Source: an uncultured Chloroflexia bacterium
GTDB lineage: Bacteria > Chloroflexota > Limnocylindria > Limnocylindrales > CSP1-4
Direction of reading: 5' to 3'
DNA length: 64,000 bases
NCBI GenBank assembly: GCA_963752475.1
Contig: CAVVYR010000006.1
Location: forward strand, 128,001-192,000
Shown here: piece by piece, positions 1 through 64,000 of the stretch
How positions within the stretch are numbered: position 1 is the first letter of the stretch
Layout: each line of letters begins with the position of its first letter
Position numbers and translations under genes: made by a program
Notes under the pieces: generated by a model
What the model saw: the letters and a program-made list of their open reading frames with translations, nothing else
The model's database searches: none
Told to the model about the DNA's origin: nothing

Positions 1-2
1 CT

Positions 3-869
3 CGGTTGTGGGCCAAGCAAGGTTGCGACGTGCTGTAGTCCCAGGCCTTGGACGGACTCCTCCATCTCTCCCATCAGTGGGCCACCGCCGACGACCCGCA
101 ATGAGAGGTCCACCCCTGCTCGCGCAGCCTGTCCGACTGCCTCGAGGCCGTACCGGAAGCCCTTCTTCTCGACCATGCGTCCGATCATCAGCACGCTGAG
201 TGTCGATCCGGATGCCCGCGTCACGTTCTTCGGCCGCAGGGCGTTCGTGTCGATGCCTACCCGGTGGACGACAGTCCTATCTGCCGGCGCGCCAAGATCG
301 ATCAGGCGATCTTTGAAGTAGGCGCTGACCGGGAGGAAGCGAGAGCCAAGCTGGAAGAGGCGATCGTACTGTCCGTCTCCCAGCTCCCGTAGCTGTCTCG
401 TCAGGTCGAACCCATGAAACGTGGTCACCACTGGCGTGTCAGAACCAGTGAGTGCCAGCGCATCGACCACGCGAGCCCCAATCGGTCCGTAGTGACAGTG
501 GTAGAGGTCCTTCTTGCCCAACCGGCGCAGCCCGTTGATCATTTCGAGCAGCTCCCAGCGGCTTGCGCCGGAAGGACTATGCTCGCGCGCGACTCGGAAT
601 GCCAGTCTCGGTCGACTCCGCGCCAACGAGGTCTCGGCCGCCAGGAACGCGCCCTTGCGCGACAGCCAGCCACCGGGCGGGTCGTCGAGGTAGGTTACGT
701 CGACATCAGAAACGTCGACCAGGTCTTGGTCGCCGGCCTTGCTCGACGGGACAGGCCGCCGCGCGAGCACATGAACCTCGTGACCCAGGGCGCGCAGTCC
801 GAGTACGTGGTCGGAGATGAACGTCTCCGAGGTATTCGGGAAGTTGGCGGTGACGATCGCTACGCGCAC
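3..869 (-). CDS. GT4 glycosyltransferase (WcaL-like), 3'-partial
   Basis: Absent from the ORF track because it runs off the window. Manual translation from GTG at 869: MRVAIVTANFPNTSETFISDHVLGL...HCHYGPIG...VTTFHGFDL...MIGRMVEKKGFRYGLEA, typical GT-B/GT4 motifs. Confidence 0.85.
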   Translation of the reverse strand, partial: MRVAIVTANFPNTSETFISDHVLGLRALGHEVHVLARRPVPSSKAGDQDLVDVSDVDVTYLDDPPGGWLSRKGAFLAAETSLARSRPRLAFRVAREHSPSGASRWELLEMINGLRRLGKKDLYHCHYGPIGARVVDALALTGSDTPVVTTFHGFDLTRQLRELGDGQYDRLFQLGSRFLPVSAYFKDRLIDLGAPADRTVVHRVGIDTNALRPKNVTRASGSTLSVLMIGRMVEKKGFRYGLEAVGQAARAGVDLSLRVVGGGPLMGEMEESVQGLGLQHVATLLGPQP

Positions 870-1129
870 TGACCCAACACTGCCTCGACTTCTCCCTGCA
901 TGCTCCCGTATCCACATGCGCCTCGTTCCGCGCCTGAGCAACGGTGGCTTCTTCCACCGATCCGCGATTCGAGTTCCCCGCAGCGAGACTGAGTCTCCAA
1001 TCCGAGGACTCGTGCGCTCACTCTACTCGTTGCCGTTCCCGTCTACACGTGACCGTGAGCCAACGGTACCCCTGGCCCATCCGAACGTCAGCGTCCAAAG
1101 CGCACCAGACTTCATCTATCCTGCGGTTC

Positions 1130-2056
1130 GTGTCCCGCCCCCTCGTCTCGATCGTCACACCCACCCTCAACCAGGGCCGCTTCATCGAGCAGACGATCCG
1201 CTCGATCGAGGCCCAGACCTACGCCCACTACGAGCACATCATCGTGGACGGTGGCTCGAGCGACGAGACCCTCGAGATCCTGCGCCGCCATGAGGGCACC
1301 TACCCGATGCGCTGGACCTCGGGACCCGACGAGGGCATGTATGACGCGATCAACAAGGGCATGCGCCAGGCCAAGGGTGAGATCCTCGCCTACCTCAACA
1401 GCGATGACCTCTACTTCCCCTGGACGCTCGAGGTGGTGGTCGAGGCGTTCGGGCGGGATCGAGAGGCAGACCTCATCGTGGGAGACTGCCTTCGCCTCGA
1501 CTCCGACTCGGGATACCTGCTCTTTCAGCCGCCGCCATACCGCGACTGGCTGGTTCGGACTGGCTACCTCGCACAGCCGGCGGTCTTCTGGCGGCGAAGC
1601 GTCGCTGATGACCTCGGTGAATTCGACGCCGACCTCAGATACGTGGCCGACTGCGAGTTCTGGATGCGAGCGCTCCAGCACCATCGCCTGACTCAGGTTC
1701 ACGAGTTCCTGGCCGTCGATACGATCCAGCCGGGAGCATTGCGCTCCGAGTTGGGTGAGGCCGTCGTGGCCGAGACCGAGGTCGTCCGCGCGCGGTTCAC
1801 TGACCTCCACGGGCCCGGGCATCGAGCGCGGAGCTTGTTGAATAGGATCTGGGGTGCTCTCTGGCGACGGGCCTACTGGTTGCAGTTTCTCGTCCGACAG
1901 GGTGCTGGCACAAGAGCCAGGGGGTCGTGGGCTCACTGGTTGGCTGAGACCCAGCCGAGGATCTCAACGAGGGACGCCATCCTCGCCCAGGTTCCGGTGA
2001 TAGGTGATCGCTTTGCCTGGCGGGCGTTGCGCTCCGGGGGTCGGCCCGATGCGTAG
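1130..2056 (+). CDS. GT2 glycosyltransferase
   Basis: PLVSIVTPTLNQ, VDGGSSD, GMYDAINKG, YLNSDD motifs; GTG start 7 nt after TATCCT. Confidence 0.9.
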   Translation: MSRPLVSIVTPTLNQGRFIEQTIRSIEAQTYAHYEHIIVDGGSSDETLEILRRHEGTYPMRWTSGPDEGMYDAINKGMRQAKGEILAYLNSDDLYFPWTLEVVVEAFGRDREADLIVGDCLRLDSDSGYLLFQPPPYRDWLVRTGYLAQPAVFWRRSVADDLGEFDADLRYVADCEFWMRALQHHRLTQVHEFLAVDTIQPGALRSELGEAVVAETEVVRARFTDLHGPGHRARSLLNRIWGALWRRAYWLQFLVRQGAGTRARGSWAHWLAETQPRISTRDAILAQVPVIGDRFAWRALRSGGRPDA

Positions 2057-2789
2057 AGCATTGATCGACCTGGTGCACGTGCTCTCCCGTCGGCAGGGTG
2101 TCGACATCGTCCGCTATCAGCCCACGACGCACTACCTGGCGCGGCGCATGCAACTCCTTCGTTCCACGGGTGTCGATCTGGTGCTGGACGTCGGGGCCAA
2201 TGATGGTGAGTACGCAACCGAGCTTCGGCGTATCGGCTACCAGGGCCGGATGATCTCCTTCGAGCCTCTGCCTGACGCCGTAGAGAGGCTGAGGCAGCGC
2301 AGCGCCGACGATGATCGCTGGGATGTCCGGCCCGTCGCGCTTGGGGATGCGTCCGGTACGACCTCATTGAACGTAGCCGGCAATTCGGCTAGCAGTTCGC
2401 TCCTGACGATGCGGCCAGAGCATGAGCGGTATGCCCCGGGCACTGGAACGGTGGGCGTCGTCGAGATCGTTGTCGAGCGGCTCGACGACATCGCTGCCGA
2501 CGTGCTAGGCGAGGCGGCACGCCCCTTCGTCAAGATCGACACGCAAGGCTTCGAGCGTCGAGTGCTGGACGGGGCGGCTGCCACGATCAGCCGCGTCATG
2601 GGGTTGCAGGTCGAACTGTCGATCGTTCCGCTGTACGACGAGGCGCCACCGATGCTCGAGATGCTCGAGTACCTGGACGGCCTCGGTTTCGAGTTGATGG
2701 GACTCGAGCCGGGCTTCAGCGACTCGCAGAGCGGACGGCTGCTCCAGTTCGACGGCGTGTTCTACCGTCCGGCTGTCTTGGAGCAGTAA
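2049..2789 (+). CDS. FkbM-family methyltransferase
   Basis: VLDVGANDGEY, SFEP, KIDTQGFE motifs; overlaps the upstream stop. Confidence 0.9.
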   Translation: MRRALIDLVHVLSRRQGVDIVRYQPTTHYLARRMQLLRSTGVDLVLDVGANDGEYATELRRIGYQGRMISFEPLPDAVERLRQRSADDDRWDVRPVALGDASGTTSLNVAGNSASSSLLTMRPEHERYAPGTGTVGVVEIVVERLDDIAADVLGEAARPFVKIDTQGFERRVLDGAAATISRVMGLQVELSIVPLYDEAPPMLEMLEYLDGLGFELMGLEPGFSDSQSGRLLQFDGVFYRPAVLEQ

Positions 2790-2794
2790 CGTCT

Positions 2795-3727
2795 GTGTCC
2801 CGCCCCCTCGTCTCGATCGTGACACCGACCCTCAACCAGGGCGGATTCATCGAGCAGACCATCCGCTCGCTCAAGGCCCAGACCTACGCCCGATACGAGC
2901 ACATCGTGGTGGACGGCGGCTCCAGCGACGAGACCCACGACATCCTCCGCCGCCACGAGGGCACCTACCCGATGCGCTGGGTTCAGGACCCGACGAGGGC
3001 ATGTATGACGCGATCAACAAGGGCATGCGCCATGCAAAGGGTGACATCCTCGCCTACCTCAACAGCGATGACCTCTACTTCCCCTGGACGCTCGAGGTGG
3101 TAGTCGAGGCGTTCGGGCGGGACCGTAAGGCAGAGTTGGTGTATGGCGATGCGCTCGGCGTCTACGACGACACGGGCGCACAGGATCCGCGCTTCCAGCC
3201 TCGGTCCGTTTCGGATCCCTGCTTCGGGGAGGCTTCCTCGTACAGCCTGCGGTGTTCTGGCGGCGCGCGCTCCAGCAGCAGCTGGGGGCTTCGACCCCCA
3301 TTCAAGCTAGCCGGGGACTTGACTGGTGGCTCCGGGCCGGCCCAGACCGTCGGTACTGCCGGGTGGACGAGATGGTGGCGGTCGAACGAGACCACGCGGA
3401 CGCAAGCGCATGTCTCAATGGAGCCGGCTCCTGCTCAGAGTCGGAAGCCGCTCGAGTCGAGTCAAGCCGATGGGGCGCGCCCAGAAGACCGCCTTGTCGA
3501 CAGCCGAACGACTCCGTGGCTGGTGGTCAAGGCGACTGCTCTGGTGGCGGTTCTTGCGAGCCGCTCGTGACCCAAACGATGCCAACCGCCGCTGGGGGTC
3601 CTTCCTAGCGGCCGCATCGGTGACGGTCATTCCAGCACGGGCGTTGGTTCACCAGGTCCCTTGGATCGGGGTCCGCGCTGGCGGCGGCTCGATAACATCC
3701 GAAGTGGACTGGCTGGATCCGCGATGA
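2795..3727 (+). CDS. GT2 glycosyltransferase paralog (frameshifted)
   Basis: N-terminus nearly identical to the 1130 gene; continues through ORF pieces 2795-3103, 3001-, 3252- and 3326-3727. Confidence 0.75.
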
Positions 3728-4460
3728 GGCTTGAACGACATCGGCAGGACTGGGAGGAGCTCGCGGAACAGGATCCCCTCTGGGCGATCCTGTCAGACCC
3801 GGCGAAGGCTCACGGCGCGTGGGACATCGACGAGTTCTTCGCCACCGGCAGGGAGGAAATCGACCGGGTGATGGCGCAAGCCGACCGCCTTCGCCTTCCG
3901 AGACAGCATGGGCGAGCACTCGACTTCGGTAGCGGGTACGGCCGTCTAACGCGTGCCATCTCTGATCACTTCGACAGTACGGTCGGGGTGGATATCTCAG
4001 CTGAGATGGTTCGCGCGGCCAGCCGGCTGGGCGACGCCGATCGGACGATCGAGTTCGTGGTCAACGATCGTGACGATCTGTCCCTCTTCGGGCCATCCGA
4101 GTTCGACTTCGTCTACTCGAACATCGTGCTCCAGCATGTCCCGAACGCTGAGATGATCCCCCGGCGGTACGTCGCGGAGTTTGTGCGCGTCTTGACGCCG
4201 GGTGGTCTGGTCGTGTTCCAACTGCCCACCGAGATCCCGTTCCGCTATCGCCTGCAACCGCGGCGTCGCGCGTACACGGCCTGGGAAGGCGGTTCGGCGT
4301 GCCCCCGAAGGTCTTGCGCAACCGCCTGAACCTCCACCCGATCCGGATGTCTGGCGTTCGCGAGTCAACGGTGATCGGCACGCTCGAACAAGCTGGAGGC
4401 CGTGTTCTCGAGATCGATCGAGCCGAGATCGAAGGCTTCTGGATCCCGAGCAACACGTAA
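3724..4460 (+). CDS. Class I SAM-dependent methyltransferase (3' frameshift)
   Basis: ALDFGSGYGRL, GVDISAEM, FDFVYSNIVLQH, RVLTPGG motifs; 3' end approximate. Confidence 0.8.
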
Positions 4461-4485
4461 TCGGTTACGCGCGAGTGACGATCTC

Positions 4486-5686
4486 ATGAGGATCGGACTG
4501 CTCGACGAACTTCTGGTACGTGCGTGGCGGACTCGAGCGCGTGGTGCTTGCCGATGCCGAGGGGCTCAAGCGGCGCGGTCACGATGTGTTGCCCTTCTCC
4601 TCGGCCCATGGGCTGAACGAACAGACCGCAACGGGAAGGTACTTCCCACCGAGTGTCGATCATGGCGCACTTGGGTCCGGGATGAGCGTGCTGCAGCGCA
4701 GCCGCGCGGCCATCGACCTGTTCCACAATCGCAGGGCTGCCAGTGCGTTCGGGTTCATGGTCCAGCAGCAGCGGCCCAATCTCGCCCATCAGCACGGCCT
4801 GGCTCGCCAGTACCCGCCGAGCGTCCTGGAGCGGGCGAAGTCCCTGGGCTTGCCTACCGTCCTGACCCTCCACGATTACTCGCTCCGTTGCCCCTCGGGC
4901 GACCTCTCCCGAGCCGGCGCATCCGAGTCCATCGAAGTCTCTGTGCCGGACACCGATATGATCGCGCCATCCGGTTCGCCTGCGTCCAAGCCGTTGCCAG
5001 TGCGCTCGCAGCAGCGGAACTCCTTGTGACAGAGCCCTCCGACGATACGAGCGCTGTGTTGACGTATTCCTGACACCTAGCGAGTTCGTTGCCGCCCGCA
5101 TGCGTGAGGCAGGGCTGCCGGCCAACCGCCTGCGACTGATGCCCAATTCCGTCGAACCCACCGGGCCACACGATGGACCTGACGAGGGCTACGTCCTGGC
5201 ATTCGGCCGTCTGGTGGCGATTAAGGGCTTCGAGCTTGTCGTCGACCTAGCTCGGCGACGTCCCGATACACGGTTCGTCACGCGGCGATGGGCCTGAGCG
5301 ACCGCGTCTCGAGTCCGCGACTCGCGACCTCGGCAACGTCGAGTTCACGGGCTTCCTGGGTGGAGACGTGCTGCGGCCGCAGATTCGTGGAGCCCAGTCG
5401 TGCTCGTGCCCTCACCCTGGCCGGAGCCGTTCGGGATGGTCGTCCTGGAGGCGTGGCGGAGGGCCGGCCCGTGGTCGCCGCGCGATCCGGTGCGCTTGCC
5501 GAGTTGGTCGATGACGGGAACACGGGCTACACCTTCGATCGTGGGGACGTGACAGCAGCCGATGGCGCACTCGGTCGGCTGGTTGACGACGAAGCGCACG
5601 CCACAGCCTTGGGTCAGAACGGTCGTCGACTGGTGCACACCACGTACTCGTTCGAAGCACACCTCGACCGACTGGAGGCGCTCTAG
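4486..5686 (+). CDS. GT4 glycosyltransferase (multiply frameshifted)
   Basis: Fragments: MRIGLL, GGLERVV..RGHDV, TLHDYSLRCP, FGRLVAIKGF, GRPVVAARSGALAELVDDGNTG. Confidence 0.75.
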
Positions 5687-7329
5687 AGCACTCGCGCGGT
5701 AGCACCTCGAGTATCGCGACCGACGGTCCCAAGGCCGCGTCCAACGGTCGAAACGCTTAGCTTCTGGATAGGCCTCGATGACCGCGAGGTATGCCTCGGC
5801 CTCATCCTGGAGCGCAGGGCCTGCATCGCGGACGGACTGGGCCCACGTCACACTGACTGCGACGTAGTCGACGCCAGCAGCCTCGATAGCCTCGACGATC
5901 TCGCCGGGACTCATCGGCAACAGGTTCTCACCCATGCGCCCGAAATAGCCGTTGTCCGGGATTGGCCCTGTACTCTGACCCGGGATGAGATGACCCTCGC
6001 GTGCGACGAGGACATCGTAGTCGGCGATGCTCAGGTGCACGGTGTTGCTGTCGACCAGCACCGCCGAGCCGGCCGGTGTGTTCTGCTCCAGCCACTTCGT
6101 CGCCGACACGCGAGTATCGTCCGATGCCATTCGCGCGTCTGTGTTCTGGAGGGTGGGCACCGCCAGTGGAACAAGGATGAGCAGTGCCAGCAGCGTGCGA
6201 GCGAGCGCACCCAGGCGTCGCTTCCTAGACGGTCGAAGCGGGCCTCGAGGGCGGTCGCGCCATAGGCTATGCCGACCGCGACCACTGGAACCATCGGTGC
6301 CAGCCACCGGGCCCACCAGTGGGAGAGGACCGAGATGAAGAGCACGTATGCGATCGCGGTCACGGTCACGACTGCCGTTCGACGGCTGCGTAGCATCGCG
6401 ACGAGCCCTGCGATGCCCACGGTCGCGCCGAGCCATCCGAGTGCCGCAGGCAACGCCTCGAGGACATAGCGCCGGAGGTGCTCGATGATGCCGCCGCTCG
6501 TGGCGTGGATGTGTTGTCGTGCCACCTCGACCAGTACCCAGTAGACCGTTTCGAGCGGGTTGATGAACAGGTACGGAGCCGCTAGGAACGCAGCCAGGAG
6601 GCCGGCACAGGCTGCCGCTGTGAGCCACCTGAGGCCCTGTCGGGCGGTCGCCCGCCCTTCAGCGACGACCGCTCGCACACCGAGCAGGATCGGGACTGCA
6701 CCGATCACGGCCGGGTACTTGCTCACTGCGGCGAGGCCGAGGAAGACGCCGCTCCAAGCGAACAGGCGTCCACTGCCTTGGGTGATGGCGCGGAGCACTA
6801 TGAGCAGGAGTATGAGCAGGGCGAGGACTTGTGGCATGTCCCCTCGGGTCTCGGTGGAGAGTTCGAGGATCGGCCATGAGATCGCGATCGCCAGCGCAGC
6901 GACTCCGGCCCAGAGTTGCGAGGTCCGCGACTCTCGAGCGAGGGCATAGGTGGCGAGCACGACGAAGGTTCCTGCCAGCGCTGTCACGAGCCGCCCGAGC
7001 ATGAAGAAGTGCGTTCCGTCCGCGAGGTATGCGTCGCCGACATCTGCCCAGGCCTCGAAGGCTCCGACTGCGATACCGATCCAGCCGTACAAGGCGTACA
7101 ACGGGCTGAGCACGACGTACAGCGTCGCGGCAGGGAAGCCATGCCACTCGGGGTCCCAATCTCCGTCTTCGACCATCTCCCACGCAGCCGTGACGAAGAA
7201 CCGCTCATCGGCATTGAGCTCGTACGGGAGGCCGTAGGACAACGACGCGAGCCGGAGGGCCAGTGCGACGGCGGCGATGACCCAGAGCCACCATGGCGCA
7301 CCCCTAACCTCACGCGCGAACCGTCTCAT
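5683..7329 (-). CDS. GT-C fold membrane glycosyltransferase (ArnT/PMT-like), frameshifted
   Basis: ALALRL..YGLPYELNADE (DE motif), many TM helices, GLAAVSKY. The C-terminal extracytoplasmic part is in another frame after ~6230; 3' end approximate. Confidence 0.75.
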
Positions 7330-7424
7330 CGGTAGACCCTAGGTGCGGTTTGGTGACGTCGCGATAGGTTGATGGGGCCACTGGCGCCTAGCCGCATCGC
7401 GACGACCGCTACCATCAGCGCCAG

Positions 7425-8567
7425 ATGAGGATCGCGATCTTCGGGGCGCGAGGGGTGCCCGCCAAGTGGGGCGGCTTCGACACCTACGTGACCGAGCTGG
7501 CCCCGCGTCTGGTCGAGGCCGGCCACGACGTGACCCTCTTCACCATGCCCAAGTACACCGACCCGTCCGTAGGGAAGACGTTCGAGGGCGTGCGCATCGT
7601 CCGATTGCCCACGATCTACGGCAAGTTCACCGAGACCGTCCTGCACGAGCTCTTCAGCAGCCTCTACGCGCTGGTCCACCCGGGTCAGGACGTCTACTAC
7701 ATCCTGGGCTGTCGGACCGTCTGGGCATATCTGCCGCACAAGCTGCTGCGCCGCAAGCTGGTCATCCACACCGACGGCCTCGACTGGAAGCGTCGCAAGT
7801 GGGGCCGCGTCGCGACCGCCTACCTGAAGTTCAACTACTGGCTGGCGCGCAAGATCACCAGCCACCTCGTCTCCGACTCGAAGGAACTGCAGAAGCTTTA
7901 CCTCGAGGACTACAGCACCCCCAGTGCCTTCCTCACCTACGGCGCCCACGTCGAGCACGTCGAGGATGAGGCGGCGAATCGCGAGATCCTCGCGACCTAC
8001 GATGCCGAACCCGGCTCGTACTACCTCGTCGTCGCGCGCATGGAGCCGGAGAACAACGTCGACGTCATCGTCCGCGAGTTCGAGCGGTCGGACATCAAGG
8101 AGCCGCTTCTCGTCGTGGGTGGCGCAAACTACAGGAGCGCCTACCTCGAGCGTCTGCAGCAGACACAGGATCAGCGCATCCGCTTCCTCGGTCCGGTCTA
8201 CGAGCCCGGCCATCTGACCGCGCTGCATCTGGGTGCGAAGGCTTACCTCCACGGTCACGAGGTTGGCGGCACGAACCCGTCGCTGCTCACCGCCATGGGC
8301 TGCGGGAACCTCGTCCTTGCTCACGACGTCAGGTTCAACAGGGAGGTCCTGGCTGGGAACGGGCTCCTGTGGTCGAAGGACAAGGGCTCGCTCCTCGGTC
8401 AGCTTCAGCGTGTCGATCGGGACGGTGACGCACTGCGCGAAGAAGCCGCTACTGCTTGCCGTGAACGCATCGCTGAGTTCTACACCTGGGACAGGACCGC
8501 ATCCGACCATGAGCGATTCTTCGAGTTCGTCACCGGTAGTGGACCCGGTGTTCGAGTGCCACGCTGA
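7425..8567 (+). CDS. GT4 glycosyltransferase with DUF1972-like N-terminus
   Basis: MRIAIFGARGVPAKWGGFDT, HTDGLDWKRRKWG, VARMEPENN, HGHEVGGTNPSLL. Confidence 0.9.
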   Translation: MRIAIFGARGVPAKWGGFDTYVTELAPRLVEAGHDVTLFTMPKYTDPSVGKTFEGVRIVRLPTIYGKFTETVLHELFSSLYALVHPGQDVYYILGCRTVWAYLPHKLLRRKLVIHTDGLDWKRRKWGRVATAYLKFNYWLARKITSHLVSDSKELQKLYLEDYSTPSAFLTYGAHVEHVEDEAANREILATYDAEPGSYYLVVARMEPENNVDVIVREFERSDIKEPLLVVGGANYRSAYLERLQQTQDQRIRFLGPVYEPGHLTALHLGAKAYLHGHEVGGTNPSLLTAMGCGNLVLAHDVRFNREVLAGNGLLWSKDKGSLLGQLQRVDRDGDALREEAATACRERIAEFYTWDRTASDHERFFEFVTGSGPGVRVPR

Positions 8568-8574
8568 CGGTTCG

Positions 8575-10130
8575 CTACCTCGAGTTGGCTGCCTCGAGCT
8601 CCTCGATGCGCTGCGTCACGTCAGCGAAGTCGAACGCCCGTGAGGGTGTGGACGCCAGGACGACGTCTGGCTCCTCAGGGACATCGACGTCGAAGTAGCG
8701 GCGCAGCAACTCGGGGTAGGTGTTCACGGTCGTGATGTCGTCTCGGAGTGGCGGCTCACCCTCGGGCCCGGGGAGGTACATCGCATCGAGGATGCCGAAC
8801 TTGGCCAGCAGTTCCGAATCGGATGCCTGGTCCCAGTTCCAGCCGCTCGGTGGCTCATCGAGACCGATCCGGGAATGGTCCCTCGTCCGCCTGGAGGATG
8901 ATGATGGGCTGTTCGTCCTCAGGCCGATCCAGCAGGCGCGTCACCAGCCCCTGGAGTTGCCCGTTGGTGTAGGCCAGCTGCGACTCGTACGTCGCTGTCT
9001 CGGGATCATACGTTCCGTCCGCGAGGAAGACATACGGCTCATGCGGCAGGAGGATATGCGGCGAACACGTACTTGTGCGCGGGATCGTCGACGAGTGAGT
9101 CAAGGACCTCCCATTGGTACTCAGCCGTGTCCGCATGTCTCTGCTCCTCGGACACCCTCAGGATGGACAGGTAGGGCAGCAGCGTCGTCTTGTACAACAC
9201 GGTCCCGAAGTCCCGAACGGCGCCGTCGAGGCTGTACGACCTATCTGCGATGTCGGATCGCTCGGTCACATCGAACCAGGATCCGATGTGGGCGTACTCG
9301 TATCCGTGATCCTGCAACCACTGCCCGGCCGCGCTTCGTCGGATGCGTTGCGCGAGTGGGTTGAAGTGCTTGCTGGCAGGCCCAAGCTCCTCGGCATCGA
9401 GCAAGCCCATCCCGAGCGTCGAGGCCAGCGACAGGATCGTCTTCGCGTAGTTGGCGTTGGCTTCGTCAGCGACGTGGAAGCCCTGCTCCCGCAGCCGGTC
9501 GATGAACTCCGAGTTGTCGATGTCGCCATAGGCCCTCAGGCCGATCTCTGACCCGTAGCGATCGAGAACGATGTGGTAGATGTCGCGCTCCACCGTCGCG
9601 TACGGCCGTCGGTCGGAGCCGGCGCTTCGTGCTCCGGTAGGTTCGCGCCGCGGAACTCAGCTGCCACGCCATCTGCGGCCGCGGCGCCAGCCAGGATCAC
9701 CAGCGCGAGCGCGAACACGTTGAGCAGCAGCGTGACTTCGTGCAGGCGTCGGCCGATGCGAGTGGCCACCAGGATGGAGCACAGCACGAGCGCGCCACTG
9801 CCGACGGCGACGACGATGAGCACGCCAAGCGCATCGGCGACGATCGGAGCCGACACGTCGATCGCCGGTCCGAACAGCAGGACGACCACGACGACCGCCG
9901 AGACGATGATGCCGGCTCGCGCGATGTCGCGGATCAGCAGCGTCGAGCAGCACGAGCGCGCCCATCGAGACGCCCATCACGATGGCGAGCGGCACGATGA
10001 CCTCGCTGATGGACACCTCGTACCGGTTCTCCGCGTACAGTCGGACGACCGGATAGAGCGCCAGCAAGGGGGTGTGGAACGGGAACTCGGAGGCGGTCTT
10101 GCGCTGAACTGCCTCCACGTGGACGCCCAA
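8575..10130 (-). CDS. Membrane alkaline-phosphatase/sulfatase-superfamily protein (frameshifted)
   Basis: TM N-terminus, then DIYHIVLDRY, NYAKTILSLASTL, HILLPHEPY, IIILQADEG across frames; paralog of 11972-13441. Confidence 0.75.
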
Positions 10131-10381
10131 CGCTCAATCCTCGAGTCGAGGTCCGCGTGGTTCCGCGTTGGGCTCCCGCGTGACGCTCGTTGATGGTGCA
10201 GGCTGGGTCACGGGTCGGACCGTAGCACCGCCAGCGACGCGACTGCCGCAGGTATCGGTCCTACCCGCCCGCCTGACCATCGTCAAGGTCGAATCGGTGC
10301 GGTCTGGTGCTATCGTCGTTCGACATCAGCCAGCGCGGTGCTGGCGGATTCATCACGTACCCGCTCATCGGGGAGTCATCA

Positions 10382-10570
10382 ATGGAACTGGTCTTCGGAT
10401 ACATCGACCCAGGCTCGGGGAGCCTGATGATCCAGGCGCTCATCGCCGGCCTCGTGGCTGCACCGATCTTCTTCCGGCGCCACATCATGCGCGTGGTGCA
10501 CAAGATCCGCGGCGACGAGGTGCCGGCCCAGATGACCCCCGCGACGGACGACACCACCAAGGGTGACTGA
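10382..10570 (+). CDS. Small single-TM protein with YIDPGSGS motif
   Basis: GGGAG RBS; MELVFGYIDPGSGSLMIQALIAGLVAAPIFFRR (62 aa); overlaps the next gene's start. Confidence 0.75.
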   Translation: MELVFGYIDPGSGSLMIQALIAGLVAAPIFFRRHIMRVVHKIRGDEVPAQMTPATDDTTKGD

Positions 10571-11972
10571 GCCGACCACCGCGACCTCCGACAGCGCCAC
10601 GCGCGACGCCGGTTCGTATCGCGACCCGGCTGGCTTCGTCTTCCGCCGCGATGGCGTCGTCTACCGCCAGATCGACCCGACCTTCGCCGACGACTGGCAG
10701 GGCTATCTCGAATCCGGCCTCTACGAACGGCTGCGTGACGAGGGCATCGTCATCCCGCACGAGGCGGTTGACCTCGAGCTGGCCCCGTCACCGCCGGCCC
10801 ACGCGGTCATCCGACCCGAGCAGCTCCCGCTCATCTCCTATCCCTACGAGTGGTCCTTCAGCCAGCTGCAGGATGCGGCACTCCTGACCCTGCGGGCGCA
10901 GACCCTGGCCGCGGAGGCCGGGTTCACGCTCCGCGACGCCTCCGCCTACAACGTCCAGTTCCATCGCGGCCGACCGGTGCTCATCGACTCGCTCTCGTTC
11001 GAGCGAGCGGTAGAGGGGAGGCCGTGGGCGCCGTACCGGCAGTTCTGTGAGCACTTCCTGGCGCCGCTCGCGCTGATGGCCAAGGTCGACATCCGGCTGG
11101 GCCGGCTGCTGCGCGACCACCTCGAGGGCATCCCCCTCGACCTCGCCGCGCGACTCCTTCCAGGGCGTACCCGCCTGAGCTTCGGCCTCGGGCCGCACAT
11201 CCACATCCACGCTCGCGCTCAACGCCAGCACGCGGACGACAACGCGCAGGCCGATTCGAAGTCCGAGGCGACGATGTCGCCGAAGCAGCTGGCCACGCTC
11301 ATCGAGAGCCTGCACGACACGGTCGCCGGGCTCTCGTGGGAGCCCGAGGGCACAGCCTGGGCCGACTACGCGGACAACACCAGCTATGGCGACGCCGCCA
11401 CCGAGTCGAAGGCTCGGACCGTTGCCGAGATGCTAGCGAAGGTCGATGGCCGGTCGGCCTGGGACCTGGGCGCGAACACCGGCCGCTACAGCCGCATCGC
11501 CGCCGACGCCGGCTACCGGGTGGTGGCGCTCGACATCGACCCCGCAGCGGTCGAACGTGGCTACACCGTGCTCAAGGCGGACGGCCGCACGGACATCACC
11601 CCCTTGTTGGCGGACATCACCGACCCGAGCCCGGCGCTTGGATGGGGAAACGCTGAGCGTGCGAGCCTGCTCGATCGCATCGACGCCGATGTGATCCTGG
11701 CGCTGGCCCTGGTCCATCACCTGGCCATCGGCGCCAACGTGCCGCTGCCGATGATCGCCTCGACGTTCGCGCGCATGGCTCCGCACGCCATCGTCGAGTT
11801 CGTGCCCAAGCAGGATGCGATGGTCCAGCGGCTCCTGGCCTTCCGCCGCGATGTCTTCCCCGACTACGACATCGACGGGTTCCGCGCCGCCTTCGAGGCG
11901 CACTTCGAGGTCGTCTCGAGCACACCCGTCGAGGACAGCGAGCGGACCCTGTTCCACCTCCAGCGTCGCTGA
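10563..11972 (+). CDS. NoeA-like protein: kinase-like N-domain + class I SAM methyltransferase C-domain
   Basis: SYRDPAG, ISYPYEWSFSQL, LRDASAYNVQF..PVLIDSLSF in the N half; DLGANTG, ALDID, LALALVHHL in the C half. Confidence 0.75.
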   Translation: MTEPTTATSDSATRDAGSYRDPAGFVFRRDGVVYRQIDPTFADDWQGYLESGLYERLRDEGIVIPHEAVDLELAPSPPAHAVIRPEQLPLISYPYEWSFSQLQDAALLTLRAQTLAAEAGFTLRDASAYNVQFHRGRPVLIDSLSFERAVEGRPWAPYRQFCEHFLAPLALMAKVDIRLGRLLRDHLEGIPLDLAARLLPGRTRLSFGLGPHIHIHARAQRQHADDNAQADSKSEATMSPKQLATLIESLHDTVAGLSWEPEGTAWADYADNTSYGDAATESKARTVAEMLAKVDGRSAWDLGANTGRYSRIAADAGYRVVALDIDPAAVERGYTVLKADGRTDITPLLADITDPSPALGWGNAERASLLDRIDADVILALALVHHLAIGANVPLPMIASTFARMAPHAIVEFVPKQDAMVQRLLAFRRDVFPDYDIDGFRAAFEAHFEVVSSTPVEDSERTLFHLQRR

Positions 11973-13441
11973 TGGCCGAGCGTCGCCAGAAGCCATCGTT
12001 GCTGCTCCTGGGTGGCATCGCCTGCCTGCCCGTGGTGTTCGTGATCACGTACTACCTCGACCAGGGTGCCTGGCTGTTCGCCTCGTGGCGGGCGGTCGGC
12101 GTGTCGCTCGCGATCGCTCTCGTGGTGCTGGGCCTGTCGACCCTGCTGCTGCGCGATCGCGTCCACGGTGCCTTCGTGGGTCTCTGTGTCCTGCTCATGC
12201 TGCTGGTGTACGGCTTCCCCGGCTTGCTCGCGCTGGTAGCCCTCGTCGCCGGACTCATCGCCGCGAACGCCCTGCTCGGGGAGCGGGGCTCGCGGGCTGC
12301 CTCCAGGATGCTCGGCATCGCCTATCGGGCCCTCGGGATCTTCGGCTACGCCCTGCTCGTGGTGACGCTGGTCCAATTCGGGGTTCGTGGGCAGATCACC
12401 GGCTTCTCGGCCGACGGGAGCGCCCAGGACGTCGATCCGGCTGCGCCCGACATCTGGCTGGTGCTGCTCGATGGCTATCCCAGGGCCGACACGCTCGCGC
12501 GTGACTGGGACCACACCGGCCCTGGCATCGAGGAGGGCCTCGAGGACCTGGGATTCGCCGTGGCCGAGGGTGCCCGCTCGAACTACAACGCGACCAACCT
12601 GACGCTGCCCGCGCTCCTCGAGATGGCCTTGCTCGACGACGTCGAGCCGTGGGCCGACTACGACCCGCAGGGCTCTGCACCCGCTGCGGAGCGCGCCATC
12701 TCTCTGCAGCAGAACCGTGCCTTCGACCTGCTCCGCGAGCACGGCTACCGGATCACCTCGATCGGCGCCGGCTACACCCACATCGAGATCCGGGCCGTCG
12801 ACGAGTTCATCGACGCCCGCACCACGGACCTGATCGAGTTCCGCCTGCTGGGCATGAGCGCGGTCGGGGCCTTCCTCCAGTGGCTCGATCCCGAGTTCGG
12901 CGAGGGCCAGGTCGCCCAACGCGTGGAGCAGAACCTCGCGTCCCTGGAACGGCTCGCACGTGACTCCGGCGAGCGTCCGGACTTCGTCTTCGCACACCTT
13001 CCGGCGCCACACCCGCCGTATGCCTTCGCCTCTGTGGAGCGCCCGACCGTCCCCTTGAGCGATCTCTTCTACTACCAGCCCGAGCTCTTCGGCGAGGACC
13101 TCATGAAGATGGCCTATCGGGAGAACGTGGGCGGCACCGCCGAGCGGGTCCTCGACACGCTGGCTGAGGTCGTCGAGACCGTCGGCGACGATGCGGTGAT
13201 CATCGTGATGTCCGACCATGGCGCCCGGCCGCACCGGTATGAGGGCCTGACGCTCGAGGAGGCCGAAAGCCAGTTCGCCATCCTGCTGGCGGCCCGAACA
13301 CCCGACGGTGAGGTCCTCTTCGAGGATGACGCGCTTGCCAGCAACGTCTTCCTGACCGTGGCCAACCGCTACCTGGGCACCGACATCCCGCCGGTCGACC
13401 GCATCTTCGAAGCGCAGGACGGCGTCCGGTTCCCGCTGTAA
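11972..13441 (+). CDS. Membrane alkaline-phosphatase/sulfatase-superfamily (LtaS/NoeB-like) protein
   Basis: About 5 TM helices, then PDIWLVLLDGY, NYNATNLTL, HLPAPHPPY, MSDHG; translationally coupled to the upstream gene. Confidence 0.8.
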   Translation: MAERRQKPSLLLLGGIACLPVVFVITYYLDQGAWLFASWRAVGVSLAIALVVLGLSTLLLRDRVHGAFVGLCVLLMLLVYGFPGLLALVALVAGLIAANALLGERGSRAASRMLGIAYRALGIFGYALLVVTLVQFGVRGQITGFSADGSAQDVDPAAPDIWLVLLDGYPRADTLARDWDHTGPGIEEGLEDLGFAVAEGARSNYNATNLTLPALLEMALLDDVEPWADYDPQGSAPAAERAISLQQNRAFDLLREHGYRITSIGAGYTHIEIRAVDEFIDARTTDLIEFRLLGMSAVGAFLQWLDPEFGEGQVAQRVEQNLASLERLARDSGERPDFVFAHLPAPHPPYAFASVERPTVPLSDLFYYQPELFGEDLMKMAYRENVGGTAERVLDTLAEVVETVGDDAVIIVMSDHGARPHRYEGLTLEEAESQFAILLAARTPDGEVLFEDDALASNVFLTVANRYLGTDIPPVDRIFEAQDGVRFPL

Positions 13442-13484
13442 TCCAGGTTCAGTCCGAGCCTGCTCTCTCAGTGATGGTGCCGAT

Positions 13485-13534
13485 AAGCATAACGCTATAC
13501 GTCAGTTGACTATGCAGAAGCGTAGCGCTATCAT
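13485..13534 (+). promoter_or_regulatory. sigma70-type promoter with two overlapping operator-like repeats
   Basis: TTGACT (13506) -17 nt- TATCAT (13529), ATG 6 nt later; repeats AAGCATAACGCTAT (13485) and AAGCGTAGCGCTAT (13518). Confidence 0.7.
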
Positions 13535-13540
13535 TCAGTC

Positions 13541-14953
13541 ATGCTCACGATGGATGACATCGGCGGACTGAACCCATGGTGGACGGATGGCGACTGGAAC
13601 GCGGACGACGACCCTCACCTCGCGGCGGCAGAGGTCGCGCCGTTCACCTGGGATCCGCGCCCGTTCGACACAGCGGATGTCGACTCGGGGGCGGTGTTCA
13701 CGCTCCGCGGTCCGCGGCAGTGTGGCAAGACCACGCTCGCCAAGCGGCTCATCCAGGACCGGGTTGCGGCTGGGCTGGGACGTCGTACCTGCTACCTGAC
13801 CCTGCGCATCGTCGACGACGCCGACGAGGTTCGAGCTGCGATCGAGCGGATCCTCCGGCTGTGGCCCGCTGAGGACCCATCAACGCGCTGGTTGTTCGTG
13901 CTCGACGAGCTGACGTTCGTGCGGGGCTGGGCCAACGCGATCGCACACCTGCGAGAGTTCGATCCCGTCTTCCGCCGGGCGACAGTCATCCTCACAGGCT
14001 CGTCGGCGGCAGACCTCGCATCCTCGGCTGACGACCTGCATGGCCGACGAGGCCGGTATGGACGGCCGCTGGATCGGCTGCACATGCCGATGACGTTCCG
14101 CGACTTCCTCGGCTTTCGCGACCGTGGCATCGAGCTCGGCGCGCCCCTGCCGCTTCAGGAACTGCTGACAGATGACGGAAGGCAGCGTGTGGCCAGCCTC
14201 GCCCTGCGCGCCTCGGCCATCGACCAGTATCTGGGGGAGTACGTACGGAGTGGCGGCCTCCCGGCGCCGATGACGGACATGCTCATCGACGGCACGGTCC
14301 TACCGGGCACGATCATGGAGTTGTGGCGTGGTCTTTCTGCAGACGTACGTCGACTGGACCGGAGCGAGGACCGTCTGGCCAAGCTCGTGTCGCGAACCGT
14401 CGTTGCGCTTGGCCACCTGACGAACCCTGCCGACGTCGCTCGCGACATGGACGTCGCTCGCAATACCGCAAGCGAGTACATCCGTCTGCTGGCACAGTCA
14501 TTCGCCATCATCGTGCTCCACCAGCGCGACCGGAAGCGTCAGGGCGGACCGTCGATGACGCTTCCACGGAAGCACTACTTCGGTGACTTGGCCTTTGCTG
14601 CGATCCCGGGTGCACAGGGCGGACCCGAGGCCAGTGCGAGCTGCCTCGTCGAGAACGCCACGGCGGTGAGTCTGTTCCGACACCTGGAGCGGAACGCGCT
14701 CGAGTCATTCGCTTTGCCGCAGCGGCTGTTCCTGTGGCGAAGTGGTCGAGGTCGTGAGATCGACTTCGTCGCCGACGTTGGGCCTACCGTGATTCCCGTC
14801 GAGTGCAAGTACACGTCGGCGCCCGGTGGCAAGGACTACGAATCGATGTCGAAAGCCTTCGGCCACGGCGTCATGGCCAGTCGGTCGGCGCTGATCACGG
14901 ACCGACAGATCCTGACGTTGCCCGTAGGGGTCCTCCTGGCGATGCTTGGCTGA
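13541..14953 (+). CDS. AAA_14 + DUF4143 ATP-binding protein with C-terminal PD-(D/E)XK-like motif
   Basis: LNPWW, Walker A GPRQCGKTT, Walker B LFVLDE, ILTGSS, YVRSGGLP, EIDFV...VECK. Confidence 0.9.
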   Translation: MLTMDDIGGLNPWWTDGDWNADDDPHLAAAEVAPFTWDPRPFDTADVDSGAVFTLRGPRQCGKTTLAKRLIQDRVAAGLGRRTCYLTLRIVDDADEVRAAIERILRLWPAEDPSTRWLFVLDELTFVRGWANAIAHLREFDPVFRRATVILTGSSAADLASSADDLHGRRGRYGRPLDRLHMPMTFRDFLGFRDRGIELGAPLPLQELLTDDGRQRVASLALRASAIDQYLGEYVRSGGLPAPMTDMLIDGTVLPGTIMELWRGLSADVRRLDRSEDRLAKLVSRTVVALGHLTNPADVARDMDVARNTASEYIRLLAQSFAIIVLHQRDRKRQGGPSMTLPRKHYFGDLAFAAIPGAQGGPEASASCLVENATAVSLFRHLERNALESFALPQRLFLWRSGRGREIDFVADVGPTVIPVECKYTSAPGGKDYESMSKAFGHGVMASRSALITDRQILTLPVGVLLAMLG

Positions 14954-14977
14954 CCGCCCGCGGCGTTCCGGTGCGCT

Positions 14978-15685
14978 CTACTCGAAGAGCGTTTCGGACT
15001 CCTCGATGGGCTCCAGCAGCTCCGGGCCTTGGTTGCGCACGTTGTTGACGCGGGTGCTGATGGGGTACATGCCCAGGACGTCGTCGGGCGCCGGTTCCAG
15101 CAGCGATGTCAGATACTCGGCATCGTCGAACTCGGGATCGAGCCAGTCGTCCCAGACCTCGCGCGGCAGCAGCACCGGCATGCGGTCGTGGATCGAGGAC
15201 ATCATGCGGTTGGCCTCGGTCGTGATGACCGCCGCCGATGGCACCCACAGCCCCGTCTCCGGGTCCTTCCACACCGCCCACACGCCGGCCATCGCGAGCA
15301 CCGCATCCTCGGGTGGATGCAGGAGGTAGGGCTGCTTGGGGCCGCCCGTCCGACGCCACTCGTAGAAACCGTCGGACGGCACGATGCAGCGCCGCTTCCT
15401 GAACGAGGAGCGGAACGAGGGCGAGGTCGCCACCGTCTCCGCCCGAGCGTTGATGCGCTTGGCCCCGTCCTTGAGCGACTTGGCGAACGATGGCACCAGC
15501 CCCCAACGGAGCTGCTCGACGGTCCGTCCCTGCTCGGCCCGCTGGGTGACCACCGTCAGCGGCTGCGTGGGCGCTACGTTGTAGCGGGGCTTGGCATCGT
15601 CGGCATCGGCCTCGATGGCCGACTCGGCATCGAAGATGCGCGCGACCTCCGCAGGGTCGGTCGTCTGGGTCATGCGACCGCACAT
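14978..15685 (-). CDS. SRAP/YedK/HMCES abasic-site protein
   Basis: MCGR start, RYNVAPTQ, WGLVP, INARAET, DGFYEW, IHDRMPV. Confidence 0.95.
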   Translation of the reverse strand: MCGRMTQTTDPAEVARIFDAESAIEADADDAKPRYNVAPTQPLTVVTQRAEQGRTVEQLRWGLVPSFAKSLKDGAKRINARAETVATSPSFRSSFRKRRCIVPSDGFYEWRRTGGPKQPYLLHPPEDAVLAMAGVWAVWKDPETGLWVPSAAVITTEANRMMSSIHDRMPVLLPREVWDDWLDPEFDDAEYLTSLLEPAPDDVLGMYPISTRVNNVRNQGPELLEPIEESETLFE

Positions 15686-15689
15686 CGGC

Positions 15690-17175
15690 CTAGCCCTCCG
15701 TATTGGTCCCCGGTTCGTCAGCGGCCTGGTCGGACAGGACCTTGACGCCGATGACCAGCAGCAGGATCGCGGCCGCGGTCAGCATGGCGATGCCCGGCCC
15801 ACCGACCGACCACAAGCCCAGCACGGCGATGAGGCCGATGCCCACCACGAGGATGGCCATGGCGTTGCGCTTGACCCAGCGGCCCAGCGTCCGCGGCGGC
15901 GTCTCCATCGAGGGCCGCTGTAGCCGGTCACGACGCTCGTAGACGACCGCCGCGACAGCCACGATGAGCGCCGCCAGGATGAGGGCGAAGGTCCACAACA
16001 ACAGCGAGTCCACAGCCGCATCGATGATGGCGCTGACCACCACCCGCGCCTCCAGCTCCGGCTGACGTCGCGTCGCCGCCTCGAGGAGCAGGCGCGTCGC
16101 CACGCGTGCGGTCAGCAGGGCCGCGATGGCACCACCGCTGAGCCACAGCGTCATCCGGATCCGCTTCCTCGCGAGCCACAGCGCCAGGGCCGTGAACAGC
16201 GCCCACAACAGCAGTGCCAGGACCGGTGATGAGGTCGAACCAGCGCACGGTCGTGTGGATCAGCTCCAGGTTCTCCGAATCGATGAGCACGATCGTGCCC
16301 ACACCGTCGGGGATGTCGCGGTCCAGCAGTTGCTCGATGAGCGCGATGGCGCGGTCCGAGGCCTCGAAGCTCGTGAGGTCCGGGATCTCTCGCCCTTCGT
16401 CGATGAAGCCGGCGTCCTGCAGGCTGTAGAGCACGCCCTCGATGAGCGGGAAGATGTTGAGGGTGAGCACGCCCTCCTCGGACGTGAGCGCGTCGCCGTC
16501 TCCGCCACGGATGGCGGTCATGGCCGCGTCGTGGGCGGTCTTGTTCACGTTCACGAAGGCGGTCTGGAAGGCGTCGGTCTGGGCGAAGTCGGCGACCACA
16601 TCGGTGACGCGGTCCTGGACCACCGCGGTCACGGCGCCGGCGATGATGTCTGGCCCCGGAATGGCCTCGGCCACGGTGTCGCGCACCAGCGTCGAGTCAG
16701 CCAGGCGGTCGACGATGACGACGCTGATGGCCTCGGTCACCTCCTCTTCGCTGATGACGTCCTCGACGATGCCGCCCCAGCCGTCGGAGGTCAGCAGCGT
16801 CTGGTGCGCCCAGACGACCACGCCGCCGAAGAGGACCATCACGCTCGCGAGCAGCCAGAAGAGCGCGGCCAGCACTCGGCGACCTCGCGGCCCATCGGGC
16901 ACGCGGGGACGGGTCTTGGCCGCCTGCTCCACGACGTCACCTTCGTCCTCCTCGACGAGGGTCGGCTCGGGCGCGGATGGCGCCTCGTCCTGGGCCAAGG
17001 GCTCGGGCTCAGGCTCGGACTCCGGCGGTGCCTCGGGTTCGGGCGTCGGTTCGGCCTTGGCCTCGGATCCGGCCGGCGCCTCGGACGCCTCCGCCTCGGC
17101 AGCCTCGGGCTGGCCTGGCGCCGTGGTGGCCTCAGCCGGCTCGTCGGTCTCGGGCGCGGGTCGTTCCTCGGTCAT
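15690..17175 (-). CDS. Integral membrane protein with acidic Pro-rich N-terminus (one frameshift ~16220)
   Basis: ORFs 15928-17175 and 15690-16208 join into one multi-TM protein; GGGAG RBS upstream. Confidence 0.65.
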
Positions 17176-17292
17176 GGTCTCTCCCTGGTGACACGGGGTG
17201 GGCGCGCTGCGTGTCGTGGGGAATGGTATGGCACCGGCGCGGTCGGGTACCGTTCATCCCGACGACCGAACCATGCCGCGAGGGGAGAGACC

Positions 17293-18258
17293 ATGAGCAC
17301 GAACGACGCGATCCGCTGGGGCCTGCTGGGCACCTCACGCATCAACATCAAGCTGCTGCGAGGCGCCTCGGGCACCGACACGGCCGAAGTTGTCGCCGTG
17401 GGCTCCCGTTCGAGCGCGACAGGCGAGGCCTTCGCGGCCGAGCACGGGATCGGCAAGGTGCACGGCTCCTACGAAGCGCTCCTGGCCGACCCCGACGTGG
17501 ATGCCATCTACAACCCGCTGCCGAACTCGCTGCACCACCCCTGGACGCTCAAGGCCATCGCGGCCGGCAAGCACGTGCTCTGCGAGAAGCCGTACACGCG
17601 CCATCCCGCCCAGGTCGACGAGGCCTGGGATGCGGCCGAGGCTGCCGACGTGGTGCTCATGGAGGCGTTCATGTGGCGCCACACCCCGCAGGCGGCGCGA
17701 CTCAAGGAGCTGGCCGGGCAGATCGGCGAGCTGGTCCACGTGCGCTCGACGTTCAGCCACCGACTCGATGACGAAAACGACATCCGTGTCGATGCCGAGC
17801 TCGAGGGCGGCTCGCTCATGGACGTGGGCTGCTATTGCATCTCCGGCTCGCGCCTCATCGCCGGCGAGGAGCCGGTGCAGGTCTACGGCGAGCAGGTCAC
17901 GGCCCCGAACGGCGTCGACCGGCGCTTCACCGGCGTGCTGCGCTTCGGGTCCGGCCTGGTGGCTTCGTTCCACTGCGGCTTCGACTCGTTCAGCGAATCG
18001 CTGGAGGTCACCGGGCGCGAGGGCACCGTCCTGGTGCCCGATCCCTGGCACTCGCTACGTGGCGTACTCATCGTCGACGGCGAGGAGCAGTCGGTCGAGG
18101 CCAGGAACCCGTACCAGTGCGAGCTCGAGGACATGGCCGCCGCCATCCGCGGTGAGAGGGCGCCGCTGCTGGGCCGTGACGACGCGTTGGGCCAGGCTCG
18201 GGTCATCGAGGCGCTGTACCGGTCGGCCGCGAACGGCGCGCCTGTCGATCTGGCCTAG
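17293..18258 (+). CDS. Gfo/Idh/MocA oxidoreductase
   Basis: IRWGLLG, YNPLPNSLH, GKHVLCEKP, GGSLMDVGCY; RBS before ATG 17293. Confidence 0.92.
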   Translation: MSTNDAIRWGLLGTSRINIKLLRGASGTDTAEVVAVGSRSSATGEAFAAEHGIGKVHGSYEALLADPDVDAIYNPLPNSLHHPWTLKAIAAGKHVLCEKPYTRHPAQVDEAWDAAEAADVVLMEAFMWRHTPQAARLKELAGQIGELVHVRSTFSHRLDDENDIRVDAELEGGSLMDVGCYCISGSRLIAGEEPVQVYGEQVTAPNGVDRRFTGVLRFGSGLVASFHCGFDSFSESLEVTGREGTVLVPDPWHSLRGVLIVDGEEQSVEARNPYQCELEDMAAAIRGERAPLLGRDDALGQARVIEALYRSAANGAPVDLA

Positions 18259-18426
18259 GTGACCACGCCCGAGCCACCCGCGCCGCCGCCCGAGGAGCCG
18301 GGCTCCGGCTGGGGCCTCCGTGCACCCCAGGGTTGCGCCGAGTGGACGGTCGTCATCCTCGGCGTCATCTGGGTCGTCCTGGCGGTGGTGTTCGTCATCG
18401 CACTGGTGGTGCGACTGAGCGGCTAA
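18259..18426 (+). CDS. Small single-TM protein (55 aa)
   Basis: GTG directly after the upstream stop; MTTPEPPAPPPEEPGSGWGLRAPQGCAEWTVVILGVIWVVLAVVFVIALVVRLSG*; shorter than any ORF in the track. Confidence 0.55.
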   Translation: MTTPEPPAPPPEEPGSGWGLRAPQGCAEWTVVILGVIWVVLAVVFVIALVVRLSG

Positions 18427-18693
18427 CCGCCCCCGTACCTCCGGCCAGGCGGTAGCGTCGTCAAACCCGGTCTGTTGCTGTTCGGGTCGGTGAGTGTCAG
18501 TACGAGTGGCCGGGGGGTACGTGAGAGCCCTTTGGCCGCTTTTCTGTTGCCAGAGGTCACCGAACAGCCGATAATCCGTTGACAAGCGCTTTGCACATTC
18601 CTGCGAGGATGGTGGACTGAGCCGGTCGACACGCGTCGCCCGCGAGATGAAGCGTGTCCGAGCCAAACTGGGTAGTTGAAAGGTCAAGCGTCA

Positions 18694-19338
18694 GTGCAGC
18701 ACTTCCCGTTCCTGCCATCGAACAAGGGGGATAGGCGCCAGAGGGGCGAGTCAGGCGCCACCCTGGTCGAGTTCGCGCTGGTCATCCCCATCGTGTTCTT
18801 CGTGTTCCTGGCGCTGCTCGAGATGGCGCTCGGGTTCAACTCCTTCGTGGGCGTCAATCGCGCCTCGCAGCACGCAGCCCACCTCGCTTCGATCGCCGGC
18901 AACCAGGTTGGGGCCGACTGCCTCATCCTGAGCCAGATCGAGGAGGACATCGCGGCACCGACCCGGCGGACCTCCATCATCGACGTGCGCATCCAGCGCA
19001 CGTCGCTCGCGGGCAACTGGGCCTATCAGCAGAACCTGTACCACCGCAGTGGCTCCATGGACTGCACGCTGCCCAATGGCGATCCGGTCACCCTCCCGTA
19101 TGAGTTGGATCTTGTCGAGCGCACGTACCCCGAGGACAAGCGCTGCTCGGCGCTCAAGGGGTGTCCTGCGATGCCCCCCCTTGGTGCCCGGTCGACGGTC
19201 GACAACATCGCGGTCGGTGTCAAGTACCGCCATGACTGGCTCACGCCATTCCCCTCGATCATCACGACGTTGCCCGGTGGCACGGCCGGTTGGACCTTCG
19301 TCCAGAGGAACATCTTCCGCATGGAGCCAACGCTGTGA
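18694..19338 (+). CDS. tadE: TadE-family pseudopilin
   Basis: G/ATLVEFALVIP prepilin motif followed by a hydrophobic helix. Confidence 0.85.
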   Translation: MQHFPFLPSNKGDRRQRGESGATLVEFALVIPIVFFVFLALLEMALGFNSFVGVNRASQHAAHLASIAGNQVGADCLILSQIEEDIAAPTRRTSIIDVRIQRTSLAGNWAYQQNLYHRSGSMDCTLPNGDPVTLPYELDLVERTYPEDKRCSALKGCPAMPPLGARSTVDNIAVGVKYRHDWLTPFPSIITTLPGGTAGWTFVQRNIFRMEPTL

Positions 19339-19982
19339 GGCTGCTGCCCAAGCTACGCCGCCGGTCTCGACGCGCCGAAGAGGGTCAGGCGCTCGTCGAG
19401 TTCACGATGGTCATCAGCCTGGTCCTGATCGTGATGTTGTCGGTGGTCGAGCTCGGCATCATCTTCGGCCGCATCAGCAGCCTGGGCTACAGCTCGCGCG
19501 AGGGCGCTCGAACCGGCTCAGCGCTCGCGCTGGGGGAGCAAGAGCTATGCACGCCCACCGAGCGGGATCCCTCCCTCGTGGACGTCGTCGTGGTCGCGGC
19601 GATGCAGCGCATCCTGGATTCGCCTGACTCCGGCATCGACACCGCCGATGTCAACCAGATCCGGATCTTCAAGGCCGACGCTTCCGGCGAGGAGATCGCC
19701 GGGACCGTTAACGTCTGGAACTACATCGGTGACGGCCTGGGTCCCGAGGTGGACCCCGGGAGCCCGGGTGTTTCCAACGTCGACTTTGCGCCGACTTCTG
19801 TGCTCTGGCCTGCGTGTGACCGAAACAACAGCGGCGTCACCCCAGACTCGGTCGGCGTGACCATCCGATACACGCACGAGTGGGTCACGCCCCTGGTGAC
19901 GTTCATCAATTCGTTCGCCGGTGGCGGCCTTGATCTGACCTTGACCGAAACCACCGTCATGGCTCTCAACCCCACGAGCTAG
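19335..19982 (+). CDS. tadE: TadE-family pseudopilin
   Basis: EEG/QALVEFTMV and SSREGARTG; GTGA overlap with the upstream gene. Confidence 0.85.
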   Translation: MRLLPKLRRRSRRAEEGQALVEFTMVISLVLIVMLSVVELGIIFGRISSLGYSSREGARTGSALALGEQELCTPTERDPSLVDVVVVAAMQRILDSPDSGIDTADVNQIRIFKADASGEEIAGTVNVWNYIGDGLGPEVDPGSPGVSNVDFAPTSVLWPACDRNNSGVTPDSVGVTIRYTHEWVTPLVTFINSFAGGGLDLTLTETTVMALNPTS

Positions 19983-19990
19983 GAGGCCCG

Positions 19991-22222
19991 ATGCGTTCCG
20001 AACCCCGCGCCCCGCGCCTCTTCCACCGGCTGAGGTCGCTCCTCGACCGAACCCACGGCGGCAACCGTGACCGGTCGCTCCAGCGCGGCCAGGTCCTGCC
20101 CATCTTCGTCATCATGACCGTGGTCATCCTGGGCGGGGCGGCGCTCATCAGCGACGTGGCCTGGTGGTGGACCAACGAGCAGCGGATGCAGCGAGCCGCT
20201 GACGCCGGCGCCCTCGCCGGCGCCGTCTACCTCCCCGGCGATGAGAACCGGGCGTTCTCATCCGCTCTCTCGGAGGCCCACAAGAACGGATATACGAACG
20301 GCCAGGACGGCATCAGCGTGACTCCTCGGCGCGATCCCAGCAACGAGCGCAAGCTCATCGTGGATGTCGGCGGCGATGTCGGTACCCACTTCGCGCGCAT
20401 CTTCGGCATGACCGACGTCGCGGTGTCGGTGACCGGTGCCGCGGAGTTCGTGCTGCCGGTGCCCATGGGCAGCCCGGAGAACTACTACGGCGTATTCGGG
20501 ATGCTCAACACGGACGACGGTGGCACGAATGAAGCGGGCTCGGATGCCGTCACGACCGAGTTCACCGCCGGTGACGGAGGCAGTGGAACGTGGACCGCGA
20601 CGAGCGGATCGAAGCTCAACGCGATCCAGGCTGTCGATGGTGTCTACCTCCAGAACGGGACCAACATGGCCACCCAGTACTTCGGGGACTTCGGTCTACT
20701 GGATGCGGGCGGGGTACCCGCAGCCGGTGCTGATGAGGACATCACCATCCTCGGCATCGAGGTCCTGCTCGACGATGTCCATCTGACCGGTGACTGCATC
20801 AACACGTTCGTAGAGGTCCACCTATGGGGCAACGATGGTAGTAATTGGTCTCAGCCGGCCTGGAACGAAGCGAACGATGGCCCCTTCCTGAACACGACGC
20901 CGCAGGACTTCAGCATCGGCGGAAGTGGCAGTGCCAGTGACAACGCATTCGACACGGGCTGGACTCGGAGCGACCTGCGAGACGGACGGTTCTACGTCCG
21001 GTTGCGTACTCGCAAGGGCTGCGGCAACGGTGCCAACATCCGGGTCGACCAGGTCCGCGTTCGAGTGCACTACCGCGTGGACAGCTTCGTGCCCGACGCC
21101 CCCGTGGCCGGCCCCAACGGCGAGGTCCTGACACCGCGTGGCTTCTGGGCCTCGATGATGACCCAGGGTGCGGAGACGACGAACGGCGACGCCTTTCTCC
21201 CGCACTACAACCGACGGACCAGCATCACCAACACCGCGCAGAACACGGACGAGTACTACAACTACGCCATCGAGATGCCGCCCGGCAGCAGCAACGGCAG
21301 GGTCTACCTCTTCGACCCGGGCTTCTGCGCCGGCGATCTGCAGCTGGGCTTGGGAGACAGCTGGGCCGGCAACCGCAACACCGACGAGGTGAGCACCTTC
21401 TACAAGCTGTACGAGGACGTGTCAAACACCCCCTACTACTTCGACGATGACACCGAGATCGCCTCGTCTGGTGACCTGTTCAGGCAGAGCTCCGGCTGGG
21501 ACGGGGACCTCACAAGCGCCAACGACTCGCCCGGCCCACAGGGCTGCGATGCGTACCATCTGGGTTGGTATGAGCTCACCAGTGGTGTGACGCCCAGCCT
21601 GAGTGGAGGTGCTGAGGGCCGTGTGTACCGGCTCCACGCGACCACCTTCGACTCGACCGACGTCGACGGCCAGCGGGGCTCCAATGCCCGCAACCACTTC
21701 TCCATCTTCGTGGACGCGCAGCTGAACGGCGGAACGGACGGCCCGCGGGTCTACGGCATCGGCGCGATGGGCATGTTCACCCAGCTGCCCGGTGGTCAGA
21801 CGTCCGAGTTCTACCTGGCTCAGATCGACGAGGCTCACAAGGGCAAGACGATGCAGATCCAGCTGTGGGATGCCGGCGACACGAACCAGAGAGCCGAGAT
21901 CGAGATCCTCGGACCGACGGACAGTGGCTGGACTCCGCGGACGCTGATCTACAGCGCCGTGCCGGACTCGTACGCCGCCAGCGGGACCTGGTGCAACGAT
22001 GTCTCCAGCACCGGCACGTCGATCGTCACCCACGACGGCAGCAATCGCCGGTACAACGGCTGTTGGCTGACGATCACGATCCCGCTCGACGGGGACTATG
22101 ACGCCCCCCAGGACGGCTGGTGGAAGATCAGGTACGACATCACCGGTTCCGATGTCGCCACCGACATCACGACGTGGCAGGTCGCGCTGATCGGCAATCC
22201 CGTCCACCTCGTCCAGGAGTAG
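19991..22222 (+). CDS. TadG-like large pilus-tip protein
   Basis: RGQVLPIF, QRAADAGALAGA Tad N-terminal motif; long acidic Gly/Asp/Thr-rich extracellular domain. Confidence 0.8.
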   Translation: MRSEPRAPRLFHRLRSLLDRTHGGNRDRSLQRGQVLPIFVIMTVVILGGAALISDVAWWWTNEQRMQRAADAGALAGAVYLPGDENRAFSSALSEAHKNGYTNGQDGISVTPRRDPSNERKLIVDVGGDVGTHFARIFGMTDVAVSVTGAAEFVLPVPMGSPENYYGVFGMLNTDDGGTNEAGSDAVTTEFTAGDGGSGTWTATSGSKLNAIQAVDGVYLQNGTNMATQYFGDFGLLDAGGVPAAGADEDITILGIEVLLDDVHLTGDCINTFVEVHLWGNDGSNWSQPAWNEANDGPFLNTTPQDFSIGGSGSASDNAFDTGWTRSDLRDGRFYVRLRTRKGCGNGANIRVDQVRVRVHYRVDSFVPDAPVAGPNGEVLTPRGFWASMMTQGAETTNGDAFLPHYNRRTSITNTAQNTDEYYNYAIEMPPGSSNGRVYLFDPGFCAGDLQLGLGDSWAGNRNTDEVSTFYKLYEDVSNTPYYFDDDTEIASSGDLFRQSSGWDGDLTSANDSPGPQGCDAYHLGWYELTSGVTPSLSGGAEGRVYRLHATTFDSTDVDGQRGSNARNHFSIFVDAQLNGGTDGPRVYGIGAMGMFTQLPGGQTSEFYLAQIDEAHKGKTMQIQLWDAGDTNQRAEIEILGPTDSGWTPRTLIYSAVPDSYAASGTWCNDVSSTGTSIVTHDGSNRRYNGCWLTITIPLDGDYDAPQDGWWKIRYDITGSDVATDITTWQVALIGNPVHLVQE

Positions 22223-22324
22223 CCAGCCTCGACCTTCGCGGCTGTAGGCGCTCGGGCCTCGAGGCCCGCTATCAGCTCCTGGGGCTTGGCGTCGCCGAGC
22301 CCGGCGTCGCCCGCGTGGGCCGCT

Positions 22325-22545
22325 CTCGGCTCTCATGTCGCCCGGGTCGACGCTATCGGCCGAGTCCCGGCCCGGTGGCCTCGCGATGTGGCCAGACGTC
22401 GCCCGGGTCGGCTCTCATGTCGCCCGGGTCGACGCTATCGGCCGGCCTCGGCTCTCATGTCGCCCGGGTCCGCGCTATCGGCCGAGTCCCGGCCCGGTGG
22501 CCTCGCGATGTGGCCAGACGTCGCCCGGGTCGACGCTATCGGCCG
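22325..22545. repeat. Tandem array of palindromic core GTCGCCCGGGTCGACGCTATCGGCCG
   Basis: Core copies at ~22337, 22398 (truncated), 22419, 22459 and 22520, with duplicated linkers. Confidence 0.9.
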
Positions 22546-22560
22546 CTTCGGGCGTTCTCT

Positions 22561-22743
22561 GTAGCCAGTCGTCGTGGGAGTCGACGGTAGACCTGCTCGG
22601 CGTGGTGGTTGGGCGGTCGTGGCGTCGATCGGGCGTGCGGGGTATGCCCAGCCACGCTCGGGATCGGTGGCGGGCGCGTGCATGACGACATCAGGAGAGA
22701 CTACGAGTGCGACTACCGTCGACTCCGGCGACGCATGTCCACA
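22561..22743. repeat. Solo 183-nt arm core homologous to the inverted arms at 32.0-33.4 kb
   Basis: Ungapped match of blocks A, B and C to 32175-32357, including an identical TATGCCCAGCCACGCTC. Confidence 0.8.
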
Positions 22744-22823
22744 TCGGTCACTCGAGAGGCACTCGTCGAGCGGCCCAGCGGCCAAGCCCACGACGTCCAC
22801 GACCGTCGCTGGCCTCAGAACGC

Positions 22824-22850
22824 TAATTCCGATAAGATAGGTCGGGATTA
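22824..22850. promoter_or_regulatory. Imperfect palindrome upstream of sufB (candidate Rrf2/IscR-type operator)
   Basis: TAATTCCGAT-N7-GTCGGGATTA, an AT-rich patch ~100 nt before sufB. Confidence 0.55.
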
Positions 22851-22952
22851 ACCCCGCACTGCCGGGGAGCGCCTCCGGACCGCGCACGCGGACCCTTTCA
22901 ACCGCCGGGAGCGGCCATAGAACCCCGACTTCAGACGCCTCGAGGAGGCCCC

Positions 22953-24353
22953 ATGGTCAGCCAGCCAGAGATCAAGGATCGTCGAGAGGAATACGCCTTC
23001 CACGACGACATCGTCTATCTCCACGAAGCCAAGCGTGGCCTCACGCGGGCCACGGTCGAGGAGATCAGCGCCATCAAGGAAGAGCCGGAGTGGATGCTCG
23101 AGCACCGGCTCCGCGCCTACGACCACTGGCTCAAGCGCCCCATGCCGCAGTGGACCGAAGGCCTCGACAAGATCGACTACAACAACATCATCTACTACCG
23201 CAAGCCCTCGGAGCGGGAAGAGAAGTCGTGGGATGACGTCCCCGACCAGATCAAGGACACCTTCGAGAAGCTGGGCATCCCGGAGGCCGAGCGGGCCTTC
23301 CTCGCCGGCGTCGGCGCGCAGTACGACTCGGAGGTGGTGTACCACTCGGTCAAGGAGGAGCTGCAGAAGATCGGTGTGGTCTTCATGGGCACCGACCAGG
23401 CGCTCAAGGAGTATCCCGAGATCTTCAAGGAGCACTTCGGCACCGTCGTCCCGCCGGAGGACAACAAGTTCAGCGCGCTCAATAGCGCCGTCTGGTCCGG
23501 TGGCTCCTTCGTCTACGTCCCGCCGGGCGTGGAGGTGCCGCTGCCGCTGCAGGCCTACTTCCGCATCAACGGTGAGAACACCGGTCAGTTCGAGCGCACG
23601 CTCATCGTCGTGGACGAGGGTGCCTCGGTCCACTACATCGAGGGCTGCACCGCGCCGATCTACGCCACCGAGTCGCTGCACGTGGCAGTGGTGGAGGTCA
23701 TCGCCAAGCCGCGATCGAACGTCCGCTACACGACCATCCAGAACTGGTCCAACGACGTCTACAACCTCGTGACCAAGCGCGCCCACGCCTACGAGGACAG
23801 CAGGGTCGAGTGGATCGACGCCAACACCGGCTCCCGCAAGACCGTCAAGTACCCCAGCATCTATCTGCGTGGCCGGGGCGCCACCGCGGACATCATCTCC
23901 GTGGCCGTCGCCGGCGAGGGCCAGCACCAGGACACCGGGGCCAAGGCCGTCCATCTCGCGCCTGACACCCGCAGCCGCATCGTGAGCAAGTCCGTCAGCA
24001 AGGACAACGGTCGCGGCACCTATCGTGGCCAGGTCAAGGTCGCGCCCGGCGCCACCAACGCGGTGGCCAGCATCCGCTGCGATGCCCTGCTCCTTTCGGA
24101 TAAGAGCCGCAGCGACACGTACCCGTACATCGACATCCAGGAAGACGACACCACGCTCACCCACGAGGCGACGGTGGGCAAGGTCAGCGAGGACCAGGTC
24201 TTCTACCTCATGAGCCGTGGGCTCACCGAGAACGAAGCCCAGAACCTCATCGTGCAGGGCTTCCTGGAGGTCTTCACCAAGGAACTCCCGATGGAATACG
24301 CCATCGAGTTCAACCGCCTCGTGAAGCTGGAAATGGAGGGATCGCTCGGGTGA
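22953..24353 (+). CDS. sufB: Fe-S cluster assembly protein SufB
   Basis: AQYDSEVVY, NSAVWSGGSF, GQFERTLI, YIEGCTAP, HEATVGKVSEDQVFYLMSRG. Confidence 0.97.
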   Translation: MVSQPEIKDRREEYAFHDDIVYLHEAKRGLTRATVEEISAIKEEPEWMLEHRLRAYDHWLKRPMPQWTEGLDKIDYNNIIYYRKPSEREEKSWDDVPDQIKDTFEKLGIPEAERAFLAGVGAQYDSEVVYHSVKEELQKIGVVFMGTDQALKEYPEIFKEHFGTVVPPEDNKFSALNSAVWSGGSFVYVPPGVEVPLPLQAYFRINGENTGQFERTLIVVDEGASVHYIEGCTAPIYATESLHVAVVEVIAKPRSNVRYTTIQNWSNDVYNLVTKRAHAYEDSRVEWIDANTGSRKTVKYPSIYLRGRGATADIISVAVAGEGQHQDTGAKAVHLAPDTRSRIVSKSVSKDNGRGTYRGQVKVAPGATNAVASIRCDALLLSDKSRSDTYPYIDIQEDDTTLTHEATVGKVSEDQVFYLMSRGLTENEAQNLIVQGFLEVFTKELPMEYAIEFNRLVKLEMEGSLG

Positions 24354-25705
24354 GTCTCGCCCCGTTGAACCTGGCCTGGGCTACGCAGACGCATGCCCGG
24401 GGGACCTCGAGTGCTCTGGGGGAGCCCGATTGGCTGACCGCCGACCGACTGGCTGCTCTCGAGCAGGTCGCTGAGCTCCCGGTCGAGCCCAACCAGCTCT
24501 ACATCACCTACATCGACCTGCGTGCGGTCGACTTCGCCGCGGTCGAGCCCTATCCGCCGACCGCCGCCGCGGAGCACGCGCGTGAGGCGGCGCTTCCCGA
24601 GGGCGCTTCGGCGCTCATCCACGTCGACGAGCGTGCGGTGGCCTCGTGCGTCGTCTCGTCGGAGGCGCGTGAGGCCGGCGTGGTCATCTCGACCATCGCC
24701 CAGGTCGCCAACGAGCAGCCCGAGCTGATCCGCGAGTTCATCGAAGGTGGCGGATCGCTGCCGGCCGATGACACCTTCGGCCAGGTGGCCCGTTCGCTCT
24801 ACTCGCTCGGTCTCTTCATCCACGTGCCGGCCGATGTCGAGCTTTCGGCACCGATCGTGCTGCGCTGGAGCGCCGGCGCCGCGGGCTTCGGGCTCATCAG
24901 CCGGACCATCGTCACCCTTGGCGCCAACGCGCATGCCTCGGTCTACGAGGAGCAGATCGCTTCGGACGAAGCCACCGTCGAGGCCTCCACGCGTGCCGAC
25001 AGCATCTGGTGGGGCACCACCGAGGTCCACGTCGGTGATGGCGCCACGCTCGACTTCTCGGCCGAGCAGGACTTCGGTCTCTCCACCGCCGCGTTCGTCA
25101 CGCGCCAGTCGAAGGTCGGCAAGGACGCCACCATCAACTGGGCCGTGGCCAGCGTCGGCAGCCGCCTCTACCGCAGCCGCCTCGAGAACCTGCTCGAGGG
25201 CCGCGGCGCCAAGGTCTCCCAGGTGGAGATCCAGTTCGGCGATGGCAAGCAGCTGTTCGACCTGACGTCGTACACGCGTCACCTCGGCGAGGACGGCACC
25301 AGCGACCTGCTGAGCAAGGGCGTCTACACCGACAAGGCTCGCGGCTACATCAAGGGCCTCATCGACATCCCGTACTCGGGCCGCGGCACGGACTCATTCC
25401 TGGGTGAGTTCTCGATGCTGCTGCAGCGTACCGCTCGATCGGTGACGATCCCCAGCCTGGAGATCGACCAGCCCGACTGCCGTCGTGCCATGCACTCGTC
25501 GTCGGTGGGCCCCATCGACGAGACGCAGATCTTCTACCTCATGAGCCGTGGGCTCAGCGAGGACCAGGCGCGCAAGGCCATCGTCATGGGCTTCCTCGAC
25601 CCGGTCGTCGCCCGCATCCCGCTGCCCGCGGCGCAGGATCGGCTGCGTGCTCGGCTCGCGCGCAAGTGGCCCGAGGGCCCTGCAGCGGCCGCATCAGCCG
25701 CGTAG
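24350..25705 (+). CDS. sufD: Fe-S cluster assembly protein SufD
   Basis: SIPSLEI-like motif, HSSSVGPIDETQIFYLMSRG; coupled to sufB. Confidence 0.9.
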   Translation: MSLAPLNLAWATQTHARGTSSALGEPDWLTADRLAALEQVAELPVEPNQLYITYIDLRAVDFAAVEPYPPTAAAEHAREAALPEGASALIHVDERAVASCVVSSEAREAGVVISTIAQVANEQPELIREFIEGGGSLPADDTFGQVARSLYSLGLFIHVPADVELSAPIVLRWSAGAAGFGLISRTIVTLGANAHASVYEEQIASDEATVEASTRADSIWWGTTEVHVGDGATLDFSAEQDFGLSTAAFVTRQSKVGKDATINWAVASVGSRLYRSRLENLLEGRGAKVSQVEIQFGDGKQLFDLTSYTRHLGEDGTSDLLSKGVYTDKARGYIKGLIDIPYSGRGTDSFLGEFSMLLQRTARSVTIPSLEIDQPDCRRAMHSSSVGPIDETQIFYLMSRGLSEDQARKAIVMGFLDPVVARIPLPAAQDRLRARLARKWPEGPAAAASAA

Positions 25706-25836
25706 GCTACGCCCGATACATCTGGCAGGCGTTCGAGGTTCTATCGCGGAAACGGTTGCGCGTGCCGAAATGCGCGCTAGGCTATCGACAACGACACGGT
25801 GTCGTCGCACGTGTCACGAGTGGGAGTGAGTAGCGC

Positions 25837-26529
25837 ATGGATATCGATATCACGCTCCAGGGCTTGTTCCTGGGTGCACTGGCCATCGCCATCGGCCTGG
25901 CCTTCTGTTTCTGGGGCTTCCGGGTCTTCCTCGTCTTGCTACCGATCTGGGGCTTCTTCGCAGGCTTCCTCCTCGGTGCCAACGGTGTGGACTACATCCT
26001 CGGGGACGGCTTCCTCGCGACCACGCTGGGCTGGGTCGTGGGCTTCCTGTTGGGCCTGCTCTTTGCGGTCCTCTCGTACCTCTACTACTGGGTCGCCGTC
26101 ATCCTGCTCGGTGGAGCGCTGGGTTACCAGCTGACGCTGGGCCTGCTGCACTGGATCGGCTTCGAGGCCGACGGCATCCTCGCCTTCATCCTGGCCCTCG
26201 GCGGCGGCGCGTTGTTCGCGGTGGGCTTCTTCCTGCTGCAGATGCCGGCCGTGCTGGTCATCGTGGCCACCGCCATCTCCGGAGCGGGCGCGACCCTGGC
26301 TGGAGTCGCCGTCGCGCTCGGGATAGTTGCGGTCGAGGACTCCACCGGTGGCATCTTCGGTTTGCACAGCCAGTGGGACTTCGGCTGGATCGGCATCATC
26401 GCCGCTATCGCCCTGGCTTTCGCCGGCGCGATCTACCAGACCAGGACGATCTCGGACATGACTTCGGCGATCACCGCCGATCAGTACATGAACCCGGGCC
26501 TCGACAAGCCAGGTGGCTCCGCGGCCTGA
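25837..26529 (+). CDS. DUF4203 (TMEM198/TM7SF3-like) membrane protein
   Basis: GLAFCFWGFRVFLVLLPIWGFFAGF; about 7 TM helices. Confidence 0.75.
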   Translation: MDIDITLQGLFLGALAIAIGLAFCFWGFRVFLVLLPIWGFFAGFLLGANGVDYILGDGFLATTLGWVVGFLLGLLFAVLSYLYYWVAVILLGGALGYQLTLGLLHWIGFEADGILAFILALGGGALFAVGFFLLQMPAVLVIVATAISGAGATLAGVAVALGIVAVEDSTGGIFGLHSQWDFGWIGIIAAIALAFAGAIYQTRTISDMTSAITADQYMNPGLDKPGGSAA

Positions 26530-26600
26530 CCTGGAGGGCCCCTTCGTGGCCCATATCAGCGAACCGAACGGCCGGTGCCTCGAGCGCCGGCCGTTCTTCG

Positions 26601-26682
26601 TGCGTCGGGGCGTGAGGCTCGTTCGTCGGCCGTCTGCGTCGGGGCGTGAGGCTCGTTCGTCGGCCGTCTGCGTCGGGGCGTG
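26601..26682. repeat. 34-bp tandem repeat x2.4
   Basis: TGCGTCGGGGCGTGAGGCTCGTTCGTCGGCCGTC at 26601 and 26635, partial at 26669. Confidence 0.9.
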
Positions 26683-26781
26683 GGTGCGGCCCCGGGGTAT
26701 GGCCGCGGGTGCGTCGGGCTCGGGCCGGTGGAAGAAGGCGAGCTTCGGGCTGCTGGCGTGAGTTCACGTACCATGGGCGCG

Positions 26782-27132
26782 ATGGAATCCGAGATACGCC
26801 CCGTCCGCCACGTGCCCGTGGCGAAGGCCGCCGACCTCGTGGAAGGCACCATGCAGATGGTCGAAGTCGACGGCACGCTCATCCTCCTTGTCCGACAGGA
26901 AGGCCTCTACGCGCTTCAGGGCACCTGCTCGCACGAGTACTTCGAGCTCGACAAGGGTTTCCTGACCGACGGCTCGGTCACCTGTGCTCTGCACTTCTCG
27001 CGCTTCGAGCTGGAGGACGGTGAGTCGCTGGATCCGCCCGCGGAGCTTCCGCTGGTGAAGTTCCCGGTCAGCGAGGTCGATGGCGACATCGTGCTCGAGC
27101 TGCCCGAAGGCGAGATCCCCATCAACGAGTAA
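26782..27132 (+). CDS. Rieske [2Fe-2S] ferredoxin
   Basis: CSH...CALH ligand motif; TACCAT 7 nt upstream of the ATG. Confidence 0.9.
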   Translation: MESEIRPVRHVPVAKAADLVEGTMQMVEVDGTLILLVRQEGLYALQGTCSHEYFELDKGFLTDGSVTCALHFSRFELEDGESLDPPAELPLVKFPVSEVDGDIVLELPEGEIPINE

Positions 27133-27156
27133 TCCTCACCTGGAGGTCGTCGACCC

Positions 27157-27861
27157 ATGGACATCACGCTGCAGGGCGTGCTCATCGGCGTGTTCGCTCT
27201 GGCCATCGGCCTGGGCCTTGTCTTCCGCGGCTTCAAGCTGTTCATGCTGTTGCTGCCGCTGCTCGGCTTCATCGGTGGCTTCATGCTTGGCGCCGGCCTC
27301 ATCGAGGCGTTCCTCGGAGACGGCTTCTTCGCCACGCTGCTGAGCTGGGGTGCCGGGTTCGTCTTCGGGATCGTGATGGCCGTGCTCTCGTACCTCTACT
27401 ACTGGCTGGCCGTGGGCGTGCTCGGTGGCTTCATCGGCTACCAGCTGACGCTGGGCCTGCTGGCCTGGATCGGCTTCGATGAGTCGGGCATCATCCCGAT
27501 CCTCATCGCGTTCATCGTGGCGCTGGGCGTGGGCGTCGTGTTCCTGCTCTCGAACATGCCGACGGTCGTTGCCATCGTGGGTACCGCGCTTGCTGGTGCC
27601 GCGCTGGCCGTCGCCGGCGCCGCGCTGGCCCTGGGTCTGGCGCCGTCCGAAGGGCTCGTCGATGGCGTCTTCGGTATCTATGCCAGCGAGGAGTTGGGTT
27701 GGATCGGGGTGCTGCTGCTGGCAGGATTGGCGCTCGGCGGCATGGTGCTGCAGGCGCGTGATCTCACCCCCGACGATGCGGTCATCGCACCCGATCAGTT
27801 CCGTAACCCGGGCATCGGTGGCGCTGGCGATGGCAGCGGCGGAGGCCCGGCCGCGGCTTAG
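27157..27861 (+). CDS. DUF4203 membrane protein paralog
   Basis: Shares DITLQG, VLSYLYYW, GYQLTLGLL and NPG with the 25837 gene. Confidence 0.75.
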   Translation: MDITLQGVLIGVFALAIGLGLVFRGFKLFMLLLPLLGFIGGFMLGAGLIEAFLGDGFFATLLSWGAGFVFGIVMAVLSYLYYWLAVGVLGGFIGYQLTLGLLAWIGFDESGIIPILIAFIVALGVGVVFLLSNMPTVVAIVGTALAGAALAVAGAALALGLAPSEGLVDGVFGIYASEELGWIGVLLLAGLALGGMVLQARDLTPDDAVIAPDQFRNPGIGGAGDGSGGGPAAA

Positions 27862-27957
27862 GGGGTGTGGCTCCGGACCGGGGCCATGGGGCATGGCGCC
27901 GCCTCGCGCGGTGCTCGTTGCGCCCGGCGTGGTCGGTGGCCGCCGCAGTCGCCAGCA

Positions 27958-28049
27958 CCAGGCGCTCGAGGATGGTGCCGCCAGCCCCGAGATCAGCGCT
28001 CGAGGATGGTGCGGCTAGCGCCCGAGGTCAGCGCTCCAGGATGGTGCCG
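27958..28049. repeat. 35-bp-period triplication of the 3' end of the cyclodeaminase gene
   Basis: GCGCTCSAGGATGGTGC occurs three times; the last copy holds the gene's stop. Confidence 0.75.
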
Positions 28050-29017
28050 ATGCCCTCGTTGGCGGCGACCGTCAGGATGGCGTCGCCGAACACGACATCG
28101 GCCAGGCCGACCCCCAGGTGCGTGACGACCACGCGTCCCTCGGGCCGAGGCGTGCCGGCCGCGATGGCTTCGCCGATCATGGCCTCGGGCTCCGGATAGC
28201 CGACGAACTGCGTCTTGGTACGGTTGGCCAGGTACTGTCCTCGGTCGTCGGTAAGGAACAGCGCCGCGTCCTTGACCAACGATGCCGGCACACACATGTC
28301 GTAGTCGACGGCCACGACCGTGGCATCCGATCGGAATGCCTCTGCCGGGATCGCCTGGCGATCAGGCCCGAACGACACCAGCGTCAGCACCAACGCGGCA
28401 CCCTCCACGGCCTCCGTCGCATCGGTGGCCACGCTGACCTCGCCGATCCGTCCATGGTCGCCGGCGGCGATCTCGGCCGCCAGCGTCTCGGCCCGCGCGC
28501 GGTCGCGGTCGCAGATGGTCACCGCCACCCCCGGCAGCAGGTGGGCCACGATCGGCAGGTGGCTTCGGGCCTGGACGCCCGCCCCCACGATCGTCACCGG
28601 CCCGGGATCGGCCGGGCCCCAGCGCGAGATGGCCACTCCGCTCACGGCAGCGGTCCGCAAGGCGGTGATGCCACCGGCGTCAAGGATGCCCAGCGGCAGC
28701 CCCGTCACCGCGTCGCTGATGACGGTCGTGGCCGTGATCGCCGGCAGCCCGCGTCCGGCGTTCTCCGGGAAGCCCACGACCCACTTGATGCCCAGAAGGT
28801 CCTCGCTGGCATCGGCCGCCGCACCGCGCATCCAGGCGGGCATGGCATGGGCGAACGAATCGGCCGGGGAGGGGTCGACGCCGATCTTCGGCGGCAGCTG
28901 TGCATCGTCGACGAGGGCCAGCATCGTGGTCTCGGCCAGGCTCAGACGCTCATCGACGGCGGGCATGGCAGCGCGCACGTCGGCAGCGCTGAGGTAGCGA
29001 AGGGGAGGCGTGTCCAT
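28028..29017 (-). CDS. Ornithine cyclodeaminase/mu-crystallin family protein
   Basis: HAMPA, GIKWV, ITALRTAAVS, GAGVQARSH, GVGLADV. Confidence 0.88.
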   Translation of the reverse strand: MDTPPLRYLSAADVRAAMPAVDERLSLAETTMLALVDDAQLPPKIGVDPSPADSFAHAMPAWMRGAAADASEDLLGIKWVVGFPENAGRGLPAITATTVISDAVTGLPLGILDAGGITALRTAAVSGVAISRWGPADPGPVTIVGAGVQARSHLPIVAHLLPGVAVTICDRDRARAETLAAEIAAGDHGRIGEVSVATDATEAVEGAALVLTLVSFGPDRQAIPAEAFRSDATVVAVDYDMCVPASLVKDAALFLTDDRGQYLANRTKTQFVGYPEPEAMIGEAIAAGTPRPEGRVVVTHLGVGLADVVFGDAILTVAANEGIGTILER

Positions 29018-29058
29018 GCGGCAAGGATAGGCGGGCGGCGGACCGATAGGATGGAGAG

Positions 29059-30225
29059 GTGACCACCAAGACCATCGATCCGGCCGAGCTCGAGCACTGC
29101 CTGCACAACCTGAAGCTGGAGCGCGACGCTGTCCTCCTGTACGAGGGCCTCGCCGAGCTGGACAAGGACCCCATCCGCACCGACGCCTTCCATGCCATCG
29201 CCGCCGGCGAGCGGCGCCATGCGTTCGTGTGGGCCTCCCGCGTGGAAGCGCGTGGCGAGGACGTCCCGCCCATGACCCAGCCACGCTGGCGGGTGAAGGC
29301 CATCCTGGCCCTGGCGCGCGTCTTCGGCACGAAGGCGGTCTCAGGCATGGTCAAGGCGCTTGAGGGCGACGAGCTGACGCTCTATGAGGGACTCGATGGT
29401 CCGGAGATGGAAGCTATCGCTGCCGACGAGCGCGAACACGCCGCCATCTGGAAGCGCCTGGACATGGGTATGCCAGGTGTGGCGCCGTCGACACCGGAGG
29501 CGGCCGCCGCGGCAGAGATCGCCATCCGCGACGAGTCATGGCATCGTGCGGCCGGCAACAGCGGTACCCTGCGCGCCGCGGTCTTCGGTATCAACGACGG
29601 GCTCGTCAGCAACCTCGCGCTGATCATGGGCTTCGCCGGCGCCGCCACCGACAACGAGGTCATCGTGCTTGCCGGCGTCGCGGGCCTGCTCGCGGGCGCC
29701 TTCAGCATGGCCGCGGGCGAGTACATCAGCATGCAGAGCCAGAAGGAGTTGTTCGAGCGCCAGATCGAGCTGGAGCGTGAGGAACTGCGCTTCATGCCCG
29801 AGAAGGAGCGTGAGGAGCTGGCCGCGCTGTACCGCACCAAGGGCTTGTCCGAGGAGGAAGCGGACATGGTCTCCGCGCGCCTGATGCAGGACCCCGAAGC
29901 CGCCCTCGACACCAAGCTCCGCGAAGAGCTGGGCCTCGATCCCGACGAACTGGGTTCGCCCTGGGGCGCTGCCGGCTCGTCGTTCGCGGCCTTCGCCCTC
30001 GGCGCGATCATCCCGCTGGTGCCGTTCCTGCTCACCTCCGGCACGCAGGCCATCCTCATCAGCGCCACGCTCGCGCTCGTCGCCCTCTTCATCGTGGGTG
30101 CGCTCGTGAGCCTGCTCACCGGTCGAAGCCTGCTCTACAGCGGCCTGCGTCAGTGCTTCATCGGCGGCGGCACCGCGCTCGTCACCTTCATCGTGGGCAG
30201 CGTCCTCGGGGTAGCGGTGTCCTGA
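29059..30225 (+). CDS. Ferritin/rubrerythrin-like + VIT1/CCC1 iron transporter
   Basis: ERRH and EREH di-iron motifs; LRAAVFGINDGLVS, SMAAGEYIS. Confidence 0.9.
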   Translation: MTTKTIDPAELEHCLHNLKLERDAVLLYEGLAELDKDPIRTDAFHAIAAGERRHAFVWASRVEARGEDVPPMTQPRWRVKAILALARVFGTKAVSGMVKALEGDELTLYEGLDGPEMEAIAADEREHAAIWKRLDMGMPGVAPSTPEAAAAAEIAIRDESWHRAAGNSGTLRAAVFGINDGLVSNLALIMGFAGAATDNEVIVLAGVAGLLAGAFSMAAGEYISMQSQKELFERQIELEREELRFMPEKEREELAALYRTKGLSEEEADMVSARLMQDPEAALDTKLREELGLDPDELGSPWGAAGSSFAAFALGAIIPLVPFLLTSGTQAILISATLALVALFIVGALVSLLTGRSLLYSGLRQCFIGGGTALVTFIVGSVLGVAVS

Positions 30226-30557
30226 TGGATGAGTCCGAGCTTCGTGCTCGCCTGAGCGCGGAGGGCCTTGAAGCCCACGTGTGGGGCAACGGACCCTTCG
30301 ACCACTACGGTGAACACCGCCATCCCTACGACAAGGTGCTGGTCGCGGCCGCGGGGTCGATCACCTTCCACCTGCCCGAGCTGGGGCGCGACGTCCTGCT
30401 CTCGGCGGGCGACCGACTGGACCTGCCGACGGGCACGTTGCACGGAGCCGACGTGGGCGCCGACGGCGTGACCTGCCTCGAAGCGCATCTACCCGCGGGC
30501 ACCTTCGAGCAGTCGCCGGAACACCATCCCGGTTGGGGAGCTCGACGCGAAGCCTAG
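30225..30557 (+). CDS. Cupin-domain protein
   Basis: HRHPYDK...GDRLDLPTGTLH; TGATG coupling. Confidence 0.8.
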   Translation: MDESELRARLSAEGLEAHVWGNGPFDHYGEHRHPYDKVLVAAAGSITFHLPELGRDVLLSAGDRLDLPTGTLHGADVGADGVTCLEAHLPAGTFEQSPEHHPGWGARREA

Positions 30558-30989
30558 CTAGCGGTTCGCCGGTGGCGGACCGGATGGCGGCGGACCGGAT
30601 GGCGGCGGGCCGGATGGTGGCGGGCCGGATGGTGGCGGGCCGGATGGTGGCGGGCCGGGTGGCGGCGCGTATCCCGGAGGTGGTGGTGGCGCTATGGGAG
30701 GCGCTGGGGGTCCGGGCGGCATCGGCGGTGCGCTCGCACCCTGTGGCGCCGGCGGCCGTGGGATGGCGCGATACGCGCCGTCGAGCTCCAACACCTCCTC
30801 CACGAGCGAGGTCGGAGCCACGCCGCCGTTGTGCTCGATGGTGCCCGAGATCCAGGCCGCTTCCGTCCGTCGCTCGGCCTCGCCGAGGTCATCTCGCTGA
30901 CGCGGCAGCCGCACGAGCAGCACGGCCACGAAGCCGGCGCCCAGGCCGAGGCCGACGAGGAACATCCACAGAGCCCAGCCATCGATCAT
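30558..30989 (-). CDS. Membrane-anchored protein with (GPPPS)n tail
   Basis: N-terminal TM; 15-bp coding repeat at ~30570-30665. Confidence 0.65.
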   Translation of the reverse strand: MIDGWALWMFLVGLGLGAGFVAVLLVRLPRQRDDLGEAERRTEAAWISGTIEHNGGVAPTSLVEEVLELDGAYRAIPRPPAPQGASAPPMPPGPPAPPIAPPPPPGYAPPPGPPPSGPPPSGPPPSGPPPSGPPPSGPPPANR

Positions 30990-31053
30990 GGCCGCGAGCA
31001 TATCGTGAGTGCCGCCACAGTGGCGGGGCGGCGTGCTCGGCTATCCTCTCGCG

Positions 31054-31902
31054 GTGCCCCTTGCGTTGATCGACATCACCCCGCCCTCCGGTATCGAGCT
31101 CGGGCCTCTGACCCTGGGCTTCTATGGCATCGGCTATGTCCTGGCCGTCGCCGTGATGCTGCTGGTGAGCCAGGTCGAGGCGCGGCGGAAGGGACTCGAC
31201 CCCGGGCTCGTCACCGGTGCCATCGTGGTGGTGGCGGTCTTCGCGCTGGTCGGCGCTCGGCTGTACCACGTCATCGACGAGTGGGAGCGCTATGCCGCCG
31301 ATCCCATCGCGGCCGTGTTGCCGCCATACTCGGGTCTCGGGCTGTACGGCGGGATCTTCGGCGCGGCCATCGGTATCTGGGTCTACGTGCGGGGCAAGGG
31401 CATCCCCATCGGGCGTGCGCTCGACGTGGTCGTGCCCGGCACGCTCTTCGCCCAGGGCATCGCGCGCTGGGGCAACTTCTTCAACCAGGAGCTGTACGGG
31501 CCACCGACCGAGTTGCCCTGGGGCATCACCATCGACTGCTTCCACCGCGTTGCCCAGTACCCCTGCGAGCTGTACCCCGAGGCCACGACCGGGTTCCACC
31601 CGCTGTTCTTCTACGAGTCGGCGCTGACCATCGCCGGTGGCTTCATCGCGCTCTTCGTCGCGCGCCGTTTCACCGACCGCCTGCTCGATGGCGACCTGGC
31701 TTCGTTCTGGATGGTCTGGTATGGCGGCGTGCGTCTGCTGCTGGAGGTCTTCCGCGACGGCTGGAACTGGACGGTGCTGGGTATCCCGGTGGCGATGCTC
31801 ATCGGCCTGGTGCTGGTGATCGCCGGACTGGCCACCGCCTGGTGGCGCCACTCGCGCGCGCCTGCCGCGTCCCTTCCGCCGACACGACACCAGGGCCCAT
31901 AG
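31054..31902 (+). CDS. lgt: Prolipoprotein diacylglyceryl transferase
   Basis: GARLYHV, GLGLYGG, AQGIARWGNFFNQELYG, HPLFFYES. Confidence 0.95.
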   Translation: MPLALIDITPPSGIELGPLTLGFYGIGYVLAVAVMLLVSQVEARRKGLDPGLVTGAIVVVAVFALVGARLYHVIDEWERYAADPIAAVLPPYSGLGLYGGIFGAAIGIWVYVRGKGIPIGRALDVVVPGTLFAQGIARWGNFFNQELYGPPTELPWGITIDCFHRVAQYPCELYPEATTGFHPLFFYESALTIAGGFIALFVARRFTDRLLDGDLASFWMVWYGGVRLLLEVFRDGWNWTVLGIPVAMLIGLVLVIAGLATAWWRHSRAPAASLPPTRHQGP

Positions 31903-31945
31903 CCGCCCGTCAGCCTCGCTGGCGTTGGCGACCGGACCCCGACCG

Positions 31946-32120
31946 CAGCACCCGCCCGTAGTCGGTTGTCGTGTCGCCCCCATCGACGCCATCGGTCCGG
32001 TCACACAGCACCCGCCCGTAGTCGGTTGTCGTGTCGCCCCCATCGACGCCATCGGCCCGGTCCCGCAGCACCTGCTCGTAGAGCAACTCGTCGTGTCGCC
32101 CCCATCGACGCTATGGGCCG
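31946..32120. repeat. 60-bp tandem repeat x3 carrying core GTCGCCCCCATCGACGCYA
   Basis: Units start at 31946, 32006 and 32066 (third diverged). Confidence 0.9.
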
Positions 32121-33385
32121 CTCGTGGTCGGTTGTCGTCCCTGGCGACGCTACGACCCGATTCGGCCGATCGATGTAGTCACTCGTCGCTGGGGTCGACG
32201 CTAGTCTCGCGAGACCGTGCTGCGTGGCGCTCGGTGGCAGCTGGCCTGTTCACGGCTATGCCCAGCCACGCTCATCGCGCGCCCTCATGGTCGGCCACGA
32301 CCCGGATTCGCTGGCTACGAGTGTGACTGGCGTCGACCGGGACGACGGCTGTCCACAGGTCCCGGCCAAGCCACCGCTAAGTGCACGCGAAGCGACGCCC
32401 GCGATGCTGTCTCGATGGATGACATGAGGATCGGCGCGGCGATTCGCGCCGTGCGAGTTCGACGGCGATGGAGACAAGAAGACGTGGCGGTTCGGGCGGG
32501 CGTTCCTCGGTCGCTCGTCTCTGACATCGAGCGCGGTCACTTCAGCACCACGTCTCTGGCTCGACTGCGAGCGGTGGCGAGTGCACTCGACGTCAGGATC
32601 GATCTCGTTGCACGCTGGCGCGGCGGTGAGCTTGCCAGGCTCCTCAGCGCGAGGCACTCGGCACTGCATGAGGCGATCGCCGCGTACCTTGCGCGTCTCC
32701 CCGGCTGGGAGTTCGCATCCGAGGTCTCGTTCTCGATCTACGGGGAACGTGGTGCCATCGACATCCTGGCGTTCCATCCTGCGACTCGCTCGCTCTTGCT
32801 CATCGAGCTGAAGACGGAGATCGTCGACGTCAATGAGTTGGTGGGCACGCTCGATCGCAAGACTCGTCTTGCGCGTCGGATCGCGGCCGAGCGTGGCTGG
32901 GAGGCTCGATCGGTGAGTCGGTGGGTCATCGTCACACGCGACAAGACGAACCAGCGGCGTATCGAGGCGCACCGCTCGATGTTGCGAACGGCATTGCCGG
33001 CCGACGGCCACGCGATGCGGAGTTGGCTCGCGCATCCAGCGGCGTCGATCTCCGGCCTATCGATGTGGACAGCCGTCGTCCCGGTCGACGCCAGTCCCAC
33101 TCGTAGTCAGCGGATCCGGGCAGTGGCTGGCCATGAGAGCGAACGATGAGCGTGGCTGGGCATAGCCGTGAACAGGCCAGCTGCCACGGAGCGCCACGCA
33201 GCACGGTCTCGCGAGACTAGCGTCGACCCCAGCGACGAGTGACTACATGGATCGGCCGAATCGGGTCGTAGCGTCGTCAGGGACGACAACCGACTACGAG
33301 CGGCCCATAGCGTCGATGGGGGCGACACGGCGACACGACGAGTTGCTCGACGAGCGGGTGCTGCGGGATCGGGCCGATAGCGTCG
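32044..33385. mobile_element. Putative selfish element: ~315-bp inverted arms flanking an HTH-nuclease gene
   Basis: 32044-32357 is the reverse complement of 33064-33385 (about 18 mismatches plus one 8-bp duplication, counted by eye). It lies between convergent genes. Mobility is inferred; no target-site duplication was seen. Confidence 0.6.
32415..33149 (+). CDS. XRE-type HTH + PD-(D/E)XK nuclease-fold protein (244 aa)
   Basis: IRAVRVRRRWRQEDVAVRAGVPRSLVSDIERG (XRE HTH); SEVSF..ERGAIDIL..LLLIELKT (E..D..ExK). Confidence 0.85.
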   Translation: MDDMRIGAAIRAVRVRRRWRQEDVAVRAGVPRSLVSDIERGHFSTTSLARLRAVASALDVRIDLVARWRGGELARLLSARHSALHEAIAAYLARLPGWEFASEVSFSIYGERGAIDILAFHPATRSLLLIELKTEIVDVNELVGTLDRKTRLARRIAAERGWEARSVSRWVIVTRDKTNQRRIEAHRSMLRTALPADGHAMRSWLAHPAASISGLSMWTAVVPVDASPTRSQRIRAVAGHESER

Positions 33386-33444
33386 GTAGGTACGTCGAAC
33401 GTAGCACCGGCTGGGTTGCTGCGTCGGACGGGGAGCCCGGAAGC

Positions 33445-36102
33445 CTAGGAGTCGGCTCGGCGATAGAAGGCGATGAGCTGCGTGGTGCCGCGCAGGTTGT
33501 GGCCGTTGAGGACGAGGAAGTCATCGAGGCCGTTGCCGTCGTGGTCGATGGCGAAGGCATCATCGCCGGCGCCGTCGGAGACCTGCGGGATGATCATCGA
33601 GGACCAGGCCCGGCCGTTGTCACGGTTCACGAGCATGATGTCGTGCACGTTCTTCTCGGGGGCGCTGCGCATGAGGTAGATGTCGCCGCGCCCGTCGCCG
33701 TTGACGTCGCCCGAGGCGAGTGCTCGACCCTCGGTCAGATTGCGCTCGAAGACCTTGGTGAAGCGGCCCTTCTTCTGCAGGCTGACCTTGATCTTGCCTT
33801 GTGAGAGCTGCACGAGGTCCAGCTTGCCGTCCTTGTTGAGGTCCACGAGCTCGGCGTCCATCTCGTCGAAGGACTTGATGCCCATCTTGCCGGTGACGTC
33901 GACGAGACCCGTCTTGGTGTTGCGGTATAGCCGCGTCGAGCCGGCCTCGGCCGTCTGAGGGCCGCCGGTCACGAGCAGCACGTCCTCGCGGCCGTCGCCG
34001 TCGTAGTCGGCATCCTGCAGCGCGCGTGCGCCGAGGCGAGCGGCGATGCCTGGCGTGGCCTTGGCCTTGAGCTTCCGCTGGCCGACGGTGCGGAAGAGCC
34101 GTGCCAGCGAAGGCAGGCCGTCGACGCGCGTCGGCGAGTTGGTCAGAACGAGGTCGATGGCCTTCTGCTTCTTCGACTCCAGGAAGGCCGACAGACGTCC
34201 ACGGCCGGTCTGATCGGCACCGCCCCAGGTCGAGGCCACCTCGACCGGCGCCGGACCGCCCGGATCGAGCCACAGCTCGTTGGTCTTGAGACCCGAGCCA
34301 CGCTTGCCGCCGACCGCGCAATAGATGTCCGGCAGGCCGCTGCCGTCCACGTCCGCGGAGGTGCAGCCGTGGCGGTCGAGCGATGACAGCTTCAACGGCT
34401 CGTGCTCGACGAAGACGCCGTTGCGGTTCAGCAGCAAACGGGCCATCCGTCCGTGGCGCCCGATGAACAGGTCATCCACGCCGTCGCCATCGAAGTCATC
34501 CACGACCGCGTCATACGTGCCCGTCTCCTCGTGCACGCCAGCCGGCTTGGCCACGTCCTTGGCCACGATCTTGGGGTGTGCCTCGGCCAGCGGCAGCGTG
34601 CCGATCTTCTTGTTGATCTTGACCGCCTTCTCGCCGTCCTTGCGGTTGTCGGCCGCCGCGTCCGGGTGGGCTTCATCGTACGTCTCGAGGTCATCGGCTT
34701 CGAACAGATCGAACTCATCCTCGTCCGCCTCCGCCGTTCCAGCCGTCTCGGCCGGTGGCGTGATCTCTTCGGCCGAGGCCGGCTCCGAGGTGCCGAAGAC
34801 GCCGGTCTGGGGCGGGGTACACACGCGCACCGCACGACCACTGCCGTTGGAGCGGCCCACGGCCCAGCCGTTGCCGCTGAGCGAGCCGACCGCGTCGTGG
34901 AGCTCGGTGCCGCCGGACTCGCCCGACACCTCGTTCCAGGCACGTCCGTCCCACCAGGCCGCGATCGACTCGTGCACCTTGCGCTCGTCATCGAAGGCGG
35001 CACCGACGACCCAGATGCCACCGGCCGGGTCGATCGAGATCGCGTTGAGGATGACGTCGTGCGAGTCCCACTTGGGCGCCTTGGCGGTCTTCCACTTCTT
35101 GCCGTTCCAGCGCAGCACGAGCGGCTTCGTTGCGCCATCGCGCTTGTGGTAGCCGACGGCCCAGCTCTCGTTGCCGTGGGTAGCGATGATGTCGGTGAGC
35201 GCGGCCTCGCCCTTGAGGTTGGGCAGCTCGTACTGGCGCCACTTGCCGGCGTCGCGGTTCCAGATGGCCGCCTTCACCTGTGCGCCCGCGCCGCCGTGGC
35301 CGGCGACCCAGGTGCCGCCCTTCTTGTCGGGGGCGACGCCGGTGAGCGTCAGTGACTCGGTGCGGCCGATGGACATGGGGATCGAGCGCCAGCGCGGCCC
35401 GTCCTTGCGGATGACGAGCGGCTTGCGGCGGCCCTTGTCACCCATGCGGTAGCCGACGGCGAAGGGGCTGCCGTCACCCACGATGGTGACGTCGATGAAG
35501 GCGGCCACCGAGGCGTCGACGTTGGGCCGATCGGTCTTCCAGCCGGCGCCGTTCCAGCGCATCGCCAGCGGCTTGACCTCCGCCCCGAGCGTGGTGAAGC
35601 CCACGGCCCACGTGTCCGAGTCATCGCGCCAGGCCACGGACATCAGTCCGTCCTCATCGCCGGGGCTCGAGGCCACGACACGGTTCCAGTCGTTGCCGCG
35701 GTTGACGACGCTGACCGGTGCGCGAAGGCCGCTGTGGCCGGGGATGCTGCGGCGGGCGTAGCCCACCGCGATCGTGCCCTTGCCCGTCCGAGTCACGCCG
35801 TGGAGCGACATGTTGGTCTTGCTGTCGACCTCGACGAAGCCCTGCGCGCAGACGACTGGTTCGCCCTTGGCGTTGTCTGCGCTGGTGATCTTGCCGCTGC
35901 CGTTCTGCTCGCGATCGTCCTTGGCCCCGAGCACGGCGTGGCCCGGTGCGATGGCCAGGCCATCGGCGAGCAGCAGCACAGAAAGGCCGAGCGCGATCAA
36001 CGGCGCGCGCTTCAAGCCACGAAGACGGGGCACGATCGAAGAGATTAGACCGCTCCGCACGAATGTGCCGGTATCGCCCCTTGGTACGGTGCGTGCGCGC
36101 AC
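33445..36102 (-). CDS. Secreted beta-propeller (W[ND]GxxW repeats) + FG-GAP/VCBS protein, paralog 1
   Basis: Signal-like hydrophobic stretch; LRWNGKKW repeats; DFDGDGVDD and GDVNGDGRGD Ca-binding loops; start uncertain. Confidence 0.8.
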   Translation of the reverse strand: MRARTVPRGDTGTFVRSGLISSIVPRLRGLKRAPLIALGLSVLLLADGLAIAPGHAVLGAKDDREQNGSGKITSADNAKGEPVVCAQGFVEVDSKTNMSLHGVTRTGKGTIAVGYARRSIPGHSGLRAPVSVVNRGNDWNRVVASSPGDEDGLMSVAWRDDSDTWAVGFTTLGAEVKPLAMRWNGAGWKTDRPNVDASVAAFIDVTIVGDGSPFAVGYRMGDKGRRKPLVIRKDGPRWRSIPMSIGRTESLTLTGVAPDKKGGTWVAGHGGAGAQVKAAIWNRDAGKWRQYELPNLKGEAALTDIIATHGNESWAVGYHKRDGATKPLVLRWNGKKWKTAKAPKWDSHDVILNAISIDPAGGIWVVGAAFDDERKVHESIAAWWDGRAWNEVSGESGGTELHDAVGSLSGNGWAVGRSNGSGRAVRVCTPPQTGVFGTSEPASAEEITPPAETAGTAEADEDEFDLFEADDLETYDEAHPDAAADNRKDGEKAVKINKKIGTLPLAEAHPKIVAKDVAKPAGVHEETGTYDAVVDDFDGDGVDDLFIGRHGRMARLLLNRNGVFVEHEPLKLSSLDRHGCTSADVDGSGLPDIYCAVGGKRGSGLKTNELWLDPGGPAPVEVASTWGGADQTGRGRLSAFLESKKQKAIDLVLTNSPTRVDGLPSLARLFRTVGQRKLKAKATPGIAARLGARALQDADYDGDGREDVLLVTGGPQTAEAGSTRLYRNTKTGLVDVTGKMGIKSFDEMDAELVDLNKDGKLDLVQLSQGKIKVSLQKKGRFTKVFERNLTEGRALASGDVNGDGRGDIYLMRSAPEKNVHDIMLVNRDNGRAWSSMIIPQVSDGAGDDAFAIDHDGNGLDDFLVLNGHNLRGTTQLIAFYRRADS

Positions 36103-36115
36103 CGTCCGTACGGGC

Positions 36116-38635
36116 CTACTTGCGAGGGAACGAGGCCAGCAGCTGGATGGGGCCGGCCTTGGTGCGGCCGTTGAGCACGACGAAGTCCATCAGCCCGTTC
36201 CGGTCGTAGTCGAGGGCGAAGACGTCATCGGCCGAGCCGGCGGAGGTCTGGGGGATCTTGACCGAGGCGAACTTGGTGCCGGCGTTGCGACTCACGAGCA
36301 GGCGATCGGGCCTGTTGCGTTTGTCGTTGCCACGCGCGACGTAGATGTCCGCTCGACCGTCGCCGCTGGCATCGCCCGTGGCGAGCGCCCAGGCATCGGT
36401 GATCTTGACCTCGTAGATGCGCTTGTAGCCGCCACGGGTCCACTTGCTCACGCGCAGCCGGTTCGAGGACAGCTGGATGAGGTCCTTGTTCCGGTCACCC
36501 GTCACGTCAGCGAAGGAGACGTCGATGTCGCCGATCGGCCTGATGTTCAGCTGCGCCGTGCGGTCCTTGAGCTTGCCGCCCTCGTTGCGCATGAAGCGCA
36601 GGCCGGCCTTGCGTCCGCTGAAGCCGTACTGCGTGCAGTAGACAAGGTCCTCATCGCCGTCACCGTCGAAGTCCCCGGTTTCGACGCACTCGGCACCGTG
36701 GGACGAGTCGAGGCCGACCCCGGGCGTCGGACGGAGCTCGCCATTGACGTTGGTGTAGAAGCGGTTGTAGACCGGCCAGCCGTCGTCGCGGTCGGGGGCG
36801 TTGGTGATGAAGACGTCGGCGTACTTGTCGCGGTTGAGATCGAACACCGCGGCGTGCCGCCCACGGCCCAGCGGGTCGCTGATGCCCAGTGAATCCCTGG
36901 CCAGCGTGCGAGTGGCAAGGGCCGGCTCGAGTGACAGCTCGTGCCGCTTCATGGACTTGCCTCTCGATGCGCCGACCGCGCAGAGGATGTCTCTGCTGCC
37001 GTCGCCATCGAGGTCACCATGGTCACACCCATGGCGGTCGACCGGGCTGTAGGCCTTGTTCCCGGCCGTGTTGAACTTGCCGTTCTTGTTCATGGCGAGC
37101 CGGGGCATGATCGAGCCGTGGCGGCTGTAGAAGACGTCGGTCCAGCCGTTGCCGTCGAAGTCGGTGGCAAAGCCGTCGAACGTCTTGGTCGTCTGCTTCA
37201 GGCCCGATGCCGCGGCCATGTCCTTGACCCAGAAGCGGGGATGGTTGACGGGCTTGGCCGCCAGCTCCAGGGCCCGGGCCGAGTCGCCCGAGATCGAGAA
37301 CGCGCGGTTGGAAGTGTCATCGGTGACGGTGGCGGTGTGCTCATCATGGACGTGTGGCTGTTCCCGCTGCGACGCCTTTCGGGCGCCCATGCGACTGACG
37401 GTCAGCTTGCGCTTGGTCGTGCGCTGCTTGAGGTTGGCCGGCTTGACCGCCGCGGGCAGGTTCTCACCGCAGGCCTTGAGCGCCAGCAGCGAGGCGCCGA
37501 CGGTGGCAGCCGCGACCGCACCCTTGTCGGTGGCGGCCACGGCCATGACCTCCGAGCGGACGTCGTCGGGCGTGCCCAGCGTCGAGAGGCGCCAAGTGTC
37601 CCCCTTGCCGTTGGCCACGAAGCCGCGAGTCTCCCGCGTCTCGTTGGCGGTCTTGGTGCCGGCGATCCAGATGGTGCCGTCGGCGCCCACCGAGACCGAA
37701 CGCGGCAGGCCCTCGAACTCGGTGGCCCAGGGCAGGGGCACGCCACGCCACGACTTGCCATCCCAGTGCAGCAGGATGACGCGGTGGTCGTCCGACCCGT
37801 CCTTCGAGAGGTAGCCCACGGCATAGCCGTTGTTGCCGCCACGGAAGTGCACGTCGGTGAGGACGGCGTTTCCGGCGGGGATGCCGCTGACCTTGTAGGG
37901 CTTCCAGCCCTTGCCCGCGCGACGGACGACGTAGGCGCGCGGACGGCCGGGCTTGGACTCCTTCCAGCCCACGGCCCAGACCGCACCGGTGCTGGCACGG
38001 CTGATGCCGAGCAGTCCGGAGCCGCTGCCCTTGAAGGGGTCCTGGCGGACCCAGCGCTTGCCGTTCCAGTACATGCCGGTGGCCTGCAGCTTGCCGTTCT
38101 GGAGGCGCGTGCCTACGGCCAGCGCCTTGCCGCGTGGGAGCGACACGACGTCGGTGAGCGAGGCGCGAGGACCGGGCATGTCGGGCACGGCGCGGCCCTT
38201 CCAGCTGTTGCCGACGATCTGTCCGCTGGTGGGCTTGAGCGACCCGGAACCGTTGCCGATGAAGGGCCGGTAGTAGCCCACGCCGAGGATCCTGTCGGAG
38301 CCGATGGCAGTCGCGCCCACGAGGCCGCGATGGCCGGTGGTCGAGCGCGCAGCCTGCTTCCACTTGCCGCCGCTCCAGCGCAGCGCCAGCACACCGGTGT
38401 TGGTGCCGCCGACGATCCAGGCCTCCTGGCCCTTGTGCACGACGATGTCGAAGGCGGTGGAAAGGAAGGTCGAGTCCGGCGTGCTCACTTCCCTCCAGCC
38501 GTTCACGCAGGCGCCAGTCGCCGCCTCCGCCGGTGCCGGCGCTCGAACGCCGATGAGACCGACGAGCATCACGGACGCGATGAGCCCGATGGTCAAGCGG
38601 GTGCGGCCGAGCGTTCGTCCCATGGAGGTGGTCAC
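36116..38635 (-). CDS. Secreted beta-propeller + FG-GAP/VCBS protein, paralog 2
   Basis: Same architecture; DFDGNGWTD, DPLGRGR. Confidence 0.8.
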   Translation of the reverse strand: MTTSMGRTLGRTRLTIGLIASVMLVGLIGVRAPAPAEAATGACVNGWREVSTPDSTFLSTAFDIVVHKGQEAWIVGGTNTGVLALRWSGGKWKQAARSTTGHRGLVGATAIGSDRILGVGYYRPFIGNGSGSLKPTSGQIVGNSWKGRAVPDMPGPRASLTDVVSLPRGKALAVGTRLQNGKLQATGMYWNGKRWVRQDPFKGSGSGLLGISRASTGAVWAVGWKESKPGRPRAYVVRRAGKGWKPYKVSGIPAGNAVLTDVHFRGGNNGYAVGYLSKDGSDDHRVILLHWDGKSWRGVPLPWATEFEGLPRSVSVGADGTIWIAGTKTANETRETRGFVANGKGDTWRLSTLGTPDDVRSEVMAVAATDKGAVAAATVGASLLALKACGENLPAAVKPANLKQRTTKRKLTVSRMGARKASQREQPHVHDEHTATVTDDTSNRAFSISGDSARALELAAKPVNHPRFWVKDMAAASGLKQTTKTFDGFATDFDGNGWTDVFYSRHGSIMPRLAMNKNGKFNTAGNKAYSPVDRHGCDHGDLDGDGSRDILCAVGASRGKSMKRHELSLEPALATRTLARDSLGISDPLGRGRHAAVFDLNRDKYADVFITNAPDRDDGWPVYNRFYTNVNGELRPTPGVGLDSSHGAECVETGDFDGDGDEDLVYCTQYGFSGRKAGLRFMRNEGGKLKDRTAQLNIRPIGDIDVSFADVTGDRNKDLIQLSSNRLRVSKWTRGGYKRIYEVKITDAWALATGDASGDGRADIYVARGNDKRNRPDRLLVSRNAGTKFASVKIPQTSAGSADDVFALDYDRNGLMDFVVLNGRTKAGPIQLLASFPRK

Positions 38636-41061
38636 TTCTTGAACGATGCCAACAGCTGGATCGGTCCGGCGGCCTTGCCCTTGCCGTTGAGCACGACGAA
38701 GTCGGCCAGCCCGTTCTTGTCGTAGTCGAGCGCGACGACGTCATCGCCGCGGCCCTTCCTGGTGCCGGCCTGGGGGATCTTGACGGAGGTGAACCTGGTG
38801 CCCTTGCCGTTGTTGACCAGCAGCTGGTCGGCACGGTTGATGTCCGTGCCGCCACGCACGATGTAGATGTCTGCGCGCTTGTCGCCGTTGACATCCCCGG
38901 CGGCGACGGCCTGGGCCTTGTCCGTCTTGCGTTCGTAGACCTTCTTGAAGCTGGCCCCCTTGCGGACGCTCACGCGCACGCGGTTGCTGGCCAGCTGGAT
39001 GAGGTCATCCTTGCCGTCGCCGTTGACGTCGGCCATGGTCACGTCGATGTCGCCGATGGGCTTGACGCCCACGGCCCTGGTGCGGTCCAGGAGCTTGCCG
39101 CCCTGGTTGCGATAGATACGCAGCCCGGGGGTGCCGCCGCCCACGGGGAAGCGGGCGCAGAGCAGCAGGTCCTCGTCCTTGTCGCCGTCCACGTCGATGC
39201 CATCGGCACAGTAGCCGCCGATCGGCCGGTCGAGCCCGATGCCCGGAGCGCTCCTGAATGAGCCCCTGACGTTGCGGTAGAAGCGGTTGGTCGAGGGATA
39301 GACGTCCTCTCGCTCCGGCTGCGAAACCATGTACGCCTCGGGGTACTTGTTCTTGTCGAGCCTGATGAGCGCGACGCTACGACCGCGCCCGAGCGGATCG
39401 GCGATGCCAGCGACCTCGCGATCGAAGCGGGGGTTGGGTCCGGCCACGTCGTAGGACAGCTCGTGGTGGTTGATGGATGTGCCGTAGCGCCGGCCCGTGA
39501 TGCAGAGGACGTCGAGCCAGCCGTTGTTGTCGACATCTCCGACGTCGCAATCGTGCCGGTCCACGAGGCTGAAGGCGGTGTTGGGTCCGTCGGAGAACGT
39601 CCCGCCCTCGTTCAGCGCCAGCTTGGGCGCGCCCTGATGGCGCGAGACGAAGACATCCATCCAGCCGTTCTTGTCGAAGTCGCCCACGTGGGCGTGGTAC
39701 GTGCGCGTGGTCTCAGCCAGGCCTGCCGCCGCCGCCATGTCCCTGATGACGAAGTCCGAGGCCCGGACCGGGGCCCTGGCCGGGGAGATCCGGCGCGACG
39801 GCGCCACGTTGGGCATCGACTCGTCGACGACATGGGCTTCGCGCGACTTCTTGCGCTTCTGGATGGCGCCGACCTTGAGCTTGCGGGCGTTGCCCGAGGC
39901 CACGTCAGGGGAGGGCAGGTCGCAGGTTCGCAGTACCAGCGCGGTGAAGCCGATGGTGCCGGTGACGACCGCGCCATCGTCGGTGGCGTCGACCGACTGG
40001 AGGCTGGAGCGGACGTCCGCGGGTGTGTCGATGTAGCGATGCGTCCAGCGTCCGGCATCACGGTGAGCCACGAAGCCGCGGGTCTCGCGGTTCTCGTTGG
40101 CCAGCTGTGTGCCGGCCATCCAGAGCTCACCATTGGCCTTGGCATCAAGGCTCTGGGGGATGGCCGAGACGCCGACCCACCTGAGGATCTCGCGCTTCCA
40201 ACGCTTGCCATTCCACTTCAGCATGAAGGGCGTGTGCTTGGCGCTGTTGCCCTTGACGAGATAGCCGATGGCCCAGCCCTTGCCGTTGGCGGGCATGGCG
40301 ATGTCCGTGAGCACGGCCGTGCCTGCGGGCACCGGTCCGGGTGCGACCGCCTTCCACTTGCCCCTGACGTTCTTGAGGATGAGCGGGCGCATGGTGCCCC
40401 GCTGCTTGCGCCAGCCCACGGCCCAGACGGTGCCGCCGGGGCTCCTGCTCACGCCCAGCAGGCCTGATCCGCCCTTGGGGAAGGGATCGTTCCGGACCCA
40501 GCGGCCATTCCTGCGTTCCAGGATGAGGGCCTTCCAGAAGCCCTTGTCGAGGTATGAACCCACCGCGGAGCCACCGCCGCTGGGCAGGGTGGCCACGTCG
40601 GCCACGGCGGCGTTCACGCGGGCGCCGATGGCGACGGGCTCCTTCTTGAAGACGTTCTTGACGTAGCGACCGACGAGCGGCGAGATCTCCGCGCCCCACG
40701 CAGGCCGCTGGTAGCCACCCACCAGCCAGAGGCCGTTGCCCCGAGCCTGGCCGTCCGCGAGTCCGCGACGCAGTGGGGACTTGGTGTCCCTGGCCACGAG
40801 CCTCTTGCCGTTCCACTTCAGGGCCATGGGACCGCTGTGGCCACCACCCACGACCCAGTCGAGCTTGCCCTCACGCACGACGGAGCCTTGCGGGATGTCG
40901 TTGAAGCTGCCGTCGGGAATGAACAGCTCCTGCCAGCCGTTGGTGCACGCGCCCACGCCGGAAGCGGCAGCCACCGGGGCAGGCCGGGGTGCGGCTGGTA
41001 CCAGGAGCGCGGCGCCCAGGACAGCGACGACCAGCGCCTTGAAGCGGTTCGAGAAGGTCAC
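38632..41061 (-). CDS. Secreted beta-propeller + FG-GAP/VCBS protein, paralog 3
   Basis: Same architecture; GGAG RBS before GTG 41061 (the ORF extends to 41127). Confidence 0.8.
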   Translation of the reverse strand: MTFSNRFKALVVAVLGAALLVPAAPRPAPVAAASGVGACTNGWQELFIPDGSFNDIPQGSVVREGKLDWVVGGGHSGPMALKWNGKRLVARDTKSPLRRGLADGQARGNGLWLVGGYQRPAWGAEISPLVGRYVKNVFKKEPVAIGARVNAAVADVATLPSGGGSAVGSYLDKGFWKALILERRNGRWVRNDPFPKGGSGLLGVSRSPGGTVWAVGWRKQRGTMRPLILKNVRGKWKAVAPGPVPAGTAVLTDIAMPANGKGWAIGYLVKGNSAKHTPFMLKWNGKRWKREILRWVGVSAIPQSLDAKANGELWMAGTQLANENRETRGFVAHRDAGRWTHRYIDTPADVRSSLQSVDATDDGAVVTGTIGFTALVLRTCDLPSPDVASGNARKLKVGAIQKRKKSREAHVVDESMPNVAPSRRISPARAPVRASDFVIRDMAAAAGLAETTRTYHAHVGDFDKNGWMDVFVSRHQGAPKLALNEGGTFSDGPNTAFSLVDRHDCDVGDVDNNGWLDVLCITGRRYGTSINHHELSYDVAGPNPRFDREVAGIADPLGRGRSVALIRLDKNKYPEAYMVSQPEREDVYPSTNRFYRNVRGSFRSAPGIGLDRPIGGYCADGIDVDGDKDEDLLLCARFPVGGGTPGLRIYRNQGGKLLDRTRAVGVKPIGDIDVTMADVNGDGKDDLIQLASNRVRVSVRKGASFKKVYERKTDKAQAVAAGDVNGDKRADIYIVRGGTDINRADQLLVNNGKGTRFTSVKIPQAGTRKGRGDDVVALDYDKNGLADFVVLNGKGKAAGPIQLLASFKK

Positions 41062-41130
41062 GGCAACTCCGACCCTAGCACTACTTCGGGGGATCGGCAG
41101 GACGAATACGACAGACTGTCGTACCAAGGG

Positions 41131-41988
41131 CTACCAGTCGAGCTCCATGTCGAGGTACTCGGCCAGCTCCTCGTTGTGCGGCCGATAGAACTCACGGAGG
41201 TGGTCGATGACCTCCTCGTCGAACGGGTCGTGCGGCTTGTTGCGGTTGCGCATCACCCGTGGCAGCTCCTCGCGGTGGGGGATCCCGAGGTAGTCGCAGA
41301 CCTCCTCCAGCACGCCTGGCGGATCGCGGAACCAGCGTTCGCTCTGGATGACCATGAGCTGGTCATCCGGGAAGTGCGTGCGCCAGCGCTCGAGCTGCGG
41401 CTGGTAGATCCCGCGGCGCACGATGAGCGGGTCGTTGAGGCGTCGATCGCGCGGGATGCGCAGGCCACCGGCATCGCCGCGCGGGCCGATCTCGGCCTCG
41501 ACGGCGTCCTTGAACGAGCGCGTCTCCCCACACTGGCGCAGGCACCAGGCCCAGTGCGAGGCCGCGCGCAACGCCGGGTCGCGCAGGAGTACGAAGAGCT
41601 TGACGCGCGGGATGGCGCGGGCGACGCGGGCGGGCACGTTGGGGTGCGAGAGGTAGGACGGGCTCGACTCGCCCGTGAGCACCGGGTGCAGCCCCTCGGC
41701 ATAGGCGTCGCGCCGGACCCGGTTGGCCGGGAAGCGCAGGCGGTACCAGCCCAGGCCGTAGGTGTAGCGGTGGGTGTCGAAGAAGTGCGTCTCCGCCGGA
41801 CCCTCGAGGACGTTGGGATGGGCGTTGAGCTGGCCCAGCAGGTGGGTGGTACCGCTGCGGGCGGCGCCGATGATGATGAAGTCGGGCAGCAGGTGGGTGC
41901 GGCCGAGAACGCGCCCACGCAGCCGGCGGGCACTCTTGCGGCCGAGCGTGCGTTCGAGCGTGGACTTGACGCTGCCCTTGGGGTCCAT
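41131..41988 (-). CDS. PAPS-dependent sulfotransferase (heparan-sulfate sulfotransferase-like)
   Basis: PDFIIIGAARSGTT (5'PSB), ETHFFD, GESSPSY, LLRDPALRAAS (3'PB), LREFYRPHN. Confidence 0.9.
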   Translation of the reverse strand: MDPKGSVKSTLERTLGRKSARRLRGRVLGRTHLLPDFIIIGAARSGTTHLLGQLNAHPNVLEGPAETHFFDTHRYTYGLGWYRLRFPANRVRRDAYAEGLHPVLTGESSPSYLSHPNVPARVARAIPRVKLFVLLRDPALRAASHWAWCLRQCGETRSFKDAVEAEIGPRGDAGGLRIPRDRRLNDPLIVRRGIYQPQLERWRTHFPDDQLMVIQSERWFRDPPGVLEEVCDYLGIPHREELPRVMRNRNKPHDPFDEEVIDHLREFYRPHNEELAEYLDMELDW

Positions 41989-42036
41989 CGGATGAGTATG
42001 CCAGCGCGCTCCGGTTCGCCACCGTATCCTCCGTGC

Positions 42037-42720
42037 ATGGCGCCCAGCCCGGAGAACATCCGCTCCATCACCCACGACATGCGCAACCTGCTGACCGCCG
42101 TGCGTGGTCATGCCGAGCTGGCTCTCCGTGGTGTCTCGCCCGAGGACCCCGCCCGTGAGGACATCGCCCACGCGGTGGTGGTCACGGCCACGATCTTCGA
42201 TCTCATCGATCAGCTCGATGGCAACGACAGCTCCGGCACGCTCCTGGCCGTCAGCCTCGATCCCAGCGTGCAGTCGATGCGCCGCCTGCTCGACGCGCTC
42301 CTACCGCCATCGATCGAGCTCATCGTGCACACCGATAGCGACGGCGCGCGCGTGGGCATCGCCAAACTGCGCATCGAGCGCATCGTGCTCAACCTCGCAC
42401 TCAACGCGCGGGATGCCATGAACGACGGCGGCACGCTGGCCATCCGCACCGACCGTCTCGACGATGACACGGCTCGCATCATCGTCAGGGACACCGGCCC
42501 CGGCTTCACCGAAGAGGCGCTCGAGCACCTCTTCGAGATCGGCTTCACGACCAAGGGTGATCGTGGTGGCAGTGGCCACGGGTTGGCGGCGCTGGCTCCC
42601 TTCGTGCGCAAGGTGGGTGGCGACATCGAGGTCGACTCGGTGGCCGGCGAGGGCGCCACCATCACGGTCTCGCTACCCGTGGCCGACTTGGCCGAAGCGG
42701 ACGAACGAGTCTCCGACTGA
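42037..42720 (+). CDS. Minimal histidine kinase (HisKA + HATPase, no sensor domain)
   Basis: THDMRNLLT H-box 12 aa from the start; NLALNARDAM, DTGPG, FTTK, GHGL. Confidence 0.85.
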   Translation: MAPSPENIRSITHDMRNLLTAVRGHAELALRGVSPEDPAREDIAHAVVVTATIFDLIDQLDGNDSSGTLLAVSLDPSVQSMRRLLDALLPPSIELIVHTDSDGARVGIAKLRIERIVLNLALNARDAMNDGGTLAIRTDRLDDDTARIIVRDTGPGFTEEALEHLFEIGFTTKGDRGGSGHGLAALAPFVRKVGGDIEVDSVAGEGATITVSLPVADLAEADERVSD

Positions 42721-42839
42721 CGCTCTGGCACCGTCGCGGGCTGCCCTGCCCTGTGTGAAGTCGCTGCTCGGCTCGACCCCGGAGAGGGGAGTAGGATGGA
42801 CCGCTGAGGAAGGATCTCAACGGAGGAACCGCCCAGCCC

Positions 42840-43799
42840 ATGGCAAACCCGCTCGTCACCGTCATCGGCGCCGGCAATGTCGGCGCAACGACCGCGCAAC
42901 GCATCATCGAGCAGGGCCTCGCTGACGTCTGGCTCGTCGATATCGTCGAAGGCCTGCCGCAGGGCAAGGCGCTCGACCTCGCGCAGGCGGCGCCCGTCGC
43001 CGGTCACGACATGGTGGTCCAGGGCACCAACGACTACGCCGACACCGCCGGCTCTGACGTCATCGTCGTCACCTCCGGGCTCGCCCGCCAGCCGGGCATG
43101 AGCCGCGACGACCTGATGGTCAAGAACGCCGCCGTCGTGCGCAGCGTCGTGGAGCAGTCGGTGGCCTACTCGCCGGAGGCCATCGTCATCGTCGTGACCA
43201 ATCCGCTCGACGCCATGTGCCACGTGGCGCTCGAGGCCAGCGGGCTGCCGTCCGATCGCGTCGTGGGCATGGCCGGTGTGCTCGACTCCAGCCGCTTCCG
43301 TACCTTCATCGCCATGGAGCTGGGTGTCTCGGTGGTCAACACCTACGCCTTCGTGCTCGGCGGCCACGGCGACACGATGGTGCCGTTGCCGCGCTACTCG
43401 ACCGTCGGCGGCGTGCCCATCACCGAGCTCATGACGCCAGAGCGCATCGAGGCCATCGTCGACCGCACCCGCAACGGCGGTGCCGAGGTCGTCTCGCTGC
43501 TCAAGACCGGCAGCGCCTACTACGCCCCGGCATCGTCGACGGCATCGATGGTCGATGCCATCGTCAACAACCGGCACATGGTGCTGCCCTGTGCGGCCTA
43601 CCTCGAAGGCCAGTACGGCTATGACGGGCTCTACGTGGGCGTACCCACGCGGCTCGGCAGCGATGGCGTCGAGGGCATCGTCGAGATCGGCCTGACGTCC
43701 GATGAGCAGGCCATGTTCGATCACTCCGCGAACGCGGTGCAGGGGCTCGTCGACAAGCTCGTCGAGATGGGTGCGCTGCGGGACCCGGCGGAGGGCTAG
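42840..43799 (+). CDS. mdh: Malate dehydrogenase (LDH-like)
   Basis: [40 protein letters not shown]. Confidence 0.95.
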
Positions 43800-43899
43800 G
43801 ATCCAAGGAGCTCGGGGATCGCTCCGGACTCCCTGATAGGCGACTCCTGGCGGCCGAGATTCCCTTGCACGAGGGCCGTTCGGCACGGGCCCACTAGAC

Positions 43900-43911
43900 A
43901 TAATCGATTAT
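43900..43911. promoter_or_regulatory. Perfect palindrome ATAATCGATTAT (LacI-type operator candidate)
   Basis: AT-rich palindrome with central CG, ~37 nt upstream of mmsA. Confidence 0.5.
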
Positions 43912-43948
43912 CGTTAGTCCAATCACTCCCGGCAGACGAGGTCAGCAC

Positions 43949-45487
43949 ATGACACAGATGAAGGAGTCTCAGTCCGCTGAGACGCAGGGCACCCTCCCCA
44001 GGGTCAGCCACTGGATCGACAACAAGATCGTCCCGAGCACTTCGGGCAAGAGCCGCCCGGTCTACAACCCCGCGACAGGGGAGCAGTCCAAGACCGTCGA
44101 CATCGCCAGCGTCGAGGAGATCGACGCTGCGGTCGCGTCCGCCAAGGCTGCCTTCCCCATGTGGCGCGCGACCTCGCTGTCCAAGCGTGCGGACACGCTC
44201 TTCCGCATCCGCAACGCCTTCGATACGCATCGTGACGAGATCGGCGCGCTCATCACCGCCGAGCATGGCAAGGTCCTGAGCGACTCGCAGGGCGAGCTCG
44301 CGCGCGGCATCGAGAACATCGAGTACGCCTGTGGCGTGCCCCAGCTGCAGAAGGGTGAGTTCAGCGAGCAGGTCAGCGGCGGCGTGGACGTCTACTCCAT
44401 CCGCCAGCCGATCGGCGTCGTCGCGGGCATCACGCCCTTCAACTTCCCGGCCATGGTGCCGATGTGGATGTTCGGCAACGCCATCGCCACCGGCAACACC
44501 TTCGTGCTCAAGCCCTCGACGGTGGACCCCTCCGTGTCGGTCTACCTGGCCGAGCTGATGAAGGAAGCCGGTCTGCCCGACGGTGTCTTCAACGTCATCC
44601 AGGGCGATCGCGTGGCCGTTGCCGGCCTGACCGAGCACCCGGACATCGCGGCCGTCTCGTTCGTCGGCTCGACGCCCGCAGCCAAGCGTATCTACGAGAC
44701 CGGCTCGAAGGCCGGCAAGCGCGTGCAGGCCCTCGGTGGTGCCAAGAACCACATGCTCGTGCTGCCGGACGCGGACATCGGCCTCACCGCCGACGCCTGC
44801 ATCAACGCGGGCTACGGCTCCGCCGGCGAGCGCTGCATGGCCATCGCCACCGTGGTCACCGTGGGCGAGGTCCACGATCCGCTCATCGAGGCCATCAAGG
44901 AGCGCCTCCCGCAGGTCGTGGTCGGCGATGGCACCGACCCTGCGTCGATGATGGGACCGCTGGTGACCGAGACCCATCGCGACAAGGTCGCCGGCTACAT
45001 CGAGGCCGGCGAGAAGGACGGGGCCAAGATCGTGGCCGACGGCCGCGAGCACCAGCTGTACAAGGAGTCGGACGGCTTCTACCTCGGCGTCTCGCTCATC
45101 GACGACGTCAAGCCCAACATGTCCTGCTACACCGACGAGATCTTCGGCCCGGTGCTGACCGTGGTGCGGGTGGACACGTACGAAGAGGGCGTGGCCCTTA
45201 TCAACAGCCACGAGTTCGGCAACGGCACGGCCATCTTCACCCGTGACGGTGGCGCCGCTCGCCAGTTCCAGTTCGACATCGACGTCGGGATGGTGGGCAT
45301 CAACGTGCCCATCCCAGTGCCGGTCTCGTACTACAGCTTCGGTGGCTGGCGTGGCTCGCTCTTCGGCGACACGCACATGTACGGCCCCGAGGGCATGAAG
45401 TTCTACACCAAGGGCAAGGTCATCACCTCGCGGTGGCCGGACCCCTCCACCTCGGAGATCAACCTGGGCTTCCCGCGCACCAAGTAG
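43949..45487 (+). CDS. mmsA: CoA-acylating (methyl)malonate-semialdehyde dehydrogenase
   Basis: ITPFNFPAMVPMW, GGAKNH, GSAGERCMA, EIFGP, GINVPIPVP. Confidence 0.95.
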   Translation: MTQMKESQSAETQGTLPRVSHWIDNKIVPSTSGKSRPVYNPATGEQSKTVDIASVEEIDAAVASAKAAFPMWRATSLSKRADTLFRIRNAFDTHRDEIGALITAEHGKVLSDSQGELARGIENIEYACGVPQLQKGEFSEQVSGGVDVYSIRQPIGVVAGITPFNFPAMVPMWMFGNAIATGNTFVLKPSTVDPSVSVYLAELMKEAGLPDGVFNVIQGDRVAVAGLTEHPDIAAVSFVGSTPAAKRIYETGSKAGKRVQALGGAKNHMLVLPDADIGLTADACINAGYGSAGERCMAIATVVTVGEVHDPLIEAIKERLPQVVVGDGTDPASMMGPLVTETHRDKVAGYIEAGEKDGAKIVADGREHQLYKESDGFYLGVSLIDDVKPNMSCYTDEIFGPVLTVVRVDTYEEGVALINSHEFGNGTAIFTRDGGAARQFQFDIDVGMVGINVPIPVPVSYYSFGGWRGSLFGDTHMYGPEGMKFYTKGKVITSRWPDPSTSEINLGFPRTK

Positions 45488-45490
45488 CGC

Positions 45491-45976
45491 ATGAGCCCTG
45501 ACTCACGGCGGAGCGGGCGCTCGTTCGCCCCGCCCCGGTGGGTCTACCGGACGCTCTGGGCACTCCATCGAGCCGGCTACCGCATCAGCGGCGGCCGGCT
45601 CGGTCTTCGTTCGGGAGCCAAGGATCGCCTTGGCACGCTGCGCCTGCGCACGGTCGGGCGCAAGTCGGGCGAGGAGCGGGCCTCCATGCTCTACTACCTG
45701 CCCGCGGGCGAGGGCTATGCGGTGGTTGCTTCCAACGCCGGCGCTACGTACCCGCCGGCCTGGTGGCTGAACCTGCAGGCTCAGCCCGATGGTACGGTCG
45801 ACCTGCCGGGTCGCTCGGTCGCCGTGCGGGCGCGCCTGTCTGCGGGAGCGGAGCGTGACGACCTCTGGCGCCGCTTCGTCGAGCGGCTGGCCGACTACGA
45901 GCGCTACGCTCAGCAGGCCGAGCGGGAGATCCCCATCGTCATCCTCGAACCCAGCGCCGGGAGACCCGATGCCTGA
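45491..45976 (+). CDS. Ddn-like F420H2-dependent (deazaflavin) nitroreductase
   Basis: LRTVGRKSGEER, VASNAG..PAWWLNL, YAQQAEREIPIVILEP. Confidence 0.88.
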   Translation: MSPDSRRSGRSFAPPRWVYRTLWALHRAGYRISGGRLGLRSGAKDRLGTLRLRTVGRKSGEERASMLYYLPAGEGYAVVASNAGATYPPAWWLNLQAQPDGTVDLPGRSVAVRARLSAGAERDDLWRRFVERLADYERYAQQAEREIPIVILEPSAGRPDA

Positions 45977-46637
45977 ACTGCGCGTCAGCGCCATGATCTT
46001 CGATATGGACGGGGTCGTCATCGACTCCGGTGATGTCTATGCCAAGCACTGGCGCGCCTGGGGCGCGGAGCATGGCTATGAGTACGATCGTGACATCGCC
46101 CACGTCCATCCCGGCCGGCCGCCGGCCGAGACCATCCGCGTGGTGGCTCCGCATCTCGACGCCGAAGCCGAGTCGGTAGCCTTCAACGATGCGCTCGAGA
46201 CGGACGACGGCGAGGACGCCATCGCGGCCATGCCCGGGGCGCTGGAGCTGCTGGCGAGCTTGCCCCGAGGACGCTGGACCATCGCCACCAGTGCCTTTCG
46301 CGGCGTGGCCCGTGAGTGGCTGGCCCACGTGGGGCTGCCTGAGCCGGCCGAGCTCGTGACCGTCGATGACGTCGAGCATGGCAAGCCGGCGCCCGATCCG
46401 TACCTGCGGGCGGCGGAGCTGCTGGGCTTCGACCCGGCGCGCTGCCTCGTCATCGAGGACGCCCCCGCGGGCGTGCAGGCAGCCAAGGCCGCCGGTGCCA
46501 CCGTGCTCTCGCTACGCACGACGCATGGCGCTGCCGACCTGGCCGCGGCCGACTACGGCACGGCCGGACTGCACACCATCGAGGCCGCCCTCGATGGTGA
46601 GGCCATCGTGGTCAGCTGGGAGCCGGCACAAGACTGA
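45969..46637 (+). CDS. HAD-IA sugar phosphatase
   Basis: IFDMDGV, GKPAPDPY, IEDAPAG. Confidence 0.9.
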   Translation: MPELRVSAMIFDMDGVVIDSGDVYAKHWRAWGAEHGYEYDRDIAHVHPGRPPAETIRVVAPHLDAEAESVAFNDALETDDGEDAIAAMPGALELLASLPRGRWTIATSAFRGVAREWLAHVGLPEPAELVTVDDVEHGKPAPDPYLRAAELLGFDPARCLVIEDAPAGVQAAKAAGATVLSLRTTHGAADLAAADYGTAGLHTIEAALDGEAIVVSWEPAQD

Positions 46638-46689
46638 CCCGGGTCAGTCTCGCGGTGGTGGCTCGTTCACGCCCCGCGGCGGTGCGACA

Positions 46690-48111
46690 CTACTTCAGGT
46701 ACTCGCGAGCGACCTCGCGCTTGAGGAACTTGCCGGCGCCCGACTGGCCCTTCCACTCGCCGTCCTCGACGACGACCGCGCCACGCGAGAGCACGATGTC
46801 GCTGCCGCCCTGGACCTCCATGCCCTCGTAGCAGCTGTAGTCGACGTTCATGTGGTGGGTCTCCGCCGAGAGCATGTGCTTGCGCTCGGGGTCGTAGATG
46901 ACGACGTCGGCGTCGTAGCCGGGAGCGATGACGCCCTTCACCCCGGCAAGACCGAAGATCCTGGCCGCCGACGTCGAGGTGATCTCCACCCAGCGCTCCT
47001 TGGTGTAGCGGCCGTTGACCACGCCCTGGAACATCAGGTCCATGCGTTCCTCGACGCCGGGCAGGCCATTGGGGATCTTGCGGAAGTCGTCCTTGCCCAG
47101 ATCCTTCTGGCCCACGAAGTCGAAGGGGCAGTGGTCCGTGCCCACGGTCTGCAGGTCGTCCCTGATGAGGCCGCGCCAGAGGTCTTCCTGGTGGTCGGCC
47201 GGGCGCAGTGGCGGGCTGCACACGTACTTGGCGCCCTCGAACCCGTTCTTCATGTCCTCGAGCGAGAGGAAGAGGTACTGCGGACACGTCTCGGCAAAGG
47301 CCATGGCGCCACGATCGCGACCACGCACGACCTCCTCGAGCGCATCGCGCGAGCTGAGATGGACGATGTAGACGGGCACCTCCGCAGCCTCCGCGAAGCG
47401 GATGCAGCGGTTGACGGCCTCACCCTCGAAGACGGGATAGCGCGAGACGCCGTGGTAGTAGGGATCGGTCAGGCCGGCCTCGGCGTTGGCGTTGGCGATG
47501 ACGTCGATGGGCACGCCGTTCTCGGCGTGCATCAGGATGAGGCCGCCGTTCTCGGCGGTCTGGCGCATGGCCCGGAAGATGGCCCCGTCGTCAGAGAGGA
47601 AGACGCCCGGGTAGGCCGTGAAGAGCTTGAAATCGGTGATGCCTTCCTCGACGAGCGCGTCCATCTCCTTGAGCGTGGCGTCGTTGACGTCGCCCATGAT
47701 CATGTGGAAGCCGTAGTCGATCGAGGCCTTGCCCTCGGCCTTGGCCATCCAGGTCTCGAGGCCGGGGCGCAGCGCCTCACCCTTGGTCTGGACCGCGAAG
47801 TCGATGATGGTGGTCGTGCCGCCGAACGCGGCCGCACGCGTGCCCGTCTCGAAGTCGTCCTTGGAGAAGGCCCCGCCGAAGGGCAGGTCGAAGTGCGTGT
47901 GCGGATCGATGCCGCCGGGGATGACCCAGCGGCCCTTGGCGTCGATGATGCGGTCGACCGAGGCTTCGGTCAGGCCTGACAGCACCTGGCCGGAGAGCGA
48001 CTCGCCCCGGAGGAGACCGACGGCCGCGATCTTCTCGTCCTCGATCAGGACATCGGCCCGGTATGAACCGTCTGCGTTGACGACGGTGCCGTTGGTGATG
48101 AGCGTTCGCAT
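46690..48111 (-). CDS. hydA: Dihydropyrimidinase
   Basis: PGGIDPHTH, GGTTTIIDF, FKLFTAY, HAENG, VGTDHCPF, IPNGLPG. Confidence 0.95.
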   Translation of the reverse strand: MRTLITNGTVVNADGSYRADVLIEDEKIAAVGLLRGESLSGQVLSGLTEASVDRIIDAKGRWVIPGGIDPHTHFDLPFGGAFSKDDFETGTRAAAFGGTTTIIDFAVQTKGEALRPGLETWMAKAEGKASIDYGFHMIMGDVNDATLKEMDALVEEGITDFKLFTAYPGVFLSDDGAIFRAMRQTAENGGLILMHAENGVPIDVIANANAEAGLTDPYYHGVSRYPVFEGEAVNRCIRFAEAAEVPVYIVHLSSRDALEEVVRGRDRGAMAFAETCPQYLFLSLEDMKNGFEGAKYVCSPPLRPADHQEDLWRGLIRDDLQTVGTDHCPFDFVGQKDLGKDDFRKIPNGLPGVEERMDLMFQGVVNGRYTKERWVEITSTSAARIFGLAGVKGVIAPGYDADVVIYDPERKHMLSAETHHMNVDYSCYEGMEVQGGSDIVLSRGAVVVEDGEWKGQSGAGKFLKREVAREYLK

Positions 48112-48339
48112 CGGTCCCTCCAGTGGTGTCGGTCCTGTGATCGGCTCGACGGATAGGCGCAGGGGGGCGCGGCCAGTGCTGTCATGGTAGTCCGGGTGAG
48201 CGGGCGACCGCTCGCTGCCAACGGCCGTGGCAGCGGGTCGCGGTTCTGTTTCGGGGCCGACTCGGTGCCTTCAGGCTCGCCTGATGCGCGCGCTGTGCCG
48301 ACGGAGGTACGACAGCTCGTCGTGTACCGTAGGCGTGTC

Positions 48340-51051
48340 ATGCCCATGGTCCACCGTCGATCGCCCCTGCGACGTGCCTTCTCGGCCTTCCTGGCCGCGC
48401 TGATGGTCGCTTTGCTGTTGCCCGCGGCCATGACACCCGGCACCGTCGTAGCGGCCGGGACTGCGACCTGGGCGGCGCGCGCGGTGAGCAGCGCTGACGT
48501 GCGAGCGCGAGACCGGGAGTTGGTCTCCAGGCTGCCGGCCAACGCCAAGATCGGCTATCACCCTGAGACCGGTCGGGTCCGCTTCATCAGCGGCACGCCG
48601 GGCAAGCCTCTGACCGGAGCGCTCAGGGGCGTCGCCGCCGGCAACCGTCGTCTGACCGTGGCCGATGCCCGCGGCAAGGCGCGCAGGTTCGTCGACACCT
48701 ACGGCCCGCTCTTCGGTCTCTCGGACCCGGCCGGCGAGCTGCGCGTCCGTGAGACCACGCGCAACCTGGCCCCGGCCTCGGGCTCGGTCAGGACCGCTGG
48801 AGCCGGGCTGCCCAACGCCACCGTGCGGTTCGACCAGGTGCGTCGCGGCGTCGCCGTCCTGGGCGGCGAGCTCGTGGTGCAGCTGACCGATGCGGGCGAG
48901 GTGCTCTCGGCCACCGGCGAGGTGCTGCCCTCCGCGGCCGCCGCCCGCACCAAGCCCACCGTCGGCGTCAGGCACGCCCGCACGACGGCCTCGCGCTGGA
49001 TCGCTCGTGCGCTGGGCCGCAACGTCGCCGCCGTGTCCACCAAGTCGGAGGGGCTCGGCCTCTACGACCCGGGCCTGATGGACGATCCCCAGCTGGCTGA
49101 TGCCGGCACCCGCCTCGTCTGGCGCATCGACGCCCGCGTGCCGGCCACGAAGAAGAAGCCGGCCGACCGGCGCCTGATGGTGGTGGACGCGAGGAACGGC
49201 CAGGTGCTCACGAGCATCGGCCGCATCTTCGATGCCGCGGTCGACCGTCGCGTCTGCGACAACCGGAACCGACCCGGTGGTCCCTGGCACTGCGACGGGC
49301 CCTTCGCGCGCGTCGAGGGCCAGCCCGCGACTGGCATCTCCGACGTCGATGCGGTCTACCGCCTGATGGGCGTGACCGACGCCTACTTCCGCAGTCGCTT
49401 CGGGCGCGATGGGATCGACGGCAAGGGCGGACGCATGAAGGCCACCGTGCGCTACTGCCCCAGCTACGGCTGCCCCTGGCGAAATGCCGAGTGGCGCTGG
49501 GGACCACAGCAGGCGACGTTCGGGAGCGGCTGGGCCAAGGCCGACGACATCGTGGCCCATGAGTACACCCACGGCGTGCTCGACGCGGAGGCACCGCTCT
49601 ATTACCACTATCAGTCAGGCGCCATCAACGAGTCTTACGCCGACGTCTTCGGTGAGCTCATCGACCTCGCTTACACCGGTGGCAACGACGCTCCACGGAC
49701 CCGCTGGAAGATCGGGGAGGATACGCCCGGGGGTGCCTTCCGCGACATGCGCAACCCCACCCGCAAGGGGCATCCCGATCGCGTGCGTAGCCCCAAGTGG
49801 CACACCGGCGCCACCGACTTCGGCGGCGTCCACCGCAACAACGGCGTGGGCAACAAGGCGGCATACCTCATGGCCGTCGGTGGCCGCTTCCGCGGCTTCG
49901 CCATCAAGGGCATCGGGCGCGAGCGCACCGCGCGTGTCTGGTACCAGGCCCTCACGACGCGGCTGACCTCGGCCGCCAACTACATCGACCTCGCCGATGC
50001 ACTCGTCTCCGCCTGTACTGACCTCGCGGGCACCAACGGCATCGAGTTCTCGCACTGCCAAGCGGTGCGAGACGCCACGCGGGCCACGCAGATGCACGTC
50101 AGGCCCAGGAAGCAGGCGCCGTCCACGGCACCCATCTGCGGCCCGGCCAAGATGCCCTACGACGTCTTCGCCGATGACCTCGAGCGACCGGCCGGCGGGA
50201 CCTGGTCATACATGCGCTCGGTGGGGACGAAGAAGGGCTGGTTCTGGCCCCAGAACCCCAACAACCAGGCTGGCTGGGACGGCACCTGGGGCAGCGGCAA
50301 GGTCAACTTCTACGCCCCCGACTACGGCACGCGCATGGACTCCACGATGCGCATGACCAACGCGGTGGAGCTACCGCCCAACGCGTTCCTGCGCTTCGGG
50401 CACGGGTACGCCTTCGACAAGGACGCACGCAGGCGCTACGACGGTGGGGTGGTCGAGATCAAGGTGGGAGAGGGCCCGTGGCGCGGCGTCGGGGCGCTGT
50501 TCACCCACGGCCGCTACAACGGCACCCTGGCCAGAGGCACGGGCAACCCGCTCGCCGGGCAGCGCGCCTTCACAGGCAACTCCAGGGGCTGGGCCAAGGC
50601 CCGCATCAGCCTGGCCAGGTTCGCCGGCAAGAAGGTGAAGGTGCGCTTCCGCATGGTGTCCGACCGGCAGGTCGGTTCGCAGGGCTGGTACATCGACGAT
50701 GTGCGCATCTACAGCTGCGCGGCTGACCGCGACAAGCCCGATGGCGTGATGGTCATCGATGGTGGCGCGGCCACGACCGCGGACAAGCGGGTGCATGTCG
50801 CGCTCGACTACAGCGACCCCTCGACCTGGGTCAGCCGGGTGCGCATCTCGAGCAGCCCCAAGACCAGGAAGGGCCTCTTGCTCAGGGGCATCACGATGGA
50901 CGCTCGCGAGACGCTGGCCTGGGACCTGTCCGACACCACCTACGGCGGCGCCGGCAGGCCCGGGATGCGGCGGATCTACGCCCAGGTCCGGGACGCGGCG
51001 GGACGCTGGTCGCCGGTCTTCTCCGACGTCATCGAATGGGTGGCACCGTAG
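48340..51051 (+). CDS. Secreted M4 (thermolysin-like) metallopeptidase with C-terminal beta domains
   Basis: Signal peptide, FTP/PepSY-like prodomain, HEYTH, GAINESYAD, GGVHRNNG. Confidence 0.9.
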   Translation: MPMVHRRSPLRRAFSAFLAALMVALLLPAAMTPGTVVAAGTATWAARAVSSADVRARDRELVSRLPANAKIGYHPETGRVRFISGTPGKPLTGALRGVAAGNRRLTVADARGKARRFVDTYGPLFGLSDPAGELRVRETTRNLAPASGSVRTAGAGLPNATVRFDQVRRGVAVLGGELVVQLTDAGEVLSATGEVLPSAAAARTKPTVGVRHARTTASRWIARALGRNVAAVSTKSEGLGLYDPGLMDDPQLADAGTRLVWRIDARVPATKKKPADRRLMVVDARNGQVLTSIGRIFDAAVDRRVCDNRNRPGGPWHCDGPFARVEGQPATGISDVDAVYRLMGVTDAYFRSRFGRDGIDGKGGRMKATVRYCPSYGCPWRNAEWRWGPQQATFGSGWAKADDIVAHEYTHGVLDAEAPLYYHYQSGAINESYADVFGELIDLAYTGGNDAPRTRWKIGEDTPGGAFRDMRNPTRKGHPDRVRSPKWHTGATDFGGVHRNNGVGNKAAYLMAVGGRFRGFAIKGIGRERTARVWYQALTTRLTSAANYIDLADALVSACTDLAGTNGIEFSHCQAVRDATRATQMHVRPRKQAPSTAPICGPAKMPYDVFADDLERPAGGTWSYMRSVGTKKGWFWPQNPNNQAGWDGTWGSGKVNFYAPDYGTRMDSTMRMTNAVELPPNAFLRFGHGYAFDKDARRRYDGGVVEIKVGEGPWRGVGALFTHGRYNGTLARGTGNPLAGQRAFTGNSRGWAKARISLARFAGKKVKVRFRMVSDRQVGSQGWYIDDVRIYSCAADRDKPDGVMVIDGGAATTADKRVHVALDYSDPSTWVSRVRISSSPKTRKGLLLRGITMDARETLAWDLSDTTYGGAGRPGMRRIYAQVRDAAGRWSPVFSDVIEWVAP

Positions 51052-51078
51052 CCCACGGCGCCTGAGCGGGCAGCGGCC

Positions 51079-52038
51079 CTACTCGAAGCGCTCGATGTCG
51101 AGGACCACGCGGGCGTTGTCCTTGGTCGACTTGGCACCCCACTGCACCGAGCCGAGGCGGGCGCAAGCGTCGCCCTTCATGCCGATGACCGTGCGCACCT
51201 TCTTGTTCTGCTCGAAGAGCTGGATGCGCCGTAGCTGACCGATGTCGACGTCCTCGAGCTCCTCCTGCGCGATGACGGTGTTGGCGGCGACCGCGACCGG
51301 TCCGTCGAAGACGATCTCGATGGCACGGTCACCCTGGACGCGCCCGATGGCGTCGCCGTACTTCTCCTTGGCCGCGTCCGGGGTGGTCCACTTCATGGTG
51401 ACGGTGGTAGCCCTGGCGGCCTTCACCTTCTTGCCCGGGTTCTGCCGGTCCAGCCGCCAGTAGATCTGGTCGTACGTCGTGCCGTCCTCGGTCTCGCGGA
51501 TGGTGGCCTTCACGTCGGTCAGGAACCACTTGCCGCGGCTGAGGTCCTTGATCGCGCCGTTCTCGCAGCTGAACGTCTTCATGTTGGCCGTGGTGGCCGT
51601 TGGCGCCACCTCGTCGTCGAGGGGTTCCGTGTTCGCCACGGGTTCGTCGACGTTGGTGTCGACGGCCTCAGGTGCGGTCGTGGGCACGGGGGTGGGGGTC
51701 TCTGCGGGGCCGATGAGCCGGCCGCCCCCGCTGAGGAGGCCGCCGCCACCGGAGATGGCGAGGCTGCCACCGACCAGCAGCAGCGCTACGACCAGCACGA
51801 AGCCGACGGTGGCCGAGAAGCCCGAGCGGCGTGTCCGGGGAAGATCGACACGACCGGGTGCGACGCCACGCACCGGATCCTCGGACGAGGCGATGGGCAG
51901 GCCGCAGTTGCGGCACGTGCGCGCGCCAGCCTCATTGGTGAGACCGCATGCAGGGCAGGTGACGCCGGTTGGGGCTCCTCCCTGGGTCCACGGCTGAACA
52001 GGAGCGCCCCCGGGCTGGGGTCGGTTGGCTGATGTCAT
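51079..52038 (-). CDS. Zinc-ribbon membrane-anchored protein
   Basis: CPACG..CRNCG, a single TM, a Pro/Thr linker and an extracellular domain. Confidence 0.75.
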   Translation of the reverse strand: MTSANRPQPGGAPVQPWTQGGAPTGVTCPACGLTNEAGARTCRNCGLPIASSEDPVRGVAPGRVDLPRTRRSGFSATVGFVLVVALLLVGGSLAISGGGGLLSGGGRLIGPAETPTPVPTTAPEAVDTNVDEPVANTEPLDDEVAPTATTANMKTFSCENGAIKDLSRGKWFLTDVKATIRETEDGTTYDQIYWRLDRQNPGKKVKAARATTVTMKWTTPDAAKEKYGDAIGRVQGDRAIEIVFDGPVAVAANTVIAQEELEDVDIGQLRRIQLFEQNKKVRTVIGMKGDACARLGSVQWGAKSTKDNARVVLDIERFE

Positions 52039-52086
52039 CCGCGAGGATGGTGCCACAGCCTCCGGAAATCCGGGCCAGACAGGCTC

Positions 52087-53094
52087 CTAGGCTGCTCCCA
52101 CCGCGTCCTTGAAGGCCGGGATGACGTCTCGTCCGTAGGCCTCCAGCTGGGCCTCCTCGTCCCCGTTCATGAGGTAGACGTTGAACTGGTCGACGCCGGC
52201 TTCGTGCAGCTCGATGAGCCGGCGCACGTGCTCCTCGGGCGGGCCCACGATGCTGAAGCTGTCGGCGACCTCGTCGGAGACGAAGCGCGAGTTGTCCGAG
52301 CCGACCTCCGCGTGGTGGCGGTAGTCGTAGCCCTCGCGGTCGCGGATGTAGCCGATCAACGAGTCGGGTAGCTGCTCGCGGGGGTACTTGTTGACGAGGT
52401 CCACGACGTGGTTCGAGACGAGCGCCGGGAACCAGCGCACGCGCTCGCGGCACTCATCGATGGAGCCGACGTGCGCCGGCGCCGCCGCTTGCACCTTGAT
52501 CTCGGAGGGATCGCGCCCGACTTCGCTGGCGGCGCCACGCATGATGCCGATCATCCACTTGAGCAGGTTCACGTCGGCCAGCTGCAGGATGACGCCATCG
52601 GCGGTGCGGCCGGTCATGCCTAGCACCATCGGGCCGTAGCCGGCGATCCACACCGGTAGCGGGTCGCCCGGCGTCCAGGTCAGCTCCAGCTCGGTATCCA
52701 TGTAGGTCGCCTTGCGACCCTCGACGAGGTCCTTGATGATCTTGACCGCGTTGTCCAGCACGCGGGTCTTGACCGGGCCTTTGCCCAGCACGCGCTGAGC
52801 GCTGTCGCCACGGCCGATACCGAGGTCCATCCGCCCACCGCTGATCTCGTCGAGCGTGGCCAGCACGCTGGCGGTGACGGTGATGTCGCGCGTGGCGGGG
52901 TTGGTCACACAGGTGCCCAGGCGCATGCGCTCCGTGTTGATCGCCATCAGCGTGAGCAGGGGATACACGTCCTTCCACAGGATGTGCGAGTCGAAGAGCC
53001 AGCCGTAGCTGAAGCCGGCTGCCTCGGCCTGCTTGGTGAGGGCCACGGTGCGTTCGACGCTGTGTTCGGGCTTGAGGGTGAATCCGAAGTCCAT
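52087..53094 (-). CDS. LLM-class F420-dependent oxidoreductase (TIGR03842-like)
   Basis: MDFGFTLKP, WLFDSH, GTCVTNP, GIGRGDSA, GYDYRHH, NVYLMN. Confidence 0.85.
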   Translation of the reverse strand: MDFGFTLKPEHSVERTVALTKQAEAAGFSYGWLFDSHILWKDVYPLLTLMAINTERMRLGTCVTNPATRDITVTASVLATLDEISGGRMDLGIGRGDSAQRVLGKGPVKTRVLDNAVKIIKDLVEGRKATYMDTELELTWTPGDPLPVWIAGYGPMVLGMTGRTADGVILQLADVNLLKWMIGIMRGAASEVGRDPSEIKVQAAAPAHVGSIDECRERVRWFPALVSNHVVDLVNKYPREQLPDSLIGYIRDREGYDYRHHAEVGSDNSRFVSDEVADSFSIVGPPEEHVRRLIELHEAGVDQFNVYLMNGDEEAQLEAYGRDVIPAFKDAVGAA

Positions 53095-53149
53095 GAGCGG
53101 GGAGCCTACACGCCCGGGGGCCCGAGCGCGAATTGCTTCCTCGAGTCCC

Positions 53150-54327
53150 ACACATGCCCCTGGGTCGGTGCACCGGCCCAGGCACGGTCGCACGGCCTCC
53201 ACCGCCGGAGCGTGGGCCGGGTCGTCATATGGGCGTCGCGCCCACGGCAGGTAGAGCATGGCCAACATGATGGCCAACGTGAGGGGGCTGTAGGCAGGAG
53301 GGAGCCAGGACAAGGCCATGATCAGCAGGACCAGCGGGGTCCAGCGCTGGGCCAGCAACGCGAGTGGCAGCAGGAGAGTGATGAGGTAGTGCTCCCACAA
53401 CTGGCCCATGAGCAGCATCGAGGCGGCAAGCGTGATCATGTAGCCGAGTTCGCGATCACGTCGCAGGCTCGAGGCGACGATGCCCAAGCCGAGGACGAGA
53501 CTACCGAGCCGCAGCACCCCCAGCCAATCCTCGTCGATGCCGAGGTTCACGAGGGTGGCTCCGAGGTCACGGCTCTCCGACTCAGCGCCGGGCATGCGCA
53601 GGTTGAGTAGGACCGTGATGTAGTCGCGATAGCCCTCCACCCCGACCACGAGGGCGCTCAGGCCGACCAGGAGCAGGCCGCCGCCGATGGTCCATGCCGC
53701 CACAGCCCATCGTCGCCGCATCAACTGCCACACCAGGATCGCGCCGAGGCTGGGCCGGATGGAGATCGCGATGGCGACGGCGATAGAGCCGAGCGGTCGG
53801 TCGAGCCAGCGCCAGCCGAGCACGAGGGGCAGCAGCAACAACACGCCCACGTTCCCGAGGACGAAGTCGCGCACGACCCAGTAGGAGAACGTCGCCGCCA
53901 GGAACGTCAGTGCCCTCGTGCGCCGGCTCACCGGCATGAGCAGGCAAGCTGCGAAGAACGCGCCCATCCGGATCAGGTACCACAGTGAGACAGCGTCACC
54001 GATCTCCATCGCAGCTAGCGGCGCCAGCGCCACCCCGAACGGAGGGGCGTAGTAGAAGTAGCCGTACCCACCGGGTGTGAACGCGGTCCCCACGAGCTCG
54101 GCCGCATATAGCGAGCCATCCTCGATCAGTCGTGACGCCGCAGCAAGGTAGGCCTCGATGTCGAATCCCCAGTAGTCGCCGAGCACGGGTACTACGCTGC
54201 CGTCCACGACCTCGCCGTGTGGGTAGCTGAGGAACACGCGCGCTAGCCACAACAGGCCGATCGCGAACAGGCCCATGTCGACCGCCGCGTCGAGCAGGTG
54301 TCGGCGATCGGTCACGACCTTGTTCAC
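53150..54327 (-). CDS. GT87 (DUF2029) membrane glycosyltransferase
   Basis: GFDIEAY, YYAPPF, LGNV, LWEHY; its stop is apparently lost and it reads into the LLM gene; 3' end approximate. Confidence 0.75.
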
Positions 54328-55450
54328 GCCGCGGACTCCGCCCCGGACTCCGCGGCGGCCGATGCCTCCCCCAAGGGTTCCGGTCGCCCGGTTCGAGCGA
54401 TGAATGGCAGGAAGGTGGCTGTCATCGCGATCGCGGGATAGAGCACGGTCCACGACTCGTCGATGACCGGCAGCCAGGCGACGACGGGCAGGGCGATGGC
54501 CCAGGGTCGGCCGCGGTCCGCAAGGAGGGCCGCGGGCAGCACGAGCATGGATAGGTAGTGGTCCCAGAGCAGCGGGGAAAGAAGCAGCGAGGCTCCGGTC
54601 GTGACCATGAAGCCGACCTCGCTGGATCGGTCGCAGGCTCACCGGATGGCGACGATGGCGACCCCATAGCCGACCAACAGGGCCCCCGAAGCGGTGCCTG
54701 CGTCACGTCCACTCCAGGGCCACCGAGCCCAGGTCGTAGTTGTTCTCCACGCCGGTCAGATCGCTCAGGTTGCCGCAGCACCGTGATGTAGTCGAGGTAG
54801 CCGCCGATCCCCACGAAGGGCAACGACAGCACGACCGACCCGAGCGCCTGCCGATCGTCCACACAACCGCCCGCCAGCGACGACGGAGCGGTGCCAGATG
54901 AGCAGGATCCCAGGGGGGGGCGGATGGCCATGGCCATGGCCTGCCCACCGAGCCGGGGGGCTGTCCAGCCAGCGCCAGGCGATGACCAGCGGCAGCAGCA
55001 ACAGCACGCTCGCGTTGCCAAGCGCCATGTCTTGACCACGCCGAAGCTGAGCGCGGCCAAGCCGAACGTGGCGAGCCGAACCTGCGGGCGACCGGCATCA
55101 GCGCGCACGCTGCTGCCAGGGCCGCGACGTGGAGGCGGAACCAGGCCACATGCCGAGCTGTCGAAGTCAGCCGGTGGAAGGCGTCAAGGCGATCCCGAGC
55201 GGTGGCGTGTAATAGTAGAGCTCGAATGGACCCGGGCGGTACTCGGCCTACGGCGCTCGTCGGGATATAGCGTGCCGGTCTCGGTCAGTCGTTCGGCGGC
55301 GTTGACGTAGGACTGGTAGTCGTACCCCAGGCGGTCGACTGGGGTAGGAAGGCGTAGCCCAGCAGCAACCACAGTCCGCCGAGCGTGGCGAGGACGAGGC
55401 CGAGCAGGAGCGTGCGGTCGGGACCCGGGCGAGATCCGTTCGTCGGGCCT
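54324..55450 (-). CDS. GT87 glycosyltransferase paralog (heavily frameshifted)
   Basis: Fragments LGYDYQSYVNAAERL, LGNASVLLLLPL, LLSPLLWDHYL; start approximate. Confidence 0.65.
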
Positions 55451-55454
55451 CTCC

Positions 55455-56303
55455 CTACGGTCGGACGAGGTCCTCGTAGGCGTCGGGGCGGCGGTCACGG
55501 TAGAACTGCCATGTGTCGCGGACCTGCTTGACCATGTCCATGTCGAGGTCGCGCACGATGAGCTCCTCGTCGTGCGCATCGCCGATCTCGCCGAGGTACT
55601 GGCCCCGCGGGTCGCAGAAGTAGGACTGGCCGTAGAAGTCGTCGTCGCCCAGGGGTTCGATGCCCACGCGGTTGATGGTGCCCACGAAGTAGCCGTTGGC
55701 CACCGCATGCGAGCGCTGCTCGATGTGCCAGAGGTACTCCGACAGGCCCCGCGACGTGGCGCTGGGGATGAGCACGATCTCGGCACCGTTGAGGCCCAGG
55801 GCACGCGCGCCCTCGGGGAAGTGGCGGTCGTAGCAGATGTACATGCCGAACTTGGCGATGTCGGTCTCGAAGACCGGGTAGCCCATGTTGCCGGGGCGGA
55901 AGTAGAACTTCTCCCAGAAGCCCTGCACGTGGGGGATGTGGGTCTTGCGGTACTTGCCCAGGTACGTGCCGTCCGCGTCGATGATGGCCGAGGTGTTGTA
56001 GTAGATGCCCGAGGCCTTCTCGTCCTCCTCGTACATCGGCGCCACGATGACCATGCCCGTCTCCTTGGCCAGGTCCTGCATGCGCTGCGTGGTCGGGCCG
56101 TCGGGGATGAGCTCGGTGTACTCGTAGTACTTGGTGTCCTGCACCTGGCAGAAGTAGGGCCCGTAGAAGAGCTCCTGGAAGAGGATGAACTGCGCGCCAT
56201 CCTTGGCTGCCTGGTGAGCGTACTGCTCGTGCTTCTGGATCATCGACTCCTTGTCGCCCGTCCAGGTTGCCTGGACGAGGGCGCCGCGGACGATTCGGGT
56301 CAT
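55455..56303 (-). CDS. Nitrilase-family C-N hydrolase (beta-ureidopropionase-like)
   Basis: QELFYGPYFC, KYRKTHIP, FWEKFYF, ICYDRHFPE (E-K-C triad). Confidence 0.9.
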   Translation of the reverse strand: MTRIVRGALVQATWTGDKESMIQKHEQYAHQAAKDGAQFILFQELFYGPYFCQVQDTKYYEYTELIPDGPTTQRMQDLAKETGMVIVAPMYEEDEKASGIYYNTSAIIDADGTYLGKYRKTHIPHVQGFWEKFYFRPGNMGYPVFETDIAKFGMYICYDRHFPEGARALGLNGAEIVLIPSATSRGLSEYLWHIEQRSHAVANGYFVGTINRVGIEPLGDDDFYGQSYFCDPRGQYLGEIGDAHDEELIVRDLDMDMVKQVRDTWQFYRDRRPDAYEDLVRP

Positions 56304-56523
56304 GGGGCAGCCTCCAGCGGTGTCGTTCCTTCTGAGTCGAACGAGCGTACACCGCGATCCCAAGCGTTCGCGCGGTGAGGAAGGCGGAGAGGATGGCAGG
56401 CCTCCGGTCGTTTCGGTGACGGTTGGGTCGCCGACCGGTCGCTCGCGGCAGCAAGGGCACGGTCAGTCGGCCGTGTGCTGACGATGCCCCTCCCGCTGGG
56501 CGGCACGCGACCGCCCGATGGTC

Positions 56524-57822
56524 CTAGCGCAGGACGAGGAAACCGTTGAAGTCCACGCGCTTGGACGAGCCGATGGGCTTGATCGCGATGGAGTGCCTGC
56601 CTGGCTTGGCCCAGTTCTTGGCGAAGACGATCTTGCGCGGCGTGTTCTTGGGCCGATCGAGGTTGACGACGCCGGCGGACTTGCCGTTGACGAAGACCTT
56701 GACCTTGCCCATCCCGGGCCCGGTGCGCATGACCACGGCCACGGACCGCCCCTTGAATCGGGTCTTGACCTTCTTGTGCTGGGCCGCGGCGGTCTTGACG
56801 TTGCCGGCGAGCGTGACCCCGGCTGGGCCGCGCACCACGACACGTCGCGCCGGGGTGTAGGACCAAGGCCCCCAGTTGCCCTTGTTGTCCTGCGCGCGCA
56901 CGCGGAAGCGGGACTTGCCGTTGAGCTTGACCCACGCATCCGTCGAGGGAGCGCGGGGCCTGGCCAGCCTGACCGACTTCCAGGTTCCGCCGGCGATCTT
57001 GCGCTGCACCTGATAATGCTTCACGCCAGCGCCACGAGCCCTGGGCTTCCAGGACACGGTGGCGGCACCGACGGCGACGTCATTGCCGACCTTGAGCGCG
57101 ATCCTGGGCTTGGTCACGTTGGGTCCGGTCGACATGGACCACACGAACCCGAGGTTGGGCTTGAGGTAGGCCTTGAGGATCCGCTGGAACGTCCAGCCCT
57201 GCTGGGCACAGGCTTCCACGCTCTTGGCGTAGAGCTTCCAGCCGTTGGCGTCGGCGGCACAGCTGCCGGAGATGCCGGCCCGGTAGCCGGTCAGGAAGAA
57301 CTTGCCGTTCTTGCGCAGCGACAGGCCCCAGGTCTTGTCGACGGCCTTCTGCAGGCGCGCATCCGGCTTGACGTAGTGCTTGTACAGCTGATCGCTGGTG
57401 TCATCGAGGACGTCGTAGCACCTGCCGTTGTAGACCATGTGCGAGCGGTGGTTGCCCTCCATGGCGTGATACCAGGCGTACTGCTTGGTGAAGAGCGCAC
57501 CCGCCTCGAGCGTGGCCATCTTCAGGCGACTGGGCCACTCACCCGAAGCCATGACTCTCTTGACGTAGGTACGGAAGGGCACCTTCTCCACCTTGCCCAG
57601 GCGGCGGTTCAGCACCTTGATGCTGCGCGGCGGGGTGGTGATGCTCGTCCAGCCCGTGCAGGACGAGCCGGCTGCGACTGGCTCCGGGCTCACGACCTGC
57701 GGCACCGCCAGCACGGAGAGGGCGAAGATCGCGCCGAGCATGGAGCGGAGGACGGTGCTGCGGGTGCTGGAGCGGTCGGCTCTGAGGGGCGCCGAGCGGG
57801 CGCGATCGGATGGGTCAGGCAA
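56524..57822 (-). CDS. Secreted SpoIID/LytB-domain protein with FN3-like C-terminus
   Basis: AGGAGG + TTG at 57822; YVKRVMASGEWP..LEAGA, CYDVLDDTSDQLY, ILKAY, RVRAQDNKGNWG. Confidence 0.7.
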   Translation of the reverse strand: MPDPSDRARSAPLRADRSSTRSTVLRSMLGAIFALSVLAVPQVVSPEPVAAGSSCTGWTSITTPPRSIKVLNRRLGKVEKVPFRTYVKRVMASGEWPSRLKMATLEAGALFTKQYAWYHAMEGNHRSHMVYNGRCYDVLDDTSDQLYKHYVKPDARLQKAVDKTWGLSLRKNGKFFLTGYRAGISGSCAADANGWKLYAKSVEACAQQGWTFQRILKAYLKPNLGFVWSMSTGPNVTKPRIALKVGNDVAVGAATVSWKPRARGAGVKHYQVQRKIAGGTWKSVRLARPRAPSTDAWVKLNGKSRFRVRAQDNKGNWGPWSYTPARRVVVRGPAGVTLAGNVKTAAAQHKKVKTRFKGRSVAVVMRTGPGMGKVKVFVNGKSAGVVNLDRPKNTPRKIVFAKNWAKPGRHSIAIKPIGSSKRVDFNGFLVLR

Positions 57823-58160
57823 TCTATGCCTCCTGTGGGTCGCGCACGAACGCTGGGGCGAACGAGGGCGACGGTGCCGCACAGCGGAGGGCATGAGAAG
57901 GACGGGCCGGTTCTGGGTTCCGGACCGGGTGCGAGCACGTTGGGCACGTGTCGCGGAGGTCGGGCCTGTCGGGACACCTGGGGATGCCTCGGGGGGACTC
58001 GACGATCGACGCGATCGGTCACGGCTGACCGTGTGCGTCAGGCCCTGCCGCTGGGACGGCGGGTCTTGAGTTTTGAGCCTCGGTTGGCTTGGGCTTGTGG
58101 CCACAGCCTATCAGGGCGTCAGCCCCGTTGCAGACCCGCTATCGCACGGTTGGGGCTGAG

Positions 58161-58169
58161 TTATCCACA
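58161..58169 (+). promoter_or_regulatory. Single perfect DnaA-box sequence TTATCCACA
   Basis: Exact consensus next to hairpin TCAGCCCC..GGGGCTGA (58119-58159); function unproven. Confidence 0.3.
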
Positions 58170-58251
58170 GAATCGAAGACCGGGCCGCGACTTATGCGGC
58201 CCGGTCGGAAGTGCGATGTGGCCGCGTCTTGCGGCCTCTCAAGGTGCGGGA

Positions 58252-58809
58252 TCAGTCCTCGCGAGTGCGGAAGACCTGCCAGGCACCGACGAAGGCAGCC
58301 ACACCGGCGGCCCAGTAGAGCAGGCGGCCGATGAGGTGCATGAAGTCGGTCGAGTTCCCACCAAGGCGGGCCCAGCCGAGCAAGCTCATGAGGGCGAACA
58401 ACGCCAGCGATACGCCGAGCGCGCCGACGATGATCCGATAGGCCGTGCCGAAGTCGTAGTGACCCCAGCGATGGATCCAGATCGCCAGCACCGTGAGAAC
58501 GGAGACGACGACGACGAAGTTGTCGACGAAGATCCGATAGTCGAGCAGGAACTGCCAGATCAGGTAGACGGCGACGATGCCGCCCGCGGCGCCGAGCACG
58601 AACTGCTCCCCGGCGATCAGCTTCGCGCGGACATCACTGATCGCGGCCGTGGCCGCGGCCGTGGCTTGCGCCGTCTGTGATGGACCCGTCGATGCGGGCT
58701 CAGGCGCCGATGGCTCGGTGGGGGTCTTGGGAGTCTTGGGGGTCTTCGCGGCCTTCGTGGCCTTCGGAGTCTCGGGTGTCTCGGGAGTCTCGTTGTTCGG
58801 TCCGGACAT
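58252..58809 (-). CDS. Four-TM membrane protein with P(E/K)T-repeat N-terminus
   Basis: GGAGGG RBS, low-complexity N-terminus, hydrophobic helices. Confidence 0.7.
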   Translation of the reverse strand: MSGPNNETPETPETPKATKAAKTPKTPKTPTEPSAPEPASTGPSQTAQATAAATAAISDVRAKLIAGEQFVLGAAGGIVAVYLIWQFLLDYRIFVDNFVVVVSVLTVLAIWIHRWGHYDFGTAYRIIVGALGVSLALFALMSLLGWARLGGNSTDFMHLIGRLLYWAAGVAAFVGAWQVFRTRED

Positions 58810-59150
58810 TCAGGTCCCTCCTACATGACAGGCGTCGTCCCTGTGTGACAGGCGCCGGCGCGACTGTAACGCCTGCCGATCGCTCGGGTGTCAGTATCGC
58901 GCAGTCGGTGGCTGTCCCTCAAGCCCATATCGGTGCCGTTGTGGTGCCGGCACGCCTCCAGCCGCAGAACGGTGCGGTCCACAGCCGGGGGATTGTGGGT
59001 GGGTGCGGGTCGGTGCTCCCCGTACCTCCGAGCCATCTCCCCCGGCGCCGAGATGACGATGCCCACGAGCGCGGCGCGGCCCTAGCCTCTCGGTAGCGCC
59101 GGATCGCTCAGGCAGGCGAGCGACCGGCGCCTTCCCCCTCTTGCCCGACC

Positions 59151-59966
59151 GTGCGTCAGACTGCGCTCGTGCGCGCGCTATCCCTGCTCCTCGTGGCCCT
59201 GCTCGTCCCTTCGGCCGTGGCTGCCGATGACGTCCCCTCTGCGGAGACTGCGGCGACCCCCGCGGCAGCGCCGTTGCTGGAGTGGGAGGTGGTGTCCCGT
59301 CGGCCCCACGACGAGTCGGCGTTCACCCAGGGCCTGCTGCTCGATGACGACGGACGGATGTTCGAGTCGACCGGCCTGTACGGCGGATCCAGCCTGCGTG
59401 AGGTCGACCCGCTCAGCGGCGAGGTCCTGCGCCGCGTAGCCGTGCCCGACGACTCGTTTGCCGAGGGGCTGGCGTTGGTCGAGGACGACCTCATCCAGCT
59501 GACCTGGCGCGCTGGTCTGGCGCGTCGCTACAGCCGCGATGGCCTCATGCTCATCGGGTCGCATGCCTACGACGGTGAGGGCTGGGGCCTGTGCCACGAC
59601 GGCGAGCGCCTGGTCATGAGTGACGGCAGCGACACGCTCACGTTCCGCGATCCAATGACCTTCGCGCGGCTCGGGTCGGTGACGGTGACCGTCCTCGGCG
59701 AGTCGCTCGCTGCGCTCAACGAGCTCGAGTGCGTGGAAGGCGCCGTCTGGGCCAACGTCTGGCAGACCGACGCCATCGTGCGCATCGACCCCGCCGACGG
59801 ACGCGTCACCGGCGTGCTCGACCTGGCCGGGATCGTCGAGCCCGATCCCGCCGCGAGCGACCCCTCGGCCGTGCTCAACGGCATCGCTCACGACGCAGAG
59901 GCCGGGACCTTCCTCGTGACGGGCAAGCGCTGGCCCGAGCTGGTCGAGATCCGCATCCTGGAGTAG
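59151..59966 (+). CDS. Glutaminyl-peptide cyclotransferase
   Basis: PHDESAFTQGL, ESTGLYG, FAEGL, QLTW, EGWGL, LNELE, VLNGIA, TGKRWP. Confidence 0.93.
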   Translation: MRQTALVRALSLLLVALLVPSAVAADDVPSAETAATPAAAPLLEWEVVSRRPHDESAFTQGLLLDDDGRMFESTGLYGGSSLREVDPLSGEVLRRVAVPDDSFAEGLALVEDDLIQLTWRAGLARRYSRDGLMLIGSHAYDGEGWGLCHDGERLVMSDGSDTLTFRDPMTFARLGSVTVTVLGESLAALNELECVEGAVWANVWQTDAIVRIDPADGRVTGVLDLAGIVEPDPAASDPSAVLNGIAHDAEAGTFLVTGKRWPELVEIRILE

Positions 59967-59978
59967 TCGCCGGCGCCG

Positions 59979-60884
59979 CTAGAAGCCCGGCACCCCGGCG
60001 AGCGCGAGCTCATCGAGCAGGTGGTCGACCGTGCGTGCCTCCTGCGCGTCGAGCGTTCGCGCCGGGGCCCGCAGCACCTCCGTGGAGAAGACCCCGCTGC
60101 GGCGCAGATGCCGTTTGGCCGTGAGCAGCAGGAGTTCGAGCGAAGCCGTGGCCAGCGAGAGATACGGCAGGATCCGGCGATAGCGGTCCCGGGCCTGCTC
60201 CGTGTCGCCGGCACGTGCGGCATCGTCGATGGCCTTGATGGCCGGACCCAGGTCGCAGCCGGGGAAGCAGCCGACGGCGCCGCGTGCGATCTGCTCGAGG
60301 TAGTTCAGCCCGCCCCAGCCGGCGACCAGCTCCAGGCCGGCCGCGTGGATGGCGCTGGCCTTGGCGCCGGCGCCTGGGATCTCCGACTTCACGGCCAGCA
60401 CCGAGGGCTCGGCCTCGCGCATGCGGGCAAGGGTCTCGACGTCGAGCCGCACGCCGGTGACCTGGGGTGAGTCCTGCACCATCACCGGCAGTCCGGCGGC
60501 GCCGGCCACGGCCGCATAGTGTGCGATCAGCTGGTCGGGCGTGGTGGCCTGCCTGGGCGGCAGCACCATGAGGCCCGCCGCGCCTGCCGTGGCAGCCCGA
60601 CGTGCGCGATCCACCGCGACCGCGGTCGTGCCATCGAGACCTACCACGAGGGGTGCGCGACCGGCGCAGGCCTCGGCCGCGATGGCCACGACCCGATCCC
60701 GCTCGGGCTCGGTCAGGCTCCACGCCTCGGACGCCAGCTGGGGCACGGCCAGCCCGTCGACACCGAGGTCGAGCATGCGCTCGGCCAGCGCTGCCAGCTC
60801 ATCCTCGAGGACGGGCTGCTCTGGCGACTCGGCGAACGGGATGTGCAAGACCGGCCGGACACCTTCGAAGGTCATCGTCACCAT
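59979..60884 (-). CDS. DapA/DHDPS-family aldolase
   Basis: ASEAWSLTEPER, GLMVLPP, VMVQD, VKSE. Confidence 0.85.
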   Translation of the reverse strand: MVTMTFEGVRPVLHIPFAESPEQPVLEDELAALAERMLDLGVDGLAVPQLASEAWSLTEPERDRVVAIAAEACAGRAPLVVGLDGTTAVAVDRARRAATAGAAGLMVLPPRQATTPDQLIAHYAAVAGAAGLPVMVQDSPQVTGVRLDVETLARMREAEPSVLAVKSEIPGAGAKASAIHAAGLELVAGWGGLNYLEQIARGAVGCFPGCDLGPAIKAIDDAARAGDTEQARDRYRRILPYLSLATASLELLLLTAKRHLRRSGVFSTEVLRAPARTLDAQEARTVDHLLDELALAGVPGF

Positions 60885-60971
60885 GATGCCCCGCTGTGCC
60901 CCCGGCTGCTCACTCGGCCTGGCCTCGGTCAGGCATCATCAGGGCATGAGCAAAGCTACTCGTGTCCCGGC

Positions 60972-61691
60972 ATGAAGCCGCTCGTCGCGATCACCGGAGC
61001 CAGCTCGGGGATCGGTGCGGCCATCGCTCGGCAGTTCGCCGCATCCGGCCATCCTCTGCTGTTGATGGCGCGCCGTCTTGAGCGCCTGCAGGCGCTCGCG
61101 CTGCCGAACGCCATCTGCGAGCGCATCGATGTCACCGAGCGCGGCGCGGTCCGCGCGGCCATCGAACGAGCCGAGGCAGACCACGGACCGGTCGACTGTC
61201 TGGTCAACAACGCGGGCACGATGATGCTCGGGCCGCTCGAGACACAGGACCCTGGCGAGTGGGAGCGCATGCTCGAACTCAACGTGCTGGCACTGCTCGA
61301 GTCCATGGCCGCGGTCCTGGGGCCGATGCGTGAGCGCGGCGCGGGCACGATCATCAACATGAGCTCCACCTCGGGCCGCAAGGCCTTCCCTGACCACGCC
61401 GGATATACCGGTACGAAGTTCGCCGTCTCCGGCATCACCGAGAACGTACGCGAGGACGTGGCTGCCGATGGGGTGCGCGTCATCAGCATCTGCCCGGGTG
61501 CCACGAGCACCGAGATCATGGGCCACACCGCCTCGGACACCATCCGCGAGGGCTACGCCGCATGGCGCGATGAGATCGGTGGGGTGATGAACCCCGAGGA
61601 CGTTGCTCGCGCCGTGCTCTTCGCCTACCAACAGCCCCCGCACGTGTGCGTGCGAGAGATCGTCCTGGCGCCCACGCGCCAGGAGAGATAG
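60972..61691 (+). CDS. SDR oxidoreductase
   Basis: TGASSGIG, NNAG, YTGTK. Confidence 0.93.
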   Translation: MKPLVAITGASSGIGAAIARQFAASGHPLLLMARRLERLQALALPNAICERIDVTERGAVRAAIERAEADHGPVDCLVNNAGTMMLGPLETQDPGEWERMLELNVLALLESMAAVLGPMRERGAGTIINMSSTSGRKAFPDHAGYTGTKFAVSGITENVREDVAADGVRVISICPGATSTEIMGHTASDTIREGYAAWRDEIGGVMNPEDVARAVLFAYQQPPHVCVREIVLAPTRQER

Positions 61692-61701
61692 CGAGCGACC
61701 G

Positions 61702-63145
61702 ATGCCGCTGGTAGCCGGGATCGATTCCTCGACGCAGGCCTGCCTGGTCGTCCTGCGCGACGCCGATGACGGACGGGTCGTGGCGTCGGCCGAGGCGCCC
61801 CACCCGCCAGCCCACCCGCCAGCCAGCGAGCAGTGGCCCGACGACTGGTGGTCGGCACTGTGCGCGGCAGCCGGTCAGCTCGACCTGCGCGACGTCGCGG
61901 CCATCAGCATCGATGGGCAGGGCCACGGTTCGGTCGTACTCGATGCCTCGGGACGGGCGGTGCGGCCGGCCAAGCTCTGGAACGATACGACCGCCAGCGC
62001 GGAGGCGCGGGAGCTCGTGGAAACGCTCGGGCCCGAGGCCTGGGCCCGCCGCACGGGTATCGTGCCGACGTCGGCCATCACGGTGGCAAAGCTGCTCTGG
62101 CTGCACCGGCATGAATCCGCGAAGTATGACCGCGTCGCCATCGTGCTCCTGCCGCCTGGCTACCTGACGTATCGACTCACGGGCAGTCTGGTGACCGACC
62201 GCAGCGAAGGCTCGGGTAGTGGCTTCATGGAGGCCGCCGCTTCAGCCTGGGACCTGGGTGTGCTCGCGCTCGTCGACCGCGACCGCGACTGGACCGCCGC
62301 CTTGCCCCGCATCGCGGGACCGACCGAGATCGTGGGAGCCATCACCCCCGAGGCCGCACGCGCGACGGGCTTTCCCGTTGGAGCCGTCGTCGGTCCCGGT
62401 GCCAACGACCAGCCCGTCAGTGCGCTGGCCATGGGTGTCACCGGCGACGAGGTCATCATGTCGCTGGGCACCTCCGGAACCGTGAGCGTCCGCACGGTCT
62501 CGCCCGTGGTCGACGCGACCGGAGCGGTCCAGTCGGTCGCGGATGCTGCCGGTTCCTATCGGCCGCTGGTTTGCACACAGAATGCGACCCGCGTCACCGA
62601 CGCGTTCGCCGCCGTTCTGGATGTCGATCTCGATACCTTGGCCGGACTCGCGTTGCTGGCCCCCGGAGAGACGGGGCGGCCGATCCTGCTGCCCTACCTC
62701 GAGGGCGAACGCACGCCGGACCGACCAACGGCCACGGGCACGCTCACCGGCCTGCGGACCGACACGACGCGTGAAGCCTTGGCTCGCGCGTCGTTCGAAG
62801 GCGTCCTCTGCGGACTCTTCTCTGGCCTCGACCGGCTCGCCGAGGTCGGCGCACCCGACGGCGGTCGGCTCGATCCTGACCGGCGGCGGGGCCAGGTCGG
62901 TGGCCTACCGCCAGCTGGCCGCCGATATGGCGGGACGACCTGTGTTCGTGGCCGATGGGGAGGAGACCTCGGCCAGTGGCGCGGCCGTGCAGGCAGCCGC
63001 GATCTTCCACGGCGTACCCATCGATGATGTCGCGGACGCGTGGGCGCCACCACAGCGAGAGGTGGCGACGCCTCGGTCCGGGCAGGCATGCGCCGAGCTC
63101 AGGGCCAGATATCGCCAGCTGTCGGAGCTGCCCGGCCTCGACTGA
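61702..63145 (+). CDS. xylB: FGGY sugar kinase (xylulokinase-like), frameshift ~62870
   Basis: GIDSSTQ, GQGHG, AKLWND, SLGTSG, PYLEGERTP; LTGGGARS lies in the second frame. Confidence 0.8.
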
Positions 63146-63164
63146 CCTCACCGTTCCTGGTAGC

Positions 63165-63206
63165 AGATGTTGATAAACATCTTGACGTGCCAAACATCAT
63201 ATGTTT
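63165..63206. promoter_or_regulatory. Two palindromes (candidate FadR/GntR operators) around TTGACG
   Basis: AGATGTT-N4-AACATCT (63165-63182) and AAACAT-N3-ATGTTT (63192-63206). Confidence 0.6.
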
Positions 63207-63217
63207 AGGTAGGTCGC

Positions 63218-63958
63218 ATGAGTGAGCTGCTCTACTACGACCTCAAGGAGGTCGCTGGGCTAGCGCGCAGCCTGTCCAGCCAGGTAGCACGTGAGATCGG
63301 CCGCCGGATCGTATCGGGCAACTACGCCCCCGGCGATCTGATCGAGGATGAAGCAGCGCTCGCCGCCCGCTACCAGGTCAGTCGCTCCGTGGTGCGCGAT
63401 GCCGTCAAGATCCTCGTCGGCAAGGGCCTGCTCGAAGTGCGACGCGGCATCGGCACACGCGTGCGGCCCCGTTCCAGCTGGGGACTGCTCGACGACGACG
63501 TCCTGGCGTGGCACCAGTCCATCCCGCCGAGCAGCTCGGACCTGCGACAGCTTCTGGAAGTACGGCAGGTCGTCGAGCCGCACGCCGCGGGCTGGGCGGC
63601 TGAGCGTGGCACCGAGGACGAGGTCGGGCTCATCCGCGCGGCCCTCGAACGCATGGAGCATGCCCAGGGCTCAGTCGAGGATTTCGTCGTGGCTGACGCC
63701 GCGTTCCACCGATCGGTGCTGCGCGCGGCCAAGAACGAGTTCCTGGGCGCCTTCGAGGGCGCCATCTTCTCAGCCCTGCTGGGCAGCATCCGCTTGACCA
63801 ACAAGTCATCGAGTGAGAACGCGGAGTCGATGCCATTCCACGTTGCGGTCTGTGAGGCCATCGAGGCCCGTGAAGCCGGCCCTGCCGGTCAGGCCATGCA
63901 GCGTCTGCTGGGTGACACGAACCGACGTTTGGGAGGACGCCTATTCGAGGAGACCTGA
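63218..63958 (+). CDS. FadR/GntR-family regulator
   Basis: VSRSVVRDAVKIL..KGLLEVRRGIGT wHTH; FCD domain ADAAFH. Confidence 0.93.
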   Translation: MSELLYYDLKEVAGLARSLSSQVAREIGRRIVSGNYAPGDLIEDEAALAARYQVSRSVVRDAVKILVGKGLLEVRRGIGTRVRPRSSWGLLDDDVLAWHQSIPPSSSDLRQLLEVRQVVEPHAAGWAAERGTEDEVGLIRAALERMEHAQGSVEDFVVADAAFHRSVLRAAKNEFLGAFEGAIFSALLGSIRLTNKSSSENAESMPFHVAVCEAIEAREAGPAGQAMQRLLGDTNRRLGGRLFEET

Positions 63959-64000
63959 ACTGACGCCCGGTCAAGTCGACCGGGGTCGCTCTCCGATCCC

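Follow-up and report, generated by a model that had tools for sequence, protein, structure and literature searches.

A dispersed intergenic repeat of Limnocylindria and its association with a gene for a predicted HTH and PD-(D/E)XK nuclease

Introduction

REP and REPIN elements, together with the RAYT genes that accompany them in so-called REPtrons, have been described by Di Nocera et al. (2013, PMC3733652) and Bertels et al. (2017, PMC5581495). In the account of the former, a second large REP super-family, tagged with CGTC, is apparently without a dedicated transposase, and the species set includes a Chloroflexi species with GTAG repeats (PMC3733652). The locus analysed here resembles a REPtron in that inverted copies of a repeat stand on either side of a single-copy gene, and further copies of this repeat, which enclose no gene, are scattered through intergenic DNA. 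Its unit is a pair of inverted half-sites, as in a REPIN (a REP doublet), and each half-site carries a GTAG tag, as REPs do. Also as with REPs, the units are grouped in clusters and arrays, in many cases where the neighbouring genes converge or run in the same direction, their copy number is patchy between relatives, and they are targeted by an IS110-family element. To our knowledge, the HUH tyrosine transposases (RAYTs) are the only dedicated enzyme class that partners dispersed REP-type repeats. The enzyme of the present locus is instead predicted to combine an XRE-HTH domain with a PD-(D/E)XK nuclease, and is not a Y1 HUH (IS200/IS605-like) transposase; the RAYT-type family PF01797 has no match in the genome, which is 88.8% complete. 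The half-sites, of 31–37 bp, are 153 bp apart around a central box, unlike the short loop of a REPIN, and show no compensatory changes, so that the single-strand hairpin recognised by RAYTs finds no support here. Membership of the REP/RAYT family was tested on both enzyme class and hairpin, and was rejected on both.

Three further systems invite comparison. Bacterial interspersed mosaic elements (BIMEs), including the REP-IHF-REP type, have a non-palindromic box between two inverted sites. The present element is likewise a mosaic, made of H1-, A- and C-type half-sites, a box B and a CTACGAG prefix, with joints at 39, 51, 58, 93 and 153 nt; unlike BIMEs, its sequences are unrelated to theirs and its spacing is much longer, and we know of no protein that binds box B. 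Small size, terminal inverted sites (TGT...ACA), discrete boundaries and presence or absence between species are shared with MITEs. Unlike in a MITE, the flanks showed no target-site duplication, the incomplete assembly has no transposase between such ends, and the candidate partner protein lacks a recognised transposase domain. Structurally, the nuclease domain is closest to XisH, the fdxN element excision controlling factor (PDB 2okf), and this is a likeness at the level of the fold only. XisH takes part in the excision of a DNA element; unlike the nuclease described here it has no XRE-HTH domain, and we know of no dispersed repeats associated with it. Among the papers listed by a non-exhaustive literature search, none appeared from title and opening of abstract to describe such a repeat–nuclease system.

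Here, we describe the repeat family, its anatomy and boundaries, the conservation of its blocks at orthologous loci, its presence and absence between species, its association with the nuclease gene, and the predicted fold and catalytic motif of the nuclease. We lean, by a little, towards a REPIN/RAYT-like partnership of repeat and nuclease with a non-HUH enzyme, in which the HTH and PD-(D/E)XK protein would act on duplex sites held in register.

Results and Discussion

Anatomy of the element at 22.5 kb

The window is a stretch of 64,000 nt from the genome of an uncultured Chloroflexia bacterium (G000; 4.25 Mb in 38 contigs). The features discussed are collected in Table 1. The original prediction described positions 22561–22743 as an arm that aligns without gaps to two mutually inverted stretches at 32 kb, and divided it into conserved blocks A, B and C with variable spacers of 52 and 41 nt between them. 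The alignment was reproduced: ungapped identity is 54.1% with 32175–32357 and 55.2% with the reverse complement of 33064–33246, where an ungapped comparison would give a chance identity of 0.28 from base composition. The two 32-kb arms are 94.0% identical to each other, also without gaps. Per segment, the identity between the 22.5-kb and 32-kb copies amounts to 24/30 for A, 17/17 for B and 34/43 for C; with the values for the spacers (Table 1), this bears out the A-52-B-41-C layout of conserved blocks and near-random spacers.

Blocks A and C are inverted relative to each other, as had been claimed, their arms at 22560–22599 and 22704–22743 being 40 nt long and 75% complementary. The unit was also said to be preceded by its own core array, and this array is present: GTCGCCCGGGTCGACGCTA occurs in exact copies at 22337, 22419 and 22520, Tandem Repeats Finder reports arrays at 22337–22545, and the degenerate core pattern is matched 23 times in the window where 1.59 would be expected, with none of 100 shuffles giving as many matches.

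Table 1. Coordinates of the features at the 22.5-kb and 32-kb loci (positions in the window; a dot means that no strand is assigned)
Feature	Position	Strand	Description and evidence
Upstream array	22301..22537	+	Two tandem 115-nt copies, 88% identical; whole and truncated H1-type cores; repeat families D5 and D11; Tandem Repeats Finder, pattern scan
Half-site H1 (outer left site)	22509..22539	+	51 nt upstream of A; weight matrix (PWM) score 32 bits at C6:150509
Half-site A (block A and preceding T)	22560..22590	+	T-GTAGCCA-GTC-GTCG-TGGGA-GTCGAC-G-GTAG; PWM 37 bits; conserved columns of 31-copy alignment
Spacer 1	22591..22642	.	52 nt, length fixed, sequence weakly conserved; 18/52 identical to 32-kb copy; without fold signal
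Box B, TATGCCCAGCCACGCTC	22643..22659	+	Dyad centre of unit; 25 genome matches at up to two mismatches, none in the reversed control
Spacer 2	22660..22700	.	41 nt, length fixed; 6/41 identical to 32-kb copy
Block C (prefix CTACGAGnnnGA, then inverted half-site C, 22713–22743 on the − strand, end TGTCCACA)	22701..22743	+	PWM 42 bits on the − strand; homology of dispersed copies stops at +183 to +191
Left arm of gene-bearing locus	32039..32357	+	H1-type array and unit 32175–32357; inverted repeats I1 (270 nt, 94%) and I2 (62 nt, 90%); nhmmer and R1 matches
Gene for predicted XRE-HTH and PD-(D/E)XK nuclease	32415..33149	+	Pfam, AlphaFold2, fold matches, invariant residues
Right arm	33064..33390	-	Inverted unit 33064–33246 and H1-type array; overlaps gene 3' end from conserved W codon (TGG in TGTGGACA)

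The element belongs to a dispersed family

The 22.5-kb arm had been regarded as solo, which it is not. A search of the genome and its relatives, as the original prediction had proposed, found many further copies. In G000 itself, an nhmmer profile built from 26 seeds gives 50 non-overlapping matches, 36 full-length and 14 partial. The distinct loci number about 32, four of the 36 full-length copies being on contigs C23 and C24, which repeat a region of contig C8 at 96–100% identity. In an alignment of 31 non-redundant copies, from which two copies of 171 and 204 nt were left out, 26 copies are exactly 183 nt long, four measure 182 nt and one 184 nt, and the claim that the spacers have a fixed length is upheld. 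Block B had been called invariant. This is correct for ATGCCC, present in 31 of the 31 copies, and nearly so for CACGCTC, conserved at 90% or more, but the three positions in between are variable.

The repeat is built from a half-site of 31 nt, T-GTrGnCA-N3-GTCG-N5-GTCGAC-N-GTAG. A weight matrix derived from blocks A and C finds 180 sites of at least 14 bits in the genome and a single one in the reversed genome; the 180 half-sites group into 51 clusters. The GTAG tag occupies columns 27–30 of half-site A, with A29 invariant and T28 and G30 at least 90% conserved. Between the TGTGGnCA terminus and the GTAG(TC) tag, every half-site contains the operator-like palindrome GTCG-N7-CGAC, which is the type of site that dimeric HTH proteins read.

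The 183-nt frame of the original prediction is real but incomplete, as a further direct half-site, H1, is found 50–51 nt upstream of A in 32 of the 36 units. The whole element reads half-site H1, 51 nt, half-site A, 153 nt, inverted half-site C; its centre of symmetry is occupied by box B (columns 85–101 of the 185-column alignment). The distance between the starts of A and inverted C is 152–154 nt in 34 of 36 units. Additional H1-type sites follow at periods of 39 or 51 nt, and a second type of cluster, which has no B, consists of two inverted half-sites joined via GTAGTCCAAC...GTTGGACTAC with an offset of 58 nt. Copies at unrelated loci are homologous only from about −52/−86 to +183/+191 relative to A; because of these limits, the dispersed element is taken to be H1 plus the 183-nt unit, about 235–250 bp. 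According to a crude GC3-based ORF caller, 35 of the 36 units are intergenic; the same caller places genes on both sides of 34 units, and these neighbours are convergent in 16 cases, co-directional in 16 and divergent in two.

Probable duplex DNA rather than a folded single strand

Fixed length alongside varying intervening sequence had suggested a structured non-coding RNA or single-stranded DNA scaffold, with the spacers serving the nuclease as guide-like segments. Such a scaffold would also make use of the long-range A:C inverted repeat, which can pair in a single strand with a mean pair probability of up to 0.9, at invariant positions. The copies do not bear this out. Blocks A and C were said to change together. 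When the A:C helix is imposed on the 31 copies, the paired share of cells is 78.6%, compared with 77.6% after shuffling, and 55 of 500 shuffles score at least as high; the two positions that had been cited as covarying are occupied by CG in 10 copies, GC in 8 and other combinations in 13, and by GC in 12, CG in 8, GU in 1 and others in 10, which is no better than chance. The RNAalifold consensus has 14 pairs and an energy of −9.06 kcal/mol, with a covariation term of 0.02, and comprises only invariant parts of the A:C helix. Shuffling the spacers alone leaves the folding energy unchanged (mean z of −0.28, one of 31 copies below −2). Rfam gave no match at E values up to 1 for positions 21800–33800 of the window, and no promoter-like or terminator-like sites were found in 22200–23000. 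Contigs from RNA runs cover the flanking tadG-like and sufB genes and nothing over 22276–22745, which, as these are contigs only, is uninformative either way.

The spacers do not behave as free guides either. Their median pairwise identity is 0.37 for spacer 1 and 0.41 for spacer 2, and they form subfamilies and mosaics (one pair of copies, for example, is 85% identical in spacer 1 and 34% in spacer 2), as would arise by descent and recombination and not from unique guides. The half-site, moreover, is also found in arrays and short palindromes that have neither B nor spacers. We consider a structured scaffold with guide-like spacers very improbable. The original prediction had offered a spaced protein-binding site as an alternative, and judging from the sequence this fits the data: conserved blocks at fixed distances, with N positions free to vary, suggest that a protein recognises the duplex, and the repeat is read as double-stranded, protein-binding DNA. 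Two other roles were considered for box B. A sigma-70 promoter was rejected, as no promoter-like site was found, and a short open reading frame starting from the ATG within the box was dropped because spacer 2 is not conserved.

A nuclease gene between two inverted elements

At 32 kb, a gene is bracketed by inverted elements, the arms of which are 94% complementary over 270 nt. From the N-termini of homologs, translation probably starts at 32415 (MDDMRIG...), giving a protein of 244 amino acids; the protein analyses reported here used the form encoded by 32424–33149, of 241 amino acids. Pfam identifies an XRE-type HTH domain (HTH_37/HTH_3) with an E value of 1e-10, and gives a weak match to the PD-(D/E)XK family YhcG_C. 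An AlphaFold2 model has a mean pLDDT of 85.2, with residues 218–241 below 50. In comparisons of its nuclease domain with VIA-align, XisH superimposes with a Z-score of 9.6 and an rmsd of 3.1 (112 residues aligned over 78–219, 14% sequence identity), followed by AF1548 with a Z-score of 9.2 and NucS with 9.0 (model residues around 77–219); Foldseek matches of the model include SduA, Can2 and PfoI. Residues Asp113, Glu128 and Lys130 are invariant in 26 homolog sequences. The modelled C-terminal domain has the restriction-endonuclease fold, with an intact D...(D/E)xK motif. Searches of NCBIfam, PADLOC and the ESM Atlas with the protein gave only HTH matches or unnamed Chloroflexota clusters, a profile search of the sequences of solved structures gave HTH matches only, and neither Pfam nor NCBIfam recognised a transposase domain in it.

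Gene and element are interlocked at the 3' end of the gene. The folded part of the protein finishes at a conserved ...LSxW motif, and the tryptophan codon of this motif coincides with the TGG in the terminal TGTGGACA of the right arm. This arm contains the final 27 codons together with the stop codon; the 26 residues that follow the tryptophan are encoded by the unit and are predicted to be disordered, and the TGA stop codon opens TGAGCGTG, which is box B in reverse complement. Because part of the half-site terminus, TGGnCAGAnGTC, codes for the conserved C-terminal motif, some of the conservation next to the gene may reflect protein constraint.

Association of gene and units across genomes

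The nuclease family was found in 26 of 301 sampled genomes of the phylum, all of them within two families of one class. Within the genus, 17 of 24 further genomes encode it, whereas none of 16 genomes from a sister family, around 1.1 Mb in size, does so. Units were searched for with a sequence-only model, R1, which has matches in 12 of 49 genomes of the genus and in none of 120 other genomes of the class. The match counts are 53 in G000, 28 in G013, 20 in G048, 19 in G006, seven each in G014, G042 and G054, six in G024 and four in G060, with single weak matches in three further genomes of the genus; these counts are not copy numbers, palindromic units often matching on both strands. An exact-pattern scan of 185,579 species genomes gave two loci, one in a Candidatus Limnocylindrales MAG and one in an Akkermansia MAG, the latter taken as chance.

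Orthologs of the nuclease, 64–76% identical, are encoded in G013, G014, G024, G048, G054, G042 and G060, with one ortholog per genome. Eight of the nine genomes with four or more unit matches have an ortholog at 64% identity or more; none was found in G006, an assembly of 520 contigs that is 64% complete. A unit lies over the 3' end of the gene in seven species (G000, G013, G014, G024, G048, G054 and G042), and both arms are present around the gene in G000, G013 and G048. The locus of G013 is syntenic with that of G000, the upstream gene being 85% identical at the protein level; its arms have diverged from each other, and those of G000 are 94% alike. Co-occurrence of ortholog and units may reflect shared descent within one genus clade, in which kin are not independent, and adjacency at the syntenic locus counts as roughly one ancestral event.

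The more diverged homologs extend this association. We examined 32 homolog loci spanning 39–100% identity, one of them counted twice. An inverted repeat within 12 nt of the tryptophan codon, with at least 18 of 24 positions matching, is present at 16 of the 32 loci against 5 of 384 control anchors; at a threshold of 19 matches, the numbers are 12 of 32 and 1 of 384. In 13 of the 32 loci, the B core is found in reverse complement (GAGCGTG) between +55 and +125 of the tryptophan codon, nine of them having it at exactly +81 or +82; the background is 0.027 per window. With the adjacency in seven species, this inverted repeat and B core at fixed offsets in paralogs lend support, on sequence grounds, to the claim that the 22.5-kb element is a partner of the 32-kb nuclease.

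Dispersed units were looked for around other paralogs. The other two paralogs of G000 (62% and 45% identity) are without R1 units; at the G000 paralog loci C6:230353, C19:62359 and C6:443500, the last a weak one, there are no R1 units, and one of the three has a degenerate inverted repeat at its 3' end. The inverted repeat downstream of the G001 paralog, compared with its own genome, matches only itself and one 32-nt stretch, and is not dispersed. The strict pattern TGGNCAGNNGTC-N66-74-GAGCGTG has no matches in G241, G347, G016, G284 and G276, genomes with many paralogs.

In two genomes the gene is broken, by a frame change in G024 and by an internal TGA in G060. Both have few unit matches; the numbers are too small for a test.

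A possible mode of action

In the partnership that we favour, the 22.5-kb feature would be one copy of a lineage-specific, dispersed, intergenic mosaic repeat of about 235–250 bp that acts as double-stranded DNA. It would present three protein-binding half-sites of 31–37 bp, H1 and A in direct orientation 51 bp apart and C inverted at 153 bp from A, with the 17-bp box B at the centre of symmetry. The spacers would carry no information of their own; their length would be constant because the sites must stay in register for a protein–DNA complex. The cognate protein is most likely the XRE-HTH and PD-(D/E)XK nuclease, given the position of its single-copy gene between two inverted elements and of its 3' end in the terminal half-site. 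By analogy with REPIN/RAYT systems, we infer that the nuclease may bind, loop, cleave and mobilise the element: an HTH dimer would bind the half-sites, protein bridging would loop the interval of about 120 bp, and the nuclease domain would cut the element at its ends. The gene-less copies would then be spread or maintained through repair or replication by the host, with the gene itself staying in place.

Taken to its full extent, this would be an undescribed partnership, in which an XRE-HTH and PD-(D/E)XK nuclease with an immobile gene binds duplex half-sites at fixed spacing around a central box, and cuts and spreads gene-less elements of 235–250 bp, as a functional analogue of REPIN/RAYT that is based on an enzyme of restriction-endonuclease fold and confined to the Limnocylindria (Chloroflexota). 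We put this forward tentatively, as a possibility and not as an expectation. If true, a second, unrelated enzyme would be nested between its own dispersed repeats, and the design of a gene with satellite repeats would have evolved more than once; it would also make available a compact nuclease that binds DNA sequence-specifically and whose recognition site is long and composite. With a small protein of 244 amino acids and a defined site, the case lends itself to direct testing.

Turnover and conservation at orthologous loci

The flanks of 21 units of other species were mapped to G000, where 11 loci are collinear within 6 kb. In G000, five of these loci, that of the 22.5-kb element included, hold a unit, two hold a half-site cluster without a full unit and four are empty; in three of the empty loci the intergenic gap is only 235–321 nt. 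Alignments of filled with empty loci gave no clean junction or target-site duplication, the intergenic DNA being not alignable. At the locus corresponding to 22.5 kb, G013 has kept the blocks and the 51/41 spacing, with different spacers, while G014 and G024 have shorter intergenic regions and no unit. The unit at C8:631162 is common to G013 and G014, and in all, the 22.5-kb unit and at least four others recur at orthologous positions in other species, where their blocks are conserved. Spacer 2 measures 41 nt in 11 of 18 measured copies from other species; this regular-expression measurement is unreliable for degenerate copies, and 11 of 29 copies were not measurable.

Units that are kept at orthologous loci fit a host-level function as well as they fit a mobile element. 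The sites may be cis-acting elements of the host, arrays with an operator or architectural role that the XRE-HTH family, or some other DNA-binding protein of the host, would bind, and be kept for functions such as insulation or termination between genes or nucleoid organisation; the nuclease would then have no part in their spread and copies would arise by ordinary recombination. Such sites would be expected to keep their blocks and spacing while spacers diverge, as at the 22.5-kb locus in G013 and at C8:631162 in G013 and G014. The almost exclusively intergenic location and the frequent position between convergent genes (16 of 34, with the crude ORF caller) agree with this explanation, as do the operator-like palindrome in each half-site and a nuclease gene that is single-copy and syntenic. 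It accounts less well for the patchy spread over 12 of 49 genomes of the genus and none of 120 others of the class, for match counts that range from 53 down to 0 per genome, and for near-identical subfamilies at unrelated loci with sharp homology boundaries. Nor would it lead one to expect that four of 11 comparable loci are filled elsewhere and empty in G000, or that the catalytic residues of the nuclease are invariant. A host-level role remains a serious rival, since several units are conserved at orthologous loci; on the whole of the evidence, we regard it as unlikely.

Transposases near the repeats

Presence and absence between species would also be explained if the element were an ordinary MITE, derived from a conventional DDE transposon (TG...CA class), not autonomous itself, and bound by the transposase at several subterminal positions. 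The autonomous copy would then be missing from the 88.8%-complete assembly, in line with the frequent failure of insertion sequences to assemble, and the nuclease gene would merely be located in an insertion hot spot. The TGT...ACA ends, the asymmetry of the multiple sites (at least two at the left end, one at the right), the size of about 235–250 bp and the discrete boundaries are all consistent with a MITE. However, no direct repeats that could be target-site duplications were found in the flanks of the 36 copies, which consist of palindromic extensions, ct-TGT...ACA-ag. The 51 half-site clusters enclose no transposase gene, and the four genes with an rve domain are all far from any cluster; the only gene bracketed by element ends in this incomplete assembly is the one for the HTH-nuclease. 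In its flanks the element departs from a MITE, and it may also do so in having no recognised transposase between such ends. A MITE would leave unexplained why diverged nuclease paralogs have the inverted repeat and B core at constant offsets. We consider this explanation more doubtful than host-level sites, and the partnership of repeat and nuclease remains the reading that we prefer.

Only one transposase was found to touch a unit. It is of the IS110 family, its gene is divided between two frames (PF01548 and PF02371), and it is there as an interruption: it separates GTGACT from ACGAG within one unit. A remnant of the same IS110-family element interrupts another unit, beside the GTAG of half-site A.

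Insertion elements in the repeat units

The 183-nt repeat units are targets for IS110, as one unit carries an insertion and another a remnant. In the first, an IS110-family transposase gene lies between GTGACT and ACGAG, and a complete second element follows in tandem. The gene is probably frameshifted, because its PF01548 and PF02371 matches fall in two overlapping frames. The other unit is broken immediately after the GTAG that ends half-site A, by a deleted remnant of the same IS110-family element. In Pseudomonas, REP sequences are reported to be IS110 targets (PMC12288879, PMC1525189), and the units here are used likewise.

Half-site clusters and copy number

The same half-sites also occur in a second arrangement in this genome, from which box B, the central block of the unit, is absent. 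These clusters consist of arrays with a 51-nt period, followed by a compact palindrome (a half-site, GTAGTCCAAC...GTTGGACTAC and an inverted half-site, with an offset of 58 nt) and an additional C-type site 93-104 nt beyond it.

A region of contig C8 containing two units, about 9.56 kb apart, is repeated on contigs C23 and C24 with 96-100% identity. The latter are probably strain variants co-assembled in the metagenome-assembled genome, the contamination of which is 5.83%; their redundancy makes the unit copy counts slightly too high. In public metagenomes, the 120 homologs closest to the nuclease lie mostly on contigs only about 1-2.5 kb long, as expected if the repeats flanking the gene break assemblies.

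Features by position (C, contig of the same genome)
Feature	Position	Remark
Cluster without box B	C6:38547-38739	example
Cluster without box B	C6:45353-45687	example
Cluster without box B	C19:139225-139590	example
IS110-interrupted unit	C6:209843-211572	locus L114, outside window
IS110-interrupted unit	C6:98832-99513	locus L115, outside window
Repeated region	C8:219-232 kb	
TAATTCCGATAAGATAGGTCGGGATTAAC	window 22820-22852	upstream of sufB
GGTGGCGGACCGGAT array	window 30571-30660	family D10
Similar stretches	window 1130-1470, 2795-3134	families D2, D6

Other elements in the window

Upstream of sufB, TAATTCCGATAAGATAGGTCGGGATTAAC is near-identical in six species, and the intergenic DNA around it is not alignable between them; the motif probably serves the suf operon as an operator or leader. 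Elsewhere, the 15-nt unit GGTGGCGGACCGGAT is present in 5-6 tandem copies, presumably a Gly/Pro-rich repeat within a coding region. Two stretches of about 340 nt, 1,665 nt apart and 91-95% identical, are likely paralogous genes, recently duplicated or converted.

What the first reader, a model, noticed from the sequence alone, without database searches (positions are those of the whole stretch)
31946..33385. HTH-nuclease gene enclosed by long repeat-built inverted arms: candidate transposase-free selfish/REP-like element
Seen: one 244-aa XRE-HTH + PD-(D/E)XK gene sits between ~315-bp inverted arms (32044-32357 and 33064-33385, ~94% identical by eye). Each arm is a series of inward-facing ~19-bp imperfect palindromes (GTCG-N6-CGACGCYA) and ends with one reversed copy plus TGTCCACA. 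The left arm carries extra 60-bp tandem units. There is no DDE/HUH transposase or recombinase and no target-site duplication. Known: REP/REPIN repeats flank and depend on RAYT HUH enzymes. Inference: this is an analogous gene-plus-repeat system run by a restriction-fold nuclease whose HTH binds the core, or an element that spreads by cut-and-repair.
Basis: partly seen in the sequence, partly recalled or inferred. Interest (0 to 1): 0.88.

Follow-up and report, generated by a model that had tools for sequence, protein, structure and literature searches.

The report
Nuclease gene bracketed by its palindromic repeats
In an uncultured Chloroflexota bacterium, a gene for a DNA-binding restriction-type nuclease sits between two inverted copies of a palindromic repeat that is also scattered about 35 times around the genome, resembling known nuclease-plus-repeat partnerships but with a different enzyme.

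Summary
Two inverted arms (270 nt at 94% plus 62 nt at 90%) bracket one 244-aa XRE-HTH + PD-(D/E)XK gene.

The arms are not private to this locus. They are two of about 35 near-full-length copies of a dispersed intergenic repeat in this Limnocylindria MAG. Each copy holds a constant 183-186-nt unit bounded by 33-nt inverted ends, plus outer palindromes.

The gene's 3' end runs into one unit from its conserved Trp codon. A 45%-identical paralog is fused in the same way to a different dispersed repeat family. An inverted repeat at this position occurs in 20 of 50 and 10 of 28 homolog loci, against 8 of 300 control gene ends.

The whole 1.54-kb module is missing from the lgt/FG-GAP junction in 5 congeners and present in 2 other genomes. 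A solo unit downstream of dnaE is missing in 4 relatives.

No RAYT and no Ssn-like nuclease gene was found in the genome.

Best reading (0.55): a REP/RAYT- or NTS/Ssn-like gene-plus-repeat partnership run by a third enzyme class. Binding, cutting and the copying mechanism are untested. Double arms occur only in the three syntenic orthologs.

Earlier notes of this scan reached the same reading on other Limnocylindria genomes. My three literature searches found no description of it.

The parts
31903..33441 (.). Whole inserted module (outer palindromes + left arm + gene + right arm) between the lgt stop (31900-31902) and the stop of the convergent FG-GAP gene (33445-33447)
   Evidence: Absent from the same junction in G014, G024, G010, G001 and G006, where the two flanks lie 25-58 nt apart in the BLAST matches. 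Present in G013 (L017 = L036) and in L035.
31946..32065 (+). Two 60-nt tandem units, each holding one GT[AG]G-headed GTCG-N7-CGACGC palindrome. These are extra outer copies on the left side only.
   Evidence: family D2 (95% identical); families D3 and D5 show the shared sub-motifs.
32039..32357 (+). Left arm: a full copy of the dispersed repeat, ending sharply at TGTCCACA (32350-32357)
32174..32357 (+). 184-nt unit inside the left arm. Inverted end 32174-32206 (TGTAGTCA...TAGTC), conserved core TATGCCCAGCCACGCTCA 32257-32274, inverted end 32325-32357 (GACT...TGTCCACA).
   Evidence: I9: 33 nt, 73%, 118 nt apart. Conserved blocks in 32 aligned copies. Unit length is 183-186 nt in most copies.
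32415..33149 (+). Gene for the 244-aa XRE-HTH + PD-(D/E)XK nuclease-fold protein. HTH about aa 1-60, nuclease core about aa 72-218, disordered tail aa 222-244.
   Evidence: GC3 is 0.73, against 0.89 for the flanking genes.
33064..33390 (-). Right arm, an inverted copy of the left arm. Its inner 86 nt encode the protein tail from Trp218 to the stop. The TGA stop (33147-33149) lies in the conserved TGAGCGTGG block.
33064..33258 (-). Unit inside the right arm. Inverted ends lie within 33053-33096 and 33215-33258.
   Evidence: I4: 44 nt, 75%, 118 nt apart.
22509..22743 (+). Another, solo copy of the same repeat family in the window (G000:C6:150509-150743)
   Evidence: nhmmer E 7e-33; model R1 E 1.7e-28.

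Best explanation
This is a gene-plus-repeat partnership. The protein has an XRE-type HTH joined to an intact-looking PD-(D/E)XK nuclease core. Its gene is physically fused at the 3' end to a palindromic, non-coding element, and here the gene is bracketed by two inverted full copies of that element. The same element has spread to about 35 intergenic sites, nearly all just downstream of genes.

Inferred mechanism:
1. The HTH, probably as a dimer, reads the repeated GT[AG]GnCA-nn-CGTCG-N5-7-CGACG boxes in the element ends.
2. The nuclease nicks or cuts there.
3. Host repair or recombination then copies, moves or homogenises the elements.
4. The copy at the gene's own 3' end, and the upstream copy where one exists, gives the protein a site in cis and probably autoregulation.

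Shown: the anatomy, the family-wide 3' fusion, the dispersal, the insertion polymorphism of both the module and a solo element, conserved catalytic residues, and the lack of a RAYT or Ssn gene.

Inferred: binding, cutting, and who does the copying.
For: 1. Fusion. The unit starts at the codon of the conserved Trp218 in the own gene, in the syntenic ortholog L017, and in L016 and L025 (which share a second locus). Paralog par2 (45% identical) is fused at the same codon to a different family, about 190-220 nt long, with 4 solo copies. Its orthologs L022 and L024 keep that end, and G004 has the unit fused to its gene. Paralog par1 keeps a decayed inverted pair.

2. Family-wide test. An inverted repeat whose first arm lies at the Trp codon scores z>3 in 20 of 50 genome loci and 10 of 28 metagenome loci. 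The control, the 3' ends of other genes in this genome, gives 8 of 300.

3. Dispersal. There are 35 near-full-length copies including the two arms. The box motif occurs 179 times, against 28 in the reversed genome.

4. Co-occurrence in 24 congeners. Family-1 units (model R1, E<=1e-6) occur in G013, G014, G024 and G006, with one weak match in G022. Genes at least 65% identical occur in G013, G014 and G024; G006 has only a fragment at a contig end.

5. Mobility. The module is absent at lgt/FG-GAP in 5 congeners. The unit-bearing insert after dnaE is absent in 4 relatives. Two pairs of copies at unlinked loci are 96% and 93.5% identical.

6. Layout. Double inverted arms are present in all three syntenic orthologs.

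7. Enzyme. E103, D116, E131 and K133 are invariant in 22 sequences. The fold matches XisH-like 2okf (Z 9.7), NucS 2vld (Z 8.9), the R2 endonuclease domain and Can2, and SduA (Foldseek E 2e-5).

8. No rival enzyme. No PF01797 (RAYT) match in the genome. The only GIY-YIG match lies in a 620-aa frame.

9. The own arms are 94.4% alike, while the orthologous arm pairs are only 50-59% alike. This shows recent copying of one arm onto the other.
Against: - No binding or cleavage data exist.
- Most homologs (65% identity or less) show no family-1 unit, and 30 of 50 and 18 of 28 loci show no significant 3' repeat.
- Double arms were found only at one syntenic locus.
- The co-occurrence may simply reflect shared ancestry of a sub-clade.
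- The family-2 co-occurrence test was inconclusive. G005 has a unit but no gene was found there. G007, G018, G019 and G020, which hold homologs as distant from the query as par2 (45-49%; not shown to be its orthologs), have no unit detected. The model was weak, built from 5 sequences.
- The family is old (median pairwise identity 56%). The own arms rank low in likeness to the consensus, and the recent copies are not derived from them.
- The segment copied in the 96% pair is about 480 nt and runs about 17 nt past TGTCCACA, so the ends are not cut precisely at the inverted end.
- A PD-(D/E)XK nuclease alone cannot join strands.
- The MAG is 88.8% complete, so a missing transposase cannot be excluded.
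Confidence: 0.55

Rival explanations
1. Passive neighbours. The elements are ordinary MITE/REP-like repeats moved by some other enzyme (unassembled, lost, or host recombination). They prefer the space just after stop codons. The nuclease gene family merely inherited an old insertion at its 3' end.
For: Units sit after gene ends throughout the genome: 19 convergent, 13 tandem and 2 divergent spacers. The own arms are not close to the consensus, and the recent copies are unrelated to them. Copy boundaries are imprecise. Most homologs lack detectable units. The MAG is incomplete. IS110-family pieces show that other mobile DNA uses these units.
Against: Two different repeat families begin at the same Trp codon in two paralog clades. 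The 3' repeat is found in 36-40% of family loci, against 2.7% of control gene ends. No element with matching ends and a transposase was found among 7 adjacent opposed box pairs 450-8000 nt apart.
Confidence: 0.2
2. The gene is the mobile party. It is a free-standing, homing-type endonuclease gene that recognises the end of a pre-existing unit and is copied in next to it. The units would then be landing pads rather than passengers.
For: The lgt/FG-GAP site shows occupied/empty polymorphism. The gene abuts the TGTGGACA end at several unrelated loci: lgt/FG-GAP, the L016/L025 locus, and the par1 locus. At the L016/L025 locus the own genome has the unit but no gene in the 60 nt before the contig ends. 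The gene's GC3 is lower than that of its neighbours.
Against: At lgt/FG-GAP the arms came or went together with the gene, and no relative has a solo unit there. The loci are mostly vertically kept. No intron or intein context is present. The contig end at C8 prevents a firm statement about that locus.
Confidence: 0.12
3. Regulator or defence/repair nuclease with operator arrays. The palindromes are operators for autoregulation, as for restriction-modification controller proteins. The dispersed copies would be a regulon or decoy sites, not products of the enzyme.
For: The HTH is closest in structure to C.AhdI, C.BclI, HipB and SinR. PADLOC gives HTH-only matches (HTH_VI, capH, control proteins) and weak PDC-S02 matches. 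The top Foldseek hit is Shedu SduA. The left arm ends 57 nt before the start codon.
Against: No partner gene (methylase, toxin) lies in the module. The units are 185-480 nt with constant length and conserved non-box cores, and they lie after genes rather than before them. The insertion polymorphism of units is not explained.
Confidence: 0.08

Closest known systems
REP/REPIN-RAYT systems, including the 'REPtrons' and 'TIRtrons' of Di Nocera et al. 2013 (PMC3733652; I read the abstract and the section 'REPs and tyrosine transposases')
   Same: A low-copy, mostly vertically kept gene is flanked by inverted copies of a palindromic repeat, and these can overlap the gene's 3' end. The same repeat is dispersed in intergenic DNA after gene ends. 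Different gene lineages have different cognate repeats. The sub-repeats start with GT[AG]G followed by a short palindrome.
   Different: The enzyme is an XRE-HTH + PD-(D/E)XK nuclease, not an HUH tyrosine transposase. No PF01797 match was found in the genome. The elements are 185-480 nt with multiple boxes, not 20-40-nt hairpins. I found no evidence for single-strand hairpin selection: the ends pair in 78.1% of cells against 76.7% in shuffles, and RNAalifold gives a covariation term of -0.07.
Ssn (GIY-YIG) single-strand nucleases and their NTS/SRM repeats (Chenal et al. 2025, PMC11893778; I read the abstract and the section on the ssnA-SRM association)
   Same: A nuclease gene is flanked on one or both sides by its own dispersed palindromic repeat. 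The association was found there by the same kind of flank and co-occurrence statistics.
   Different: The nuclease superfamily differs: the only GIY-YIG match in this genome lies in a 620-aa frame. The repeat has a different sequence and is much longer. Here the repeat is fused to the coding end. No biochemistry exists for this system.
Bacterial MITEs and their parent insertion sequences
   Same: Inverted ends, small size, no coding capacity, intergenic dispersal, insertion polymorphism between relatives.
   Different: No parent element with a DDE or other transposase and matching ends was found. A target duplication is at best 3 nt (TAG) and unproven. The only linked gene is a restriction-fold nuclease.
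Restriction-modification controller (C) proteins with C-box operators
   Same: The N-terminal HTH is structurally closest to this group, among others: C.AhdI Z 10.6, 32% identity over 63 residues. Palindromic boxes lie upstream of the protein's own gene.
   Different: Here the HTH is fused to a nuclease core. No methylase or separate endonuclease gene is adjacent. The boxes are parts of a dispersed element.

Membership tests
REP/RAYT (REPtron) | Gene encodes an HUH Y1 tyrosine transposase (Pfam Y1_Tnp, PF01797) | tested here: not met
   The protein matches only HTH families plus a weak YhcG_C hit. No PF01797 match was found in the whole genome; the control genomes did give matches.
REP/RAYT (REPtron) | Gene flanked by inverted copies of a repeat that is dispersed in the genome | tested here: met
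REP/RAYT (REPtron) | Repeat is a 20-40-nt hairpin with a GT[AG]G head, acting as single-stranded DNA | tested here: inconclusive
   A GT[AG]G head precedes each box. The stem is only 4-5 bp, and the long-range pairing shows no clear covariation.
Ssn/NTS | GIY-YIG nuclease gene | tested here: not met
   The protein has no GIY-YIG match. The only genomic GIY-YIG match lies in a 620-aa frame.
Ssn/NTS | Gene flanked by its dispersed repeat; co-occurrence of gene and repeat across genomes | tested here: met
   with 48. The co-occurrence is confounded by relatedness.
MITE | Terminal inverted repeats, small size, non-coding, multi-copy | tested here: met
MITE | Parent autonomous element with the same ends and a transposase | tested here: not met
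   None was found among opposed box pairs 450-8000 nt apart. The MAG is 88.8% complete, so absence is not proven.
MITE | Target-site duplication | tested here: inconclusive
   A possible TAG duplication at lgt/FG-GAP, compared with the shared CTAG in 3 empty sites. No clear duplication at the dnaE insert.
PD-(D/E)XK nuclease superfamily | Restriction-endonuclease-like core fold | tested here: met
   AlphaFold model with pLDDT above 90 over most of aa 80-220. VIA Z 9.7 (2okf, 112 residues aligned, rmsd 3.2), Z 9.1 (1y88), Z 8.9 (NucS 2vld). These Z values are moderate.
PD-(D/E)XK nuclease superfamily | Catalytic E...D...(D/E)xK residues | tested here: met
   E103, D116, E131 and K133 are invariant in 22 sequences. 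Assigning them as catalytic is by motif, not by assay.
XRE-family HTH (Pfam HTH_3) | Match above the curated cut-off | tested here: met
   HTH_3 at 40.6 bits (cut-off 23); HTH_37 at 41.6 bits (cut-off 27).
Shedu (SduA) defence nuclease | DUF4263-type nuclease domain / PADLOC Shedu model | tested here: not met
   No such Pfam or PADLOC match. The Foldseek hit to 8ps5 has E 2e-5 but a TM-score of only 0.26.
Homing endonuclease gene | Occupied and empty alleles of one site; enzyme cuts the empty allele | tested here: inconclusive
   Occupied and empty sites exist between species. Cleavage cannot be tested here.

The most novel reading that the evidence does not exclude
Limnocylindria carry a third, previously undescribed class of nuclease-repeat partnership. 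A lineage-specific XRE-HTH + PD-(D/E)XK enzyme family has genes that end inside their own long palindromic elements. These enzymes create, move or homogenise the elements by site-specific cutting plus host repair, without any transposase. Each paralog would co-evolve with its own repeat family.
Probability: 0.45. Interest if true: 0.8.

Novelty: new variant of a known kind. Interest (0 to 1): 0.7.

Why it matters
How bacterial palindromic repeats arise and spread is understood for only two enzyme classes: HUH RAYTs and, since 2025, GIY-YIG Ssn nucleases. Di Nocera et al. 2013 (PMC3733652) still found no dedicated enzyme for whole repeat superfamilies.

A restriction-fold nuclease with its own HTH, tied codon-for-codon to a long repeat, would be an independent invention of the same lifestyle. 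It would offer a testable model for transposase-free spread of repeats through cutting and repair.

It could also yield a new sequence- or structure-specific nuclease, and a marker for genome dynamics in an abundant, uncultured soil and freshwater lineage.

Tried and rejected
- Structured RNA. Rfam (E<=1) gave only a chance miRNA hit outside the arms. RNAalifold on 32 copies gave 14 pairs and a covariation term of -0.07. The pair count for the inverted ends was barely above shuffles. Rejected as the main reading.

- Assembly artefact. Rejected. The 'opposite strands' joints in run X3 are explained by one contig of the right arm of a related strain being split between the two near-identical arms.

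- RAYT or Ssn as driver. Not found.

- Sigma-70 promoter or intrinsic terminator in 31850-33500. None found.

- Master-copy idea, that the solo copies derive from these arms. Not supported.

- Family-2 co-occurrence. Model R2, built from only 5 sequences, gave low-copy hits in 5 of 24 congeners with a loose relation to the gene. Inconclusive.

- BLAST search for the unit in 48 congeners. It found matches in only 6 and scored only 15 candidates per genome. It was superseded by model R1.

- Failed searches. Two R1 searches over the genus failed with a machine error and were repeated in smaller form.

- PDB sequence search. The profile found only HTH proteins.

- RNA-library contigs. Run X7 covers 32817-33239. 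This is only a weak hint that the unit is transcribed with the gene, because DNA can be present in such libraries.

- Literature. Searches found no paper describing this enzyme-repeat pair. That is not proof that none exists.
Full report
OBSERVATION

The window is G000:C6:128001-192000 of a 4.25-Mb, 68% G+C metagenome-assembled genome (38 contigs, 88.8% complete, 5.8% contamination). The named records among the homologs are Candidatus Limnocylindrales/Limnocylindria or otherwise Chloroflexota MAGs.

The inverted arms are real. Arms 32088-32357 and 33064-33333 are 270 nt and 94% complementary. They continue outward as 32039-32100 and 33329-33390 (62 nt, 90%). BLAST gives one gapped 322-nt alignment at 91.9%. 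Two 60-nt tandem units (31946-32065, 95%) extend the left side only.

Between the arms lies one gene, 32415-33149 (+), 244 aa.
- The N-terminus is an XRE-type HTH: HTH_3 at E 2.7e-10 and HTH_37 at E 1.1e-10, both above cut-off.
- The rest matches a PD-(D/E)XK family only weakly by sequence (YhcG_C, E 0.0055, below cut-off).
- In an alignment of 22 family members, E103, D116, E131 and K133 are invariant.
- The AlphaFold model (mean pLDDT 81) has a strand-rich core at aa 72-218.
- That core aligns with PD-(D/E)XK nucleases: XisH-like 2okf Z 9.7 (112 residues, rmsd 3.2), AF1548 Z 9.1, NucS Z 8.9, the R2 endonuclease domain Z 8.3, and Can2. SduA gives Foldseek E 2e-5 at low TM-score.
- The last 23 residues (222-244) are predicted disordered.

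WHAT THE ARMS ARE

The arms are two members of a dispersed family. A profile built from 8 copies finds 35 near-full-length copies in the genome. That count includes the two arms and excludes contigs C23 and C24, which duplicate part of C8 at 99.3-99.5%. There are also many fragments. One more copy lies in the window at 22509-22743.

All copies end sharply at TGTCCACA.

Each copy holds a unit of strikingly constant length: 183-186 nt in 29 of 35 copies. The unit has these conserved blocks:
- an end TGT[AG]GnCA-nn-CGTCG-N5-GTCGAC-nn-TAGTC;
- a core TATGCCCnnnCACGCTC;
- GTGACTACGAG;
- the inverted end GACTAnGGTCGAC-N5-CGACG-nn-TGTCCACA.

Outside the first end lie one to several further copies of the first box at a period of about 52-66 nt. 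The box motif occurs 179 times in the genome, against 28 in the reversed sequence.

The stretches between the blocks are free to vary. The median pairwise identity of units is 56%.

I found no sign of a structured RNA.
- Rfam gives nothing relevant.
- RNAalifold finds 14 pairs with a covariation term of -0.07.
- The two ends are complementary in 78.1% of cells against 76.7% after shuffling (19 of 500 shuffles reach the observed value).

The conservation pattern therefore looks like protein-binding boxes at fixed spacing on DNA.

The copies lie after genes: 19 in convergent, 13 in tandem and 2 in divergent spacers. The TGTGGACA end faces a gene's 3' end in 29 of 35 copies, and by my reading of the table in 10 of the 13 tandem cases.

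THE LINK TO THE GENE

The right arm starts inside the gene. ATG-TGG-ACA encodes M217-W218-T219, and the TGA stop sits in the conserved TGAGCGTGG block. So the folded domain ends where the unit begins, and the disordered tail is read from the unit.

The same fusion is present in the syntenic ortholog L017 (G013) and in L016 (G014) and L025 (G024). The last two lie at another locus, which they share with each other.

The 45%-identical paralog par2 (G000:C19:62350-63045) is fused at the same Trp codon to a different element. This 'family 2' is about 190-220 nt, with ends TTTCTGGTCGAATGTCAC... and ...GTGACATTCGACCAG. It has four solo copies elsewhere in the genome. Orthologs in G009 and G004 keep that end.

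Paralog par1 (63% identical) keeps only a decayed 28-nt inverted pair and has no dispersed copies. L037, which is syntenic with par1, still shows a family-1-like end.

I scored the best inverted match between the 73 nt around the Trp codon and the following 270 nt.

| Sample | Loci with z>3 |
|---|---|
| Genome loci (a few are the same place fetched by two tools) | 20 of 50 |
| Metagenome loci (28 of 39 fetched had enough downstream DNA and an alignment reaching residue 214) | 10 of 28 |
| Control: 3' ends of other genes in this genome | 8 of 300 |

By contrast, flanking by two arms is rare. Among 55 homolog loci, only the own locus, L017 (= L036) and L035 have it, and all three lie between lgt and the FG-GAP gene. 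L031 has a weak 46-nt pair.

MOBILITY AND HISTORY

The lgt/FG-GAP junction is empty in G014, G024, G010, G001 and G006. The two convergent genes abut there, and in three of these genomes their stop codons overlap in CTAG. G000, G013 and the genome of L035 carry the roughly 1.54-kb module. In G000 the insert sits between ..ATAG and CTAG... This could be a 3-nt duplication, or merely selection for two stop codons.

A second case: the roughly 600-nt unit-bearing insert just after dnaE (C7:448730-449002) is missing in G013, G014, G001 and G024. So both the module and solo elements have been gained or lost since these species split.

Two pairs of solo copies at unlinked loci are 96% and 93.5% identical, which points to fairly recent copying. 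In the 96% pair the shared segment is about 480 nt. It includes the outer boxes and about 17 nt beyond TGTCCACA, so the copied piece is the whole arm and its ends are not razor-sharp.

The own arms are 94.4% alike, but the arms of G013 and L035 are only 58.8% and 50% alike. Own arms versus G013 arms are 52-58% alike, although the flanking genes are 80-84% identical. One arm was therefore recently copied onto the other in the G000 lineage.

Co-occurrence among 24 congeners: family-1 units (model R1, E<=1e-6; matches are counted on both strands) occur in G013 (25), G006 (18), G014 (7) and G024 (5), with one weak match in G022. Genes at least 65% identical occur in G013, G014 and G024, where the gene is frameshifted. 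G006 is a 520-contig assembly with only a gene fragment at a contig end. This fits a partnership but could equally reflect shared descent.

OTHER ENZYMES

The genome has no Y1_Tnp (RAYT) match. Its only GIY-YIG match lies in a 620-aa frame. Among seven adjacent opposed box pairs 450-8000 nt apart, none encloses a transposase with matching ends. One is this gene, and two enclose IS110-family DNA that has inserted into units.

INTERPRETATION

The best-supported reading is a gene-plus-repeat partnership of the REP/RAYT or NTS/Ssn kind, with a different enzyme. I infer that:
- the HTH reads the boxes;
- the nuclease cuts at or near the ends;
- host repair does the copying;
- the 3'-fused copy keeps enzyme and site together.

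None of these steps is shown.

The rivals are passive MITE-like neighbours, a homing-type gene that lands next to units, and an autoregulated defence or repair nuclease. They are set out with their evidence in the Rival explanations section.

COMPARISON WITH WHAT IS KNOWN

Di Nocera et al. 2013 (PMC3733652; I read the abstract and one section) describe tyrosine-transposase genes flanked by REPs or long TIRs. These can overlap the gene ends, and moderately abundant TIR families exist. The paper states that CGTC-tagged REPs lack a dedicated enzyme.

Chenal et al. 2025 (PMC11893778; I read the abstract and one section) show GIY-YIG Ssn nucleases flanked by their dispersed hairpin repeats.

The present system shares the layout and the statistics, but not the enzyme class, the repeat size or the coding fusion.

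Three full-text searches found no description of it.

Earlier AI notes of this scan reached the same reading on other Limnocylindria genomes: e1-4824429, e1-5238128, e1-2850234 and e1-1533485. They are not independent evidence. I had reached my reading before seeing them, and I tested it here on this genome.

VERDICT

This is a new variant of a known kind. Interest is 0.7.

Noticed in passing
G000:C6:209735-211571 (outside the window); G000:C6:98861-99357; G000:C26:102508-103007: An IS110-family transposase gene, split over two frames, lies between two 98.8%-identical direct copies (250 nt) of the repeat unit. A 497-nt piece of the same element (99% identical) interrupts another unit just after its first inverted end. 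A third copy lies near the end of contig C26. IS110-family elements are known to target REP sequences (title and abstract of PMC1525189, seen in a search listing), so these units may serve as their targets.
   Followed up: partly
G000 contigs C23 and C24 versus C8:213377-231914: Two small contigs repeat 18.5 kb of contig C8 at 99.3-99.5% identity. The MAG therefore holds strain variants, and copy counts must leave these contigs out.
   Followed up: yes
G000:C7:448530-448620 (locus L003 about 1300-1390): In G000 the last roughly 33 nt of dnaE (..GACGGnCTGCTnCAGnTGTCGCTGGTGTAG) occur twice in tandem, right where the unit-bearing insert begins. Relatives have one copy. This could be a trace of the insertion event.
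   Followed up: no
window 32817-33239: Contigs from a sediment RNA library (coded run X7) cover the 3' half of the gene and run through the unit almost to its far end. This is a weak hint that the unit is part of the transcript, but DNA carry-over is not excluded.
   Followed up: partly
window 30558-31001 (-): An open frame just upstream of lgt ends in six tandem GPPPS repeats (..SGPPPSGPPPSGPPP..). It is a proline-rich low-complexity tail of unknown meaning.
   Followed up: no
window 33445-36102 (-) and 36116-38635 (-): Two large tandem paralogs (885 and 839 aa by ORF listing). The first matches FG-GAP repeats at its C-terminus; the second was not scanned. G006 has an extra paralog directly after lgt, so this gene family is also in flux at the junction.
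   Followed up: no
G000:C8:221620-221790 (locus L007): Next to the solo unit there is a tandem array of an approximately 26-28-nt repeat (GGGCGCCTGGGCAGGTGCGTTTCACT), 3-4 copies, whose number differs between the strain-variant contigs.
   Followed up: no
G000:C8:637787-638109: A solo unit sits 60 nt from the end of contig C8, at the locus where G014 and G024 carry a gene+unit. Either G000 lost the gene there or the assembly broke at a second gene copy.
   Followed up: partly
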